From Neoconidiobolus thromboides FSU 785 (lineage: Eukaryota; Fungi; Entomophthoromycota), in NCBI GenBank assembly GCA_025603075.1, contig MU626315.1:1-64000 (forward strand): DNA of 64,000 bases, given 5' to 3'. Position 1 is the stretch's first letter; every line of letters begins with the position of its first letter. The position numbers were made by a program, and so were the translations under genes. Positions 1 to 64,000 of this stretch are shown in pieces. Below the pieces are notes generated by a model. It was not told the DNA's origin and did no database searches. It saw only the letters and a list, made by a program, of their open reading frames with translations.

Positions 1-325
1 ATTTATAAAGTAAAAAGCTACCTTATTGATGCTTCTTCAAAGTTATACCATAGTTTAATAAATGAGCAATATACAGTTTGAGCTACGTATTTTTAGTACG
101 AAAATAAACATAAATACTAATAAAAAAGTTAAAAACCAAAAAAAAGGATCACGAAAAAGAAAAGAAACATAAACAAAAAATATATACCACATAGTAAATT
201 TCAGAACAACAAGAACATAAAATACAATAATAAAAATACGTAGCTCAAACTGTATATTGCTCATTTATTAAACTATGGTATAACTTTGAAGAAGCATCAA
301 TAAGGTAGCTTTTTACTTTATAAAT
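1..325. repeat. Perfect 95-bp inverted repeat (arms 1-95 and 231-325) around a 135-bp A-rich spacer
   Basis: Bases 1-95 (atttataaagtaaaaagctacc...gagctacgtattttta) are the exact reverse complement of 231-325. The left arm runs to the window edge, so it may be longer. Confidence 0.95.
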
Positions 326-829
326 AGATGTAGATGTAGGTTAAATAGAACATTAGTTGTATATTGAGATCTCTTTAAAATATGGGATTTTTAATCTATT
401 GAATAATTCGCTTTTACAAACAAATATAAATTATTCCCAAGACAAGGAATGATATATTAGAAATACTTCAAATATTTGCAAATCTATGTTAAATAAGAAT
501 CTAATATGATCTTTTAATTAATTTACAATTCTATAAATAATCTAATTCATTTAATTGTATAGAAATTAAGTTTTCAAAAATCATTTTATCAAATACCCCC
601 AAATATAGTATAAACAGGGTTTAAAAAATGTATGTATATTATAAAGGTAGTGGCATTGTTTTGATTTTTTAAAAGTTACAATAAATCAGAGAACAAAATA
701 GTAATAAATCACTTTAATGTATATAAAATAAAAAAGAATATAAAAGGAGAAAAAGTAACTTTATTTTGATAACTAAATTTTAATTGTTATTGACTAACAT
801 TATAATAAGCATTTAAATTGATTTTAAAT

Positions 830-1846
830 ATGAAATATTACTCTATTTTATCAGCAATAATCGCCATTACCGCAGTAACTGCCTCTCCATATTGTGACAA
901 CAAACCAGTATTTAGTACTACAACCTGTACTAAGACTAAGCATGTAACCAAAACATCAGAGCCATCTTCTACTCCATGCGTTACAGTAACAAGTACTTGT
1001 ACTAAAACTGCATTTACTTCCTCAATAACTACTGTGGTAATATCTAATTCGGCCAAAGAGACTCAAACAGTTACATCGACAATTGAGGGTGTTCCTGTAG
1101 TTATAACTGAAACTACTACCTTAACTCAAACCATCCCAGGGCCACAGGGAACTGACAGTACTACTGTTGTAAAGGAAACCGAAACTGTATCAGTAACTCA
1201 AACAGTGCCTGGCGGAGAAACACAAGGCAAAATAGAAACAGTTATCTCTACCATTACCGGAACCGAAGTAGTAACAGAGACTGAAAATACTACTATAACT
1301 GCTCCAGGAAATACCGCGCCCCAAGAAACTATAGTTTCAACTATTGGATCAGTTTCAACTATTACTAACACTGTGAATGGAGAAGCTAGCACTATCCCTG
1401 GACCTATTGAAACTGTAGTTTCTACTATAACTGGAAACGAAGTATCCACAGTTACTCAATCAATCACCACTACCTTACCAGGAAGTACTATTTCTGGAAC
1501 CATCGTAACTTCTACGACTTTAGTACCCTCGATTTCCACTTGTACCGTAACCGGTGTTCCAAGCACCATACCTGGGATTGTCGAGACCATCAACACTACC
1601 ACATACGGAAATGAATGCTCTACTGTAAGCGAAAACACTACAGTAACTGTACCAGGCCCTTCATTATCTCCAAGCACTACCACTGAAGTTGTTACTTCAA
1701 CTACAGAGTGTGCATGCACTGGAAACACTCAAGCACCTCCCCAAGAAACTGTAACTAACGTTAACACCGTTACTTCTACCATCACTTCATGTGCTGCCCC
1801 TCTTCTAACTGGCACTCCAGATAAAGACCCATACAATCCCTATTAA
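830..1846 (+). CDS. Secreted Thr/Val-rich mucin/adhesin-like protein (338 aa)
   Basis: First ATG at 830 (ORF track starts at an upstream TTG). Hydrophobic signal peptide MKYYSILSAIIAITAVTA; degenerate repeats such as IETV(I/V)STITG and T..T.PG; Cys near both ends; TATAAAAG about 90 bp upstream; intronless. Confidence 0.85.
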   Translation: MKYYSILSAIIAITAVTASPYCDNKPVFSTTTCTKTKHVTKTSEPSSTPCVTVTSTCTKTAFTSSITTVVISNSAKETQTVTSTIEGVPVVITETTTLTQTIPGPQGTDSTTVVKETETVSVTQTVPGGETQGKIETVISTITGTEVVTETENTTITAPGNTAPQETIVSTIGSVSTITNTVNGEASTIPGPIETVVSTITGNEVSTVTQSITTTLPGSTISGTIVTSTTLVPSISTCTVTGVPSTIPGIVETINTTTYGNECSTVSENTTVTVPGPSLSPSTTTEVVTSTTECACTGNTQAPPQETVTNVNTVTSTITSCAAPLLTGTPDKDPYNPY

Positions 1847-2058
1847 AATGAAGTCTAATTAACGGATATTATTTGATCCTTGTTGCTAATAAATTTGTTA
1901 TTTATCAAAATTTAATACAGTATTCTATTATTGATTTTGATTACATTTCTATATAAGGTTTAGTAAATAGATTTACCAAACCCATGCTTTAAAATGTTCA
2001 AGCATTTGGTAGTATAGTAGAAATGTCTTTTATTTATTTAATAGCATTTTTACATGCA

Positions 2059-2162
2059 ATATGGGAATATGTTTTTATATTTAAGAATTTTACTAATAAT
2101 CTTTCCATTCAAATAGTGTCAAAAAATGGAAAAGTAATGAAATCAAAAAAACACTCCCATAT
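2059..2162 (-). mobile_element. MITE-like element, ~105-bp family, copy 1
   Basis: Reverse-orientation match to family consensus; ends atatggga...ctcccatat. Confidence 0.8.
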
Positions 2163-2238
2163 GTTTACCCATTTTTTTCATAATCTTTTAACTAAAATAA
2201 GAATTCTCATATCATAAGTTATGTTAAACACAAATACT

Positions 2239-2344
2239 ATATGGGGATGGTTTTTTGATTTCATTACTTTTTCCACCTTTTAAGCGCTATTTGAGCGGAA
2301 AAGTTGTTAGTAAAATTCTTAAACACAAAAATACATCCCCATAT
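2239..2344 (+). mobile_element. MITE-like element, copy 2 (best preserved)
   Basis: ATAT-GGGGATG...CATCCCC-ATAT terminal inverted repeats; core ttttaagcgctatttgagcggaaaa-ttgttagtaaaattcttaaa. Confidence 0.85.
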
Positions 2345-2618
2345 GTTACTTTAAACTCATTATATATAAAGTTAAAGATAGGCAAAGTTTGACTAATATT
2401 CGGTATTACACACTCTCGTAAAACATTAAACAACTTTGGTATCGTACAATAATAGTATGATATATATTATGCTAGTAAAATAGTAGCTAAAGCAACATAT
2501 TTACTTTTTATTAAAAATGTTTAGCGCAAAGTTAGTTAATATAAATGGTATTAATACAAAATTGGTAAATTCAATATATTATTTAGGATGACTTTATTAT
2601 AAAATTAAAATAAAATTA

Positions 2619-2804
2619 TTATTTTGGTCCAAAACCAGAGATACCTAAAGCACCAACATTAAGGTCTTTGCCTACACCTGTAAGTAAGTTAATTTTAGCA
2701 TCATTCTCAGAAGGAGCAGTTTGACGTCTATTTAATGAATTTGGTACTACTAAAGCAGTAGATGCGGCAACCATAAAAGTGGCGATGATGAGATTGAATT
2801 GCAT
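2619..2804 (-). CDS. Small secreted peptide precursor (61 aa) with one RR site and one copy of the 21-aa motif
   Basis: Signal peptide MQFNLIIATFMVAASTA, propeptide ending NRR, then QTAPSENDAKINLLTGVGKDLNVGALGISGFGPK; TATAAAAA about 80 bp upstream on the minus strand. Confidence 0.8.
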   Translation of the reverse strand: MQFNLIIATFMVAASTALVVPNSLNRRQTAPSENDAKINLLTGVGKDLNVGALGISGFGPK

Positions 2805-3020
2805 TATTGTAACTTAAGAAGTAGGTATCTAAAATAATTAAAAGTGGTTTATTTGTAATTTATTTTGAAAAAAACCTTAGTTTTTATACTTTAGATTGGA
2901 TTAAGTTCATTTCTTTAACTTTCAGTTGGGCTCATCATGATTTTTTTGTTTAGCTAATAGTTTAATTTTACATATTGACGTTTTACCTGTTGGTTTTTAA
3001 TTTCCTGGTTTTAACAACTG

Positions 3021-3118
3021 TGGATATTTTTTTGGCTTCATCACTTTTTCCATCTTTTAAGCGCTATTTGAGCGGAAAAATTGTTAGTAAAATTCTTAAA
3101 TACAAAAATACATCTCCA
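3021..3118 (+). mobile_element. MITE-like element, copy 3
   Basis: Same core (ttttaagcgctatttgagcggaaaaattgttagtaaaattcttaaa), degenerate termini. Confidence 0.8.
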
Positions 3119-3904
3119 ACTGTTAATTTGGTTTTAACTTCTATCTTTAAATATACGTTTTTAGTTTAGAAATAGTATAGTTTAACTCAACAACTTAAAA
3201 TAAAGGAATATTAAATTAAGTTGGAGTAAATTACATTTTACAACAGTTTATTAAATGTATTAATATTTATCCTATTAAAAAAAACTACCTAATTTACTTT
3301 TGTATTTTTATTTTACAACTGGAATGTTTAGATTATTTACTATCATTTCTTAAATTTTAATCGTTACCTTCATTAATTATAGCTAATAGTTTATAATATT
3401 CTAGTGTTTTTAAAGTTTAATTTTAATCCAAACGCCAGCATCTAATCTATCTCTTTAAATTAAAGTTTAATGTTAAGCAAACGTTTAATGTTTTGGAGTT
3501 AAAGTTTTTTTTATTACACATCCAAGAGGATGGTTTGGTTTATTTAAGGCATAAAAATTCTACGAAGCAAGAACAATAATTGCAAAAAAAAAGACTAGAG
3601 AAGGGGATTGGTGTTGAGTACGTTAGAGAATGTTAGGATTGTCTTTTACAAAAAAACTCTTTTAAAAACCTTTCCACTGGTTTTTTTGAATGTCTTGTAG
3701 TATTGATTTCTAACACAAAATAACATTTAATCTTTTTGGATTTGCTATTGATCCTATCCTTTTCTCTCCTTTCTACTTTTACACCCTTCTTTACGCTTTT
3801 GAGTCTACTTCACCTTCCTATTTTTTTGGATCTAACTTATGAATAATCTACCGATTGTACTGCGAGTACTCTTCATAAGACCCCAAGGCTATTCTCTCAT
3901 CTCT

Positions 3905-4080
3905 ATTAATACATGTTGAATAATCCGCTGCCTGAAATAATAACTCTTACCTTTCCTTTAAAAGTTCGGAAAATAGACCCAGTGGCGTTAACTTCCTAAC
4001 CAAACGGCCCTCAAATTTCTTTTCTATAAATTTGTAATTAATAAAAATACTCACCCTATCAGTTTCAAGATTTGTAAAAA
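3905..4080 (-). pseudogene. Probable decayed Ty3/gypsy integrase C-terminal fragment
   Basis: Minus strand reads LETDRVSIFINYKFIEKKFEGRLVRKLTPLG then, after a frameshift, GSIFRTFKGKVRVIISGSGL. This resembles the GD-V-x-N...KFE-R/W...PLG-Y-L...G-L pattern of gypsy integrase tails. By eye only. Confidence 0.3.
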
Positions 4081-4875
4081 ACTACTTGATACCTTTCCAT
4101 TTTACTATTTTGTTCATTTAAGCACTATTAAGTAGAGAAAGTGTAAGTAGAATTTTTAAAAAAAATGTCTCCATTTGTTGAAAAAAACAATACTTTAGTA
4201 CTTTTATACCAGACAATATAAAATCTATAGAAAAGTTTAATTATTGTGTTTAAAATATGCATAAAAAACAGAATTATAGGTAGAATCTCTATTTATATAT
4301 AAATCAAAGTAATAGATGAATAGATGTTTAGTTGTTCAAAATTTATTATGCTAAGTCACATTTTATTTTTCATAAATAAACCAACATACTTTAACACCCT
4401 TTAGTTTCCTACTATATCCTGAATGTTAACTTATTTGCTATTAATTAGTATGTTTGATTGCCCACATCCTAACCTTAAGCCCTTTGACTATGTTATTAGT
4501 AAATGTTCACGCTATATACTTCCAAGCAATACTCTATAGCAAAAGCTTGTTCAAACATACAAATTCTTAGTATTTAAATAAAATATCAGCACTTATACTT
4601 GAAGACATTCTTTTGTTTTATTTACACTTTAAAAGTATTACGAGTATACTGGCTTTAGCTTTTTATCTTCAAAAACTGTAACTTCTAGTAGCTAATTGTA
4701 ACAGCATTAAAAACATTACCTTATAGAATAATAATAACAAAAGACGTGCATAAAACTTAATGATAGATACAACAGAATATAAAATAATAATGATCAGTAT
4801 AAATCAAATTTAAGATTAGCTACTTTTATACATTTATCCAAAAAATATAATTAAAAAATACAAATTCGATGCTAC

Positions 4876-5382
4876 TTATTTAGTTGCATTAATTATTATT
4901 GGTACTAAGAATAAGTGTTAATAAATAATAATGATAATAATAGTATAAACTTACCGATAATAGCAGCTAATATAATCAAAACTACGATACCAATAATTAT
5001 CTTTAATTTTAAATCTTTCCACCACATTCTCTTTCTTACTTTATTAGCTCCACGTTTAAACTGTTGTGCATTTTGATTAAGGTTTTCTAGATGGGAAAAT
5101 TAGGAGATATCTCTTATAAACAAAATAAAATAATAAATAAAAACCAAATAATTTTTCATTCATTACTGTCATTAAGTTAGATATTTTTAATTACCTGCTT
5201 TATCATTTAAAGTTTCTAATCTTTCTTGCTTTTCCATAACTTTATCAATGTTGTCTTGCATAATACCAACCACTTCATCCACTTGTTGTTGGATTAGCTT
5301 TGTCTTACTGCTTCCACCTTCTGCATATGACCTACAAAATATTTAGTTAGCTTATTTCAGTGACTATTGTTTTTAATTACAT
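4876..5382 (-). CDS. SNC1: Synaptobrevin/VAMP R-SNARE (Snc1/2-like, 99 aa), 4 exons
   Basis: Exons 5382-5381, 5331-5195, 5086-4955, 4904-4876 (300 nt, in frame). Translation MSYAEGGSSKTKLIQQQVDEVVGIMQDNIDKVMEKQERLETLNDKAENLNQNAQQFKRGANKVRKRMWWKDLKLK followed by a TM helix. Not in ORF track. Confidence 0.95.
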
Positions 5383-7098
5383 TTAGTCTTATTTTATTGA
5401 AAAAAATGAATTGTTCTTAATTTCGATTAATTATTTAGTAATCTTATTTTATTGGTTGTGATGATTAGGGTTGAGTTTCTCCGTAATTTTTTTAAACAAA
5501 AGTTTAAAGCTAATGTATTATAAAATAATAAAACATCAATTCAAACTAATGGTAGTAAAAGCCAAAAAATGAATGTTTAATAGTAACTATAAATAATAAA
5601 TGTATGTATTATATTGATTCGTCTGCCATAAGCCTTTTTAATAAAAATAAATAAACTTAAATCAGTTAAACCTAAACCTAAAATATAGCCTTAATTTGAA
5701 AGTGGCCCTACAAGTAAATGTTTTTCAGAGTCTTAAGTACTCAGTTAAAACAAATATTTATTAACAAAATAAAATTATCAGTTTGCTTTTAAAATATTGT
5801 TTTTGAGTGATGTTTATTTTAACTATTAATGTTTTTGACTCAAATTCCTTTTGTAACATATATTCTAATTACGATATTGATCGAACTGGGTCTCATATAT
5901 AAATAAGTGTATATTACAGAGACTAACATGTCATACCACTACCGGTTTTGCCTTAGATTTCTGTTGATCTCTTCAAAGCTTATAAAAAACATTGAAAGCC
6001 AAGCATTACATATAATTGACATTGATGTTGCTATAAAAATGACATCAATAAGTTATTGCAGGTTTCCTTTACTTTTATATTTTTACATATTCTATTATTC
6101 TGTTATCCTATAGTTTATACCTGAATGACCAGATGGTATAACCGACTAAGAATTCTGTGCAAATTCATAAAATACCATAGCTTTAACAAATTCTTCGGCC
6201 AGTTATAACTATCCCACTACTCATATATAAGTTGTCCTACAACTTTTTCATAATCTACTTTTTTTATATCAATATATTTGATTGGTCTATATAATTTTAT
6301 CAATATCAAAAAAAAGCAAGCTTAATATTAAAAGTCATTTTATAGAGCATCAAATTAAAAGATTGTTGTTATAAATGAAGGAATAAAATTAAATCATTTA
6401 AAAACAATCATAAGATAATTTTTCAAGCAAAGTTTTAATATCTTTGTGTTTTACTTTAATGTAAGTACAACTTTAAATAATAAAAGTATAGTTTCTATAA
6501 TTAAAAGCCTACTATGGATTATAAAATAATAAAAACATTTTTCAAAACAATAAAATAGAAATTCCAACTTTATATAAAAAGAAAAGATAATTTATTTTAC
6601 CATTTTAGGATGAGATTATAAAAATTACTTTATTTATTATCATGAGGAAGAATTGCTTGACAATTTGTTGCAGTTTACTTTTTTGATACTAATTTTTATA
6701 GTTCAATTTAATTTGCTTGCACTAAGCCATCCTATTTTCAACAAATGGTTTAAAACACATGGCACATCTTGCTACACATGGATCATATAGAAAATATAAA
6801 ACAAAGGGAATGGATAAATTAATTGACAGTAATAACTTAATAAATTGATGTTAAATTTTCAAAGAATATTCCATAATTAGCAGGACTTATTTCCAAATGG
6901 AGCAAATATAAGAAATTAGCAATTAAATAGGATGGATAGGTATTGAGAATAATGTGGAGAAGTTGAGCCGAGCCTAAAATAAACAGAATTGAAAGTATTC
7001 TTAAAAAACGGTGGCTATGCTTAAAATGGAGTAGATTAAGCTTAAACTGAAGAAAGTAGAAAACAAAATTTATTGAAAAAATATTTAACAAAAACAAA

Positions 7099-7680
7099 CT
7101 ATATTGATAAAGGAGAAGAATCCAAGCCTTTAGCTTCCAGTTCTTTAATTGGTGTCAAATGAGGCTTAAACGTATCTAAATTCAGTTGCATAGAATTAAC
7201 ATCATTTTGCTGGCTTTGGTTGAAATAAATGTTGTTAGTAATCAAATCTTTTGGCTTTAAGATAGGTGGGTAAACTTGTTCATGACTTATCATTTCTTTA
7301 CCACTATAATATTCTTCACCATTACTAAACGTATCATGTGTTGGTGTATTTGACCCGCGATTTCGTTGGGGCGGATAACTCATAGAAAAATTGTTTCTGC
7401 CCTCATGTATCAGATCAGAAATAGAAGTAAATTTTTTACTCACTCGCGTAGTATTCTCAGGTTTGTTAGCTTTTGGTTTACATCCTCTTTTGCGATTGTT
7501 GAACCACACTTGAACTTTACTTAATGGTATATCTAATTCTTCAGCAAGTTGCTTTTTTATTAAGTTTCCAGGGTTTGGATTCTTTCTAAAGTGTTCATTT
7601 AATACCTCCAGTTGATGGGGCTGGAATTTATAACGATGTTGATCCGGTTCATATACTTTTATTTTTATCCTTTCTTCCAT
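7099..7680 (-). CDS. Homeodomain transcription factor (193 aa)
   Basis: RYKFQPHQLEVLNEHFRKNPNP...KQLAEELDIPLSKVQVWFNNRKR fits the homeodomain (F8, L16, F20, W48, F49, N51). ATG at 7680 has a caaaATG context; the ORF extends upstream to 7746. Confidence 0.85.
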   Translation of the reverse strand: MEERIKIKVYEPDQHRYKFQPHQLEVLNEHFRKNPNPGNLIKKQLAEELDIPLSKVQVWFNNRKRGCKPKANKPENTTRVSKKFTSISDLIHEGRNNFSMSYPPQRNRGSNTPTHDTFSNGEEYYSGKEMISHEQVYPPILKPKDLITNNIYFNQSQQNDVNSMQLNLDTFKPHLTPIKELEAKGLDSSPLSI

Positions 7681-9165
7681 TTTGAATAAAAAAGTGATTT
7701 TTTTTATGCCATTGTTTTTGTACTCCATTTTAGCGCCCTCAGCCAATTAAAAGACTTGGAGTGATTCCTCATTTCATAAGTGGATTTTTCAATCATTCCA
7801 TTCTTGAAGCGTAGAATATGCTTTGTTCAATGTATTCCAATAGAAATGGATAGCAGACAAACATTATTGGCAGTCTATTTTTAATTAATTTCCTATACGC
7901 TATTTTATTATCAGCTTGATAGGATATTCTTAATTAACTATGAATAGTAACTTTACTTTTAGTTTCAATACATCTATGAAAGCTTTAATTTATAAATATA
8001 ATATTATAATAGCATAACAATAAGCTTTTTAGAAATATAAGATACAGTTAATACAAGGCTAAACATAGTATTTTTAAATACCATTCAGCTTTTTATTTAT
8101 AGTGGATAGTTAAAAAAATATTTAGTAGCAACAGTTAATAGAATTTGTGATATTAGACTTAATTAAGCTACAATTCTCATTTGATTTGAGAACAAGGGAC
8201 TTAACCTTTGAGCAATAAAAAATAAGAAAATTTTAAATAAAATTCAAGACATTTCAGTATTTCAAATATTCTATTTTATTTCAAATTCTGTTCTACAATA
8301 CTGTACAAAATAAATTCACCAGTTTCTAAAGTTTTAAAACATTTTTAGTGCCACAAAATTTAATGATCATTTTAATTTCAGGAACATTTAAGATTTTTAT
8401 GACCTTTCAAAGATTAAAAGATTCAATATTGTGAAACAAGCAAGTGTTTCATTATATCTTATTATCCATTAATCAACCATAATGTCTGTTGAATATAGAC
8501 CAAAAAAAATATTATAATGTTCTAGATAAAAACAAAGTTACAAGAGCTTTCAATTTACTGTTAGATATCAATTGAGGTAGTGAAAAGTGGAACTTTTTGT
8601 CTTTATAACTTTGTTATTTTTAGTTAAGCCAGTTTCAGTGGATCATATAAAACTTTTCTCACATTTTACTTCCTGAAACAGTATATACCTTTGCTCATAT
8701 AGTAATATAATAGAAATTCAAGTAAGTAGATTCAAAGTTGAGCATGTAAAGTTATTTACTCAACTTAAATAATGGGGACATTTTCAAAATAAGGCTTGGT
8801 GTATATCTTTTGCCCTTGGATATATATAAGCTAAAAATGGGTATTATCCAGTTTGAAATTTAACTAAGCTTTTCATCTTTTTTCAAATTTGTTTTAGCAG
8901 TAAAAAGACCATTACTCTTGTGGTTGAGTTTATTTAAATCAAATATTATCTATTTTAAAGTAGAGCTTCAGTTATATAATCCTACATATTTAAGTTGGGA
9001 TCTAACTTTTAAATGTAATTTTACATTAAAACTTTGGTCTATCATTACTCTTTAAATATTCTAAAACTTTGTGATAGTCAAGCAAAATATAAAACAGTTG
9101 CTAGGCTAAATTAAACACTATAAAACCTTATAATTCATCAAAGCTGTCAATAATCTATAACAAAA

Positions 9166-9279
9166 ATGAAATACTTTACCTTGATAGCTTTATTGTCCCT
9201 AATTGTTGCAATTCCATTAAATCACCCTAATGTTCCTGCTGCACCTAAAGGCAGACATGGTCACCATGGTCGCCATTAG
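9166..9279 (+). CDS. 37-aa secreted micropeptide with His/Gly/Arg-rich C-terminus
   Basis: MKYFTLIALLSLIVAIPLNHPNVPAAPKGRHGHHGRH*; signal peptide; caaaaATG context; TATAAAA at 9119-9125; AATAAA downstream; GC-richer than flanks. Below the ORF-track cutoff. Confidence 0.7.
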   Translation: MKYFTLIALLSLIVAIPLNHPNVPAAPKGRHGHHGRH

Positions 9280-10129
9280 CATTAACATCTTATGATAATT
9301 TTTCTAAATTTCAACTATCGTATAAAATAAAGATGAATTAAGGATTCATGTATATCATCCTTTTAAAGCGTATAAATATTAATATAGTAACATTTTATGC
9401 TATTTAACATAAATCATAATTAACTTAAATATCGTTGTATTTTTAATAATTTAAACAATGACAAAAATACCACTACTCTTATAGTTGAGTTTGTATAAGA
9501 ATAACAGCTTAGTTTATATAAATCCATCTTCTGTTTCAGTTAACAAAAATTAAAGATGCATTTTAAATTCTAGTTTATTGTTATATAGCTAGAATAATAG
9601 CCAACTTTTAATTTAGCATTCTATACTAGAAATTCAGTTTACTAACACTATTAAGCCACTTCAATCAATTATAGATAATCAATCCACAAAAGCAGCTATT
9701 AAGTTGAAGAATTGGTATAAAATCTTTCTATGATGTTAAACTTTGAAATTGACTTTTAAAGAAATGAAACGTTTATCGAAATATTTTTGGTGCATTTAGT
9801 CGTTGTAATTACATTGAACCGGTTTAGTGCTCTTTTCTCTTTGTCTTTCTAAAAAAATGGGGATTCTCACTCGGATATTTTTAACTTGATAGTGACAAAT
9901 TGAATTGGTTAAAATTACACTAAAAATTAAACGTTAATATTGTTTATAATCATGATTTAATAAAAAAGTGTTTCCTATGTAAATTCAAATTCAATATTCA
10001 GTTTAGATTGATATAGCTGGAAATAAGATCAACTCAACGTCCATACATATCTTTTGTTTTGTAACAAAACATGACAGATAAATACTATATAAATGGTAGT
10101 AAAAATTTGTATTATTTTTTCATAAAACC

Positions 10130-10432
10130 ATGAGAGTTTTTGTATTCGCATTATTAATTTCAATCGTTCTTTCTATACCTCATCCAAAGCAGGTGCTTGG
10201 GATTCAAAATATAATCTCTGATTTTTCTTTAGATGTGTTAAGTAGTAAAGGCCCCCTTGCACTTGAAAGTATAAAACAAGATCAACTAGTGGCTGATGTA
10301 ACTGCACCAAAAGCATTGGGACAAGGACAAGGACAGTCACAACCACAATCACAACCACAATCACAATCACAATCACAATTACAATCACAACCACAACCAC
10401 AATCACAATTACAATCACAATTACAACCATAA
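10130..10432 (+). CDS. Small secreted protein (100 aa) with Gln/Ser/Pro-rich tail
   Basis: Signal peptide MRVFVFALLISIVLS; TATAAA about 40 bp upstream; C-terminal (QS/QP/QL)n encoded by a hexamer repeat. Confidence 0.7.
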   Translation: MRVFVFALLISIVLSIPHPKQVLGIQNIISDFSLDVLSSKGPLALESIKQDQLVADVTAPKALGQGQGQSQPQSQPQSQSQSQLQSQPQPQSQLQSQLQP

Positions 10433-10456
10433 TTGCAGTCATAATTACAACCACAG
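10319..10456 (+). repeat. Coding hexanucleotide microsatellite (CAA-NNN)n
   Basis: caatca/caacca/caatta units; the repeat continues past the TAA at 10430-10432. Confidence 0.9.
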
Positions 10457-10661
10457 CGGTAACTTTAAACGGGTTCTTTCATATAGCAGCATTATATTAA
10501 ATGAACTCATTTTCTATAATAATATTATAATAAATAATATTACATATTAATCTTTATTCAAGTTATAATTTTTATTGTTTTCTATTTAAAATGGAACAAA
10601 ACTTAGTCTATGATATTTTTATGAACTAACATTTAATTATTAAACTTCACCAATATAAAGT

Positions 10662-10759
10662 ATATGAGAATATCTATTTTTGTCTAAGAAATTTGTTAAG
10701 ATTTTTTCCACTTGATAACGCTTAAAAATTGGAAAGTGATAAAACAAAAAAAACATCCG
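10662..10759 (-). mobile_element. MITE-like element, degenerate copy 4
   Basis: tttttccacttgataacgcttaaaaattggaaagtgat...aaaaaaacatcc aligns to the reverse consensus with many substitutions. Confidence 0.6.
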
Positions 10760-10909
10760 TTTTCAATTTTACATATTTCTTATTATTAAGAGTTGTCTCA
10801 TTTATGTTTATAATAATTTTTTTACAGAAAGTTGTTACTTTTATTAAAAATAAGGCAATTTAGAAAAGTATAAATTATTTGATATGTTAAAATGAAAGTT
10901 TTATAAAAT

Positions 10910-11080
10910 TTATTGGTTAGAAAGTTTAATACCAATTATATTAAGTTGAAGCTCATCAAATGTATTCTCTATAATTCCAGGAGATTTGTTCCCTTCAACG
11001 CCTTGACGACGATATAATGGTACTGACAATGAAAAGATTGAACTTGTGATTGATAATAAAATTAAGGCTTGGAATTTCAT
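10910..11080 (-). CDS. Small secreted peptide precursor (56 aa) with RR site and one motif copy
   Basis: ATG at 11080: MKFQALILLSITSSIFSLSVPLYRR-QGVEGNKSPGIIENTFDELQLNIIGIKLSNQ; TATATAAA about 80 bp upstream. Confidence 0.75.
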   Translation of the reverse strand: MKFQALILLSITSSIFSLSVPLYRRQGVEGNKSPGIIENTFDELQLNIIGIKLSNQ

Positions 11081-11519
11081 ATTAAAAAAACAATACAAGA
11101 GTAAAAGTAAAGGAATCAAGAGGGAATTATTAGCTTAGAAGCCATAATAACTCGATTGTTTATATATCATTTGTTTATTTTACATTTTTCCGTTTCATTT
11201 TATTTTGTTATTATTTAGTCTCCGTGTTGATCTATTAAATAGAATTTATTAAAATTCATTTTGCTTACCAACTGATTGATTAGATCATATTTATTTTATA
11301 TTAACTAAATTAGTATATGATCAAACTTTTAACCAATTGTTGAACTATTACTAGATATAGAAGATACTTAGGCTTACAAAAACATGCAAAAATAATGTTT
11401 TAGAGAGGATTAAAGTAATAGAAGCGTCATACGAACTGAGGTTCTATAACCAATAGAATGATGGGATACACTTTAAGTTTTTTTATTTTTTATTTTTCTT
11501 TAATTTTTTAAATAATAAA

Positions 11520-12346
11520 ATGGTTTTAAATAAACAATGTGAGCTGTTAGGCCCATTTGCAATAATGGTTCAAGGAATTATGGGTATGTTAGCTATTTCT
11601 TCTTTGGTATTTAAAAGGTATACGGAACACCCACGTAGAGCTTTTTTAATTTGGTAAGTTTAACTACATCGCTTATTTTTAGTTATTTTTTTGGTTATTT
11701 TTTGCTTATATTTGATATCAGGTTTTTTGATGTAAGTAAACAAGGCTTTGGGGCATTAATGATTCATTTTTTCAATATATTTATATCTGGAGAAAGTGGG
11801 CGAGAGAATGAAAAATATTCTAATCCCTGTTTATGGTATTTATTAAATTTATTATTAGATACAACGTTAGGTGTATTTATTTTGTACATTATAATTGACA
11901 TAATGAATAAAGTGCTAAAAAACCACAAGTATTCCCAATTAGCCGACTCTGGAAATTATGGAACTCCAATCCAATTTAGTATTTATCTTAAGCAGCTAGG
12001 TTTATTCCTAATGAGTTTAATTATTATGAAAATATTAATCTACATAATAATATCTCTGTTTCCTTATATCCTTTATTTGGGACATTTAGTACTTTCGCCT
12101 TTAGAAAGATTAAATGATTCAAGATATCAGATTGTATTAGTTATGATGATTTTGCCCACCATTTTAAACATTTTACAATTTTGTCTAGTTGATTGTATTA
12201 TTATGGGCAACAATGAAAAAATAATAGACTCGAACCATTCCTCACCAGCTATTTTGCCTTTATTGATTAGTAACGAACTACCTTCACCAGATGAAGTTGA
12301 TTTCAAACTCGATTCTCCCATGCTAAATGACTCGTCCAAATCTTAA
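11520..12346 (+). CDS. STIMATE/TMEM110 family multi-pass membrane protein (yeast YPL162C-like)
   Basis: Exons 11520-11653 and 11722-12346; CELLGPFAIMVQG...KRYTEHPRRAFLIW|FFDVSKQ, NPCLWYLLNLLLDTTLG, SGNYGTP motifs. Confidence 0.85.
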
Positions 12347-12639
12347 TATTTATTTTATAATAATTAGACACCTTTCATCTTATTTTCTACTATCTACCAA
12401 CCTGTTAGTTTATTCTTATTACTATGATATTAAACCCTTGTATTATTGTTAAATTTTACCTTATGTATTTTATATTATTATTATTACATTACAAATTGAA
12501 AAGAATATAGCAAGCATTGACTTTAAGCCAATAAAAAATCAAAAATCAAAACTTTTTTAGTTTGACCAATCAAAAGAGAGAGCTACCAAGTTAAAACATG
12601 AGATAGTATTAAGTTTTAGTTTTAAATTATATACATACA

Positions 12640-13005
12640 ATGAATATTGAAGAGCTTACGTCAAATAATCAAGGAAAACAAGGGAGAGGTAATCAACCCA
12701 GTGAAGCCGAACTTCAAGCACAACAAGCAGCAAGAGAGGAGATATTAAGTACCATATTGGATTTCGAAGCAAGGGAAAGGTTGAATAGAGTTAAAATGGT
12801 AAAAAGTGAAAGGGCGTTAGAAATTGAAAATAAAATCATTTATCTAGCTAAAACTGGACAATTGAGAAATAAAGTTAGTGAGCCCATGTTGATCCAAATG
12901 TTAGATGGAGGAAGCCAAAATTCTAATAAAGAGAATAATCAAGGTAAAATTCGTTTTCAACGAAAGCGGTATGATGATGAGGAAGAAGAAGAATTTGATT
13001 TATAA
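12640..13005 (+). CDS. PDCD5: PDCD5 / dsDNA-binding domain protein
   Basis: ILSTILDFEARERLNRVKMVKSERALEIENKIIYLAKTGQLRNKVSEPMLIQML is the PDCD5 family pattern; acidic C-terminus. Confidence 0.9.
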   Translation: MNIEELTSNNQGKQGRGNQPSEAELQAQQAAREEILSTILDFEARERLNRVKMVKSERALEIENKIIYLAKTGQLRNKVSEPMLIQMLDGGSQNSNKENNQGKIRFQRKRYDDEEEEEFDL

Positions 13006-13815
13006 ATCTTTCATCTATGTCATTAAAATCTGTCTAACTTCCTTAAATTCAAACTTTAAGCTTGTTTTTGTTAGTTTAATTTTTATCTTAATCTATCCAT
13101 TCATAGCAAAATTAGCTTCATTTGCATCAAAAGTATTTATTTTTTGTTGTCCTATATAATATTGGACTAACTTAGTATAAACGATTTTAACGCTTTTTTA
13201 CTATTTACATTTCTAAACTGTTTATATCTAAACTCTTGATATGAGGTATGTTAGCAAATTGAAAGTAGAGATTTACTAGATTTTATTGAGGTGAATAGCA
13301 TCATAGATTCCAATTGGAATGAAATATACCCAAAATTATACAGGCTATAAAAATACATTTAACTCTACCATAATACATCTAAAAAATATTTTTGCGACAA
13401 GTATACGATTTTATCTGATAGCAGTCATATTTATTCTTACAGTATACTATAATTCAACTTCATATCACAATTTTATAGATGATGTTTTGATCAAGGATTC
13501 TCTAATATCTTAAAAATGTTGATAAGTTTTATTATGATAGATTCAAATATTTAACAACGACTACAGTTATTATTTATTCAGCTTTCTGTTTTTAATTCCT
13601 TACCTGTTTGTTTTCTTTATATAGCATAGAATAGTGCCAAAGTATTTTGTTTAATATATTTATTTACCAAGTACTCTTCAAATCTCTTATATATGCTTAT
13701 ATTATATAACTGTATATTATCAGTAAACTGCTATTGTTCTAAAGTACAGTAAAGTTTCTACAAAATTTAATAATGCTACTATTTTGTATAAATTTATTAA
13801 CTTTCAAAGAAATGT

Positions 13816-14820
13816 TTATTTAAGTGAATCAAAGAAGGAATCTAATTCAATATTTCCGCCTGATATGATTAATCCGATATTTTTGACATCAGCATACTTT
13901 TGTTTAAATTCTTCATTGAATAAAATTGCAGCCAGAGGTACAGCACCAGAAGGCTCAACAACTAACTTCATTCGTTCCCAAATTATTCTCATAGCTTTGA
14001 TAATTTCATCTTCAGTGACAGTAAATATATCGTCCAAATTTTCTTTGATTATTCCATAAGTCAAATCACTCATACTAGATCTTAATCCATCTGCAATGGT
14101 ATTTGGTTTTACAGAAGGAACATACTTACCACTCTTAATTGATTGATAACAATCATCAGCACCTTTTGGTTCACCAGCAAACCCTTTGATGCTACTACTA
14201 AATCCTTTTACTGCTAAAAGAGTGCCAGATAATAGCCCACCTCCGCTAACAGGGGCAATTACTGCATCTAAAGCTACTCCCATTTCTTTAGTCTGCTTAA
14301 GTAACTCTAAAGCAGCTGTTCCTTGGCCGATTACAATATCTTTGTGATCAAAAGGAGGAATTAAATAGCCACCAGTTTCTTTAACAACCTTTTCAGCAGT
14401 TTCAACTCGACTTTCAGCTGATGGTCCAGATTCTACAATCTTAGCGCCATACCCTAAAACAGCTTTTACTTTTATTTTAGAGCAATTATTTGGAAGCACA
14501 ATAGTACTATTGATTCCAAAAGATTTAGAGGCTAAAGCTACTGCTTGTGCGTGGTTTCCACTAGAATGAGCTACTATTCCTTTCTTACGGACTTCTTCAA
14601 TACCTACTGATTCTACTAATTGACCTATTGCATAAGTGGCGCCTCGAATCTTAAAGGCACCTATTTTTTGTAAATTCTCACATTTAAAATATAGGTTTTT
14701 GCCATCAGTCATAGAGTCTATACTACTACAAGTCAACACTGGAGTTGTGTGAATTTTTCCTTCAAGCTTTGAAGCTGCATGTTCAATATCATTCAAAGTC
14801 AATTTAATTGTGTTTGTCAT
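13816..14820 (-). CDS. SRY1: PLP-dependent serine racemase / hydroxyaspartate ammonia-lyase (fold type II)
   Basis: FKCENLQKIGAFKIRGA (PLP lysine), HSSGNHAQA, GQGT, PVSGGGLLSG, TIADGL, EPSGA. Confidence 0.85.
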   Translation of the reverse strand: MTNTIKLTLNDIEHAASKLEGKIHTTPVLTCSSIDSMTDGKNLYFKCENLQKIGAFKIRGATYAIGQLVESVGIEEVRKKGIVAHSSGNHAQAVALASKSFGINSTIVLPNNCSKIKVKAVLGYGAKIVESGPSAESRVETAEKVVKETGGYLIPPFDHKDIVIGQGTAALELLKQTKEMGVALDAVIAPVSGGGLLSGTLLAVKGFSSSIKGFAGEPKGADDCYQSIKSGKYVPSVKPNTIADGLRSSMSDLTYGIIKENLDDIFTVTEDEIIKAMRIIWERMKLVVEPSGAVPLAAILFNEEFKQKYADVKNIGLIISGGNIELDSFFDSLK

Positions 14821-15770
14821 TATTATTCAAAATATTTAAAAATAGTTTGATATAGTTCTATATTATCCTTTATATACTGCGTAAAGTACCATTTCATTGG
14901 ACAGCTGATAATTAATTAGAGTATTGTTTGTATGTTTATTTTATTTTTTGGGTCCTCGCGTTTATTTGCAGTTATATTAAGCTTATATTATTAATCCTAG
15001 TTAAATTTAAAGGATATAGCAAATATCTTTGAAAGTCTTTAAATTTATAGATAAAATTTAAAAGGTGTCAAAAAATCAGAATTAGCTCTACGAAACATAT
15101 TTCAATCACAGTTTTAATTTTCTAAATCTTTTAATCCTTCAAGAATTAAAGAAAGCTAATATACCTGTATTGAAAGCTTCAAGATAAAAGCTAGTTGTAG
15201 TATAATTATCAAAATCTCATTTTAACAGGCTCAAGGTAGTTCCGCTCATAGCGAACTCTGATAAGCGTAAAAAAACAAGTTATGCTTTAATAGTATTTGA
15301 AGTTCTAAACTCTAAAGAGATTCACCTTCAGACTAACTTTAGGATCAATGATATCTCATAAAGCAGAGGCTATCATAAGATGTAGATATGCTCCATCCTT
15401 TTAACAATTTCCTCATTTTGTATTCCTAAATTTAAAAAAACTCTTGGTCAATTCTTGAATAAAAAACATAACCATGTATTAACACTCCATGAATATACCA
15501 AGTACCACTTAATTGGTAATTTGTAAGAGCATATTATATAATTAGTTATTCAATGCTTTGTAATATTAACAATAAGACATAATATTTAAAAGTATGTTTA
15601 AAAGTGAGAAAAAGAGTTATAAATGATAAAAATTAAACTAAATAATTAAGGTTAATCAATATTTGATGACGAATTTATAAAAGTATAAAGGATTAAGAGT
15701 CTAATAAAATGAAAACGAAGTTATTTAGCATATTATGATTCCTCTAAATCTCGAAGGATCTTAATCAAAT

Positions 15771-16514
15771 TTAAACACGTTTCTTAAAAGCCCCTCTAGC
15801 TGCTCCAGCTACTTGTAAGTCTTGCAATGAATCATCGACTGCAGAAAAATCAAAGAAGTCTTCATCACGTCTTTCTAACGACCCTTCCTTCTTTATGAAC
15901 TCTCCTCTAGCTAATCCAGCTACTTGTAAGTCCTGTAATGAGTCATCGATTGCAGAAAACTCGAAGAAATCTCCAGAACGTCTTTCTAACGACCCTTCCT
16001 TTTTTATGAACTCTCCTCTAGCTAATCCAGCTACTTGTAAGTCTTGTAATGAGTCATCGATTGCAGAAAAATCAAAAAAGTCTTCAGCACGTTTAGCAAG
16101 TGATCCCTCTTTCTTTTTAAAATTTCCTCTAGCTGCGCCAGCTACTTGTAAGTCTTGCAATGAATCATCGACTGCAGAAAAATCAAAGAAGCTTTCACCA
16201 CGTTTTGCCAGAGATCCTTCTTTCTTTTTAAAGTTCCCTCTAGCTAATCCAGCTACTTGTAAGTCCTGTAATGAGTCATCGACTCCAGAAAAATCAAAAA
16301 AGTCTTCAGCACGTCTTTTTAATGGTATTTCGCTCTTTTGACGGAACTTACCATCACCTAGAGCAGTAACTTGTAGCCTATCCAATGAATTTCCTAGTAA
16401 AGCAAAGCCTTCTACAGGGGCTGGATTACGTCTAATTAAATTGGAGTCGATAGGTAATGAAGTGTAACCTAAAATTAAGCATGAAACGATGATGGAAACT
16501 ATGTTTGCTTTCAT
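15771..16514 (-). CDS. Kex2-processed repeat protein (KEP) precursor A, 247 aa: signal peptide, one divergent unit and five 37-aa repeats
   Basis: Repeat AEDFFDFS(G/A)(V/I)DDSLQDLQVAG(L/A)ARG(N/E/A)F(K/I)KKEGSL(A/E)(K/R)R; every unit is preceded by KR/RR; 111-bp nucleotide period. Confidence 0.92.
   Translation of the reverse strand: MKANIVSIIVSCLILGYTSLPIDSNLIRRNPAPVEGFALLGNSLDRLQVTALGDGKFRQKSEIPLKRRAEDFFDFSGVDDSLQDLQVAGLARGNFKKKEGSLAKRGESFFDFSAVDDSLQDLQVAGAARGNFKKKEGSLAKRAEDFFDFSAIDDSLQDLQVAGLARGEFIKKEGSLERRSGDFFEFSAIDDSLQDLQVAGLARGEFIKKEGSLERRDEDFFDFSAVDDSLQDLQVAGAARGAFKKRV
15774..16310 (-). repeat. Coding tandem repeat, 111-bp period, about 5 units
   Basis: ccagctacttgtaagtc..g.aatga.tcatcga recurs every 111 bp. 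Confidence 0.95.
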
Positions 16515-16882
16515 TATTATTAAATCAAAGATATTTATAAAATAGTATAGACAGCAATCAATTGAACTTTGCTTTTATACACTTTTGCTTTTAAAATTTA
16601 CATTGTTTTATTTTGCTATAAATTAATTCTCCTGTTACTTATTCTTACAATAAACTAAAAATTCAAAATTTCCGTTATAATAGTCTAATCTTCAGTTGAG
16701 CTTAAAATTTGTAGGAATTAAAAATTCATTCTATTTAGGAGTTTGATAGACTAAAGGAAATAAAAAATAGCTCGGAAATTACATTTGCACTTTTACAACT
16801 AAATATAAAAGGTCGACATAGATACTTGAAGTTAATTAAGTTATATTCTAATCATAAATACATTTTATATTAATCTTTAAGT
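16515..16882. promoter_or_regulatory. Bidirectional promoter of the divergent KEP pair
   Basis: 368-bp intergenic region with TATAAAAG on each strand (16579-16572 minus; 16804-16811 plus), about 60-80 bp upstream of each ATG. Confidence 0.7.
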
Positions 16883-17617
16883 ATGCAATTAACCCATATT
16901 ACTGTCTTGGTTTTATCTCTTTTAACTGGATACAGCTCCCTTGCAATCCCAAATCAAAATATCCAAAGACGTGCTGATGACTTTAAATTTTCACTAACAA
17001 AAGACTCCTTAAGTAGAATTGCTACTGGCCTTATAGCCAATAGCGAATTTGTGCCAAGAAAAATAGAAAAGCGCGATGAAAATGGTTTTGCATTTGCATT
17101 AGCTAGTAAATCATTACAAAGAGTAGGTGGTGGTATCGGAGGTATTCATGATTTTGATGGAACTAAAAAACAAAGACGTGCAGAAGATGGTTTTGGGGTT
17201 TCTTTAGCCAAGAACTCTGTGTCGAAAATAGGCGGTGGTATTGGAGGTATTCATGATTTTGATGGAACTAAAAAACAAAGACGTGCAGAAGATGGTTTTG
17301 GGGTTTCTTTAGCCAAGAACTCTGCGTCGAGAATAGGTGGTGGTATTGGAGGTATTCATGATTTTGATGGAACTAAAAAACAAAGACGTGCAGAAGATGG
17401 TTTTGGAGTTTCTATAGCCAAGAACTCTGCGTCGAAAATAGGTGGTGGTATTGGAGGTATTCATGATTTTGATGGAACTGACGAAAGAAGCAGCGGAACA
17501 GGTTCCGGAATTTTAGCTAAAAATCCACTAAGCTCTGGATTTTCTGGATCTCCCGCATCACCTGTAGGACTTGCAACACCTGCAACACCTGCAGCGCCCA
17601 TTAATCCAGCAGTTTAA
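16883..17617 (+). CDS. Kex2-processed repeat protein (KEP) precursor B, 244 aa: signal peptide, one divergent unit, four 35-aa repeats and a Pro/Ala tail
   Basis: Repeat AEDGFGVS(L/I)AKNS(V/A)S(K/R)IGGGIGGIHDFDGTKKQRR; units delimited by RR/KR; 105-bp period. Confidence 0.92.
   Translation: MQLTHITVLVLSLLTGYSSLAIPNQNIQRRADDFKFSLTKDSLSRIATGLIANSEFVPRKIEKRDENGFAFALASKSLQRVGGGIGGIHDFDGTKKQRRAEDGFGVSLAKNSVSKIGGGIGGIHDFDGTKKQRRAEDGFGVSLAKNSASRIGGGIGGIHDFDGTKKQRRAEDGFGVSIAKNSASKIGGGIGGIHDFDGTDERSSGTGSGILAKNPLSSGFSGSPASPVGLATPATPAAPINPAV
17075..17479 (+). repeat. Coding tandem repeat, 105-bp period, about 4 units
   Basis: ggtggtat.ggaggtattcatgattttgatggaact recurs every 105 bp. Confidence 0.95.
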
Positions 17618-18143
17618 GTAAGCACTTACATTATAAATATCCACAGTCCTAAAGGCTTTACACAAGTATGAGATATTATCATTTGTAAGCCTATTTCTAT
17701 TTTTTCATTTTAGATTCATAAATAAATAAGGTTTAATTTAAACTTTCAGAGTGATTTAAAGTAGTATAGATTTTTGTAGTATTTTTTCAAATATATAATT
17801 TTTAAATATGCTATAAATTGAAGATTACTTAAGTTATAATAGACGATACCTTTCTGTACAAATTCTTTATACTGAACTGTTTTTACCCTTGGTACCAATA
17901 ATCTATAATGAAATTCCTAGATGAAAGTGCCTTTAGCCATATTAACGAACTTATACTTAATCAACGGTCACTAATTGATATTGTTGAGAACATTGTAAAA
18001 GTGCTAATCTATTTTATGATTGATCTGAGGTGTTAGATAAGTATTGAACTTTTGAAGGATCTAAACTTTATCAAAGAGAATATAAGAATTTTTTAAAATG
18101 TTATTAAATATAAATAAAAAGCAATGATATTGATAATAAGAGT

Positions 18144-18246
18144 ATATGGTGATGTTTTTTTGGTTTCACTACTTTTTCCATTTTTAAGCCCTATTTGAGA
18201 GGAAAATTTGTTAGTAAAATTCTTAGGCAAAAGAATACATCTATAT
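18144..18246 (+). mobile_element. MITE-like element, copy 5
   Basis: atatggtgatg...ttaagccctatttgagaggaaaatttgttagtaaaattctta...catctatat. Confidence 0.8.
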
Positions 18247-18665
18247 TATTTATAATATATGCCTTTTAAAATCAATTAGCAAAATAAAGTATGAGAAAGC
18301 CAATTGAATAAAATACCAATAGTTGAGTTTATTATAAATTTAAAAATATAATATCTTTAAATTTTCTATACGATAAACTAATAGAGGCAAAAAAAATAGA
18401 ATTAGAAACTGTATAAAGATGTAATAATATTAATTTTTTAATTACTAGTTTTAGTAAAAAGAAATACATAGGCGGTTAATAATAGTGTTGTACTGTTATG
18501 AAATACCTTCAAATTTTAATTTACTAGTTTATATTTGTCTTTCAAAATAAAAGTAGCTTATATTAGTTTAATTTATAATAATTTCTCACAGATAATTTTA
18601 TTATCCTTTGAACATGCAGTTCATATTTCTTGTTCTCGATTCATTCTCTATTATTTACTAACTTA

Positions 18666-18772
18666 ATATGGAGATGTGTTTTTGTATTTGAGAATTTTAC
18701 TAACAATTTTTCCACTCAAATAGTGCTTAAAAGATAGAAAAAATAATGAAGCCAAAAAAAACATCCCCATAT
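18666..18772 (-). mobile_element. MITE-like element, copy 6
   Basis: atatggagatg...catccccatat, reverse orientation. Confidence 0.85.
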
Positions 18773-19631
18773 ATTAAATACTTAAATCAAAAAACTTGGA
18801 TATTCGATTAAAATTAACAAATAGAACTGTAGTTTTCACTAAAATTAAAGAATAATTGGACTAATTAATTTTCAAAAATTAATGCAATAAAAATTAAAGT
18901 GATGTTTCCCTAATAGTATTTATTTAAGACAATTATAGTAATAAAAATAAAATCAAAATGAAAAAATACTGGATATATAATTATCGATTTTATTCCATAA
19001 AAATTGGAATTCTCCATTTTAATTTTTAAAATATTTGATCTTTTTAATCCTTGCATTCATAAACATGTTATGTTATTTCTAATACAAATTTTGACGTTAT
19101 CAAATTTAACTGCTTACCTAAGGCTCATTTTTTACATTTTGTTTTAGTTTAATTTGACTTTCTATTAATTTAATTTAAAACTATCAGTATAGTAAATAAC
19201 ATAAAACTTACAGTTTTGAATAAGAAAGAATCAAATATAATAAAAAGATTATAGAAAGTTAAGGGATGTAAGTTCAATAGAAACTGATATCATAAAATGT
19301 GGTTAATAGAATTTAATTTAAATGGCTAAATGTCGGAGTTAACTTCTAAAAATATACATTTCAAGTATGATATAATTACGTTAAAATTTAATTCAATAAA
19401 ATTTAGAAAATTCAATGAACTAAGATTGATTTATGATTATATAAAAATATTTAGTAAATTAACATAAATAACAGTGAAATAAAAAGATATGGAACATTAA
19501 CTTTATATACAAATAAAACAGAACGATTATAATTAAACTTCTTTATATATTATTTGTAATAGTTATATTAGATTTTGCAACTTAGTTTTAAAACTCTTTT
19601 TTTTACAACGAGTTCGAGTTTAAATTATGAA

Positions 19632-20540
19632 TTATTTATATGTTGGTTTATACCATCTCCAGAAACCTTGACGATTTTGACTTCTCATCCATTTAAATCT
19701 TCTACCTGCCAATAGAGGGAATTGAACAATAGGACGTGGACATATACAAATGGGCGAAGTTGTTGGATTATTACAATTACAGCATATAAGGTCGCCCCCA
19801 TTTTTTTCACTTAATGATGAATTTAATTGCACCGTATCTAAATTTCCTGCTATATTATCAATTCCACCTTCATCTGGATTATTAAGTGAATCCGGTGCTT
19901 CAGGATCCATTAATTTTAATGGCAGTATTGAAGTAAATTTCATTCTATGAGATTTAAGATCAAATAAATTTGCCAAGTCAGATTCTAATAAATAGAATTA
20001 ATTTTTAAACAAAAAACTTATAATAGTAATACCAGATGATTGAACTAAAGAGTTTGATATTCCATCTTTAGGAGAAGAAGTTTGATGCGAATTAGACGAA
20101 TTCGAAGCTTTTAAAAGTTTACGAAGTCGACTATTTTCTTCTTCTATTTCATTTAGTCTTTCTTTTAAACACCCTATTTCTTTTTTACATACCTTTAAAG
20201 TGGCTTCAGTTGCTACAAGTATCTTTGCTTTAGTTTCTAAATCTTTAATGTGTTGATCTTTTCTTTGACGAAACGCTTTTTGCGCAGCTCGGTTTTGGGC
20301 TGCCCTTTTATTAACCATTTGTTTCTTTTTTTGATAACTTAGAGCTTCACTAGGCGCCATATGTGATAAATTACTATCATAAATCTGTTCATAATGTGGT
20401 TCCATACTTGGGTTTAACACGGTACTATTATATACCGATTGTGTGCCATTCCTTCTTTCATATTCCTCTAGAAATTTTCAATAAGATTTAGTTATAAATA
20501 TTAATATTAAGCTATTACCATGATTATTATAGTGATTCAT
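19632..20540 (-). CDS. Yap/AP-1-type bZIP transcription factor with C-terminal Cys cluster (about 269 aa, 3 exons)
   Basis: Exons 20540-20519, 20467-20033, 19984-19632 (810 nt, in frame); basic region KRAAQNRAAQKAFRQRK; C-terminal CCNCNNPTTSPICIC. Start codon less certain. Confidence 0.8.
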
Positions 20541-22966
20541 AATAAAAAAAGATGTTTTTATATAAAATTTAAAAAGTGTACTAACAAAATTAGCCTTCAA
20601 AGTGATAACATATGAAATCATACCTACTTGCGACTTATCCATTGGGTTACTCCAATCAATGATTTATAATTGAATTGAGTATCGCTATATGGAATTTCAT
20701 AATAAATGGGGAAATCGTAGCCTAGTAGAATGATTAGCTAATCTATAAACTGCAAGTTAACAATTAGCTAAGGAATTCAATTATCACATCTAGTTAGATT
20801 GAACCAATTAAGTTAATTAAATTGAAATTCACTAATAAATTTGTTAAAATGTCGCACTTTAAGATTTCATTTAAGGATCCTATCCAGTCAAAAACGCACC
20901 TTATTAAATTTTAAAAATAGGATTTGTTATTCTATTTTATAACATAATTTTTAAAAAAATAGAAAACTTTAGCCAATGAAACATGAATAGATTATTAATT
21001 CATCTTTCTATTTTACATAATCCATTAACTATGAATTCATAATACTGAAAATATTCATACTAATGCTTTAAAAGTAAGCTTTGGCTTGAAAATTTTAGAT
21101 ATTTTCTCAAAAAACGGAAAAACTTGAAAAACTTTTCAATTAAACTCGGTCCTATTCCACCTCAATTTTGGTTAATTTTGTTATTTTAATTTTTAGCTAA
21201 TTTCTTTTTTAAGAAGTTTACACTCTTTTTTCTTACCTTTTTTTCAGTATTGTGCCTAAATCTTGAGTTAGTTGTTCTGACTATTATATCATCTTAAAAA
21301 TGCCTAAGTATTTGATTGATAGAGTTACATAGAGTTATAGAACTATTTAACTAACATACTCTTTTTTTATTCAATATCTTCCATTTTATATAATTATAAA
21401 ACTGTTGTTTATTAATAAAACAAACTGTTCTATTAGTGTTTTAATTTCAAAAGCTAAAACTAAATAAGTATTTATAAGATTTTGACTCTATCGACTTCGT
21501 GAAAAAATATTAAGTCATACTAGGAGTTATTATAGGGACTTAAAACAAAAACTTATCTCAGTATTATTTCTATTTAGTTTTTTATACATTTAGAATTGTC
21601 CAAAGCTTCATTCCACTTGTAGTAAATCGCCTCTTATTTCACACGTGAGGATCACTATACAAAGTGGAACTTGAAGCTATAAAATAGAAGCTGACCAAAC
21701 CAAAAGTTGGTGCTACTAAGTTGGAATAATTTGTATTGTTTACACAGCCTTTCCTATTTTATTACGTCCTCTTATAGTCCTATAGCGATTATTATTAGGC
21801 TTTCCATATAAATCCCTTTATTCACAGTAGAAACATTTGAAAGCTTTGCTCATTGAAATTTATTTTTAAAGATAAGAGCTATTTGATGCTATTTAATTTA
21901 ATATAGTTATTTTATAGTTTTAAAAATATATTGCGGATATATTTTTTTACATAATAATCCAATGTTTGGTTTTTCATCAATTCGGTCAATATAATATAAC
22001 TATAGTAAGTTTACATTATAGTTGTTAAGTAAAAAAAATGATACAATTTAGAAATACTATCTATGATATGATAGTTGAATTTTGAAATTGCCAAGAGTCT
22101 CTCATTGTCAGTATTGTTTATTAGAAAATAAAGTAAAAATTAGCTATTAAAAGTAACCTTGTTTTCCATAAAAAGTAACAACTTTTTTTCTACGCTGCTA
22201 ACAATAAGTCATGTTAATTATTAGATTTCTTTTATACAAAATATTATAGTACTTTACAGTTTTTAGTTTGAGTATATTTTATCATTACAGCTCGTCTAGT
22301 TATAAATTTCAAAGGATGTACAAATGTTAGATTCGATCTACAAACTAATAAAATATTATCGATATACCTATTTTCCGCTTCTATAACATATATTTTGTTC
22401 CATCTGAGTCTTTTGAATAAAAATCATATCCCTCTTCTGTGTTTTTAAATATTACAAATTAGTATTTATTATGGCTTAAAAATCTGGTTGAACTTTAAAT
22501 TGAATAAACAAACTTAGGTATTAGAACATTAAAACAATGGAATGATGACTATGATCAAGGATAGTTTATAATTTTTTTAAAGCTCTAGCTTATTGAAGAC
22601 TTTGTATAGAAACAATTCAGATATAGTACATAACCTTTTTGTTAATATTAAGCTAAATTAATTATACCCTATTGCAGATTGTATAGCATTTTATTATATA
22701 GTTATACTATAATATTTAATCAAATATAAAAATTTAGAGTAGATGAATCTGAATTTACTATAACAGTATAATAATATAGTTTATTAAAATTTTCAACTTA
22801 TATAGTAAAGTGTCTCTTTAACTTAGTAGATAATGTATGGAGTTTTGTTTTTTATAATAAAATGCTATTTATAAAAAAAGAAACAGGGAAATAATCACCA
22901 ATTAAAAATTGATAAAATAGCTGTACTTGTAAGTATAATAATACTTTAAATTGATTTTATAATAGT

Positions 22967-23073
22967 ATTTGGGAGTGTCTTTTTTAACTTCATTATTTCT
23001 TCCATTTTTTAAGCGCTATCTAAACGGAAAATTTGCTAACAAAATTCTTAAATACAAAAATACATCCCCATTT
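22967..23073 (+). mobile_element. MITE-like element, copy 7
   Basis: tttgggagtgt...ttttaagcgctatctaaacggaaaatttgctaacaaaattcttaaatacaaaaatacatcccca. Confidence 0.8.
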
Positions 23074-23466
23074 ACTAGAATGATTTCAGTAGCTTTTTAA
23101 GAACCTTTATTTGTTATAGTAGAATTCCTCCAACTTAAAAAATTAAAAATCTAATTGAAACTAAGAAAGAATTTTGAAAACAATCTAATTATACACTAAA
23201 ATCAATTATTAACAACCTTAGGATTTTATTACATTTTAATAATGATAAGTAATAGGAACATTTTGAAAGCAAGTCAAAGTATTCACAATAATTTGATGTA
23301 TATGCATATATTGTTTTATTGCTTTTACAACAATTAATCCCTTATAATATTTTCTATACTATTTATGTTTGTATTATAGCATATAAATCCAAGACGGGAA
23401 GTTTATCTCTCACCTCTGGCTATTTTTATTATAAGATTAGACTAATTTTCTAAAAAAACACCCCTA

Positions 23467-23563
23467 AGTGTTTTTTTTGGGTTTATCACTTTTTCCATCT
23501 TTTGAGCATTATTTGAGCGGAAAAATTATTAATAAAATTATTAAACAAAAATACATTCCCATT
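23467..23563 (+). mobile_element. MITE-like element, copy 8 (left end damaged)
   Basis: tttttccatcttttgagcattatttgagcggaaaaatt...aaaatacattccca. Confidence 0.7.
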
Positions 23564-24765
23564 TGTGAAAAAATAAAGACAATAAATAGAAAAATAAAAA
23601 GTTAGTATAATAGCAAGGGTTTAGTTTAAGATTTTCAATAGAATTGATGTACAAAATAGAAAGTGGAGCATGTATATGTTAGATAGATAGCCCATAAGTT
23701 TTAATTCTGCGACGAATTAATTTAGGTGGCACTTTGATTGATATAGTTTTATTTTATAAGTAATAAAAATAAGCTTTGATCTTTTCTAAGACTAACATAA
23801 TGATACAAAACCCTGTTTAATGTTAGAGATAAAAGTAAGCTGCCTATAAAACGTAATTTGTTAATTTTTGAATATTATCAACCTAAACTACCTTGATCAA
23901 ATCATTTATTAATTACTCAAGCATTTGTTTTCAAAGCTAAATTATAATTTCAAGCTCTATTTTTAACTTAAATAATATAAAAATAGAAAGAATTGAAGCA
24001 CATTTTATTTTTAATTTTAATGACACTCAAAATTAATTTTATAAAACATATCTAATTTCAGGGATGTTTTAGCAAAGGAGGGATATGTAATAATAAAATA
24101 TTGATATTGTATTTGAATGTCAGAGTCATTTAATTTATATTTTATATTTCATATAATAAACTTTAGTTAATAATCATTCTAACCTTAAAATAATATAATA
24201 TAAGCACATTGAATTAGATAAAATATAAATTTATCTATCTTAATTGGGATAAGTTTAAATGTAAAGTTTCAGCTTTCTAAATTAAGATCAAATGTCGATA
24301 ACTTAGTAATGTTTCAAATACTACTAATAACTATAATCAAAGTAAATAATCTAACAGTAGTGAAAATAGAATAAAGTATATATATATGAAACTACAATAC
24401 TGAAAATTTTAGCCTTTAATCCGTAATTGTTAACACAATAAATAAAAGAATAGTAGCTTGAAGTATCAATTTTTCCGTTTACTTGAATAATTTAACAAAT
24501 TCCCATGATACTTTGAAAGCTTAATGATTGGCCGATTACATTCAGTATGAAAATTGACTCTATCAAAAACTCCATCTACCATCCAGCCTAAAGTAACTTA
24601 ATTGGCTGATTTAGGACAAAGCAGACATAAACAAGTGATGATTCGTTTCTACAAAGTTTAAGGCTCAATCAAAGCTTTTAAAAAAAGCCAACTAATTTCT
24701 CTTCACCAATATTAACTAATATAAACCCAAATTCAATATTGTAAATATTAACCGTTTATCTGGCT

Positions 24766-27700
24766 ATGTCTTTGACAGCTTTGAATAATCAAAGACAATT
24801 GATAAGCAATAATCAACCCTTACCGGTAAAAAATAGATCTCAAACTTATAATCCTTCAAAAAGTGGTACTACAACCAAAATTAATTCTCATTCCCAAGCT
24901 AGTGGTAATCCAGCTTCAAAGGCAAGTACGCCTTTATTGGTGCCAAAGCAAGCGATGCAGCCAGCACTTATCAAACATCAGAAATCTAACTCAATGTCTT
25001 CGGTTTCAAATACCCAGGTCAACGCGTATCGTAGTGGTGACAAGATGCAGAAAAACACGGTAGCTAATGGCTTGCAGGGTATGGACAGTAAATTTCTTTT
25101 ATACTAAAGAATGATAATTGATTAAGATTATATTAGATGGTAAAAAAGCCTTACAAGGTACCCCAAAGCAGTGGGATCTTGTGTCGTACCCACCAATTAC
25201 TTCAAAAAAAGTAGAAGGGATCAAAAAGTTAACAAGAGAAACTCAAGTTCAAGGCCAAGTAAAAGCTAGCTATAGAAGTTCTACTCAGTAAACTATTTTT
25301 AATTTTTTTTAGCTTAGTATTAATTATTAGTTCAAGCCATCTGAAAAGTAATAGCGATACCTCTATTAATGGATTTAAGCCTGATCCTCTGGTTGCTCGT
25401 AACTTGGCTTCAGTTAAGCCTTTGAAATCAGTTTCTTCTCGTGTTCAAATGCAGTCTTCGGCTATTACTTTGGAAAGTATTATTTTTACCTTTATAATTA
25501 TTTGTATTAAGATTTTTATAGAAAAGAAAATCGAGTCAAATTTAATTAAAAATAGTAATCTCATTATAAATTATTTCTGTTACAGTCTAAATTATTTGCT
25601 TTAGAAAAACCTATTCCACAGGTAAATGGTATGAGTATATCGCAAGCAGAATCTGTAATTAGAGCTAGTAAGTTGTCTATCCATAGTAATAAAGTAAATT
25701 AATTAATTTCCCAGAAAAATCACTACAACCAGTGCATACTATTGGTACTATACAAACAATGAATGGTGGTGAACCTTTAAAAAAACAATACAGTTCAAGT
25801 TCACAAAATCTTAAACTGTCAAGTAGTGGAAAACCGCTTACCTCAGTGTCAAGGTCTGCAATTAAAAGTACAGCAATTGACCTAAAAACTATAAAGCCTA
25901 GAACAGGGGCAGTAAATGGGGTATCTTCTGTTAAGAAAAGTACAACGATGGCAACTTCATTGAGTTCGAACGGACTAAAACCAAAGATTGAAAATGATAA
26001 AGGAACCATGAGGAATACAATCTCAAATAAAGCAGTGCCTACTAAGCTTTTGAGTCAAAACAAATCAGCTTCTGCTAGTTCATCTAGTTTGTACTCAAAG
26101 CCTGCTTCCGTTGCATTAACTAAAACTACTTCTTCTATTATGACTAAAAAAACTAGCTCAACAATTCAACCAGTCAAGCGATCAGAACCATTAATACGTA
26201 AAAAAGAAACTAAAGTAGCTACGGATACTAAAGATACTCTTAAACCTAAAACATATTCTGATTTGAAAGCCAGAAGTTCTAACACCATTCCCCTTAAAAA
26301 CCCCTCTGCCTCAAATTTACAACTTAAGGTATTCATTATTATCTAACTATTATGATTAATTAATTTGTTAATTATGTTTTAGGCTTCAAGTACCACTGCT
26401 ATTAGCAAACCAAACACTTTAAATGTTACTGGAGTGAAAGTAGGGGTGTCAAGTTCATCAGTCAAAAAGACGCCTATTAATTCAAAGTTAGGTAGCACTA
26501 GTTCTCCCAGAACCATCGGTATAAGAATTGGCAGCACAGCTAACAAAGCTAGTCCATTAGTTAATGGTACTAAAAATGTACAAATGATGAATATGAGCAT
26601 TAAATCCAGCGCTTCTAAAATTCAACTTAAACAACATTCTTCTCTCCTTGAACATAAATCTTCTTCAAAAACCCTGAGATCTCAGTCTTATACTGCTGGT
26701 TCCTATTTCTCAGAACGTGCTCCTTCCTCCATCTCAACATCTTCTAATTATTCTACTCAACCTATGGGACCTTATGGTAAGCACCTATTTTATAAATTGT
26801 GACTATAATTTAACTTTATTTCAGAGGTCCTCAATTCCTTCCGCCACCTACTTACGTTTGAGGAACAAACTGAGATTATTTCTTACCCAAAAATCTTTTA
26901 CTTTGGTGCTAAATGTAAAAAGAAGGATTTAAACGCTTCATTTAAAAGTAAAATCATTTTTGGTTATTTAGTAGTAATGATACTAATTGTTATTTTATTA
27001 GGCTTTAATACTAAAGATGGAGATTATATTTATACTTTACACGATCATTTAGCTTATCGCTATGAGATTTTAAAATCGCTTGGTAAGGGTTCTTTTGGTC
27101 AAGTGATAAAAGCTTACGATTATAAGTCTGGACAAGAAGTGGCAATTAAAATTATACGTAGCACCGAAAGGTTCCATCGTCAAGCATTGACTGAAATATC
27201 GATTTTAGAATCGATTACACGATGGGATAAGGATGGCTTAAGTAACGTGATCCACATTAAAGAACAATTTAGTTTTAGAGATCATCTGTGCATTGTTACT
27301 GAATTATACGGGATGAATCTTTATGAACATATTAAAGCACATAAGTTTAAAGGATTCAATCCTTCAATTGTAAGAGGTTATGCAATTCAAATGTTGATGT
27401 GTTTAAAGATGCTCAAAGAGCATAACATCATCCACTGTGATTTAAAACCAGAAAATGTATTGATTTCAGATCGAGCAGGTAAAAAACTTAAAGTGATTGA
27501 TTTCGGATCGAGTTGTTTTGTATCTCAACGTATTTACACTTATATTCAATCTCGCTTTTATCGATCGCCTGAAGTTATTTTAGAACACAGTTATGATTGT
27601 GCAATCGATATGTGGAGTTTTGGTTGTATTTTAGTAGAACTTACCACTGGTTATCCCATCTTCCCTGGGGAATCGGAAAATGAACAGATGGCTTTAATAA

Positions 27701-28254
27701 TTGAGTGTTGTGGAACACCGCCTTCTAGTATGCTTTCAGGATGTAAAAGAAGATATTCCTTCTTTGGTAATCATTTGTTTTAATATCAAATGTTTCAGTA
27801 TTAACGTTTCCATTTTATAGACTCCAATAATCAACCGCGCCCTTCTTTAGCACTAAAATATAATATCAAACCATTTGGTAAACCACTAAGCGATATTTTA
27901 CCAAACGCAGATCCAGCGTTTTTAGACTTTTTGATTGGCTGTTTACAGATCGATCCGAAAGGAAGGTTGCCTGTTGAAATTGCTTTGGAACACCCTTACA
28001 TCACTGGGGGTCCTGGTACTACTCTCCCTATTGAATTACCACCTTATACATTTACAGAAAATACAGAAAAGGCAATCAAACTTCAAGGTATTGAAGAAGA
28101 TGAGAGGGATAGCCCTTCGCCAAGTGAAATGTCAGAGACGCGTAAAGCATATGTCGAGAGTTATTTGAAAGAAAGGGTGAATTTTGATGGCACGAGTTAT
28201 AAAGAGTGTAAAAGTAAATTTGAAGAAGAAAATGGGTTGAACTATCCTTATTAA
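24766..28254 (+). CDS. Class-2 DYRK (Pom1/DYRK2-like) kinase with long Ser/Thr/Lys-rich N-terminus, multi-exon
   Basis: GKGSFGQV, VAIKII, HCDLKPEN, DFGSSC, YTYIQSRFYRSPEV activation loop; DH box GDYIYTLHDHLAYRYE; N-terminal ORFs 24766, 25732 and 26434 are joinable by GT-AG introns (N-terminal exon structure not fully resolved). Confidence 0.9.
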
Positions 28255-28693
28255 TAAGAAGCTTTAAAAAAAGAAGTCTGATCTTAAAAATTTTTGCTAA
28301 AATGTAATTTTATTGGCTTTGGATGGGTTAATAGAACCTTTGACCTGGATCTTTTTTGTCCATAAAAAATAAGGTTTTAATTAGTTAAATTATAATTTAT
28401 TATGATATCCATTTTTAAATTTTATTGGCATTTAGCTACTTCTTTTTGAACTTTTCATCATACTTAAATCTAAAACAACCTTTATTGTTTATATAAAATC
28501 ATCAAAATAAAAGTCTTACTAAAAATATTAAGCTTTAAATTAAAAAAATAAACTGTTTAATCATATTTAATTCTTTTTTACACAAAATCTTAACAAAACT
28601 TAAAAATCCTTTTTCATATAACAAAACCAAAACTTATTTTACTAAACCAAGAACAGCAATATATATTTTCATACCACCATTTAATTCATCACT

Positions 28694-30490
28694 TTACTCT
28701 AAAATAGGTATCGGTGCCGCAAACAAATCCATCAACTCTTTAGATCTCTGGTGATCAATTAGTATCCCAAAATAAAAATTAACACTTCTAATATTAGTAA
28801 TACAACTACGTTCCGATCCAAAGTGACCCAACTCCGAATCTTCTATCTTTGTAAACTTAGCAAAGGTCGAGTGTACTGCAAACGACAGAATGACACTATT
28901 CATCTTAAGCAATGGGCCAAACTTAAAAAAATCCCCTTTCATCGATTCAGCTAAAAAAGTGATTGAACAAGCGGACAAAAACATTTGTTTTCGTAAATTG
29001 GGCATGATTAATTTACTAATGGCAGGGGCTATAAGGTATGCTTTTAAATATAAATAAATTTGAGCAACATGGTAAAATAAATGAAAGAGCAATAAAGAAT
29101 AGATAGAAAATAGATGCTTGTTAGATAATTCAAATTGTTTAAGTACATTAGCACACACAAGTTCAAGTTGTTTTTCAAACCTTGATATAAAACTTTCAAG
29201 CTCGCATGATGTGTTATGAAATTTCGCACTTCCACTATGGATGCTTTCAATGATCTCACATATTTTTACTGAAGCTAAGAAGCAGACTTGACAAAATGAA
29301 GAACCTGGAAAAGACTCCATAGGTGCAATAGTAGTTAAATTTAAATACGTATCCATGTCAAGATAAGGTCTTAATTTGCTTAAATTAAACCCTCTACCAC
29401 GGGTAAGGTTACATATTTTATCTTGCATATAACAGCATCGTAATAAATTCAATGCTTCAGAACGTTTTTCACCTTCAAGTGACAGTTGGTTGAAATCATT
29501 TAAACCCAAGTTTTGTATCATGTTATATTGTATTGCATTCAACTTTTCAACCAAAGAACATTCTCCATTGTAAAGCAATAAAATAGCTTGAAGTGAAGCT
29601 ATGGTTGGGTTAGCTATGTTTTCGTCCATAAGTGCGAGTGCTTTTTGATGAAAGTGTTTGGATAGTTCAAATCTACAGCCATTGAAATACATAGGTAGTG
29701 AAGCAAGGTAAGGGCTAGCAACAAAATAAATGGCATTAAGCAACATAGGGTTGATATAGCTGTTTGGATTACTTAAAGTCTTAAAAAATAGGTTTCTAGA
29801 AATTAAAGGGAAAAAAGAGTTAACTTGATTAAAGTAAACATTAATAAGGTGCAAGCTTTGTGCTCTCGAAATTTCAAAATCGAATTTTGTTCTCGTGAGA
29901 TATGTTGGGATATAGTCAAGTCCATTTAGTATTACTTTACAGTCCTGGCATGAGTTTTGTTCACAGCAAGTATTGATGGTGTACGTGTTATATAGTTTAC
30001 TTTTCCCTATATTGAATTTACTTGTGGCTTGGTTGAAGATCCATTTATCCAAATCATGGACCATACTCTCCATATTAGGGCCTACAATATCCACTATTTG
30101 TAGCAAAGGAAAATAGTTACTACGGACGGGACTGGAGTCCGCTAAGGAGGATAATGGAGAAAATCTTGTTGAGTTTGGGCTGGGATCCTTACTTGAGTCA
30201 GGAGAGTCAGGAGAGTCAGTTTTCAAAGTAAATTTGATATTATAAGGTTTTTTATTCTTTTCAACTTTTACTTTTTTCTGGGTTTTAATTTTAAACATGT
30301 GGATATTAGAAGAAGCTGAATCATAAAATCTCTTTAACTCATTACATAAAATTAACTTTTTAGAATAGCTACATAGTACTTTCTTTTTAATACATGAAGA
30401 ACAAATCGTTTCTCTATCACATTTCGTTTTGCTCTTTCGACATGGGTCGCATGCCACTAAAAATTTGCTTTTATAATCTACTTTATCCAT
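28694..30490 (-). CDS. Zn(II)2Cys6 transcription factor with fungal-specific TF domain (598 aa)
   Basis: ACDPCRKSKTKCDRETICSSCIKKKVLCSY; LINVYFNQVNSFFPLI...MLLNAIYFVAS middle region. Confidence 0.92.
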   Translation of the reverse strand: MDKVDYKSKFLVACDPCRKSKTKCDRETICSSCIKKKVLCSYSKKLILCNELKRFYDSASSNIHMFKIKTQKKVKVEKNKKPYNIKFTLKTDSPDSPDSSKDPSPNSTRFSPLSSLADSSPVRSNYFPLLQIVDIVGPNMESMVHDLDKWIFNQATSKFNIGKSKLYNTYTINTCCEQNSCQDCKVILNGLDYIPTYLTRTKFDFEISRAQSLHLINVYFNQVNSFFPLISRNLFFKTLSNPNSYINPMLLNAIYFVASPYLASLPMYFNGCRFELSKHFHQKALALMDENIANPTIASLQAILLLYNGECSLVEKLNAIQYNMIQNLGLNDFNQLSLEGEKRSEALNLLRCCYMQDKICNLTRGRGFNLSKLRPYLDMDTYLNLTTIAPMESFPGSSFCQVCFLASVKICEIIESIHSGSAKFHNTSCELESFISRFEKQLELVCANVLKQFELSNKHLFSIYSLLLFHLFYHVAQIYLYLKAYLIAPAISKLIMPNLRKQMFLSACSITFLAESMKGDFFKFGPLLKMNSVILSFAVHSTFAKFTKIEDSELGHFGSERSCITNIRSVNFYFGILIDHQRSKELMDLFAAPIPILE

Positions 30491-31206
30491 GATTGATATT
30501 ATGAATGGAACTTTTGTTAGTTTAAGGAAAATTTAAAAAAGTGATTGTTGATGAAATAGAATTAAAGTTCATAAATAAGCTTCTAAAAAAAGAAACAGGG
30601 GGACCAATACGATTGAGTTGATCGAGTTCTTTAATCAATTATTTGATAGGCTTAGCTAAGCGAAATTATTATTAATAAGGTTTATTATTTTATGAAGATA
30701 TCAATTTTAAATATGTAATGATAATAATTATGATAAGTATAAATATATTTAGTGTGGCCCAATTTTATTTACTTTTGACATGTTGACTGTTTAGAACTGA
30801 TGGATATCTTAAATTAAAACTACAAATTCTTTTATTTTTGAAATTACATATCAGTGTTGATTTGTATTTAAAAATGAGCTAATTATTACAACTTTGTTTT
30901 ACACCTTAAACTAATTACCAGCATAACTTATAAATTTAATTGATTTGGTGTTCTTGTTGAGTTTAAATTTTTAGTTTAAATATTAACTAAATTCATTATC
31001 ATAATTTTGTGATGTTATACATAGCTCAGTTATTCTTCATTCTGATTAATTTACAATTCATATATATTTTATTATCATTAAAATCAATATTTGCTTATAA
31101 TACACAATTTCAAATATACATTAATATAGCTATTTATTTTTCTGTATTCAATACATATAATACAAACCATGGAATTAAGAGTAGACTCAGAATTATGTTC
31201 ACCCAA

Positions 31207-31979
31207 TCAGTTGCCTTTATGGTTAAGAGTGGGATCCGCTGATTGAGTAGGTAAGTTAGGCAACATGTTCATAGTTTGCTGTGGTTGTGGTGCTATTTGT
31301 TGGATAGGTGGTCGAACTCCCATAGTACTGAATTGCCCTGAAGTTTGAATATACTGCTGTATAACATTACAGCTGCAATTTCTGTGTGCTAATAGTTGGT
31401 TTTTAAGTACAAGTACTTCATCTTTAAGCTGATTGACCATCATTTGGAGCGCTTTATTACGGGCAGCTGCTTGATCAGCTTGGGTTGCAAGTTGTTGCAT
31501 CCAAAGCTTCTTCTTTTGTCTACATTTGGATGCTATATGTTACACTATTAGTATTATTCTTTGTGTGTCTTAATAGAAAACTAACCAGCTATTCTGTTAC
31601 GCTCTAAGAACTTGAGTCTTTTTGCTTCAGCGTCCTCTTCATTAGTTTGACTACTTTTTTCTTTATCCCCAGGGCTGCTTTGCCTTGAACTTTGCCCATT
31701 GCCATTATTGTCTTTAGATTTGGAGTTCACTATAAATAAAATATTAGTATTTGTTAGATAACCAATCAGTTTAAAGAAAGTACTGAATGAGTTATACGAA
31801 TTGTAGTTAGGTTCTAGATAGAATTTTAGATAAAAAAAGTTAGTATAAAAATACTTACCTTGGAAACTAGCTTCAAAAGGATTAGGTTCTTGATTATTGA
31901 ACATATATGCATCTTTATTACTTTTAGTATTATCTCTCTTCATAATATTAATTATGTTACCTTGACTTCCTCCATTCAT
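31207..31979 (-). CDS. atf1: ATF/CREB bZIP transcription factor (Atf1/ATF2-like), 4 exons
   Basis: EPNPFEASF motif; KRLKFLERNRIA|ASKCRQKKKLWMQQL basic region across an intron; leucine zipper followed by LLAHRNC. Confidence 0.85.
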
Positions 31980-33601
31980 TGCTCTCGAGTTAACGTCATT
32001 AAACTATAAACAGTATTAGAATATATAAATCTATATGGCAGTATAAAAGGCTTACATTATTATTGTTTTGTGTTGATGGTAAGTGGCTCATAGTTTTAAA
32101 TTCTAATTAAATCATTTATATTAGAATTAAATCTTAATTTTAGGTGGAGTTGAAAGATATAAAATTGGATCATAATGAGCAAAATGGAATTTATGTCACT
32201 TACTAAACAATGAAAAGTTTCGTAGTTATGATAAAAGATTAAAAAACGAAAGGAAATTTTCTTTTAATTTCTCTTAAATTTTGGATTAAAACTAGAAAAA
32301 TTACCTAATGGTTATCTGTAAATTACATCATGCCCTGAATTTGAGATTAAATCATTACATCATGCTCCAATCCAAATTCCGTTATCTCATCTCTTGTTCT
32401 CAATTGGTTGGCGCATTAAATTATAGCATTTGATTTGTTAGTTTTAAGGTTTGTCCTGTTGCAGTTTTGGCCATTTTTGCAATTGACATGTGGAATACAA
32501 CTTATCTGGAAATAATTTATGATTTGGATTTAAAATAGCATGGAATAAATTTAGTGGGCACAAATTAAATTTATAGAACTGAAGTCAAAATTAATGAACT
32601 AAGTGTTAGACACCTCCATTGACCCCTTTAAATTTATTTTATTTTTGATATAATTTTTACAACTGCTTTTTAGTTGCTTATGAAATACTGTTAAGTATTG
32701 ATTTAAGTTCATCAAAGTGAATTAAAACTGTTACATTTGGTACGTTAGTCAAACTTAACCGAAAAGACATGCCCAAATATCCATTAAAAATAATATCGCT
32801 TTAAGCTAAAGTTAAAATATACAATTAAGGAATTTAAAGCAACAAACTGGGGAAAGAAAAGTTGATTTAATATAACAACTTGAGCCTTTGTAACATCAAA
32901 TCCATGTAGCCTGTAAGCTAAGAAGTTCAATATCTTTTTTATGTGCTCTCAAAGATCGTTTATTTTTACAAGCAAAGATGATGACTGAAGTATCTAAGTC
33001 AGCAATATATTTAGTTCTTTCCTAGATTTGCCCAATAAAAAGCTATTGGTTGGGATTGGGATACCCAGAATCTAATCTATTTTCTTAACTCCTTAAAGGT
33101 TTTGAGTTCGATCCTACTTCTACCAATCTAAGGTAGAAAGCATTAGACTTCTACTTTCTGTAAAAACCATTAAAATTGTACTAAAAATCTTACAAAGGAG
33201 AATGTTCATGCCGTTCACTTTATTTGTTTTCAATAATAAAATACTTTGGCTCAGTACTTTTAAGAATTCTATAAAAAAACAATAGTCAAAAAATAAAATG
33301 GTTGGCATTGCTTGATTTAAACCTAATTTAAAAATTCATTTTAGTTTAAAAAACTTGATTTCGAAAATATTATTTTATAATAATCCTGTACTATTGCAGA
33401 TAGAGTGTTTCCGAAATATAAAAGTGTATTTGTTTACAACATAATTATCAAAAAAATAGAATACAATCTGCAGCTACGGTTTTATAAAATGATAACACTT
33501 AAGTTTAAAAGTCTCTTATAAATACTTATCTCAATTAAATTAACACAGGTCAATTGGTTTAATATATTGTATATTTTTGAGCTTTTTCATTATAAAAAAT
33601 A

Positions 33602-33704
33602 ATATGGGGATGTATTTTTATGTTCAAGAATTTTACTAACAAATTTCCTATTCAAATATTGCTTAAAAGATGGAAAAAGTAGAAGCTAAAAAAATATCCC
33701 TATA
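33602..33704 (-). mobile_element. MITE-like element, copy 9
   Basis: atatggggatgtattttt...aagaattttactaacaaat...aaaatatccctata. Confidence 0.8.
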
Positions 33705-33891
33705 TATTATAATTTCCTTTTGAAAATTGCTTTAAAAACTAACAGTTTGCCACTTTTTAATGTGCATCACCTTTATGTTAAAAAATGTACTAGCTTTCTA
33801 AACATCTTTTAAAGGTTTTCAATAAAAAGAAGAATAAGACTATATAGCTTTATTAGTTTATAAAATAAAATACTTGTTATATGTATTTCAA

Positions 33892-34211
33892 TTAAAAGAA
33901 GAGTTGTAAGAAAGAGAGGAAACCTAAAAAAGATAGATATTAAAAAAGATAGAAGCTTATTCAATTAAAAAGCTTACCAGATATTAAGAAGATGGCTAAT
34001 ACAACATAAACCAAATATCTTTTTCTTTGCTCATTAATTTTAGCAATCTCTTCAGGGTCTTTTTTCTTTTTTAATGTGGTGGGCACACTCCCTTTTTTTA
34101 ATACATTTTCTTGAAACGCTTGATTTTTACGACGTTGAACTGGAGTTTGAGGCTAGTTGAAACCATTAGTTTAACAGGAAGGAAGCTAAATTGAAACTAT
34201 CTAGTTACCAT
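33892..34211 (-). CDS. SERP1: SERP1/RAMP4 (Ysy6-like) small ER membrane protein, 69 aa, 3 exons
   Basis: Exons 34211-34209 (ATG only), 34152-33978, 33923-33892 (210 nt): MPQTPVQRRKNQAFQENVLKKGSVPTTLKKKKDPEEIAKINEQRKRYLVYVVLAIFLISGFLSFLQLFF. Not in ORF track. Confidence 0.8.
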
Positions 34212-35507
34212 TGTTTTTTGTTATGGAAACTTAACCGATTAGAGATTAAAAATGATTGAAAAGTATTTTTTAATTAAGTTTAAGCTACTTTGATGTGACT
34301 ATTTCAAATTTGATTGGTTCTCCAATTTTATTCGTCTCCACTTTTAGTGAAGTCTATTACTTGTTTGAAAAAATAATTAAGCTTTTAAATTAACAATATA
34401 AAATCAAAATCTCAATAACTTAATTAAAATGTTATCTGATAAAAATTTTAGTATATATATTAGATTTTATAAACTACTAGAAGTTTACTTTTTCGAAAGA
34501 TAAATAAATGCTAATATTTAATAATCTGATTTATTACTTAAAATAATTTCTTTCTGTAATCTACTTAATGAGTTTACCTTTCTATTTATAATATTAACTT
34601 TATCAGCAATATTTTTATTAACATAGTTGTCACTTGTTGACTTTAACCATCAAATCCAATATCTTATAATAAACACATGTATCATAGCAACATGATTGAA
34701 AACTTGGACCCTTTTTCTTCTATTTATTAAGTCATTTATATGACTCAAGTTTATTCTGGCTATCATTTAACTCGATTGATAACTTTTTTAATTATATAAT
34801 ATGCTTGTACTCTTTATAATATGTATAAACTTATACTGTTATATGGATATATTTATTAAGTTTAGCTGCTTTTAAATATAGGTCCAACAACCATTAGTAT
34901 TGTTTATGCCACATAATCTATTTTCTAAATGATGCCATGGTCCATTTTAATCGTAAGTATATTTAATATTTATTTGATAGTAAAAAGCAGCTAAAGATAT
35001 ATAAAATAAATACTTTTTCTATCAACATTCAAATAAAAGTAATTGATTTCTAAAAGTAGTCAAATTTTACAGCAAAAGTTCAATGTTATTAAAAAATTAT
35101 TCGTTTTGGTAGGGATTACTAACTGAGTAGATAGTAGTTTTCTTTTCAGTGCAAAAATTTCCTATTTTAGACAAAGTTTTATTAAATAATTTTTATTTTG
35201 TTTAGAATCAAAATATTAGCTATTATATACTTTTAGTAAAGTTAGGTTAGGAAGATTGGGATTAGGATCAATGTTTATGTTTAATTAAATTTAATGAGCG
35301 GTTTGCTTGATAAAAATCAATACTTTATCAAAAAAACTACTGTCTATTTAGTCAGTATCTCCTACATTTACTTCACCCTATTTTTTAAAACCATTTAGTC
35401 AATTTCCAAAGCCACGAAAAAAGTAAAAAAATTGAATAAGCATTAAAATTTCAAAATACAAAATTCATCTCTTTATAAAAATAAAGTAAAAATAAAAATA
35501 TTTAACA

Positions 35508-36590
35508 ATGAAAAAAAAAGTAAAATTCAAATAAACAGCTAAGTAAATAATAGACTAATAATTTAGGTCTTATTAATGGGAAAATCAGGCTCTGGAAAGA
35601 CAAGTATGAGGTCGATAATATTTTCCAATTATATTGCCCGAGATACACGTCGATTAGGAGCTACAAGTAATTCCAATTTCAAATATATAAAATTATAACT
35701 TATAGTAACCTCGTAATTATTTTTAGTTGATGTTGAACATTCACATGTTCGTTTTTTGGGCAATTTAGTGCTTAATCTATGGGATTGTGGGGGTCAAGAA
35801 GCTTTTATGGAGAATTATTTTACATCTCAAAAAGATCATATATTTCGAAATGTAGAAGTATTGATTTATGTATTTGATGTCGAATCTAGAGATTTGGAAA
35901 AAGATTTAATTTATTACCAAACGTGTTTAGAAGCAATGGCAACTAATAGTAAAGATGCTAAAATATTTACTTTAATTCATAAAATGGATTTGGTACAAGA
36001 GGAACTTAGAGAACAAGTGTTTCAAGAAAGAGTAGAAGAGTTAAGAGTTAGAAGTGTGCCTATGGAAATTCAAGCATTTAAAACTTCCATTTGGGATGAA
36101 ACTTTATATCAAGCTTGGTCTTCAATTGTTTATACTTTGGTTCCTAATGTATCTAAATTAGAAAAACAATTAGGTAAGTTTTCAAGTTTATGTGAAGCAG
36201 AGGAAGTGGTTGTATTTGAAAGAACTACATTTTTGGTTATTTCTCATCATACTGCTGATAGTTCAAATAATCAAGATATTCATCGATTTGAAAAAATATC
36301 TAATATTATTAAACAATTTAAATTATCTTGCTCTAAATCTCAAGCTCAATTTAAATCTATGGAAATTCGACATAATTCCTTTTCAGCTTTTATTGATGTA
36401 TTGACTCCAAATACCTATGTATTGTTGGTCATGAATGATCCTAGTATTCGTAAGTTGTCCATCTTATTCTAATTTTATGATTCTGATTTAATATACTTCC
36501 TTTATTTATTTAGAATCAGCTGCTACATTAATGAATATTAAAATGGCAAGAACTCATTTCGAAAAATTAGAAGCTAATCAATTACGTTAA
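35508..36590 (+). CDS. GTR1: Rag GTPase Gtr1/RagA, 4 exons
   Basis: MKKK|[33 protein letters not shown]|[43 protein letters not shown]. Confidence 0.97.
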
Positions 36591-36703
36591 ATTTCAATGT
36601 TTCTATTTTATAATTTTATATATTAAAGCATCAAGTATTAATAAGAGAAAAGGGAAGTATTATTTTGTTATTTTATTATTTTTATTATTGAAAAAGAGAG
36701 AGA

Positions 36704-37651
36704 TTAAATATTAGATGAATTTAAATTTTTAATTTTAATCCATAGTAATATTAATTGAATTAAAAAATATTGAGATAAAATTGATATTGGATAAGTTAAA
36801 TAATACCCAATTTTAGATATTAAAGGTTTATTATATTCTTCTCCTTTAGTTTCTATTATATTACCTGATGGAGGACCAGTTACATCTTTATTTAATTCCA
36901 TATTCATCAATTTTATTAAACATTTTAATTCCAGTTTATTAATTTTATTTTTAAATTTCCATTCCCTTAATTTTGTATTATCATTATATTCTTTTATTAT
37001 TGGTATTAAATTTAATTGATAAACTAATAAAAAACAAGTATCATTCATAAATGAAGTACCGAATTGAGTTAATGAAGCGTCTTCTAATTGCCAAGCAAAT
37101 TGTTTCTCTTCATAATGATTTAAATTGATTTTTAAAAACTTTAATAACCCTTTTAAAAAAGAAGAGATACCTAATTGATATTGATATTTTTTTAAATAGA
37201 GATAAAAATAATCTAGTTTGTTTATTAAATTATTATTATTATTATCTTCATCTCGTTTTATTAAAGTTTGAATTTGATTTTCCAACTCTGTATTTAATCT
37301 TTTATTAGTGGATAAATGCCATTCTTCCCTTCTCTTTCTCTTAATCTCTAAATATAAAGTCCGATCTTCAATATATTTCCAATGACCTTTAAAGATACCA
37401 ATTTTATTTAATAATTGATGGATTGATTCCATATCACCTGAAGTTATATCTACTAAACTAAAATTGATAATTTCTTCATTACAAAATTCTATTAAACTTA
37501 TTATCTTTTCACTTGATACATCCCCTTGATTATAAAAATTATCACAAATATTAGAAAATTCCTGTGCATATTTAGAACGTTCAGTTTCATTAGAAATTAA
37601 TCCTTCCCTTTCCATTTGGCTTGAAATCAAGTCTTCAAGTTCACTAACCAT
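36704..37651 (-). CDS. Hypothetical protein (315 aa), intronless, hydrophobic C-terminus
   Basis: Long open frame with ATG in an aacaataaATG context; no family recognised. Confidence 0.6.
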   Translation of the reverse strand: MVSELEDLISSQMEREGLISNETERSKYAQEFSNICDNFYNQGDVSSEKIISLIEFCNEEIINFSLVDITSGDMESIHQLLNKIGIFKGHWKYIEDRTLYLEIKRKRREEWHLSTNKRLNTELENQIQTLIKRDEDNNNNNLINKLDYFYLYLKKYQYQLGISSFLKGLLKFLKINLNHYEEKQFAWQLEDASLTQFGTSFMNDTCFLLVYQLNLIPIIKEYNDNTKLREWKFKNKINKLELKCLIKLMNMELNKDVTGPPSGNIIETKGEEYNKPLISKIGYYLTYPISILSQYFLIQLILLWIKIKNLNSSNI

Positions 37652-38572
37652 TTATTGTTATTATTATTACTGTTATTGAATTAATATAGAAGATTAGATT
37701 AGAGAATTATCAAAATTATTAATATTAGATTATTTAAAAAATAAATCAGTTACAGTTTAATTATCTCTCTTTTAATTGAAATTATAGTCATATTTGTATT
37801 ATTGAAGAGATAAACCAATAAACAAAATTCATAGCTTCTTTTTATTTGCAATTACTACTTTCACATGATTGGATTTATTAGGCTGTTCAAAATATTCCAG
37901 TACAAATTCATGCATATTAAAAAATTAGTTATTGATTGCAACACTATTAAATAATTTATAGCAATATACTAATGTTTTTACAGCTATAAGAAATCTGTTG
38001 TTGCAGCCAGAAATTAACTATCTTTTAATATGAATGAATTTTTACTGAAACATTTCAAATGACTTGATACTTTAAACGATTAATAAGAGGTTGAACTTTA
38101 ATTTTATCTCTCGGTTAATTAGCTTTTATTAGTAAATTGATGGGAAATTTTATTCGCATTTAAATACCAAAGAAATTATTTTAAAAAATAAACGTAAATT
38201 TATTGGTTGATTTGGGATCTATTAGAATTATTATTATTATAAAAAATTAATAAATGCTATATAAAAGGAGAAGTTTATTTTAGTACAATATATAAAGTAA
38301 AAATAAATATTCGATTTGAATTTTTAAAATGCTTTAAGTCAGTAAGCTTTTATAATAAATAGAGCGTCACTTTCCAAACATTACAAACATAATATTTTAA
38401 AAAACTCCACTTCAACCAATAAAACAAGCTCATCTTAAATATTGCTAGGTCACTTCAATTCTTCTCTCATGACATCACTACTTCTAATTTCACCACTATT
38501 TAAATGTCAAAAAAGATATATAAATTCTTAAATTTCAGTTTCAATTCAATTTTATTTCAAAAACAACTAATA

Positions 38573-39643
38573 ATGACAACTACAAGATTTAAAGTCAGTG
38601 ATGATATTGAACTCTCATCCATCAGCACCTACTCCACAGTTCCCACCAAAGAAAGAATCTCCCAGAATAATCTTTTTTCCTCTGACAAATTTGAAGCTTT
38701 TGATAGTCAATCTCAACTAGTTCACCACGATAATTTCCCGCATAAATTAAGTCTTAATGGGTTTGCAGAAACAATTCATTTAGCTTATGATCAACATCAC
38801 GGCTTAACTCTAGCACCTCATCATCTTTGGATTGTTATATTACAAGGATTAGCCATTCATGTGAATTTAAATGGCGAGAAATGTAAGAGCACATTAGGTA
38901 TTCAACATGAGGGTAAAGTGAATTTAGATGTTAGAAGAGATAACTTTGTATTAGGTGAAGATAATCCATGGCAAGAAGTATTTCCTGAATTTGTTGATGG
39001 GATTAATGGTAAAGTTAATAATACTTTAAGTCAATTGATCAGTAAGCCATTTTCTACTTCGGATAAAGTGGCAGTAGCAGTTACAGCTTTAACTATTATG
39101 GATCTATATAAAAATTATTTTACTTATTCAGTTACTACAATGTGTGGTATACCAGAAATTGGATTATTAGGTACAGTAGAAGATTGGGAAGATTTAATTG
39201 ATCGAAGTCAAAAAGTATTAAATCAATTTGAAGATTTAAAATATTGGACTGAAGAATTGATACCTGTATTAAATGAATTTGTTAAAGTTAAAAAGAATAA
39301 TAGTAATGTAAATAAAGAATTCTGGACAAGTTTCTATAAGCCTTCAGGTGGTTCTGGTGGCCCTTTTATTAGAGGTTGGATTAATGTATTTTATCCTTAC
39401 TTACAAGCTGATAAAGATTATGTTCAAAATCAATATATTAATTGGAAACAAGATTATGGAATGTTTTCTGGATTAACTTATGATCAAATACCAGTTGGTT
39501 TTACAAAAACACCATTCACTTGGAATTATTATAATGAAAAATTCAAAATGAATTTTATTGGTGGTTTCCTTGGTACTAAAAAGAGTACAATTAATCAAAA
39601 TCATATTGAACCAGCTATTTCTTGGTTTATTAATTATGAATAA
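38573..39643 (+). CDS. DUF4419 family protein (356 aa), intronless
   Basis: NGFAETIHLAYDQHHGLTLAPHHLW, QHEGKVNLDV, FSTS, YF-Y..MCGIPEIGLLGTVEDW, FW..GGSGGPFIRGWINVFYP. ATG 38573 chosen because a TATATAAA lies at about 38517; the ORF opens at 38504. Confidence 0.88.
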   Translation: MTTTRFKVSDDIELSSISTYSTVPTKERISQNNLFSSDKFEAFDSQSQLVHHDNFPHKLSLNGFAETIHLAYDQHHGLTLAPHHLWIVILQGLAIHVNLNGEKCKSTLGIQHEGKVNLDVRRDNFVLGEDNPWQEVFPEFVDGINGKVNNTLSQLISKPFSTSDKVAVAVTALTIMDLYKNYFTYSVTTMCGIPEIGLLGTVEDWEDLIDRSQKVLNQFEDLKYWTEELIPVLNEFVKVKKNNSNVNKEFWTSFYKPSGGSGGPFIRGWINVFYPYLQADKDYVQNQYINWKQDYGMFSGLTYDQIPVGFTKTPFTWNYYNEKFKMNFIGGFLGTKKSTINQNHIEPAISWFINYE

Positions 39644-39721
39644 TATATAAAATTAAAATAAATTATTATAAGCTAAGTATTATATTATTATTATAATATT
39701 ATATTATACTTTTATTATATA

Positions 39722-41332
39722 TTATTGTTGTAATGATTTGAATTTTTTCGTCCATTTTTTTCTCCTACGTTTAATATAATAGCCATCACAGATAATAGAT
39801 TTTTCAGAATAAAACTTATGCCATTTAAAACCAAATTTATAACCAAATTTTTTAGTACATTCTGGGTGTTCAAAATAATATGATTGTTTACCATCAATAA
39901 TATAAGGGGGAGTATTAGTAGGAGGTAGGCAGAATTGTGCTTTTTTATCGTGTATAAAATATTCATTATTAAAATGATAATAACCCATTTTATTTAATGG
40001 TAAATGGGGTACAATATCATTTTGGCTTACAATTCTCATTGCAGTTAAAGGTAAATGATTAAAATATTTAACAAATTCTTCATTACCTACTCTTGGTTGT
40101 CCATAACTATATAAATGAATTGAATTATAACTTAATTTTAATTCATTTTGTAATCGAATACTTGCTAAACTAGCCATAGCACCACCAAGTGAATGTCCAA
40201 TTAATACAAAAGTATATTGATCTAATTCATTATTAAATCTTAATCTTAATTGTTCTATCATGTCATAAATAATTGAATCTGTTGAACTTAAAATACCAGA
40301 ATGTACTTTAATATTATTTAGATAATCTTGGTTATAATTTGGATCCACAACTTTCATCCTCCTTTTTCTAATATTTAAATCTAATAATTTATTACTTAGA
40401 TTGTCTGTACCACGAAACGATAATAATATTTTATTATTAGTAGTAACATGTATCATACCAAAGGTACCATATCGTCGACTCTTATGAGTAGATATTAATT
40501 TAGCGGGTTGATTTGTATTACATGAATCACAAGTCCATTCTTCAATTTGTTGTAATTTGCAATAAGCTATACTAGCATAATTTTGATATTCCATAGCTTC
40601 ACTTTCATTCCCTAATTTTAAATTATATCCAATGACTGGGTTGATTATATTATTGTTTATATTGTTATTAGTTATTGAATCATTATGTACTTCCACTTTG
40701 TTGTTATAATCATAGTTTGCCTTTGTTACATAGTCATTATTATTATTATTATCAATCGCAACCTCCTTCTTGTCAGTATCCTCATCATCAGTATCAAGTG
40801 TCTTTGTTTTTTCATTATTATTACTATCGGTATTGTGCATCTTTATCACTTTTCTATCATTAACAGTATTATTGATACCGTCAACCGGCATTTCTTTATT
40901 ATCATTACTATCGTCATTAGCGTTGGGTATCCTTATTACATTATTGTTATCATTATTAGTATTAGCAACATCAAATTCTGTCTCATCATCATTATTATTA
41001 GTGGTATTATCTACTTTTATTTCATTATCGGTATTATTGGAACTATCTAACTTAATTTTACCATAAACATTATCATTCCTACTACTATCATCTAACTTAA
41101 TCTTATTACCCAGATCATCAGTGTTGTTACTATTATGCACTTCTATCTTATTAATAATGTTCTCATCTACTCCAACTACCGTCTTGTTAACTACATTCAT
41201 ACCTTTATTAGGCATAAATAAACTTAACTTTGACTTCCCATTTTGAACTAAAGTGAAATAGTAAAACGAAAAACAGATTAAAAGAACTAATAAGAAAGTA
41301 AGACAGACCAGCTTTTTAAAATTGAATTGCAT
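39722..41332 (-). CDS. Class 3 lipase with N-terminal membrane anchor and Asn/Asp-rich stalk (536 aa)
   Basis: YASIAYC, SFRGT, VHSG, GHSLGG nucleophile elbow, YSYGQPRVGN, DIVPHLP, C-terminal His (WHKFY); TM at residues 8-28. Confidence 0.92.
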   Translation of the reverse strand: MQFNFKKLVCLTFLLVLLICFSFYYFTLVQNGKSKLSLFMPNKGMNVVNKTVVGVDENIINKIEVHNSNNTDDLGNKIKLDDSSRNDNVYGKIKLDSSNNTDNEIKVDNTTNNNDDETEFDVANTNNDNNNVIRIPNANDDSNDNKEMPVDGINNTVNDRKVIKMHNTDSNNNEKTKTLDTDDEDTDKKEVAIDNNNNNDYVTKANYDYNNKVEVHNDSITNNNINNNIINPVIGYNLKLGNESEAMEYQNYASIAYCKLQQIEEWTCDSCNTNQPAKLISTHKSRRYGTFGMIHVTTNNKILLSFRGTDNLSNKLLDLNIRKRRMKVVDPNYNQDYLNNIKVHSGILSSTDSIIYDMIEQLRLRFNNELDQYTFVLIGHSLGGAMASLASIRLQNELKLSYNSIHLYSYGQPRVGNEEFVKYFNHLPLTAMRIVSQNDIVPHLPLNKMGYYHFNNEYFIHDKKAQFCLPPTNTPPYIIDGKQSYYFEHPECTKKFGYKFGFKWHKFYSEKSIICDGYYIKRRRKKWTKKFKSLQQ

Positions 41333-42242
41333 TTTTTATATCTTTAATTATTTTATTTTTTTTTGAATCGTGAATTATATTTATACTTCTATATTTAATG
41401 GCTTTTTTTGTTAACATGCATTTCTTGAGATGTTTATAGTTTGATTAACGTATGTGACCTAATAATTATTATGTTGATCTTTTTTAGAGTTTATAAGCGT
41501 ATTTTTGTTTAAAATCCAGACTCTTTATATTTGTATATTTTATATTATAACAGTAGATAAATTGCTAAAAATGCGCTGTAAACCATCTCAAAAACTTAAC
41601 AGTATTTGTTATTATCAATATATATTATTTATTTCAAAAATCAAAACGTCTACTATTCATTTTTTTTCGTTTATTTCAAACTCCACTTTTAATTGAATTT
41701 GATTAACTTGGTGATAACATCATATTGTTAATCATTTTCATTTTTTTTAAACTTTAAGCTGAGTTGAGTGAAAATTATTACCTCATAAATTAAAATTTAT
41801 CGAAACATTGAAAAGCCAATGAATTCTCAAGAGTTTGATTTTGTTAAATATTCAGAGAGATCAAAAAGAGGAAATATAAATACTTGGAAGATATCAATAT
41901 GAGAAAATATTGCATTGAAGAGTATAATACAGGATGAAAAAACTAATTTGTATAATCTTATGAAATGTAATCAGTTTTGATACAAAGCGATGATTTTTAG
42001 GTATATAAGGACAGCTTTTATGATTTTTGATTATAATTTTTCAAAGTTTGTGAGTTTGACTTACAATTTATTGATGTAGCAATATTGAGCATGATAAGAT
42101 ATAGTACAGTATGGTATATGTACTATATTTCTGGATAACTTCGTAGATAGAATACAAATAAAAGTGAAGATGTAAATAACTGGTTATTGCTTCTAGACTT
42201 TTGTAGTGCTTTTTATAGATAATCACAATGAAAAATACATAG

Positions 42243-42348
42243 TATGGAGATGTTTTTTTTGATTTTATTACTTTTTCCATCTTTTGAACGCTATTTAAGT
42301 GGAAGGATTGTTAGTAAAATTCTTAAATGAAAAAATACATCCCCGTAT
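42243..42348 (+). mobile_element. MITE-like element, copy 10
   Basis: tatggagatg...catccccgtat. Confidence 0.85.
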
Positions 42349-43218
42349 ATTAAATTTTTATCTTTTACTAATAACTTCTTAATTATTGTAATTTGAGCTT
42401 TTTAATAATTTAGATTGTTATAAGTATTTTTGTCAATGACACTTATAAATTATAAAAAACAATTCAATAATTAAATTACCTAGAATTACAGATACATATA
42501 GAAAAAACATTCTATAGCTGTATATTTATTCGAAATAAAATATTTTATCTACTATTAAGTTTGGTTTAACTTTTATTCTCATATAACGAAATTCATCATA
42601 AAATAATTAAATTCAACATTTGGTTTTTCATTATGACTCATTATAATATCAGAATACAATAGTAAGTTAACGGATTATAAATTGAAAGCTTGACCTTAAT
42701 ATTTCGATTATTTTAAGTCAATAGACTCCAAACTATAAATGTAATTTATAATTTATAGTCTATACAAAAATTAACAGATACATCAAATAACGCATATACA
42801 TTAAAATGACATATACAAAGTTTATATAAAGACTCATCTATGCATGGTACTTTCATCAGCTATACTTAGTGCATTCAAAAACTCAAAAATTTACTTTAAA
42901 CTAAAATTTGTAAAAACAAATTTAATTCTTAAATATTTTCAATAAAGTTGGTAGCAACTTTTTTGCGACTTTCTTAGCGGTAACTTTTATAATCAGATTA
43001 TTTATTTAGTCAATTCTTTTAATGTCTAATTTGTACCTAGTCATACCTAGAATAGTTTTTTTCTTAAATGGTGGTTAGTCAGGTCGCAAAGGAGCTATAG
43101 CAGCTATAAATAGTTATTTTTTTTATTCATTTTTGGAAAAAACTACTTCAAGTGATTTGTTGGTATGTAAATTGATTATAAAAAATGGAAATATATAAAA
43201 AACTACATTATTATAATT

Positions 43219-43324
43219 ATATAGGGATGTTTTTTTGATTTTATTATTTTTTCCATTTTTTAAGCGCTATTTGAGTGGAAAAATTGTTAGTAAAATTCTT
43301 AAACACAAAAAAACATCTCCATAT
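43219..43324 (+). mobile_element. MITE-like element, copy 11
   Basis: atatagggatg...ttaagcgctatttgagtggaaaaattgttagtaaaattcttaaacac...catctccatat. Confidence 0.85.
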
Positions 43325-43462
43325 CTAATAGCGCTAGCACGTATATTATTCACTTTATTGATAATGATTAGATGATCAATATTTAAGAGATAATATTTAA
43401 GAAAAAAAGGTGTGCAGCACTTTATAGGAGATATTAAAGGAATACTCGTACTTGATCTATTA

Positions 43463-43568
43463 ATATGGGTATCTATTTTTTTGTTTAAAGATTTTACTAA
43501 CAATCTTTCCGCTCAAATAGCGCTTAAAAAATGGAAAAAATAATGAAATCAAAAAAAACATCTGATAT
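43463..43568 (-). mobile_element. MITE-like element, copy 12
   Basis: atatgggtatc...ttccgctcaaatagcgcttaaaaaatggaaaaaa...aacatctgatat. Confidence 0.8.
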
Positions 43569-43748
43569 ATTATAATAGGTGATAATTATTCAACTATTGG
43601 AATGAATTTGTTTTAAAATTGTTATCTAATTCATTAATAAAATTGCTATTTAAATTTTATTGTTTATACTTAAGTTGATTAAATTCCACAATAGTAGTAT
43701 AGCTAAATACTTCAATATATATAATTAATGTCTAAAATTTATTTATAG

Positions 43749-43854
43749 ATATGGTAATGTATTTTTTTATTTTATAATTTTACTAACAACCTTTCTACTC
43801 AAATAGCGTTTAAAAAATAGAAAAGTAATGAAATCAAAAAAAACATCCCTATAT
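43749..43854 (-). mobile_element. MITE-like element, copy 13
   Basis: atatggtaatgt...ctcaaatagcgtttaaaaaatagaaaagtaatgaaatc...catccctatat. Confidence 0.8.
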
Positions 43855-44039
43855 GCTTATTATTTTATATTCTAAAGCTTTGTTAAGTATTTAATTTTAA
43901 TTTTAGTACTTGTTTTTAATCCTCGACTTTATCATTTATTATAAAAATAAGTGTATTATTTTAACTAGTTTTTGCAACTATACTTTATGTAGATGTTTCA
44001 TTAGTAGATTAGATGGCTATATAGTTTTATTTAAATTCA

Positions 44040-44520
44040 AAGGCTATTTGGCTTTTGAATTTAGTAAAATAGAATTGATGGTAGAGGAAGATGTAAGATG
44101 TATAGTTAAATAATAAACGATAACTTCGAAAGGGCAAAAAGCTGCTCATAACAGACTAGTAAAAATCGCTAAGGAGGCGATAAACATAGTTTTATTGAGA
44201 AGGTTAATTGAATGCGGTTATTTTTATAGAAGAGAACCAGAGCTTAGGAAAAACAGGTGGGTAGTAAGTAAGAGGGGAATTCAACATAAATTAAATATGG
44301 AAAGTGATAATGTTTAAAAAATTCAATAATTTATTATGTAAAAAGGATTTTTAGCCCTCTGTTATTATAGTGTGATAAGGATTAAATATTAACGAGACTA
44401 ACCACCAGTGAGGAGAAAAAATCGAAGGGGAAACTCTAGTTTTGTATTTAAGGCCTCTGAAAGGTAATAGAGGTTAGAAGCCTATGTGTTAAACGGTTAA
44501 ATATTTGAAACCTAATAGTA
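44040..44520 (+). pseudogene. Probable decayed LTR-retrotransposon integrase relic
   Basis: Stop-interrupted frames read MVEEDVRCIVK**, ...PELRKNRWVVS, PSVIIV**GLN and RPLKGNRG*KPMC*TVKYLK, in the order expected for zinc-binding end, GNRW, P..IISD.G.NF and YHP..NG..ER.N.TVK motifs. By eye only. Confidence 0.35.
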
Positions 44521-45629
44521 GGCAGTAATGGTCACAACAAAAATGGGATACATAAAAAAGAGTGTAAAAAAGCTAAAGACAATGGTTGTTAGAAGTTGAC
44601 TTTTATTTCCGAATTTTAATTTAGACATATTATCGAGGTTTTGTGTTCTAGTCATACAATGAACATAGATTAAAAGCCTGATTTAATTATCTAATTTTAA
44701 TTTCAGCAAAAATTGCAAATTAAGCACAGGGTGCTACGGAAATAGTTGCTTTTTTGGTAATTTTAAAATAACTAATATAGGGGAACCTTTTCTTCTCCAG
44801 TACTTATCTAGTATTTCTTTCAAAAATTTACGTTACAGGAAATGAACTAGAAAATTGAAATAGAAAGTTTTATTCTTGTTTTAACTGAGCTTTTAAACTT
44901 ACTCATATGTTTACTAATGTGTTGATATTTAGCTATGTGTTTTTCCAAAACATGTACTAACTTAAAAGGCTGATTGCGAGTTTATTTGCATTGTAATAAG
45001 AAGGAAAATAAAGGGGTGGTTTGGTAGTAATAGAGGAAGCTCTATATAAAAAGCAGAATTATCATAGATAAATACCCAGTTTCATTGCGTTTTAAAAATC
45101 AAGATTATTTTATCTAGCTCTATTCAGGTGTCTATAAGGATCATTTGCCAAAAGATTGCTTTTAAGTCTGTTAATAAATAAAAATATGTAGGAGTATAGA
45201 AACTAACAGCTCCATATGGATGTTTTCATTCAAAGATTTATTTGTGTATTTTGATTATAGATACTACAAATAAGCTGTTAGGTCATACATCCTTGATGTA
45301 TATAAAATATGTTAGTAAAACTCTATCTTTTTGACACAGGATCCTATAAATAACATTATCTAATTTATTTAATCAATAGTAACTAGCCGAAATTATCAAT
45401 AATTTATGACTCACTATTGAATCTGGTTAATTCACTTAAAACTGATCAAATTATATTGCTTTGCATTTAATAATAAAAAGGCGGTCGCATCCCAAATGTC
45501 AAAATAATGTAATTTAATTAAAGCATATTCTATTTATAGAATATTAAATTAAATTTTATTTGAAGAACCAAAAAGTATAAAAAGGGTCTAAATTTACTTT
45601 TCAAAAACTAACTATATTTAGAGAAGCAA

Positions 45630-47077
45630 ATGAGCCCAACAACCGATCATCAATCTCAAGAAAGTGCTGTAAAACAACCTACCCCAATTCCATGGAGACA
45701 GGTAAGTGTTATGTTATTAGTTCGGTTTTCTGAACCAATTTCGTTCACCCTATTACTTCCATTTGTATATTCTATGGTCCGAGACTTTCACATTACAAAT
45801 AATGAGAAAGATGTGGCATATTATGCAGGCTTTATAGCCTCTTCATTTGCTATTTGTCAGTTTGTAAGTGGAATTCCATGGGGAGCATTATCGGATAGAA
45901 TTGGGAGAAAGCCAGTTATAGTTATGGGGTTATTGGGCACTAGTATCAATCTGTTTTTATTTGGGTTGAGTAAATCCTTGACTTGGGCTGTTATTACTCG
46001 AGGCTTATGTGGTTTGCTAAATGGTAATATTGGAGTGCTTAAAGCCATGGTCGCTGAAATAACCGATAGTAGTAACCGCGCTTACACGTTTAATTTTTTG
46101 CCGATGATTTATGGATTAGGATCAATTATAGGGCCAATTTTAGGTGGCTATCTATCTGATCCTATACAACAATACCCTGGTTTTTTTACTAACCCTGGTA
46201 TTGTAAAACTCTTAACAGAATACCCTTATTTTCTACCTTGCTTTGTTTCTTCTTCCTTATGTTTAATTAGTTCTATTATCGGACTTTTATTCTTAAAAGA
46301 AACATTACCAAAGAAAGTAAAGAACAAGCAGAATGACGAAACGAGTCCTTTATTAAATAACGAAACAAACGATTCTCCAAGTTCATCTTCTAATATTCCT
46401 ATTCCAAAATCGATATGGCTTACTATTACAGCATATTGTGGAATAGGGTTATTTTCAGTAATGTTAGATGAGATTATACCTTTTTGGGCATCTGAGAACC
46501 CTAATCACGGAGGTTTAAAATTTAATCCAGCCGATATTGGATTTTTAAATTCTTTTGGTGGAGTTATCTTATTATTAGCTCAATTTTTCTTATTCGTGCC
46601 GTTTCAAAGAAGATATGGCTCTCTAACAGCATTGAGAGTTATTTTTTATTTGTATATACCATCTATTTTCTTATATCCTTTAACTCAACCGCTTTTCGGA
46701 ACTAAAGAAAACAGCTCACTTTGGTTTTACCTTTATTTCGTTACAACTTTAAAGACGATTGGCGTAGCTTTTACTTTTGCTGCAGTTAATATACTGGTAA
46801 GTATTATACAGATTCATTAAATACTTATTAATTTTTTCAGATCATGGAAGCATCACCAAAACCTATTCTTGGTAGAGTGAGTGGCATTGCACAATGTTTA
46901 GTGTCTTTAATGCGGTCTCTTGGCCCCTATCTAACTGGAATGCTTTTTAGTTGGTCTTTAAATAATTCGTTTGATTTCATATTACTTAAATTTCCATTTA
47001 CTTGGCTTGTTATAGTATCAATCATGCTATTCACATTAATTGTTAGTTACTGTATTCCACCACCTATGATTAATTAG
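45630..47077 (+). CDS. MFS transporter (ZIFL/YCR023C-like, drug:H+ antiporter-related), 2 exons
   Basis: Exons 45630-46796 and 46841-47077; WGALSDRIGRKPV motif A, GLLNGNIGVLKAMVAEITD, GPILGG. Confidence 0.92.
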
Positions 47078-47630
47078 ATTATTAAATTTCATTTTTATTT
47101 TAGTTCATAAATTTAAATTAAAGAACTTATTTTAAATTAATATTCTTTTTGATTATCAATAATATAAACAGCTAAATATTTAGTATATTACACTTATGGT
47201 AGCTGTTATATTATCATTATTATTAACTTTAGTTGGCATAGTTATCTTAAGCCAAATTTCAAATATTCGTAATAACACTTGTATGATTTGATTAATTTTA
47301 ATATCCAAGTTTTTCAAAAAATAATTTACCTTTAAAAGAATGAATTCATATTTTTGAAGCTTTATTTATTCTTCAAAACTTGATACTTCTGTATAGACTT
47401 TGTAAAAGTATCGAATCTAGCATAACTCTAAAACCTTTATTTATAAATGAAGTGGATTACATGTATATTTTCAGCATGTTTTACAAGAAGAACTATAAGG
47501 CAATCAAAAGCTTAACATTAAAATTTCAATATGCTCTATGTAAAAATTAATTTTTTCGTTTTAAATTTAAGAATTAAAAACATAATTTAATTGGATGAAG
47601 CAAACTTAAGTTAGTAGTTTTTTGTTTCGA

Positions 47631-48092
47631 ATGGTTCGTGTTAAAAGAAGATATTTTTTATTCGAAGTAGCATTAGAAGATGGTGCCCAGGCAGCTAACA
47701 TGAAAGGCGTATCTCTAAACAAGCGCGAAGTGCAATCACAAATTAATCGAAGTATAGCATTTAACTTTGGTTCCATAGGCTCAAGTAAAATAGCTACAGA
47801 CCTTAACTGTAAGCTTTTTAAATATCCATAATTTATTAACCAAATTATAGTACAATATTTCAATCCAGAAACAAAGATTGGGCTACTAAGAACGAACAGA
47901 GAGAATGAAAAGATGGTATGTGCATCTTTGACGTTGCTCAATGAAATCAAAGGGACCAAGTGCTGCTTTACTGTGCTTAAAACTACAGCTACAATCAAAA
48001 AACTTATGCATGCCAGTATTAAGAGAGATAAAAAGTTATTATTATTAATTCATAAGTTCAAGTATCAAGAGTTGATTGAAGAAGAGGAATAA
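47631..48092 (+). CDS. POP5: RNase P/MRP subunit Pop5 (Rpp14/Pop5 family), 139 aa, 2 exons
   Basis: Exons 47631-47808 and 47851-48092; MVRVKRRYFLFEV...FGSIG...LQYFNPETKIGLLRTNRE...ASLTLL...TATIKK. Confidence 0.88.
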
Positions 48093-49193
48093 AAAATACA
48101 TGAGAAAGATCATAGAATAAAGACAATGAAAAGGAGAATTGGCTTATTATTTAAACTACACCTTTTGAGCTTTTATATAAGTAGGTTTATTTCTATATAT
48201 TATACTTTTTAATGTGATTCAAATCCCTATATAATTAAATTGAATAATCATACATTAGCTACTTTTACCTATCAAAGCTAAAAATATTCCAATATGAGGG
48301 GCCATTTGTTCAAGATATAGATAAAATGACCCCTAATTACAAAAAGCTTTCAATAGTAACTATTAAGCAAATATAAGCAGACTTATTCTATTTTATTTAA
48401 AGCATATGGTTAAAAAGTAACAAATAGTTTTGATGCAAATTAAAATATACAATTTGTTAGCTTTAGCTTTTATACTCAGGTAATTGTTTGATAGTAACTT
48501 TGAAGTGAATTAAAGTTTATAATCAAAAGGTATTTTCATTTATAAACTTTAAATGTATAGTACTCTAAACAGCAAGTAATTTCAAAATCTAAACTTAATA
48601 AGCAGATGGTAGTGTATTAATAATTGAATAAATAGATCATTTATTTAAAATAACCAGACAATTTTTGTTACGATTTTTTTAATAGTAACTCAGAATTACT
48701 CGGATCCAAAGCAGGTTAAGTCAAGAGTTCAACTGAAAATAGTCAATTATTATAGTGTAGCTTTTCTAAATAAGGAAGCAACTGTTATTTTTATTATTCT
48801 ATCAAATCTGTAGCTTTAAAACCCGTATTTATATTATTTTTTAGGGATAAGTATTTTTACAACATACTAGAGCTTAAACTGTACACACATTCTATCTAAA
48901 CATTAAACCAGCTAAAAACTATGATATACAATCAAGGATTTAATTTGATTTATTGTTCAGAGATTTGGACCAATCATGTTGGTAAAATATGTTTAAGGAT
49001 AAATTAAGTGTTGGATTGCAATGATGACATCATAATCAAAGGAATCAATCAATCAGTGTAAAAAGACAAACAGACTCTGTGGTTGGACAGAAACAATTAC
49101 CTATTTTTAATCTTCATTATCCTTTTATTGCGTAATTCAAATAGTATTTATTTTTCAAAATGATATATATGACACTAACCTTTTTTGAAAGCC

Positions 49194-49860
49194 ATGAATC
49201 CTAATAAGCCTAACGCCAGAAGGCTAGTCAAAATCGCACCAAATAACATGGTCACTTCAAGTATTAGAAATGGAAGCGAATTTTCTTCAAAGCTGGCCTC
49301 AGAAAGTGACGGTCAGTATCGTCGTATTGCTCCCAATAATATATTTTTACCCCCGATTTATAATATACCAGTCATAGACCAAGTGCGCTGTATTGTAAGA
49401 AACTGTAATAAGTCTTATGACGATAACTCACGTCTATTTACACACTTAAAAGCAAAACATATATTACCAGATAACGGTACCTGTGCCTGTGTGTGTCCAA
49501 AATGTGGCTTAGAAGAAGATCAAGTGCCATTATTATTCTATCAGAATCATTTTAAAATTCATTCAAAAAGACCGCCATCAATACGGAATCGAATGAATAG
49601 GTACTTATAATTCTAAAATCTTAAGTTTAAGCTAACTTTTAATAAGAAAAAGAAAGAGTAAGGAGGAGGTAAAGCCAGATATATTAAGAGAAAAGGATAG
49701 TTTGCCAACCCTAAGCTCAATAATGAAACCAAATGAAGTAGAGGAGGATAATATAGCAGAAGAGACACTAAATAAAGAGTTAAATTCATTGAAAACAAAA
49801 GAAGAAGACGAAGAAGATCCCTTTCAATATATAACAAATATACCTACAGGGGATTTTTAA
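49194..49860 (+). CDS. C2H2 zinc-finger protein (206 aa), 2 coding exons
   Basis: Exons 49194-49600 and 49647-49860 (621 nt); CIVRNCNKSYDDNSRLFTHLKAKH and CPKC...HFKIH fingers; acidic second exon; probable 5'UTR intron 49132-49191. Confidence 0.75.
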
Positions 49861-50900
49861 ATTATGTAGATATAATGAAAAAGTTTGGTACTTTTTATCT
49901 CTTATTAACTGTAATTTTATTTAAGAACATCTCTTTAAAAAAACTATTTCTATTTTGAACCTTAACCTTTTAATAAAATTTTATCAACTATCTATAATTG
50001 ATTGTGCTTGTTTGACAAATTTTTAAAACTTATTGGTTATTTGGAAAAAGGTATATAGGAATCATTCTCAATGCCTTGTCTTTAATTTAGACTTGGAATG
50101 CTTTGCTAATAAATAAAATGTAAATACTTTCAACCATTCTCCTTCATCTTCCAATCTAACTTAATTATTTTTTCCCAGATTAAGGGTTAAAATTGTTTCG
50201 TCATTCATGTAATTTTATGTTTAAAATTCAGTCTTAAAAAGACTATTTTTTAAAATTTGGTAAATTAACTTTTGAGCCAATAATATTTACTAAATTGATT
50301 TGATATAGAACTACTTTTAGGCTTATTATAATCCTTTTGGTTTTATTAAGCTAAGTTGAGATTATACTTGTTAAGCGAAAATATCTGTGCAGTCTTCAAA
50401 ATGTGTCTTTAAATCTATTTGGCTAAATTTTAGTGTACTTAATTTATATTGTACCATTATTAGCACATTGAAACTCTAAAGACTTTTAATTATCACAACT
50501 CTAAATTAATTGTAATATAAAATTTATTAAATTTAAATATTGAGACACACTAATGAATTTTTAATATTTCAAAGTTATAATTTTTCAAGAATAAACTAAT
50601 TTCTTAAACTTTGTGTTAAAAAACATGAAAATAACAATTTATAACTAAAGTATATTTTGAAGTAAACGCCAAAGCTACATATAAAAAATTAGCATCGTTC
50701 CTATCTAAAAAAACATACAACTGGATATTTTATGCTCATTATTATTGGCAATAAAACAAAAAGTTTATTTGCTTGGAACAACATGAACTTAACATACATA
50801 CTATCCTTCAATAATATAGAAAAGTAATGATATTAGGAAACCAAAAGCAGTAGTGCCATAGAAACGTTGACTACCAGTATTTTTCAAGTAAAATCCTACT

Positions 50901-53900
50901 TTAAAATCCCAATTCGTCAAAAAAATTAGGGTCATTAATTTCTTCATTAATAAATTTGGCTATTTCTGGGTCTATCTCATCGTTTGTTTCAGTTGCTGTT
51001 GTATTGTTTTCTACCTTATTCTCAATAGTAGCATTATTGGATTTAGTATGATTGTAAGCATCATTCAAGCCTTTCTCTTCTGCAATACTATCGTGATTAT
51101 AACTATTATTATTCATATCAAGCGCAGTAGCCTTAATAGAATTCTTGATAGATTTAGGAGTAATAGATTCAAACAAATAAGGATCGAGTCGTAGTTGCTT
51201 CATGAAATAATCCATTAAACTTTGAATAAAAGTTTTTAAAGAGCCAAAATAATTTAGCTTTGAAGGAAGGGTACCAACTAACCTCTTATAATTGTCTCTC
51301 TCAATAGAATCCTCTAAGACGTCTATATCAGTACCACTTACCTTGCTCAGTTTATACTCTTTTTCCATCTCATTTATTAGCTCAAGAATCGTGTATAATG
51401 AATGTAAATAAGAGATTCTAAAAAACATTTTATAATCACTGGGATCTAACAAAATATAACTAAACAGAGTAACAATGGGTCGCAACCTTGAGTTGATCCT
51501 CGAATGTGAATAAGTTTGTTTTATGAAAAACCTGACTGGCTGGATACTGTTAGTTATAATCTCTAGTTCGATTATATGGGATTTTATTATACTGTCATTA
51601 CAATAATTCTAAATAGCCAATTAATGTATTATTAGTATTGTTGTTTTATTTACCTTAATATATCTTTGAAATGTAATTACTCGATCATCATACTCTTCTT
51701 CTTCGCTATTTTTTTCACTCTCACTTTCATTACCATTTATTCTCTTATTCTCACTTTGAGTTTCATTATTTTCAAGGTCATAGGACAGTATAAGCTCGTC
51801 AGGATTCAATAGATTCATTTTCTGATTAAAATCATCTTCTAGTTGATCTAATTTACTTTTTTTGTTACCTTGATTTTTTCTACTTCTAATCCTCTTCTTT
51901 TTAGCTGTAATACTTGTCTGAGTCTTGAAAAAAGCCTTAACCATCCTATTCATTACATAAGTGAATTCGATTAAACTACTTGAAATGGAGGGATGAAAAT
52001 AAACATTATATAAGTCATGTACTGGTTTTAATAAAGCATAATCATATATAAAATTATGAATGTGATGTTCTGCCACTTGTACTAGTTTTTCATTTTCATT
52101 TTCATTTTTTATTGGGTCTAATCTACTCATTTCATACATCAAAGCAATCCATGCTTGTAAACCATTTAAACAAAAGTTTAATACCTTGTATTGCTTTGCT
52201 GCTTTAAATTCATTAATGTTGTTAATGAAATAATGGTATAATCCTTCCTTATTGATTAATGAAATGGACTTATTAATTAATTTATATTCTCCTTTAATAA
52301 GATATTGTCGGATTAAATTGATGCAATTAGTTAATAGAATTAGCTGCTTTACTTTATCATCCATGTTGTGATTTATCTTTTTTTGACTTAAATCAAATAA
52401 CATGTTGGCCACATTGGCGCAATACTTATATAAGAAATCTATTAATATTGTTTTACATTCATCCTTTTGAACTTCATAAACAATAATAGAATCTACCTTT
52501 AATAAATACTTTTTATTATGCCCATCTTTTCCGGTGATTGGCAATAACTTTAATACATGCCCTACATTGTGAAATTTAAATGATGCTAATTCTCTTCCAG
52601 TAGGTATCTTATGGATATAATCTTTAGGTTGAGTGAAATAACTCTGAACTTTTCCTCCAAAAATAGTTTTATTATCGTCCTTCTTAATAGTGTTATCGGT
52701 TGTGCTGTTGTTATTATTTTTGAGTAGATTATTCATGTAGTTGTTATCTAAATTAAATACATGCAATTTTTGCTTGGACCCATTTAGTAGTAGATTAGTT
52801 CCACCGAATCTAGAATGCCTTGTGTTTTGTAAATGGAGCTCATTTAATGCTTTAATATTGAATTCTTTAAGTTCCTGTTTAATTTTATCAGCAGTTTTTT
52901 TCTAGAATATAAATTAAATCATTTCTCTAAATAATGAATGAAATAGTGTTACCTCAATTCCACCATTATCAGTAATACTAGATATTAAATGTTGCATATC
53001 TACATATTTGAAAATGGAATAAACAAGATCAGAATAGAGATAAAACAGTGACTGAAACTTTGCGAGATTTAAAAATTTAGAAAAGTAGATTAAATAATCA
53101 AAGATAAGCAATTTTTTCATTGTAATGAAAAGCTCTTCATTGAGCTTAGGGACGCTCAAAAGTGATTTCAGCATGGTGAATGTAATAAATAAAAAGTGTT
53201 CATCTTCTGGGCTTACTTTTTCCTGACGAGTAATTTGATTGACTTTAATCATACTTCTTCGAATGATCCATGGGTTTTTTAGTATCTCTTTCTTATACCT
53301 AATCAAGTGTTCATTGTACTCTTGAATATTTAACTCAAGACTGCTCTTTATTTCTACTTCCTCCTCACTTTCTTCATCTTCGGTTACAAGATCATAACCT
53401 CCATCCAACTCCATCTCTCCTTCGCTAGCTGAACCTCGATCTACATCACTAAAATAGTCCTCTTGCTTGCCACTTTCTTTATTCTCCTTTCTCATCTCCT
53501 GTTCTTCTCTCAAAAAATTGTAGAAGCAATTAACAAAGGGTTTATCTTTAATTGGAGTCAATAAATAAACGATTAACTCATCTAAATTATAAGAACAAAA
53601 TTTAATTTAATAGAAGGTATTCTAATAGTAGCTTACAGCAAACCCTTCCAATGCTATCATTATCAAGACTTGAGTTTAACTCTAATATAGGGATCAAATC
53701 TTTTGTCAATGTATCCCATCGGGCCAAAGAAAACCGAGTTATTTGGTTACTATCACTTTCCTCATTTCTTAACATTCTTTTTAAGTCTTTAAGACACTCT
53801 ACAAAATAAACACACTTAACACTTTATTGGAGAAATTCAAACAGCCATTACCTATACACTCATCTCCCTCGACATAAACCAAATCTCCTTCAATTGCCTG

Positions 53901-54059
53901 ACTATCTTTAGATAGCGCTCTAGGACCATCTTTTAGGTTACATCCCTCCTTATTATCATCTCCTCTATTATCATCGCCAGGGTTTCCTTTTTCCCTCTTT
54001 TGGTATCCACCAAGTGCCGCTACCACACTATGTAGATACTCTTGGTAGCCTTTATTCAT
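50901..54059 (-). CDS. TOF1: Timeless/Tof1/Swi1 replication fork protection factor, multi-exon
   Basis: LHSVVAALGGY...YVEGDECI|ECLKDLKRML, ELIVYLLTP, and the TRHSRFGG signature (about 52800-52825); links ORFs 53799, 52914, 51621 and 50901. Confidence 0.88.
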
Positions 54060-54633
54060 TTTTTTACAAAAATAGTTCACTCATTTTATCAAGGTTTCTT
54101 TTATAATTTGTTTAGTTTAATGTATTGGCTCTAATCTTTTTAGCTTTTGAAAACGCGCATTTGGCTACTACCAATTAAAATGCCTTTACTGCTGTTAGCT
54201 TTTATGAATTGTTACTGGAAATTGTATGGGATTTGAGCCAATGATATTTTAGAGGATAGAAGCAAATCATATTATATAAATGAATTGGTTTTGTTTTCAG
54301 ATGATTGTTGCTAATATCGAAAGCCCATCTTCTAGTTTAATATACTTTTGCAGAAAAATCTGCAGTTTAAAATTGAATGGGGATTAATTTATCACCCCAA
54401 TTAATATTGCAAAATTGTGCTACTTTTCTCATCTTCAATCTTATTGAAGTTTAAAACTGTGACTGTTAATAAACCTTCTAATCAGGTGACTATTATTAAT
54501 AGATGAGCAAATCATTCCTCACTATTCTCAAGTATTTTGGCTAAATAAAAGCACTATAAAAAACAAGAATGACGTACAAAAAGAGAAAAAGGAATCTAAT
54601 ATTTTATTTTATTTTATTTTATTTCTATTTTAA

Positions 54634-55896
54634 ATGAAGCCACAAGTCGTAAATTTATTAAGATTAACCAGAGGTATAAGAAGAGTTGCTTTAAGCCCAA
54701 GAAGTTTACATTCAGCTGCATTTCAACCTAGCTTGAAACTCAGAGAGGAGGGAAAGGATGACAAAAAAGGGAAGGGGATCTTGAGCTCCATTTTACATGG
54801 GTCGCAACAAGGTCCTAGTATCATCGAGCAAGAAAAAAATACGTTTTCTAAAATGTTGGCAAGGGGGAAGTATGTGCATCAGATTGAAAGTAAGTCTGAT
54901 TTTCATATTATTTTTTAATATTAAAATTTGTTAGTGCACCATATAAAGCCTGAGGCTCAAGAAGATTATGCTAAGCTACTGTAGGTATAAAGTTATTTAT
55001 AAAGTTTTAGCTTTACTTAGAATTTATAGTGGAAGCTTTTACCCCAAGCATCTCAAAAATTATGGCAATGAAGGATTAAAACTTTGTGGAAGTTGGCTTT
55101 CAGAAATTGGAGAGTTGGATAAAGCAGGTAACACCTTTTTATCATCAATTTGGAAATTATTAACAGCTCGAAAAAGTTCATATCTGGGAATACGATGGAT
55201 ACGCTGCATATGATAAGATCAATGCTAAACTTGCAGAGGACTCTGTAAGATTCTGTTTATGTAAATATTTTTTTAAATTTAGCTATTTAGAATTATCAAA
55301 GTTATCAAAAAGAATTGCGTCCAATGTTGAATAAGAGGGAAAATCAATTTTGTTTGGAGTTTGCCTTTTGGGCTACTTCAGCACCAAAATTTCATGGAGG
55401 AATTTATGAGCTTAGATCCTATCTTTTGAAAGTATTATTATTCAATTTTCTTTTAACTGAGTTAAACTTATATTTATAATAGCCTGGTCGCCTTTTAGAA
55501 TGGGAGCAAAATTGGTAAGCAAATCAGTTAATATATGTAGGGCAACTTATTTTATTTAGGAAAGTCGGGCTAGAATGTCGTCGTCAATTTACCGAACCGG
55601 TTGGGGCTTGGTTCTCTCAATTAGGGGATTTGAATTATGTTCATCATATGTGGGTTTATCCGTAAATTTTTTCAGTTTCATTTCTTTTTGATATTAACTT
55701 ATTTAGTAATTTACAACAACGTAAAGCCACACGTGAAGAAGCATGGAAAGTGGATGGGTGGTCTGAGACGGTGTATAATACAGGTAGATTTATTATAAAT
55801 GTGTAGAATTTGTGCTTATTTTTATTTTTAGTTCGTTTAATTGAACGTATGCAATCCACTATCCTAGTTCCCATGGATCATTCCCCTCTCAAATAG
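54634..55896 (+). CDS. NIPSNAP: NIPSNAP family mitochondrial protein, multi-exon
   Basis: Basic presequence; SKMLARGKYVHQIE, KLCGSWLSEIGELD, HIWEYDG, IYELRSYLL, GAWFSQLGDLNYVHHMW, ends PMDHSPLK. Confidence 0.92.
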
Positions 55897-56366
55897 TGGG
55901 TCATTACCAGCTAATTTCTTCGGCTCTATCAGTTTTGAGTGGAGATAGATAAAATAATAAACTTTTATTCTTTTTTAGTTTATGAAATATAAGCCTTTCT
56001 TTTAAATTTATTGTTATTGTTATTGTATGTTTTCGCTATTTGAATAAATTGAATTTTATTAATATGGTTTGATTTATAGTTTAAACTTATTTTTATCATT
56101 TGACATTATAAATACAATCATCATCTACAAGTCAAGTAGATATACTTTAGCTCAATTTTAATCAAATTTTAATAGATAATAATAATGATATTCCGCAAAA
56201 TAAATCCTAAATACATTACATTTGTGTTTAATCAGAAATATCACCTAATAACTATATCAATAAAAGTAATGATTAAAAACACACTAATTAAGCTTTATTA
56301 AGCAATAAATAAAACGCAATCTATATATAAAACCCAAAATTTCAACTTAGCATCTCTATTAAAAGT

Positions 56367-57287
56367 CTACTTCTTTTTAAGAAGCAAATTAATTGTCTGC
56401 ATATCAACCTCAGCCCCTTTGCTAATTAGATGTTCGGCTAAAGGGAGGTGCCCATGCTTAATAGCTAATCTAACAGCTATGGGCACCAGTTTTGCGTTAT
56501 ATCTGATTAAAATATCAGCTAGTCCTTTATCACCAGACTGACAAGCAATGCGTATGGGTAGCGACTCTTTATAATCAGGATCTACCCCATTATCTAACAA
56601 GAGTTCTACTAAAGTATAGTTGGCCTTTTTACAAGCCATAACAAGCCCAAATGGGCCATTTTTTTGAAGAGAAAGATTACGAAATAGTAGATTTTGTAGT
56701 AAAGCCATTTTACTTTCGATGTTAAAATCAAGCTGGAAGATATGCTTTGGAATTGATAGCTCAGTATAATTGATGACATGGGTCTCCTGAATATTCAATA
56801 TTCTCTTTTTTGTCGCATTTTGCTCAAAGTTAGAACTAGTTTGCTCACGGCTTCGTTTATTATTGGCAGTCAAGATCGAATCATCCTTTGTATCACTTTT
56901 TTTATTTTTGTTTGCCTCTCCTTTTTCAAAGTCGGTCAGTTTTGAGTTCTCTAAAGTTTTGGCCTTTCCATCCTTATTTTTCTCAGTCAATCTGCTCATT
57001 AATATCTCAACTGAAATCTTGGGTTCATTACCCTGGATTAGCCTTTTTTCCAGTATTTCCAAAACTTTAGTGTTAAAAAAGGGCCATCTAATCCCTTTTT
57101 CGATAGCTGTTGAAACACAATTGTTGTACCTATTTAGCAGCCACTCACAACGCGTAGTTGGGTTCAATGAGAGCAACATGAATATTCTACTAACTTGGGG
57201 AAAGCTTGGATTGTTACTTTCTACAAAAACGCGCTCTAATAATTCGGTTGGAAGTTCGTTCAATGATCTTTCGGGTGAGTCTTTCAT
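56367..57287 (-). CDS. Ankyrin-repeat protein with F-box-like N-terminus (306 aa)
   Basis: LNELPTELLERVF..NPSFPQVSR at the N-terminus; three C-terminal ankyrin-like repeats (LVMAC..LVELLLDNGVD, IRIAC..LADILIRYNA, VRLAIKHGHLPLAEHLISKGA). Confidence 0.8.
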   Translation of the reverse strand: MKDSPERSLNELPTELLERVFVESNNPSFPQVSRIFMLLSLNPTTRCEWLLNRYNNCVSTAIEKGIRWPFFNTKVLEILEKRLIQGNEPKISVEILMSRLTEKNKDGKAKTLENSKLTDFEKGEANKNKKSDTKDDSILTANNKRSREQTSSNFEQNATKKRILNIQETHVINYTELSIPKHIFQLDFNIESKMALLQNLLFRNLSLQKNGPFGLVMACKKANYTLVELLLDNGVDPDYKESLPIRIACQSGDKGLADILIRYNAKLVPIAVRLAIKHGHLPLAEHLISKGAEVDMQTINLLLKKK

Positions 57288-57836
57288 TATTACTAATCAG
57301 AATAAGCAAGGTTAAACTTGTAATTTACGTGATATAATTTGTAGCAACAAATTTTATCAAATTAAGTATTTATGGGACCTGTTTTAAAAATCAAAGAAAT
57401 TATACTGATTTTAAATTACTCTTAAATAAAATCGAAAACGAAACTTAGTAATTTTGTTAGTAAAGCGGCATTTGATATTAAAATACTTACCCAGAGCTTT
57501 CAATATTCAATTTTTTTATGACTATTAATAATGCCATCATCACATAAGCTCATCTCACATTAAATTGAAACTATTTAGGGCATTGCCTAATTAGGGAAAC
57601 GCAAACTTTAGATACCGAAAGTTGGATGGGTCACTTTTTGCTTGGTGAGTTGAAAGTCAACAAACTTTTTTATAAAAATTTTAAAGGATTCTAGTACTAA
57701 TTAACAAACTAGGATTTTTATCTTATCATTAGAGCTTCAAGAATAATAAACAAAGAGATTGTTCAGTTTCAATAAACATCTTTTAAATCTTATTAATTTA
57801 ACTTAAGTTTTATTTTGTTACCTTTGAAAAAAATAA

Positions 57837-60800
57837 ATGGAGCAGTTTGAACAAGCTATTCAAGCTTGGGTAAACCCAACCATCTCTGGGGATATCAAAC
57901 TTCAAGTAAATAGTTATTTTAAATTTAGAACTCAAAAAAACTAATTTTTTAAGGCAAAACAATACCTTGATGAAATTAAAACCTCCCCTCAAGGTTGGCA
58001 ACTTGGCTTAGAGCTTTTTCTAAGGCAACCAAAGAGGTAAGTAGCTAATTTTCAACATTTTAATTGGTTTTGTTTTAAATAATTTAGTTTCCCAGAAGCA
58101 CGACTATTTTCCTTGCAAATTCTAGATTACTCGTTTAATTATAGGTATAAAACAGTAAAATGAATTATTTATTTTTAATATTATTTTTAGATACAAAGAG
58201 TTATCCTTGGAACAAGCATTACTAATCAAAGATAATTTTTGGAAGTATATAACATCAACTTACTTAAATGAAAGTGAGGAGGAACCGATTTGTATGTTTA
58301 ACTATTGCTTATAAATAAAATACTTATTTTTTTTAAAAAGATATGAGAACAAAAATGGCTACAACCCTTTCTACCATCTTTCGCCGACTCTACTTACAAC
58401 ATTGGAGAAGCTTTTTTGATGAACTTATTAATGTATTAAGTCATGACTCGAGTACAAAAGCCACCGACTTTTTCTTGAGAGTTATTAAAGCTATTGATGA
58501 AGAAGTAGTTAATCCAACGGCCATCATTAACAAGGAAGAAATTGCTTTAAATACTGATCTGGTAAGGTTCACATATCTGTTTCTTAAAAAAAATAAGCCT
58601 TAAAAAAGAGTATAGAAAGATTATATGCGAGAAAGAGACATTACTAATTTAGTTGCAGTCTGGAATAAAATTATCGTTGGATATCAAAATAGTGAAGTTG
58701 AGTTTTCAGCCATGGCTCTAGAAATTATGGGAGCGTTCGTAGGTAAATTTAGCCTTTCTTTAACTTAAACATGCTTATTTTTATTTAGACTGGATTGATA
58801 TTGGTTTGGTTGTAACAGAACCTTTTATGAACTTACTTTATCAATTTATAAGATCCTCGAAGCAAACAATTAGTTCGCTTACTTTGAGAAATACAGCATG
58901 CGACTGCTTTAATTCAGTAAATTTATTTTTATCTACAAGATACTTTATTCATTTGTTTAGATCATTTCAAAAGGAATGAAGAGTAAAGAGAAATATCAAA
59001 TGCTTCAAATGTTTAATACCGTGGAGCTTATTTCGAACCTTCCATTAGATGATGCTGAATATGTTATTCATGTTGCTAGACTCACTAATAAGGTTGGACT
59101 GGAATATTTTATGATATGGAAAAATGTAATTAATATTTTATTCTACTTTATTCAACTCACTAAAATCACTTTTTGTAGTCTGAGCAAGATTCTGAGCTTC
59201 AAAGTAATATAAATATATCATACTCTTTGTTTCTGTACTAACATTTGTAGTAAATGCTTATAACCAACTATACCAATTGATGTCGTTAATTCTTAAGTTT
59301 ATGGGAAATGATGATAAAGAAATATCTATCACAGTATTTCCAATTGTGAATGAGATGATAAACTTAGTAAATTTAATCCTAGCTATATAAAATCCAATTA
59401 ACAAAATATAGTTAAAACAACAAACTTCGAAAATGAAACGCCCCCTTGATGAATCTCAAAACTCCCTTTTTTCTGAATTATTAAAGACCATTATCAGTAG
59501 ACTCAAATATCCCGAGGATTTTGAATGGGACGAAGAGGATGAAGAGGATGAGGAAGATAATTTCAGTACAATGAGAAAGGTAATTTATACTATTGTTATT
59601 GTTATCATTTATTAATTATTTTTTAAAATAGAGTTTAAACATCTTCTTTGATAACATGAGTTTTATAAATAAACCTTTGTTTGATGATTTAGTACATTCT
59701 GTTGTTACTTCTATTTTTGCAACCCAAAATTCAAACTTAGAATGGACAAAGATTGAGCTTGCCTTACGTATACTTTATCAATATGGCTCTACCAATAATA
59801 AATCACTTGTATTTTTAAATGATCCTAATAATTTAAATTCTCTTAACCACTTGGGTGATATGGTTTTTAAAATGGTTAAAAGCAGTAATTTAGTAATACT
59901 CTTTCATGAATTTATTAATCATTTTTAAGATGTTTTGAATTGTTCCCACCCTTCATTAGCTCCGATCTTTTATGAAAATTGTGTTCGCTATTATCAATTT
60001 TTTGAGTTACGCCCAGACCTTATCCCAGATGTTTTATCTTGCTTCTTAGACCAAAGAGGTATCTATCATGAATCCAAATTTGTTCGTTGTAGAGTATGGT
60101 ACTTATTCCTTCGCTTTGTTAAACTATTAAAGGAGCACACAGCTAAGTTTATTCAAGAAGTAGTTCCATCACTTGAAAAAGTACTAGTTATTACGGCAGA
60201 ACTTCCACCAAATTATAAACCAGATGTCCCATTAACATCTCAAGATATTTCTTCAACTACCTTTGATGCCCATCTTTACCTTTTTGAAGCTGTTACTACA
60301 CTTCTAAATTATGCTTCAACTATGCCAAATGATCAAAAAGTAGAAGCCTTAAAGGTATATTTATTATGTTTAGTTGCACAATAACTTATGATTTAGATGG
60401 TCCTCACTCCATTAATTTCCGGTATACAACAAGGGATCACCCAAGCGAAGGCTGGCCCAATCAACGACCCACTTGCTATCATCCAATTACACCATTTAAT
60501 TATGGCTGTTGGTAGTGTATCTAAAGGTATTTTAGCACTTACTTTTGTTATTCATTCTAATCAAATACAGGTCTTCCGGATGTCCCAAAAAAGGATCATA
60601 TAAATTTCCCATGGACTGACTTACTTGTACAATCTACACAAATCATTTTGACTTTACTAGAGCTTACCAATCAATATAAAGTCATTCGGGATGCTGTAAT
60701 ATTTTTATATTTCTGTTATTGTATCAACTGAATATTTTTTAGGCAAGATTTACTTTTTCACGACTCCTTACTGCAACTGGGGCACCAATCTTACCCCTTC

Positions 60801-61760
60801 TTATTGATCTCATACGTGGTTTTGTATTAGCTTGTGAGCCTTCAGAGATGCTTGATTTTTTCCAATTTATGACTTTGCCTCTCCATATGTTTGAGGTAAG
60901 CAATTGTTCTTAATTATTATGTTTATACTAATATTAATTTAGAGTCAAATATTCCCTTTTGTAAATGAAATTTTAGGTCCTTTGCTTAATAAAGCATTTA
61001 CCTTTTTAGATTATAATCCATCTGGAACAGATGATTACATGCTTATGTTGAATCTACGTAAAGCATATGTTTCTTTCTTGGCTTCCTTAATAAATGCCAA
61101 TTTAGATGGAGTCCTTTGCTCAGGAAGTAATAAGATTATTATTATTATATTTATAACCAACTTATAATGCTATAGTGAACCAAAATAATCTTCCAAATAT
61201 TTTAATGAGCTTGATCATGTTCTGTAAAGACAATAGTAACGCACAAGTACAAAAAATGTCATTCAACATTTTATCTAAAATGATAACTTCATGGCTTATC
61301 AATGATCCATTGCAAAATCCATATACACGAGATACAATCGCGCCACAATTCAAAGAAAATTTTGTTGAGTTTACATTTCAAAATATAGTTCCTACCTCAT
61401 TTGAAGTTCCATTATTAAAAAGCTTTGATCTCACCGATGGACAATTTGTTTTAGTAAGTTCACTAACAATAACATATAGTAATTATCTAATTCAACTTGT
61501 AGATCTTTGGAGAAATTACTGTAATCCATCAATTACTTTTGCGCGCCACCGGTACCCGATTTATCGACTACCTAACTAACCAATTTTTCCCCTCTATCAA
61601 CTGCCCAGTACAAATACAACAAGAGTATTTAACTGTTTTACAACAAGGAGATGCCAAAGCGTATCGTAAATATTTCCAAGTAATTTAATTTTAACTTTTA
61701 TCTATTAGAAACTAATATAAATCTTAGAACTTTGTTTCTCAAGCCAAATCTTGGAATTGA
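57837..61760 (+). CDS. LOS1: Exportin-T (Los1/Xpo-t), many short introns
   Basis: MEQFEQAIQAWVNP...YLDEIKTSPQGWQLGLELF, FFLRVIKAIDEEV, KDYMRE, VGAFVDWIDIGLVV, CFLDQRGIYH..VRCRVWYLFLRFVK, LYLFEA. Confidence 0.88.
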
Positions 61761-62791
61761 AGTTTGAAAAATTCTTAGACTTGATTTCATACTATCAAAT
61801 CACCTCAAATAGAAAAGTTGTAACCAAAGGTTGGAAATTAATAGTTAATGTTAGTATTAAATCTTTGGCTCATTCCTCTTTATATTTCTAAAATCAACTA
61901 ATAAATATTATTCGTTTAGTTTGAGTTTATGATTTTAATAAAATTTAGAATAACGTGATTTCAGATTTACTGCTTAATTAATTGTAATTTATAAAGAAGA
62001 GTTTTAGTTTTAACTATTAAGTAAAAACATTCAATATTATCTCAAGCTTTCAAGTAAAGTTTTTCAGCTTAAAACAAAAAATCTTAATATAGCTATTAAT
62101 ACAGTCAAAGATGGCTTTTTTATTTTTATTTTTACCTATAAATTAATGAGCTAGTTATATTAATATAAAAATATCTGAAAAGGTTTTTAGTTTCTTTTTT
62201 CTGTTTTAATTCATAAAAGTAAGAGTGCTTTAATTCTGAAAAAACCACACTTTATTTTGACATGCCTCATTTTACTTTGACCCTGTTAAAAGATGTATAG
62301 AGATGCTACAATACGAGCACGCCTCGTTTATTATTAATTTGATTAATGACTTTTTCAGCTTATGGCTTCAATAAGCGAAAACATCTTTTAAGTGTTTTTA
62401 TATATTGAAATAAAGTACAACAGTGGTCCCTTCCTTTATTTTGATTTTTTAGCTGCTTTCGATAAATTTTAAACTTTAATTTTCGTATTTACTTTATCCA
62501 AAGTTATACTGTAAAATGCTATATACTTCGTTTACTGATTATAGAAAGAGGCTAAATGCCACACTTCTTTAGCTATAGATCCTTTACTGCTTTTAGAGAT
62601 AGCTACTATGTTCAATTGTTAGAGCAAAAATATCAATTAAATACAAAAATTCCCAATAAAAGGTGATTCAAAATAGTAGCTTAACATTTCATTAATATTA
62701 TTGCGTTATTCAAAGCTTTATTATTAGTATTAATACAGTATCAGTGTAATGAAATTGAAATTAACTCAACTAATATTTATTAATAAAACAA

Positions 62792-64000
62792 TCATAACAT
62801 ATATCTAAAACCTTTAATTCCATCACCCAATGCACCTAAGTCCTGATCAGTTGATTCAGTAAGTATCAATTTATCATTTTCTTTTTTGAATCTATATTTA
62901 AGAATAAAAGCACAAATAATAGAAATCAACATGCAAGCAATATTGGCGCCATGAGAATAGTAAAAGTTAGGTGCTTCTTCTAATCTATAAAATTGTCCCG
63001 AAATTGCACCACCTACATTACCAAATGAAATGGTAAGAGCTGAAACGGTAGCTAACTTAGTAGCACCAATGGTATTGCTATTTGACCATGACATTGAAGT
63101 AGGTAAAGATGTATTGAGTCCAATCGAGGCAAATAACAAACCTACATACTTTACTACGCCTGAATTACCAAAGATTACTATAAACAGTCCAGCTATTGCA
63201 ACTACTGCCCCAGCTATCATATGTGTTCCTCTATCTCTTGTACGATCTGAATTCCACCCAACAGTTGGAGTGATAAATAATGCAATCCCATAAGCAGGTA
63301 CCGTTAATAAAATAGTGGTTAATGGAGAAAAACCAAATTTACTGATAATAGTTGGAGCTAATAGAGAGAGAGAATAGATGGGAGTATAAATACCAAAATA
63401 ACAAAGCATATACAAATAAGTATTAAAATCTTTTAAAGCATTTATAAGTTGTTGTTTATCTATTTTTGCAGTTTCAACTTCCGAATGTGATTCAAGTAAC
63501 CTTTGTTTTAATATCTCCTTTTCCCTCTGGGTTAAAAATTTGGCATCTTCGACTGTTGATGGCAAAAAGAAATAAACTAACACTCCAAGAAGTACAGTAG
63601 GTATTCCTTCAATTATAAATAACCATTGCCAAGCTTTTAAAGCACCAACATTATGAAGATAAGCCATACCATAAGCAATTAAGCCACCAAAAGCACCAGC
63701 CAATGAAGAGGCAGTAAAAAAAATTGAGATGCGTACCCCTTGCTCATCTCTTACATACCAATTATTTAAATAATAAACAATCCCAGGTAATAAGCCAGCT
63801 TCAAAAACACCTAAGAAGAATCTAGCTGCCATTAAGCCAGAATAATTTGTAACAGCCGAAAAGCACATAGTAATTACACCCCATGTAATCATAATCCTTG
63901 CTAACCAAGTGGCTGGTGATGTCTTTTTAAGCATCAAATTGGAGGGCAGTTCAAATAATATATAACCAAGGAAAAAGATGGATAAGGCAGAGGAGAATTG
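62792..64000 (-). CDS. MFS anion:cation symporter (Dal5/Tna1-like allantoate/nicotinate permease); 5' end lies beyond the window
   Basis: IFFLGYIIFELPSN, ARFFLGVFEAG, WY...EQGVRISIF, AWQWLFIIEG, SDRTRDRG. Confidence 0.92.
   Translation of the reverse strand, partial: QFSSALSIFFLGYILFELPSNLMLKKTSPATWLARIMITWGVITMCFSAVTNYSGLMAARFFLGVFEAGLLPGIVYYLNNWYVRDEQGVRISIFFTASSLAGAFGGLIAYGMAYLHNVGALKAWQWLFIIEGIPTVLLGVLVYFFLPSTVEDAKFLTQREKEILKQRLLESHSEVETAKIDKQQLINALKDFNTYLYMLCYFGIYTPIYSLSLLAPTIISKFGFSPLTTILLTVPAYGIALFITPTVGWNSDRTRDRGTHMIAGAVVAIAGLFIVIFGNSGVVKYVGLLFASIGLNTSLPTSMSWSNSNTIGATKLATVSALTISFGNVGGAISGQFYRLEEAPNFYYSHGANIACMLISIICAFILKYRFKKENDKLILTESTDQDLGALGDGIKGFRYML

Follow-up and report, generated by a model that had tools for sequence, protein, structure and literature searches.

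Rep1 of Ustilago maydis is a secreted protein from which Kex2 releases about ten linear peptides, each some tens of residues long, that act outside the cell as amyloid-like surface fibrils. Ece1 of Candida albicans is a KR-delimited polyprotein giving non-identical peptides of about 30 aa, among them candidalysin, a cationic amphipathic helix. Qsp1 of Cryptococcus neoformans comes from a single-unit gene for a secreted signalling peptide and matures extracellularly by a different protease. In the yeast alpha-factor precursor, the residues that follow KR are acidic. We know of no peptide derived from a Kex2-processed repeat protein (KEP) that has been characterised from the early-diverging lineage studied here.

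Rep1, Ece1/candidalysin and Qsp1 are cited in a survey of KEPs by Le Marquer et al. 2019 (PMC6339444), which was followed by that of Umemura 2020 (PMC7329392). This class has been described since 2019 and includes thousands of orphan examples (PMC6339444, PMC7329392), with stand-alone orphan cases making up 2560 of the 7878 KEPs in these surveys. A KEP was defined either by at least three tandem repeats of 8–100 aa between KR, KK, RK or RR sites (PMC7329392), or by at least four fragments on in-silico cleavage at KR/RR, with clustered repeats that cover at least 15% of the protein (PMC6339444). Because at least three repeats are required, single-unit genes such as S1, described below, are invisible to KEP surveys.

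The subject of this study is a contig stretch of Neoconidiobolus thromboides FSU 785 (GCA_025603075.1), analysed over its whole 64,000 nucleotides (the window). A preliminary description had proposed that a 21-residue motif unites five dispersed small secreted genes, the precursors A and B and the ORFs S1, S2 and S3, of which only A and B are annotated as such and S1 and S2 are unannotated. All seven 21-mers quoted there are present in the translations of these ORFs; the motif does not directly follow each dibasic site as was claimed, and starts 5–11 residues later. Judged by its scores, the motif is real for A and B and probably for S1; it is marginal for S2 and does not rise above chance for S3. 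In our view, A and B probably form a lineage-specific pair of paralogous KEP genes, transcribed divergently.

Proposed precursors A and B and the probable single-unit paralogue S1

15771..16514, minus strand: precursor A, 247 aa (ORF and annotated gene)
16515..16882, no strand: AT-rich spacer of 368 bp between the divergent A and B start codons (from the geometry)
16883..17617, plus strand: precursor B, 244 aa (ORF and annotated gene)

The spacer is presumed to be a promoter region shared by A and B; some 70 nt upstream of where B starts there is a copy of TATAAAAG. Precursor A has a hydrophobic leader, RR at residues 28–29, a divergent first unit and five tandem units of 37 aa, in each of which a core of roughly 27 aa, from AEDFFDFS.. 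to ..ARGNF, is followed by KK(K), a 5-aa spacer and KR or RR. At the DNA level this is a tandem repeat with a period of 111 nt and 4.8 copies, and the dibasic map gives six units of 31–39 aa, each closed by KR/RR, which cover residues 30–247 of 247. Precursor B has a leader, RR at residues 29–30, five units of 35 aa that run from AEDGFGVS.. to ..GGIHDFDGT and close with KK-Q-RR, and a C-terminal tail rich in Ser, Pro and Ala. Its DNA repeats with a period of 105 nt in 3.4 copies, and its five mapped units of 34–36 aa, again closed by KR/RR, cover residues 31–205 of 244. The six units of A and five of B place both proteins within the repeat definitions of a KEP, and the repeats are clustered and exceed the 15% coverage; S1, S2 and S3, with one unit or none, fall outside.

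The signal peptides of A and B were assigned by a home-made rule (a charge-free hydrophobic h-region of 10 residues within the first 22 residues; not SignalP), which is weaker than the published criterion of an N-terminal signal peptide with no other transmembrane segment, and is also satisfied by S1 and S2. Beyond the leader, neither A nor B shows another long hydrophobic stretch. A signal-peptide-like start combined with KR/RR at residues 19–45 was found in six ORFs of the window, A, B, S1 and S2 among them. Codon differences between the repeats of A comprise 78 synonymous and 63 non-synonymous changes, and positions 4–25 of the core are almost invariant; these data show the A core to be under purifying selection. 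The A/B locus is present in RNA runs, with 15–39% of the words between 15700 and 17700 found there.

Comparison of the two proteins (BLASTP 1e-07; phmmer 2e-05 to 3e-11) establishes A and B as true paralogues. Their leaders have the residues GY.SL.I and both dibasic positions in common, and in the codons for KRRAED the similarity is also seen at the DNA level. KK and RR are invariant columns between proteins that are otherwise just 26% identical, while the spacer from KK to RR is 5 aa long in A versus 1 aa in B. Such a change in spacer length, with KK and RR kept, fits a linker that is discarded.

A word-indexed protein search gave no homologues of A, B or S3, and an exhaustive HMMER search with the A+B profile against 1.84 billion protein representatives gave no accepted homologues; this silence is weak evidence on paralogues or relatives, since neither kind of search returned A or B themselves and an exact look-up showed both to be absent from that collection, where the conserved proteins also lack any relative at 90% identity or more. 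Two bacterial giant repeat adhesins in the HMMER search (E about 1e-07, 7–10 stretches) were rejected as repeat-on-repeat artefacts. None of the five ORFs matched a Pfam family; for A and B no family reached E=0.05, and the entries listed at E=0.06–0.08 are unrelated and well below the cut-offs.

2619..2804, minus strand: S1, unannotated 61-aa ORF with a single unit (six-frame ORF; absent from the called genes on record)

S1 consists of a leader, RR at residues 26–27 and one unit, and its final ..GFGPK corresponds to ..EFVPRK of B unit 1. Profile comparisons suggest that it is probably a single-unit paralogue of A and B. It was the best non-self match of the unit HMM among 757 six-frame ORFs (E=0.046) and again led the non-self matches when the HMM covered the leader and first unit and was made from just A and B (E=0.009). 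Scored against the A/B units, its 21-mer ranks first of the 23,408 21-mers in the window (p=0.003 versus composition-matched shuffles, PSSM), and hhalign against A/B gave P=0.0014 at a probability of 17.7%. HMM, PSSM and hhalign place S1 above composition, whereas pairwise Smith-Waterman alignment of its mature part does not (p=0.47 versus shuffles). The codon-usage score of S1 is 0.34, equal to that of A and B, and 54% of the sampled words at 2560–2860 occur in RNA run X6. A search of the Atlas with S1 was uninformative (best score 0.67). Housekeeping genes lie between S1 and A/B, which are 13 kb apart. MITE-like repeats flank S1 and one adjoins S2; because the window has some 12 such sites, they are uninformative on the family.

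It could be argued that only A and B are related and that the likeness of S1 comes from chance, composition and a generic leader-RR layout. The Smith-Waterman result, the low HMM scores (8–11 bits; 8.5–11.4) and the hhalign probability fit such a view, and the Gly/Leu/Ala-rich composition of S1 together with its layout could mimic a relationship by chance. However, S1 was the top non-self match of the 757 ORFs in four differently built searches, its HMM score was reached by none of 2000 composition-matched shuffles, and over its whole length it can be aligned with the leader and first unit, its stop falling at the first post-unit dibasic site of B. We therefore regard a family limited to A and B as unlikely.

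Predicted processing and products

The full account that we favour, and think probable, is that of A and B as a KEP pair with S1 as a likely single-copy module. The leader would carry A and B into the ER, and a Golgi kexin-type protease would remove a short propeptide by cutting after its final RR and would also cut after the KR/RR, possibly also the KK, bounding every unit. A carboxypeptidase would then trim off the basic residues. Each A or B protein would give five or six linear, Cys-free, Tyr-free, net-acidic peptides of about 27–30 aa together with short spacers, the predicted A peptide being AEDFFDFS..DDSLQDLQVAGLARG.F and the predicted B peptide AEDGFGVS..IGGGIGGIHDFDGT. S1 would be the leader-plus-unit module retained at single copy 13 kb off, yielding one neutral peptide of 30–34 aa. 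The net charge of the A, B and S1 peptides runs from −6 to 0, with A and B acidic and S1 neutral. Ustiloxin-type cores are much shorter than the 27–30 aa of the A and B cores, which speaks against products of that type.

An AlphaFold2 model of A made with the A+B alignment is disordered (mean pLDDT 32) and its units are without helix; the only elements are low-confidence short strands at LQVAG or LQV(A/T) in every unit. The hydrophobic moment at 100 degrees (0.18–0.42) is not above that of shuffles. The amphipathic helix suggested in the preliminary description is supported by neither result, while the beta strand that it placed at motif positions 11–13 matches the LQV(A/T) strands of every A unit, at low confidence. 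A cationic amphipathic helix of the candidalysin kind was rejected on net charge, hydrophobic moment and the low-confidence model. Our best guess is that the A/B peptides are extracellular and linear and have as their target either the biotic environment or the surface of the fungus itself; we favour neither a membrane-lytic helix nor a cyclised RiPP toxin.

A bolder version of this account would have a module of about 21–30 residues in both single-unit genes (S1, perhaps S2) and polyproteins (A, B) within 15 kb, with peptide dosage and diversity evolving by unit amplification, and would make the acidic, strand-prone peptides a new functional class, for example self-assembling or host-directed. 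We offer this as speculation with rather little chance of being right in full.

It is quite unlikely that A and B are secreted or wall-associated disordered repeat proteins in which the Lys/Arg pairs stay uncleaved. The fully disordered model would suit such proteins, as would the Ser/Pro/Ala-rich tail of B, which is typical of wall and surface proteins; yet the dibasic positions are kept at 26% identity while the linker changes in length, and acidic residues come after each RR as they do after the KR of alpha-factor. One study bears on both sides, since predicted-KEP knock-outs showed no detectable phenotype, whereas in other fungi mass spectrometry detected the peptides predicted from precursors built in this way (PMC9769878).

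ORFs S2 and S3 and the extent of the family

10130..10432, plus strand: S3, 100-aa ORF whose N-terminus is hydrophobic and whose tail is rich in Gln, Ser and Pro (six-frame ORF, RNA contig)
10910..11080, minus strand: S2, unannotated 56-aa ORF (six-frame ORF, RNA contigs)

S2, of 56 aa, begins with the ATG at 11080 rather than with the TTG at 11119, and has a leader, RR at residues 24–25 and a 31-aa tail. It is covered by RNA contigs of X5 (record 19, 10919–11206) and X6 (10838–11655); five strain variants are visible, three synonymous, one I>L and one V>I; its codon score of 0.19 is not distinct from the null. The S2 21-mer ranks 30 of 23,408 (p=0.029 versus shuffles, PSSM), Smith-Waterman comparison with A unit 1 gave p=0.024, and hhalign gave P=0.022. 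Its HMM score was reached by 234 of 2000 shuffles (p=0.12), and it is missing from the HMM and phmmer hit lists. S2 is a candidate for a small secreted peptide whose membership in the A/B family is borderline on these scores (p 0.02–0.12): it may be a further relative that has diverged greatly, or may have no relation to A and B.

S3 is likely to be a real gene. In its plus-strand frame 8 of 12 variants are synonymous versus an expected fraction of 0.32 (P=0.016), compared with 2 of 9 in the annotated antisense frame; the codon score is 0.29 versus 0.06 in the antisense frame, and an RNA contig spans 9900–10481. The public record calls the opposite strand at this locus, probably wrongly. S3 has no dibasic site, its 21-mer ranks 952 of 23,408 (p=0.83, PSSM), its HMM score was reached by 973 of 2000 shuffles (p=0.49), and Smith-Waterman (p=0.71) and hhalign (P=0.14) agree. 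By these scores S3 is not a member of the A/B family, and we would regard it as unrelated.

That all five genes are one family sharing the 21-residue module is very improbable. In its favor, S2 reached p=0.02–0.03 in three tests, aligns best to A unit 1 (VEG, N.(L/F)D.LQ(V/L), (L/I)G) and has a leader-RR layout like that of A and B; moreover, the power of the PSSM shuffle test is low, because even true A-versus-B unit comparisons give only p=0.0003–0.07. On the other side, S3 is at chance throughout, S2 is absent from the hit lists with 12% of shuffles matching its HMM score, no significant similarity links S1, S2 and S3 with one another, and the marginal p-values are to be discounted because the ORFs were picked by eye from the whole window. 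The preliminary description also held that single-unit and multi-unit genes are the same module, and proposed scoring an HMM or MEME motif against shuffles as a check: in the HMM and PSSM scores S1 beats the shuffles and very probably carries that module, S2 is marginal, and S3 is no better than chance.

No further family member was found between 64 and 74 kb of the contig. A recurring weak match at 34521–34649 (minus strand), without start codon or leader, was rejected as chance. The public annotation of this region misses two to three small secreted-peptide genes and has one probable wrong-strand call.

Comparison with known systems

It is extremely unlikely that A and B are precursors of cyclised ustiloxin/dikaritin-type RiPPs: A and B share with such precursors a signal peptide and repeats flanked by Kex2 sites, and a DUF3328 gene lies near 22% of KEP genes (PMC7329392), but the genes called at 2.6–23 kb, which encode a PLP enzyme, a PDCD5-like protein, STIMATE and a bZIP protein among the neighbours, include none for DUF3328/UstYa, a tyrosinase or a methyltransferase, and no A or B unit contains Tyr, the residue needed for that cyclisation (PMC6339444).

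The language-model look-alikes of A are poly-peptide precursors, namely MF_alpha, apidaecin, tachykinin and allatostatin. MFalpha1 of S. cerevisiae, among the top of these, is like A and B in its leader, pro-region, peptides after KR and acidic residue past the cut, and its copy number varies between genes and species. Its units are 13 aa versus 27–30 aa in A and B, and Ste13-type X-Ala/X-Pro dipeptides are confined in A and B to A unit 1 (NPAP). A and B are unmatched by Pfam MF_alpha_N / MF_alpha (PF05436/PF04648), and the resemblance is at the level of features only.

Ece1 shares KR-delimited peptides of about 30 aa with A and B; unlike candidalysin, the A, B and S1 peptides are acidic or neutral, lack helical amphipathicity and are predicted to be disordered. 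Rep1 has units of comparable length and would fit the weak beta-strand prediction, but the A/B peptides are strongly acidic, the likeness is one of description and a surface activity is speculative. Qsp1 offers a single-unit precedent for S1, with no sequence relation.

The term "undescribed" used in the preliminary description can stand for this sequence family, for which no homologues were found; it cannot stand for KEPs, a class known since 2019. A, B and S1 are a sequence-novel family of a known class, fungal precursors of such design being already well known, and they open no new kind of biology, as orphan KEP families are numerous and mostly without known function. If the peptides are made, A, B and S1 would bring to the KEPs a family of new sequence from a fungus that is AT-rich and early-diverging, and one module could be compared there in its single-unit and multi-unit forms. 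With described KEPs, A and B have in common the signal peptide, no other hydrophobic segment, tandem units split by KR/RR/KK, repeats that take up the greater part of the sequence and a lack of homologues beyond the lineage. They differ in having two basic sites per unit with a spacer that would be discarded, long (27–30 aa) acidic cores and a probable single-unit paralogue nearby.

Precursors A and B

Putative multi-unit precursor genes of the family
15771-16514, minus strand, precursor A, 247 aa
16883-17617, plus strand, precursor B, 244 aa

The precursor genes A and B are divergently oriented neighbors with 368 bp between them. Each encodes a hydrophobic leader, a short pro-segment closed by RR, and tandem units made up of a peptide core, basic sites and a linker, six units in A (period 111 nt) and five in B (period 105 nt). 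By sequence comparison the two are paralogues: BLASTP of A against B gave 1e-07, phmmer searches of the window's 757 six-frame ORFs gave 2e-05 to 3e-11, the leader pattern GY.SL.I is common to both, and their KRRAED codons are similar at the DNA level. The identity between them is only 26%, yet both basic sites of the unit are kept, KK behind the core and KR or RR ahead of the next AED, separated by a linker of 5 aa in A and of 1 aa in B. Conserved basic sites around a linker of differing length are the pattern expected of processing sites with a discarded spacer.

The codon differences among the repeats of A comprise 78 synonymous and 63 non-synonymous changes, and at core positions 4-25 the protein is nearly invariant while the codons vary. 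This synonymous excess and the invariant core indicate that the peptide sequence is under selection. The A/B locus is present in RNA runs, where 15-39% of its sampled words were found.

The small ORFs S1, S2 and S3

Small ORFs grouped with A and B in the preliminary description
2619-2804, minus strand, S1, 61 aa
10910-11080, minus strand, S2, 56 aa
10130-10432, plus strand, S3, 100 aa

The preliminary description had united these ORFs with A and B as a five-gene family through one 21-residue motif placed after each dibasic site. All of the quoted 21-mers are present in the translations; they start 5-11 residues past the site, however, and S3 has no dibasic site at all. The start of S2 had also to be corrected, to the ATG at 11080.

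S1 probably belongs to the A/B family. It can be aligned end to end with the leader and unit 1 of A and B (36% identity to A), and its stop coincides with the position of the first post-unit basic site of B (GFGPK versus EFVPRK). In the window, S1 was the best non-self match both to a phmmer query with A (E=0.076) and to the unit HMM (E=0.046), as well as the top non-self match to an HMM of leader and unit 1 for which only A and B were used (E=0.009). Its 21-mer ranked first among the 23,408 of the window, its HMM score was reached by none of 2000 composition-matched shuffles, the ungapped PSSM gave p=0.003 against such shuffles, and hhalign gave P=0.0014. A pairwise Smith-Waterman shuffle test gave p=0.47, but this test has little power, since true A-B unit pairs give only p ~0.017. 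The codon-usage score of S1 (0.34) equals that of A and B and exceeds 97% of null ORFs, and 54% of the words of its locus (2560-2860) occur in one RNA run.

S2 is probably a real small gene, and its membership in the A/B family is doubtful. The leader-RR layout that it has in common with A, B and S1 is found in six ORFs of the window, these four and two junk-looking ones. Its motif resemblance to A and B is marginal: the 21-mer ranked 30 of 23,408, with p=0.029 for the PSSM, p=0.024 for Smith-Waterman against unit 1 of A, P=0.022 for hhalign and p=0.12 for the HMM-shuffle test, and S2 was missing from the phmmer, unit-HMM and leader plus unit 1 HMM match lists among window ORFs. RNA contigs lie over S2 in two runs. 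Run X5 has a separate low-depth contig (10919-11206) over S2, and the STIMATE transcript begins near 11512. In RNA run X6, an unbroken contig (10838-11655), spliced at 11655, comprises 72 nt past the S2 stop, S2, a 460-bp spacer and STIMATE exon 1; either the divergent S2 and STIMATE transcripts share sequence at their 5' ends, or under the condition of that run STIMATE has a long 5' UTR antisense to S2.

The segment 9900-11700 occurs in two versions in both DNA run X4 and RNA run X5, one near-identical to the window and the other ~6-7% off (13/181 nt; 15/255 nt). Heterozygous diploidy or a heterokaryotic state of these strains would explain the two versions, as would mixing of the samples. 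Among the strain variants listed, to which most of those of the divergent haplotype do not belong, S2 has five, three synonymous together with I>L and V>I.

S3 was at chance in every motif test (21-mer ranking, HMM-shuffle, Smith-Waterman, PSSM and hhalign), despite which it is probably a real gene. Eight of 12 divergent-haplotype variants are synonymous in its plus-strand frame versus a fraction of 0.32 expected (P=0.016), as against two of nine in the annotated antisense frame, and the codon scores of the two frames are 0.29 and 0.06. In the public record the gene called here lies on the minus strand (10173-10442), and its 89-aa product is a run of V and I. Variant pattern and codon usage favor the plus-strand ORF, and thus the public gene call is probably on the wrong strand. 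In sequencing run X3 the Gln-rich tail of S3 has 6 additional nucleotides, GGACAA, inserted in frame after 10318.

Gene setting

The window covers the first 64 kb of contig MU626315.1 in assembly GCA_025603075.1, and its coordinates are those of this record, which is 111,839 bp long; the G+C of the window is ~27%. Fungal genes are present, part of them intron-bearing, among them those for a Zn2Cys6 factor, a bZIP, a homeodomain protein, STIMATE, a PDCD5-like protein and a PLP enzyme. The homeodomain gene (7099-7680; Pfam Homeodomain, 2.4e-13) is located between S1 and S2, with no apparent link to the peptide genes. For the five family candidates, the public record has genes called at A and B only, S1 and S2 being unannotated and the opposite strand called at S3. 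In the 10 kb of contig that follow the window, no further family members were present.

A palindromic MITE-like element of ~110 nt is found at ~12 sites in the 64 kb of the window (2059-2344, 3019-3129, 10662-10755, 18143-18241, 18665-18776, 22961-23071, 23473-23566, 33601-33710, 42233-42352, 43218-43324, 43462-43557 and 43749-43859). At one copy (10703-10753), read contigs accumulate and break off. S1 has copies on both sides and S2 has one next to it, which is meaningless for the peptide genes because the element is too frequent.

Predicted peptides and known systems

From the precursor layout we infer secretion and cleavage of the A and B products. The precursors would first enter the ER, a kexin would cut after RR or KR, perhaps also after KK, and the basic residues would then be trimmed, yielding five or six copies of a linear acidic peptide of 27-30 aa from each of A and B, and a single peptide from S1. 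Unit 1 of A alone begins with NPAP right behind RR, at A residues 30-33 (window 16415-16426); these are two X-Pro dipeptides such as Ste13-type aminopeptidases take off; the equivalent place in S1 reads QTAP, and later A units open with AED.

Predicted core net charge is -5 or -6 for A, -2 for B and neutral for S1. The amphipathic helix proposed in the preliminary description finds no support, as helical amphipathicity of these cores is not above shuffles and the units are helix-free in the AlphaFold2 model of A. The proposed beta strand is weakly echoed in that model (mean pLDDT 32), where LQV(A/T) of each unit forms a short strand. The peptides show no cationic amphipathic helix of the candidalysin kind. 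A Pfam match to alpha-factor was not found. Precursors of ustiloxin-type RiPPs are unlikely, since the genes called from 2.6 to 23 kb include no DUF3328 gene and the units of A and B contain no Tyr.

Two word-indexed homology searches gave no relatives, and the sole matches in an exhaustive profile search, run over 1.84 billion representatives, were two bacterial repeat adhesins that we regard as artefacts; A and B themselves were returned by none of these. The searched protein collection lacks A and B as exact sequences, though the annotated genes were found by position index, and so the failure to find relatives speaks only moderately against their existence. Repeat-rich proteins may be under-represented in the collection, which weakens claims of no homologue for such proteins.

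A and B fit the sequence criteria for Kex2-processed repeat proteins (KEPs) of two surveys, which counted 1193 and 7878 KEPs, 2560 of the latter homologue-free (PMC6339444, PMC7329392); an orphan family is thus the rule rather than the exception. In other fungi, knock-outs of KEP genes gave no observed phenotype, and KEP-derived peptides with the predicted ends were detected by mass spectrometry (PMC9769878).

In summary, the earlier observation is partly confirmed and its interpretation partly supported: the grouping stands for A and B, probably for S1, perhaps for S2, and not for S3, and the genes make up a lineage-specific family of the known KEP class with three, perhaps four, members rather than a new kind of system with five.

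Follow-up and report, generated by a model that had tools for sequence, protein, structure and literature searches.

A head-to-head pair of paralogous genes with the architecture of KEX2-processed repeat protein precursors

The window, as the whole 64 kb stretch of DNA analysed is called here, lies on scaffold MU626315.1 of the public record (NCBI GCA_025603075.1), and window coordinates are identical to record coordinates. Two genes, designated A and B, are arranged head to head and transcribed divergently, with their start ATGs 368 bp apart. The original prediction of two intronless divergent genes with this spacing was confirmed, as both ORFs were found with exactly the predicted limits and the public annotation agrees (247 and 244 aa). 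The layout that it had proposed, consisting of signal, pro-piece, repeats and dibasic sites, is likewise present in both A and B. The only long-period tandem arrays detected by TRF in the 64 kb are those of the two genes. A PALP gene is the neighbour of the pair, and a Zn2Cys6 gene, which marks the DNA as fungal, was also seen in the window. The features of the locus, in order of position, are as follows.

15771..16514, minus strand: gene A, complete single-exon coding sequence, 247 aa, predicted KEP-type precursor (ORF list; model in the public record identical; unit pN/pS 0.25 in this frame)
15777..16310, minus strand: A1-A5, the first four of 37 aa and the last of 30 aa; borders L-A-K-R or L-E-R-R, the last unit ending K-K-R plus one residue (TRF, unit table)
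16311..16427, minus strand: A0, divergent first unit, residues 30-68, beginning with two X-Pro dipeptides and ending L-K-R-R (z 6.9 against A1; in register with all units)
16428..16514, minus strand: A N-terminus, residues 1-29, hydrophobic signal-like start and short pro-piece ending L-I-R-R (Kyte-Doolittle means over 9 residues reach 3.0 within residues 5-15; aligns with the B N-terminus, z 8.7)
16515..16882, no strand: shared intergenic region, 368 bp, 21.5% GC
16572..16579, minus strand: TATAAAAG of gene A, -65 to -58 from the ATG of A
16804..16811, plus strand: TATAAAAG of gene B, -79 to -72 from the ATG of B
16883..17617, plus strand: gene B, complete single-exon coding sequence, 244 aa, predicted KEP-type precursor and paralogue of A (ORF list; model in the public record identical; BLASTP against A, E 1e-7)
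16883..16972, plus strand: B N-terminus, residues 1-30, signal-like start and pro-piece ending I-Q-R-R
16973..17179, plus strand: B0 and B1, divergent units; B0 34 aa, ending I-E-K-R; B1 35 aa, ending K-Q-R-R
17180..17479, plus strand: B2-B4, nearly identical to one another (96-97% at the nucleotide level); K-Q-R-R closes B2 and B3; B4 consists of a 30-aa core that no dibasic site follows
17480..17614, plus strand: B C-terminal tail, 45 aa, Ser/Gly/Pro/Ala-rich, without a dibasic site or hydrophobic end

The protein encoded by gene A has a total of six units of 30-39 aa, and in-silico cleavage at KR/RR produced nine fragments. The array was resolved by TRF as 4.8 copies of a 111 bp repeat with an 84% match, and in pairwise comparisons A1-A5 had nucleotide identities of 75-93%, pS values of 0.21-0.52 and pN/pS ratios of 0.15-0.44. 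A divergent first unit had been expected ahead of five units of 37 aa; the divergent unit, A0, is there, but only four of the others are full 37-aa units and the fifth has 30 aa. Gene B has five units of 30-35 aa that gave six fragments when cut in the same way, and its array consists of 3.4 copies of a 105 bp repeat with a 96% match (TRF). The divergent first unit and four 35-aa units attributed to B resolved into two divergent units (B0 and B1), two full 35-aa units and one 30-aa core. A decayed extra unit had also been proposed in the B tail, but its DNA-level score was no better than that of shuffled sequences. In both proteins the start is directly followed by a stretch of about 11-13 hydrophobic residues without charge, and then by residues that are small or polar (the 9-residue hydropathy, a heuristic measure, reaches 3.0). 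No later hydrophobic segment was seen in the hydropathy profile of either.

An octamer had been noted upstream of each gene, and TATAAAAG was indeed located at -65 of A and -79 of B, in the correct orientation in both. Since the octamer occurs at chance density in the window (27% GC; 18 found, 15 expected), its placement alone is informative. A single bidirectional promoter was not supported, as each gene has a TATA box of its own, the two being separated by 224 bp. The A side and the B side of the intergenic region showed no similarity above chance, and for this reason the reading of a duplicated promoter was rejected.

The two proteins are paralogous. They were aligned by BLASTP with an E value of 1e-7, cleavage sites against cleavage sites, and all 11 units of A and B align in one register, with a unit identity between the paralogues of about 23-32% and a Phe at position 27 that is invariant across all units. 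The N-termini, described earlier as alike, have a z of 8.7 over the signal and pro-piece, which rises to 10.5 when the first unit is included. Among the B units, B0 is the closest to the units of A (z 4.2 against A1, 9.8 against B2). The old inverted duplication suggested by the original prediction was thus upheld by the BLASTP score, the matched sites and the common register, and the pair consists of old paralogues derived from such an event. The ancestor would already have carried repeats when it was duplicated in inverted orientation, and each array would then have been amplified and homogenised separately, recently in B and long ago in A. The pair would offer a clear picture of how such genes evolve: the peptide cores have diverged, and the processing sites, the 27-residue frame and three invariant residues have been kept.

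Two surveys, Le Marquer et al. 2019 (PMC6339444) and Umemura 2020 (PMC7329392), define KEX2-processed repeat proteins (KEPs) by an N-terminal ER signal peptide without any other transmembrane segment, Kex2 sites between the repeats and either three or more tandem repeats, each 8 to 100 aa long (Umemura), or four or more fragments after in-silico cleavage at KR/RR (Le Marquer). Both A and B have repeats and fragments within the limits of the two surveys, and the heuristic measure of hydropathy gave each the required N-terminus. All 12 unit borders are KR or RR, with Arg at P1, Lys or Arg at P2 and Leu (six), Ile (two), Lys (three) or Phe (one) at P4, in agreement with the site preference of Kex2 (PMC8528282). 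The two paralogues, whose units are only about 23-32% identical, retain these dibasic sites at equivalent positions. Moreover, the last unit of A stops just past its basic site and the last core of B has no linker, which fits linkers that serve solely as product separators. The pair shares with KEPs the signal peptide and the near-identical tandem units with KR/RR between them, and the unit length of 35-37 aa fits the 25-50-aa class of the surveys. A and B are probably paralogous KEPs and, because the published criteria apply to them, fall in a known class and do not constitute a new category. The design is ordinary and present in most fungi, the class having 7,878 members in 1,345 fungal assemblies; the catalogues span the fungi, with the highest number of KEPs per strain in Zoopagomycota (PMC7329392, PMC6339444). 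Duplicated strain-specific members are reported to be typical of Zoopagomycota, Chytridiomycota and Basidiomycota. The head-to-head paralogues with traceable unit-level homology represent a tidy but unsurprising variant. Passages in PMC9769878 and PMC6339444 describe KEP-derived peptides as numerous in fungi, with functions that are largely unknown.

The peptide sequences differ from everything described. Word-based protein searches with full-length A and B gave no match (for B, only under length limits), neither protein matched a Pfam family even at an E value of 1, no relative of either was found among PDB sequences or in scans of JGI metagenomes, and neither exact protein occurs in a collection of 15 billion proteins. 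No orthologue emerged from the protein, Pfam, PDB and metagenome searches, in accord with the earlier statement that neither sequence belongs to a described family. A comparison with the published KEP catalogues, also proposed at that time, pointed the same way, in that three A/B motifs were absent from the searchable part of the supplements of both surveys (PMC6339444, PMC7329392). When A was compared exhaustively by phmmer with 1.84 billion representatives, eight weak matches were returned, all of them long repeat proteins whose scores were judged to be repeat-inflated; none was recognisable as a fungal-KEP-like protein in this library, which carries no organism names. Five of the eight reflect a weak resemblance of the A unit core to phage tail-fibre repeats with a period of about 37 aa. 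Two of three tested matches, P0004 and P0009, matched tail-fibre PHROG families (best E 1e-53 and 9e-12, respectively) and the third matched only PHROG families of unknown function. A itself did not match those tail-fibre families, the only hits being two unrelated PHROGs (E 6e-4 and 3e-3), in neither of which a stretch passed, and it was on this ground excluded as a phage tail-fibre repeat protein. The weak match P0003 lies on a 1.9-kb contig with an uninformative context.

That the two frames are merely held open by minisatellite repeats and are not functional genes is highly improbable. Repeats open frames on both strands, as seen in an antisense ORF of 148 aa at 15895-16341 (plus strand), and the absence of both exact proteins from the 15-billion-protein collection would also be expected of chance ORFs. 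However, both ORFs run past the arrays into non-repetitive signal and pro-regions that resemble each other, one architecture has been kept in two diverged paralogues, the TATA boxes are correctly placed and both gene models appear in the public annotation. In addition, the A units are under purifying selection, with a pooled pN/pS of 0.25 and the third position of the codon accounting for 65 of 113 differences; pN/pS is also low, 0.34, in the antisense frame of the array, so the frame of A is not fixed by the selection test alone. Another explanation, which is unlikely, is that A and perhaps B are secreted or cell-wall proteins with a beta-rich repeat fold that work intact, the dibasic motifs being surface loops. 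The best of five AF2 models of A was all-beta with one long strand per unit (pLDDT 67.8, pTM 0.69), and the tail-fibre-like period in five of the eight weak matches is compatible with such a fold, but the other four models were poor (pLDDT 38-48) and the run was made on a repeat without an alignment. Under these conditions AF2 tends to produce over-regular models. Foldseek found no PDB analogue of A (best E 0.03, TM below 0.25), B had no confident AF2 fold (mean pLDDT 41) and A lacks a match to the tail-fibre PHROGs. An intact fold would also leave unexplained the canonical Kex2 sites with an aliphatic P4 at the unit borders of both paralogues.

The least probable of the alternatives is that A and B are RiPP precursors of the dikaritin type (ustiloxin, phomopsin), from which short cores are excised and then cyclised by clustered enzymes. 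Such precursors are expected to have a DUF3328 (UstYa) gene within about 15 genes and a short core with Tyr. No DUF3328/UstYa protein, tyrosinase or methyltransferase was seen among the genes called in the window or its ORFs, and none of the 185 Zoopagomycota KEPs surveyed is accompanied by DUF3328 (PMC7329392). Tyr, Trp and Cys are all absent from the units, and their conserved part of 27 aa is far longer than a RiPP core of 4-10 aa. What A and B do have in common with UstA- and PhomA-type precursors is the overall layout of a signal peptide and repeats separated by Kex2 sites.

The same layout recurs in several characterised systems. The alpha-factor precursors MF(alpha)1/2 of yeast share the pre-pro organisation and repeated peptides, which are released in the Golgi by Kex2, Kex1 and Ste13, and the two X-Pro dipeptides at the start of A0 are a Ste13-type signature found at that unit only. 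The repeated units of A and B begin with AE, GE, SG or DE instead of X-Ala or X-Pro, neither protein has an MF_alpha or MF_alpha_N Pfam match or a long pro-region, and the cores of 27-35 aa exceed the 9-24 aa of alpha-type pheromones. An alpha-factor precursor was consequently rejected on family match, per-site Ste13 dipeptides and peptide length. Rep1 of Ustilago maydis has a signal and repeats that are cut by Kex2 into peptides of 34-53 aa and one larger C-terminal product; the unit size and the uncut C-terminal piece of B are comparable, and AF2 places the A units in beta strands. However, Rep1 is much larger (652 aa and 12 repeats, compared with 247 and 244 aa), its peptides, of a type that forms surface amyloid, are described as amphipathic, a property that is not significant in A and B, and no sequence similarity to it was recognised among the matches of the exhaustive phmmer search with A. 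Ece1 of Candida albicans is close in size and layout; it has 271 aa, a signal peptide and seven KR sites, and Kex2 followed by Kex1 converts it to peptides of about 30 aa. A hydrophobin was excluded because the eight-cysteine pattern is missing (A has no Cys beyond the signal region and B lacks Cys altogether) and because there was no Pfam hydrophobin match.

The predicted peptides are anionic. Those of A have a net charge of -4 to -6 and a helical moment of 0.18-0.20, lower than 87-91% of shuffles, and a GRAVY of -0.09 (at charge -5, moment 0.18); those of B have a net charge of -2, a moment of 0.37 that is not significant relative to shuffles and a GRAVY of 0.0. The amphipathic peptides of the original prediction were therefore not found, as no moment was above that of shuffles and the charge is negative; an amphipathic helix was rejected for A and is unsupported for B. 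Its suggestion of membrane-active or lytic peptides failed on the same properties, since candidalysin combines hydrophobicity and a positive charge with amphipathicity (charge +3, GRAVY 1.13, moment 0.48) and the A and B peptides differ strongly on all three, which rules out an Ece1/candidalysin-like toxin. A core of the proposed length, about 27-30 aa, is plausible, given that Phe27 is invariant and the last units of both A and B stop right after the core.

If A and B are KEPs, as seems probable, we infer that the precursors are secreted, cleaved and trimmed and that the two genes are co-regulated. Each precursor would enter the ER via its hydrophobic N-terminus, a late-Golgi kexin would cut after each (L/I/K)-x-(K/R)-R, and the basic ends would then be trimmed by a Kex1-type carboxypeptidase, so that several copies of linear, Cys-free peptides would be secreted. 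Gene A would yield five near-identical acidic peptides, with a length of 35 aa or, if the internal KK is also cut, a 27-aa core ending at the invariant Phe, and in addition one divergent peptide. Gene B would yield two divergent peptides and two or three Gly-rich ones of 30-33 aa that are nearly identical, and its last core would stay on the Ser/Gly/Pro/Ala tail, comparable to the one larger product of Rep1.

Since the peptides carry a negative net charge and lack amphipathicity, membrane lysis was ranked below extracellular signalling or self-assembly at the surface or cell wall. As an orphan family, the pair would add two peptide types to the KEP catalogue, with exact masses to look for. A more specific proposal, for which the prospects are rather slim and the support is limited to the architecture and the selection on the units, is that they are lineage-restricted extracellular peptide signals (pheromone- or quorum-like) or repellent-like surface-assembling peptides, in a fungus outside the groups with characterised ones; two diverged paralogues would then provide two specificities from one locus.

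Genes A and B diverge head to head, with 368 bp between their ATGs. The open reading frames and the single-exon NCBI annotation of MU626315.1 (assembly GCA_025603075.1), whose first 64 kb form the window, gave the same lengths for both, and the intronless divergent pair of the original prediction was confirmed at its coordinates.

15771-16514, minus strand: gene A, 247 amino acids
16883-17617, plus strand: gene B, 244 amino acids

Each gene carries a tandem array, and these were the only long-period arrays that TRF found in the window, a 111-bp unit in A (4.8 copies, 84% match) and a 105-bp unit in B (3.4 copies, 96% match). The encoded proteins are built as follows.

A, residues 1-29: hydrophobic start and pro-piece, ending in L-I-R-R
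A, residues 30-68: A0, a divergent unit with two X-Pro dipeptides at its start
A, residues 69-216: A1-A4, four units of 37 aa ending in L-A-K-R or L-E-R-R
A, residues 217-246: A5, 30 aa ending in K-K-R, then one residue and the stop
B, residues 1-30: N-terminus, ending in I-Q-R-R
B, residues 31-64: B0, ending in I-E-K-R
B, residues 65-99, 100-134 and 135-169: B1, B2 and B3, each ending in K-Q-R-R
B, residues 170-199: B4, with no dibasic site after it
B, C-terminal tail: 45 aa of Ser, Gly, Pro and Ala

At each of the 12 borders P1 was Arg and P2 a basic residue (Lys or Arg); P4 was Leu in six, Lys in three, Ile in two and Phe in one. Kex2 cuts almost invariably after P1 Arg, with P2 preferably Lys or Arg and P4 preferably aliphatic, for example Leu (PMC8528282); a dual P4 specificity of the enzyme is named in the title of a study cited there. 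All 11 units of the two genes shared one register (the 11-unit alignment A1), in which Ser13 and Phe27 were invariant and Phe5 was present in 10 units; most units kept an acidic start, and the nine that bear a linker kept a basic end. The last unit of A ended at a basic site and B4 lacked a linker, as expected if the linkers merely separate the products. These ends, together with the invariant Phe27, suggest a conserved 27-residue core with a variable basic linker (3-12 residues) behind it. A Ste13-type X-Pro signature was confined to two places, the beginning of A0 and the position behind the presumed signal cleavage, the repeated units being without it; the comparison of A and B with alpha-factor rests on the Pfam search and on PMC6339444.

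The sequence features by which two surveys recognized KEX2-processed repeat proteins, or KEPs (Le Marquer et al. 2019, PMC6339444; Umemura 2020, PMC7329392), were found in A and in B. The surveys reported 7,878 KEP genes in 1,345 of 1,461 fungal assemblies, the highest numbers per strain, with common strain-specific duplicates, in Zoopagomycota (PMC7329392), and longer KEP peptides in early-diverging groups (PMC6339444). Since A and B have these features and KEPs are widespread, they are not a new kind of gene; judged by sequence, both belong to the already known KEP class, and what is new is the peptide sequences, which are undescribed. No called gene or ORF of the window was a DUF3328, tyrosinase or methyltransferase gene, and this absence speaks against a RiPP cluster.

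The main rival explanation is that the products remain uncut as folded beta-repeat proteins. The best AF2 model of A (pLDDT 67.8, pTM 0.69), made, like those of B, without an alignment, had one long beta strand per unit and would be consistent with such a fold. However, the remaining four models of A were poor (pLDDT 38-48), a Foldseek search against the PDB gave no analogue (best E 0.03, TM <0.25), and no confident fold was obtained for B (pLDDT 41). We consider an uncut folded protein unlikely.

Repeats hold frames open on both strands, so the openness of an ORF proves nothing by itself; an antisense ORF of 148 aa (15895-16341, plus strand), without a signal-like start, lay wholly within the array of A and was judged a by-product of its repeats. 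Several observations argue for the annotated frames, 1) the ORFs of A and B continue past the arrays into non-repetitive, mutually similar N-terminal parts (z 8.7 for residues 1-29/30, 10.5 with the first unit added), 2) third codon positions hold 65 of the 113 pairwise differences among the four full units of A, whose pooled pN/pS of 0.25 at a pS of 0.42 indicates old units preserved at the protein level, a test that is supportive and not exclusive because pN/pS is likewise low (0.34) in the antisense frame, 3) the layout is common to both paralogues despite unit identity down to ~23-32% and 4) the core-promoter motifs are correctly placed. TATAAAAG was found upstream of both genes in the correct orientation, at -65 from the ATG of A and -79 from that of B. 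The octamer occurred 18 times in the window, where GC is ~27%, versus 15 in shuffles, i.e. without enrichment, so that its position alone is informative as promoter evidence. The two TATA boxes were 224 bp apart, and the upstream halves of the intergenic region had no similarity to each other above chance. The region looks like two back-to-back core promoters, and regulation common to both putative promoters is possible.

A BLASTP comparison of whole A with whole B gave an E value of 1e-7, with cleavage sites coinciding over several units, and a 20-nt stretch spanning the RR/acidic junction was 95% complementary between the genes. The unit closest to those of A was B0 (z 4.2). The simplest history would be an inverted duplication of an already repeat-bearing gene, followed by independent amplification and homogenisation of each array. 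Homogenisation appears recent in B, since B2-B4 are 96-97% identical at the DNA level, and old in A, whose units are 75-93% identical (pS 0.21-0.52). The old inverted duplication originally proposed agrees with this E value and with the single unit register.

Processing of A would release five near-identical peptides of 35 aa following Kex1-type trimming or, if the internal KK were cut, a 27-aa peptide and a 5-aa spacer, while B would give Gly-rich peptides of 30-33 aa. Cys, Tyr and Trp are absent from the mature parts of both. The A 27-mers have a predicted net charge of -4 to -6, and the B peptides one of -2 to 0. The peptides had been expected to be amphipathic, a property not borne out by the maximal helical hydrophobic moments, 0.18-0.20 for A (below 87-91% of shuffles) and 0.36-0.42 for B (not significant). 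In contrast to the anionic A peptides, candidalysin as printed in PMC5784256 has a computed charge of +3, a GRAVY of 1.13 and a moment of 0.48, and the sequences gave no support to the suggested membrane-active toxin.

The statement that neither sequence was recognised as a described family held in the Pfam, PDB, word-based protein and JGI metagenome searches, none of which found relatives of A or B; the word-based search with B was limited by length. The exact A and B proteins were absent from the 15-billion-protein collection, which contained the neighbouring PALP protein, so self-matches were not expected. An exhaustive phmmer search of 1.84 billion representatives, unrestricted in length and with A as the only query, gave eight weak matches with a best E of 7e-8, each of them a long repeat protein; a relative as remote as B would barely have been detected, and orphan here means without close kin. 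Five of the eight (P0003, P0004, P0006, P0007 and P0009) were phage tail-fibre-like with a repeat period of ~37 aa, similar to that of A. When three were compared with PHROG, P0004 and P0009 matched tail-fibre families and P0003 only families of unknown function. The core of the A units (15777-16310, minus strand) weakly resembled the repeats of these five proteins. A itself matched none of the tail-fibre families, and a two-unit piece scored only 24.6 bits against P0003; these matches are probably repeat-inflated chance or convergence. Another weak match, P0005 (969 aa), itself resembles a repeat-peptide precursor, with a signal-like segment followed by a 20-aa unit that ends in KK and is present in ~25 copies.

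The neighbouring genes are ordinary, namely homeodomain, STIMATE, PDCD5-like, PALP, bZIP, kinase, Zn2Cys6, RagA, DUF4419, lipase, MFS and exportin-T genes. The Zn2Cys6 gene, of a fungal type, and the low GC content mark the source of the DNA as an AT-rich fungus. Three transcription-factor genes, with no link to A or B, lie within ~12 kb of the pair, all on the minus strand (homeodomain, 7099-7746; bZIP, 19998-20420; Zn2Cys6, 28694-30490). The single-exon PALP gene (threonine dehydratase / serine racemase type; 13816-14820, minus strand) is 950 bp from A. Among its best 120 matches (47-55% identity), the named proteins were all bacterial or archaeal and none fungal, which could reflect horizontal acquisition or merely database composition and the word prefilter. 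The window also contains an ACAATC hexanucleotide microsatellite of 20.5 copies at 10333-10455.
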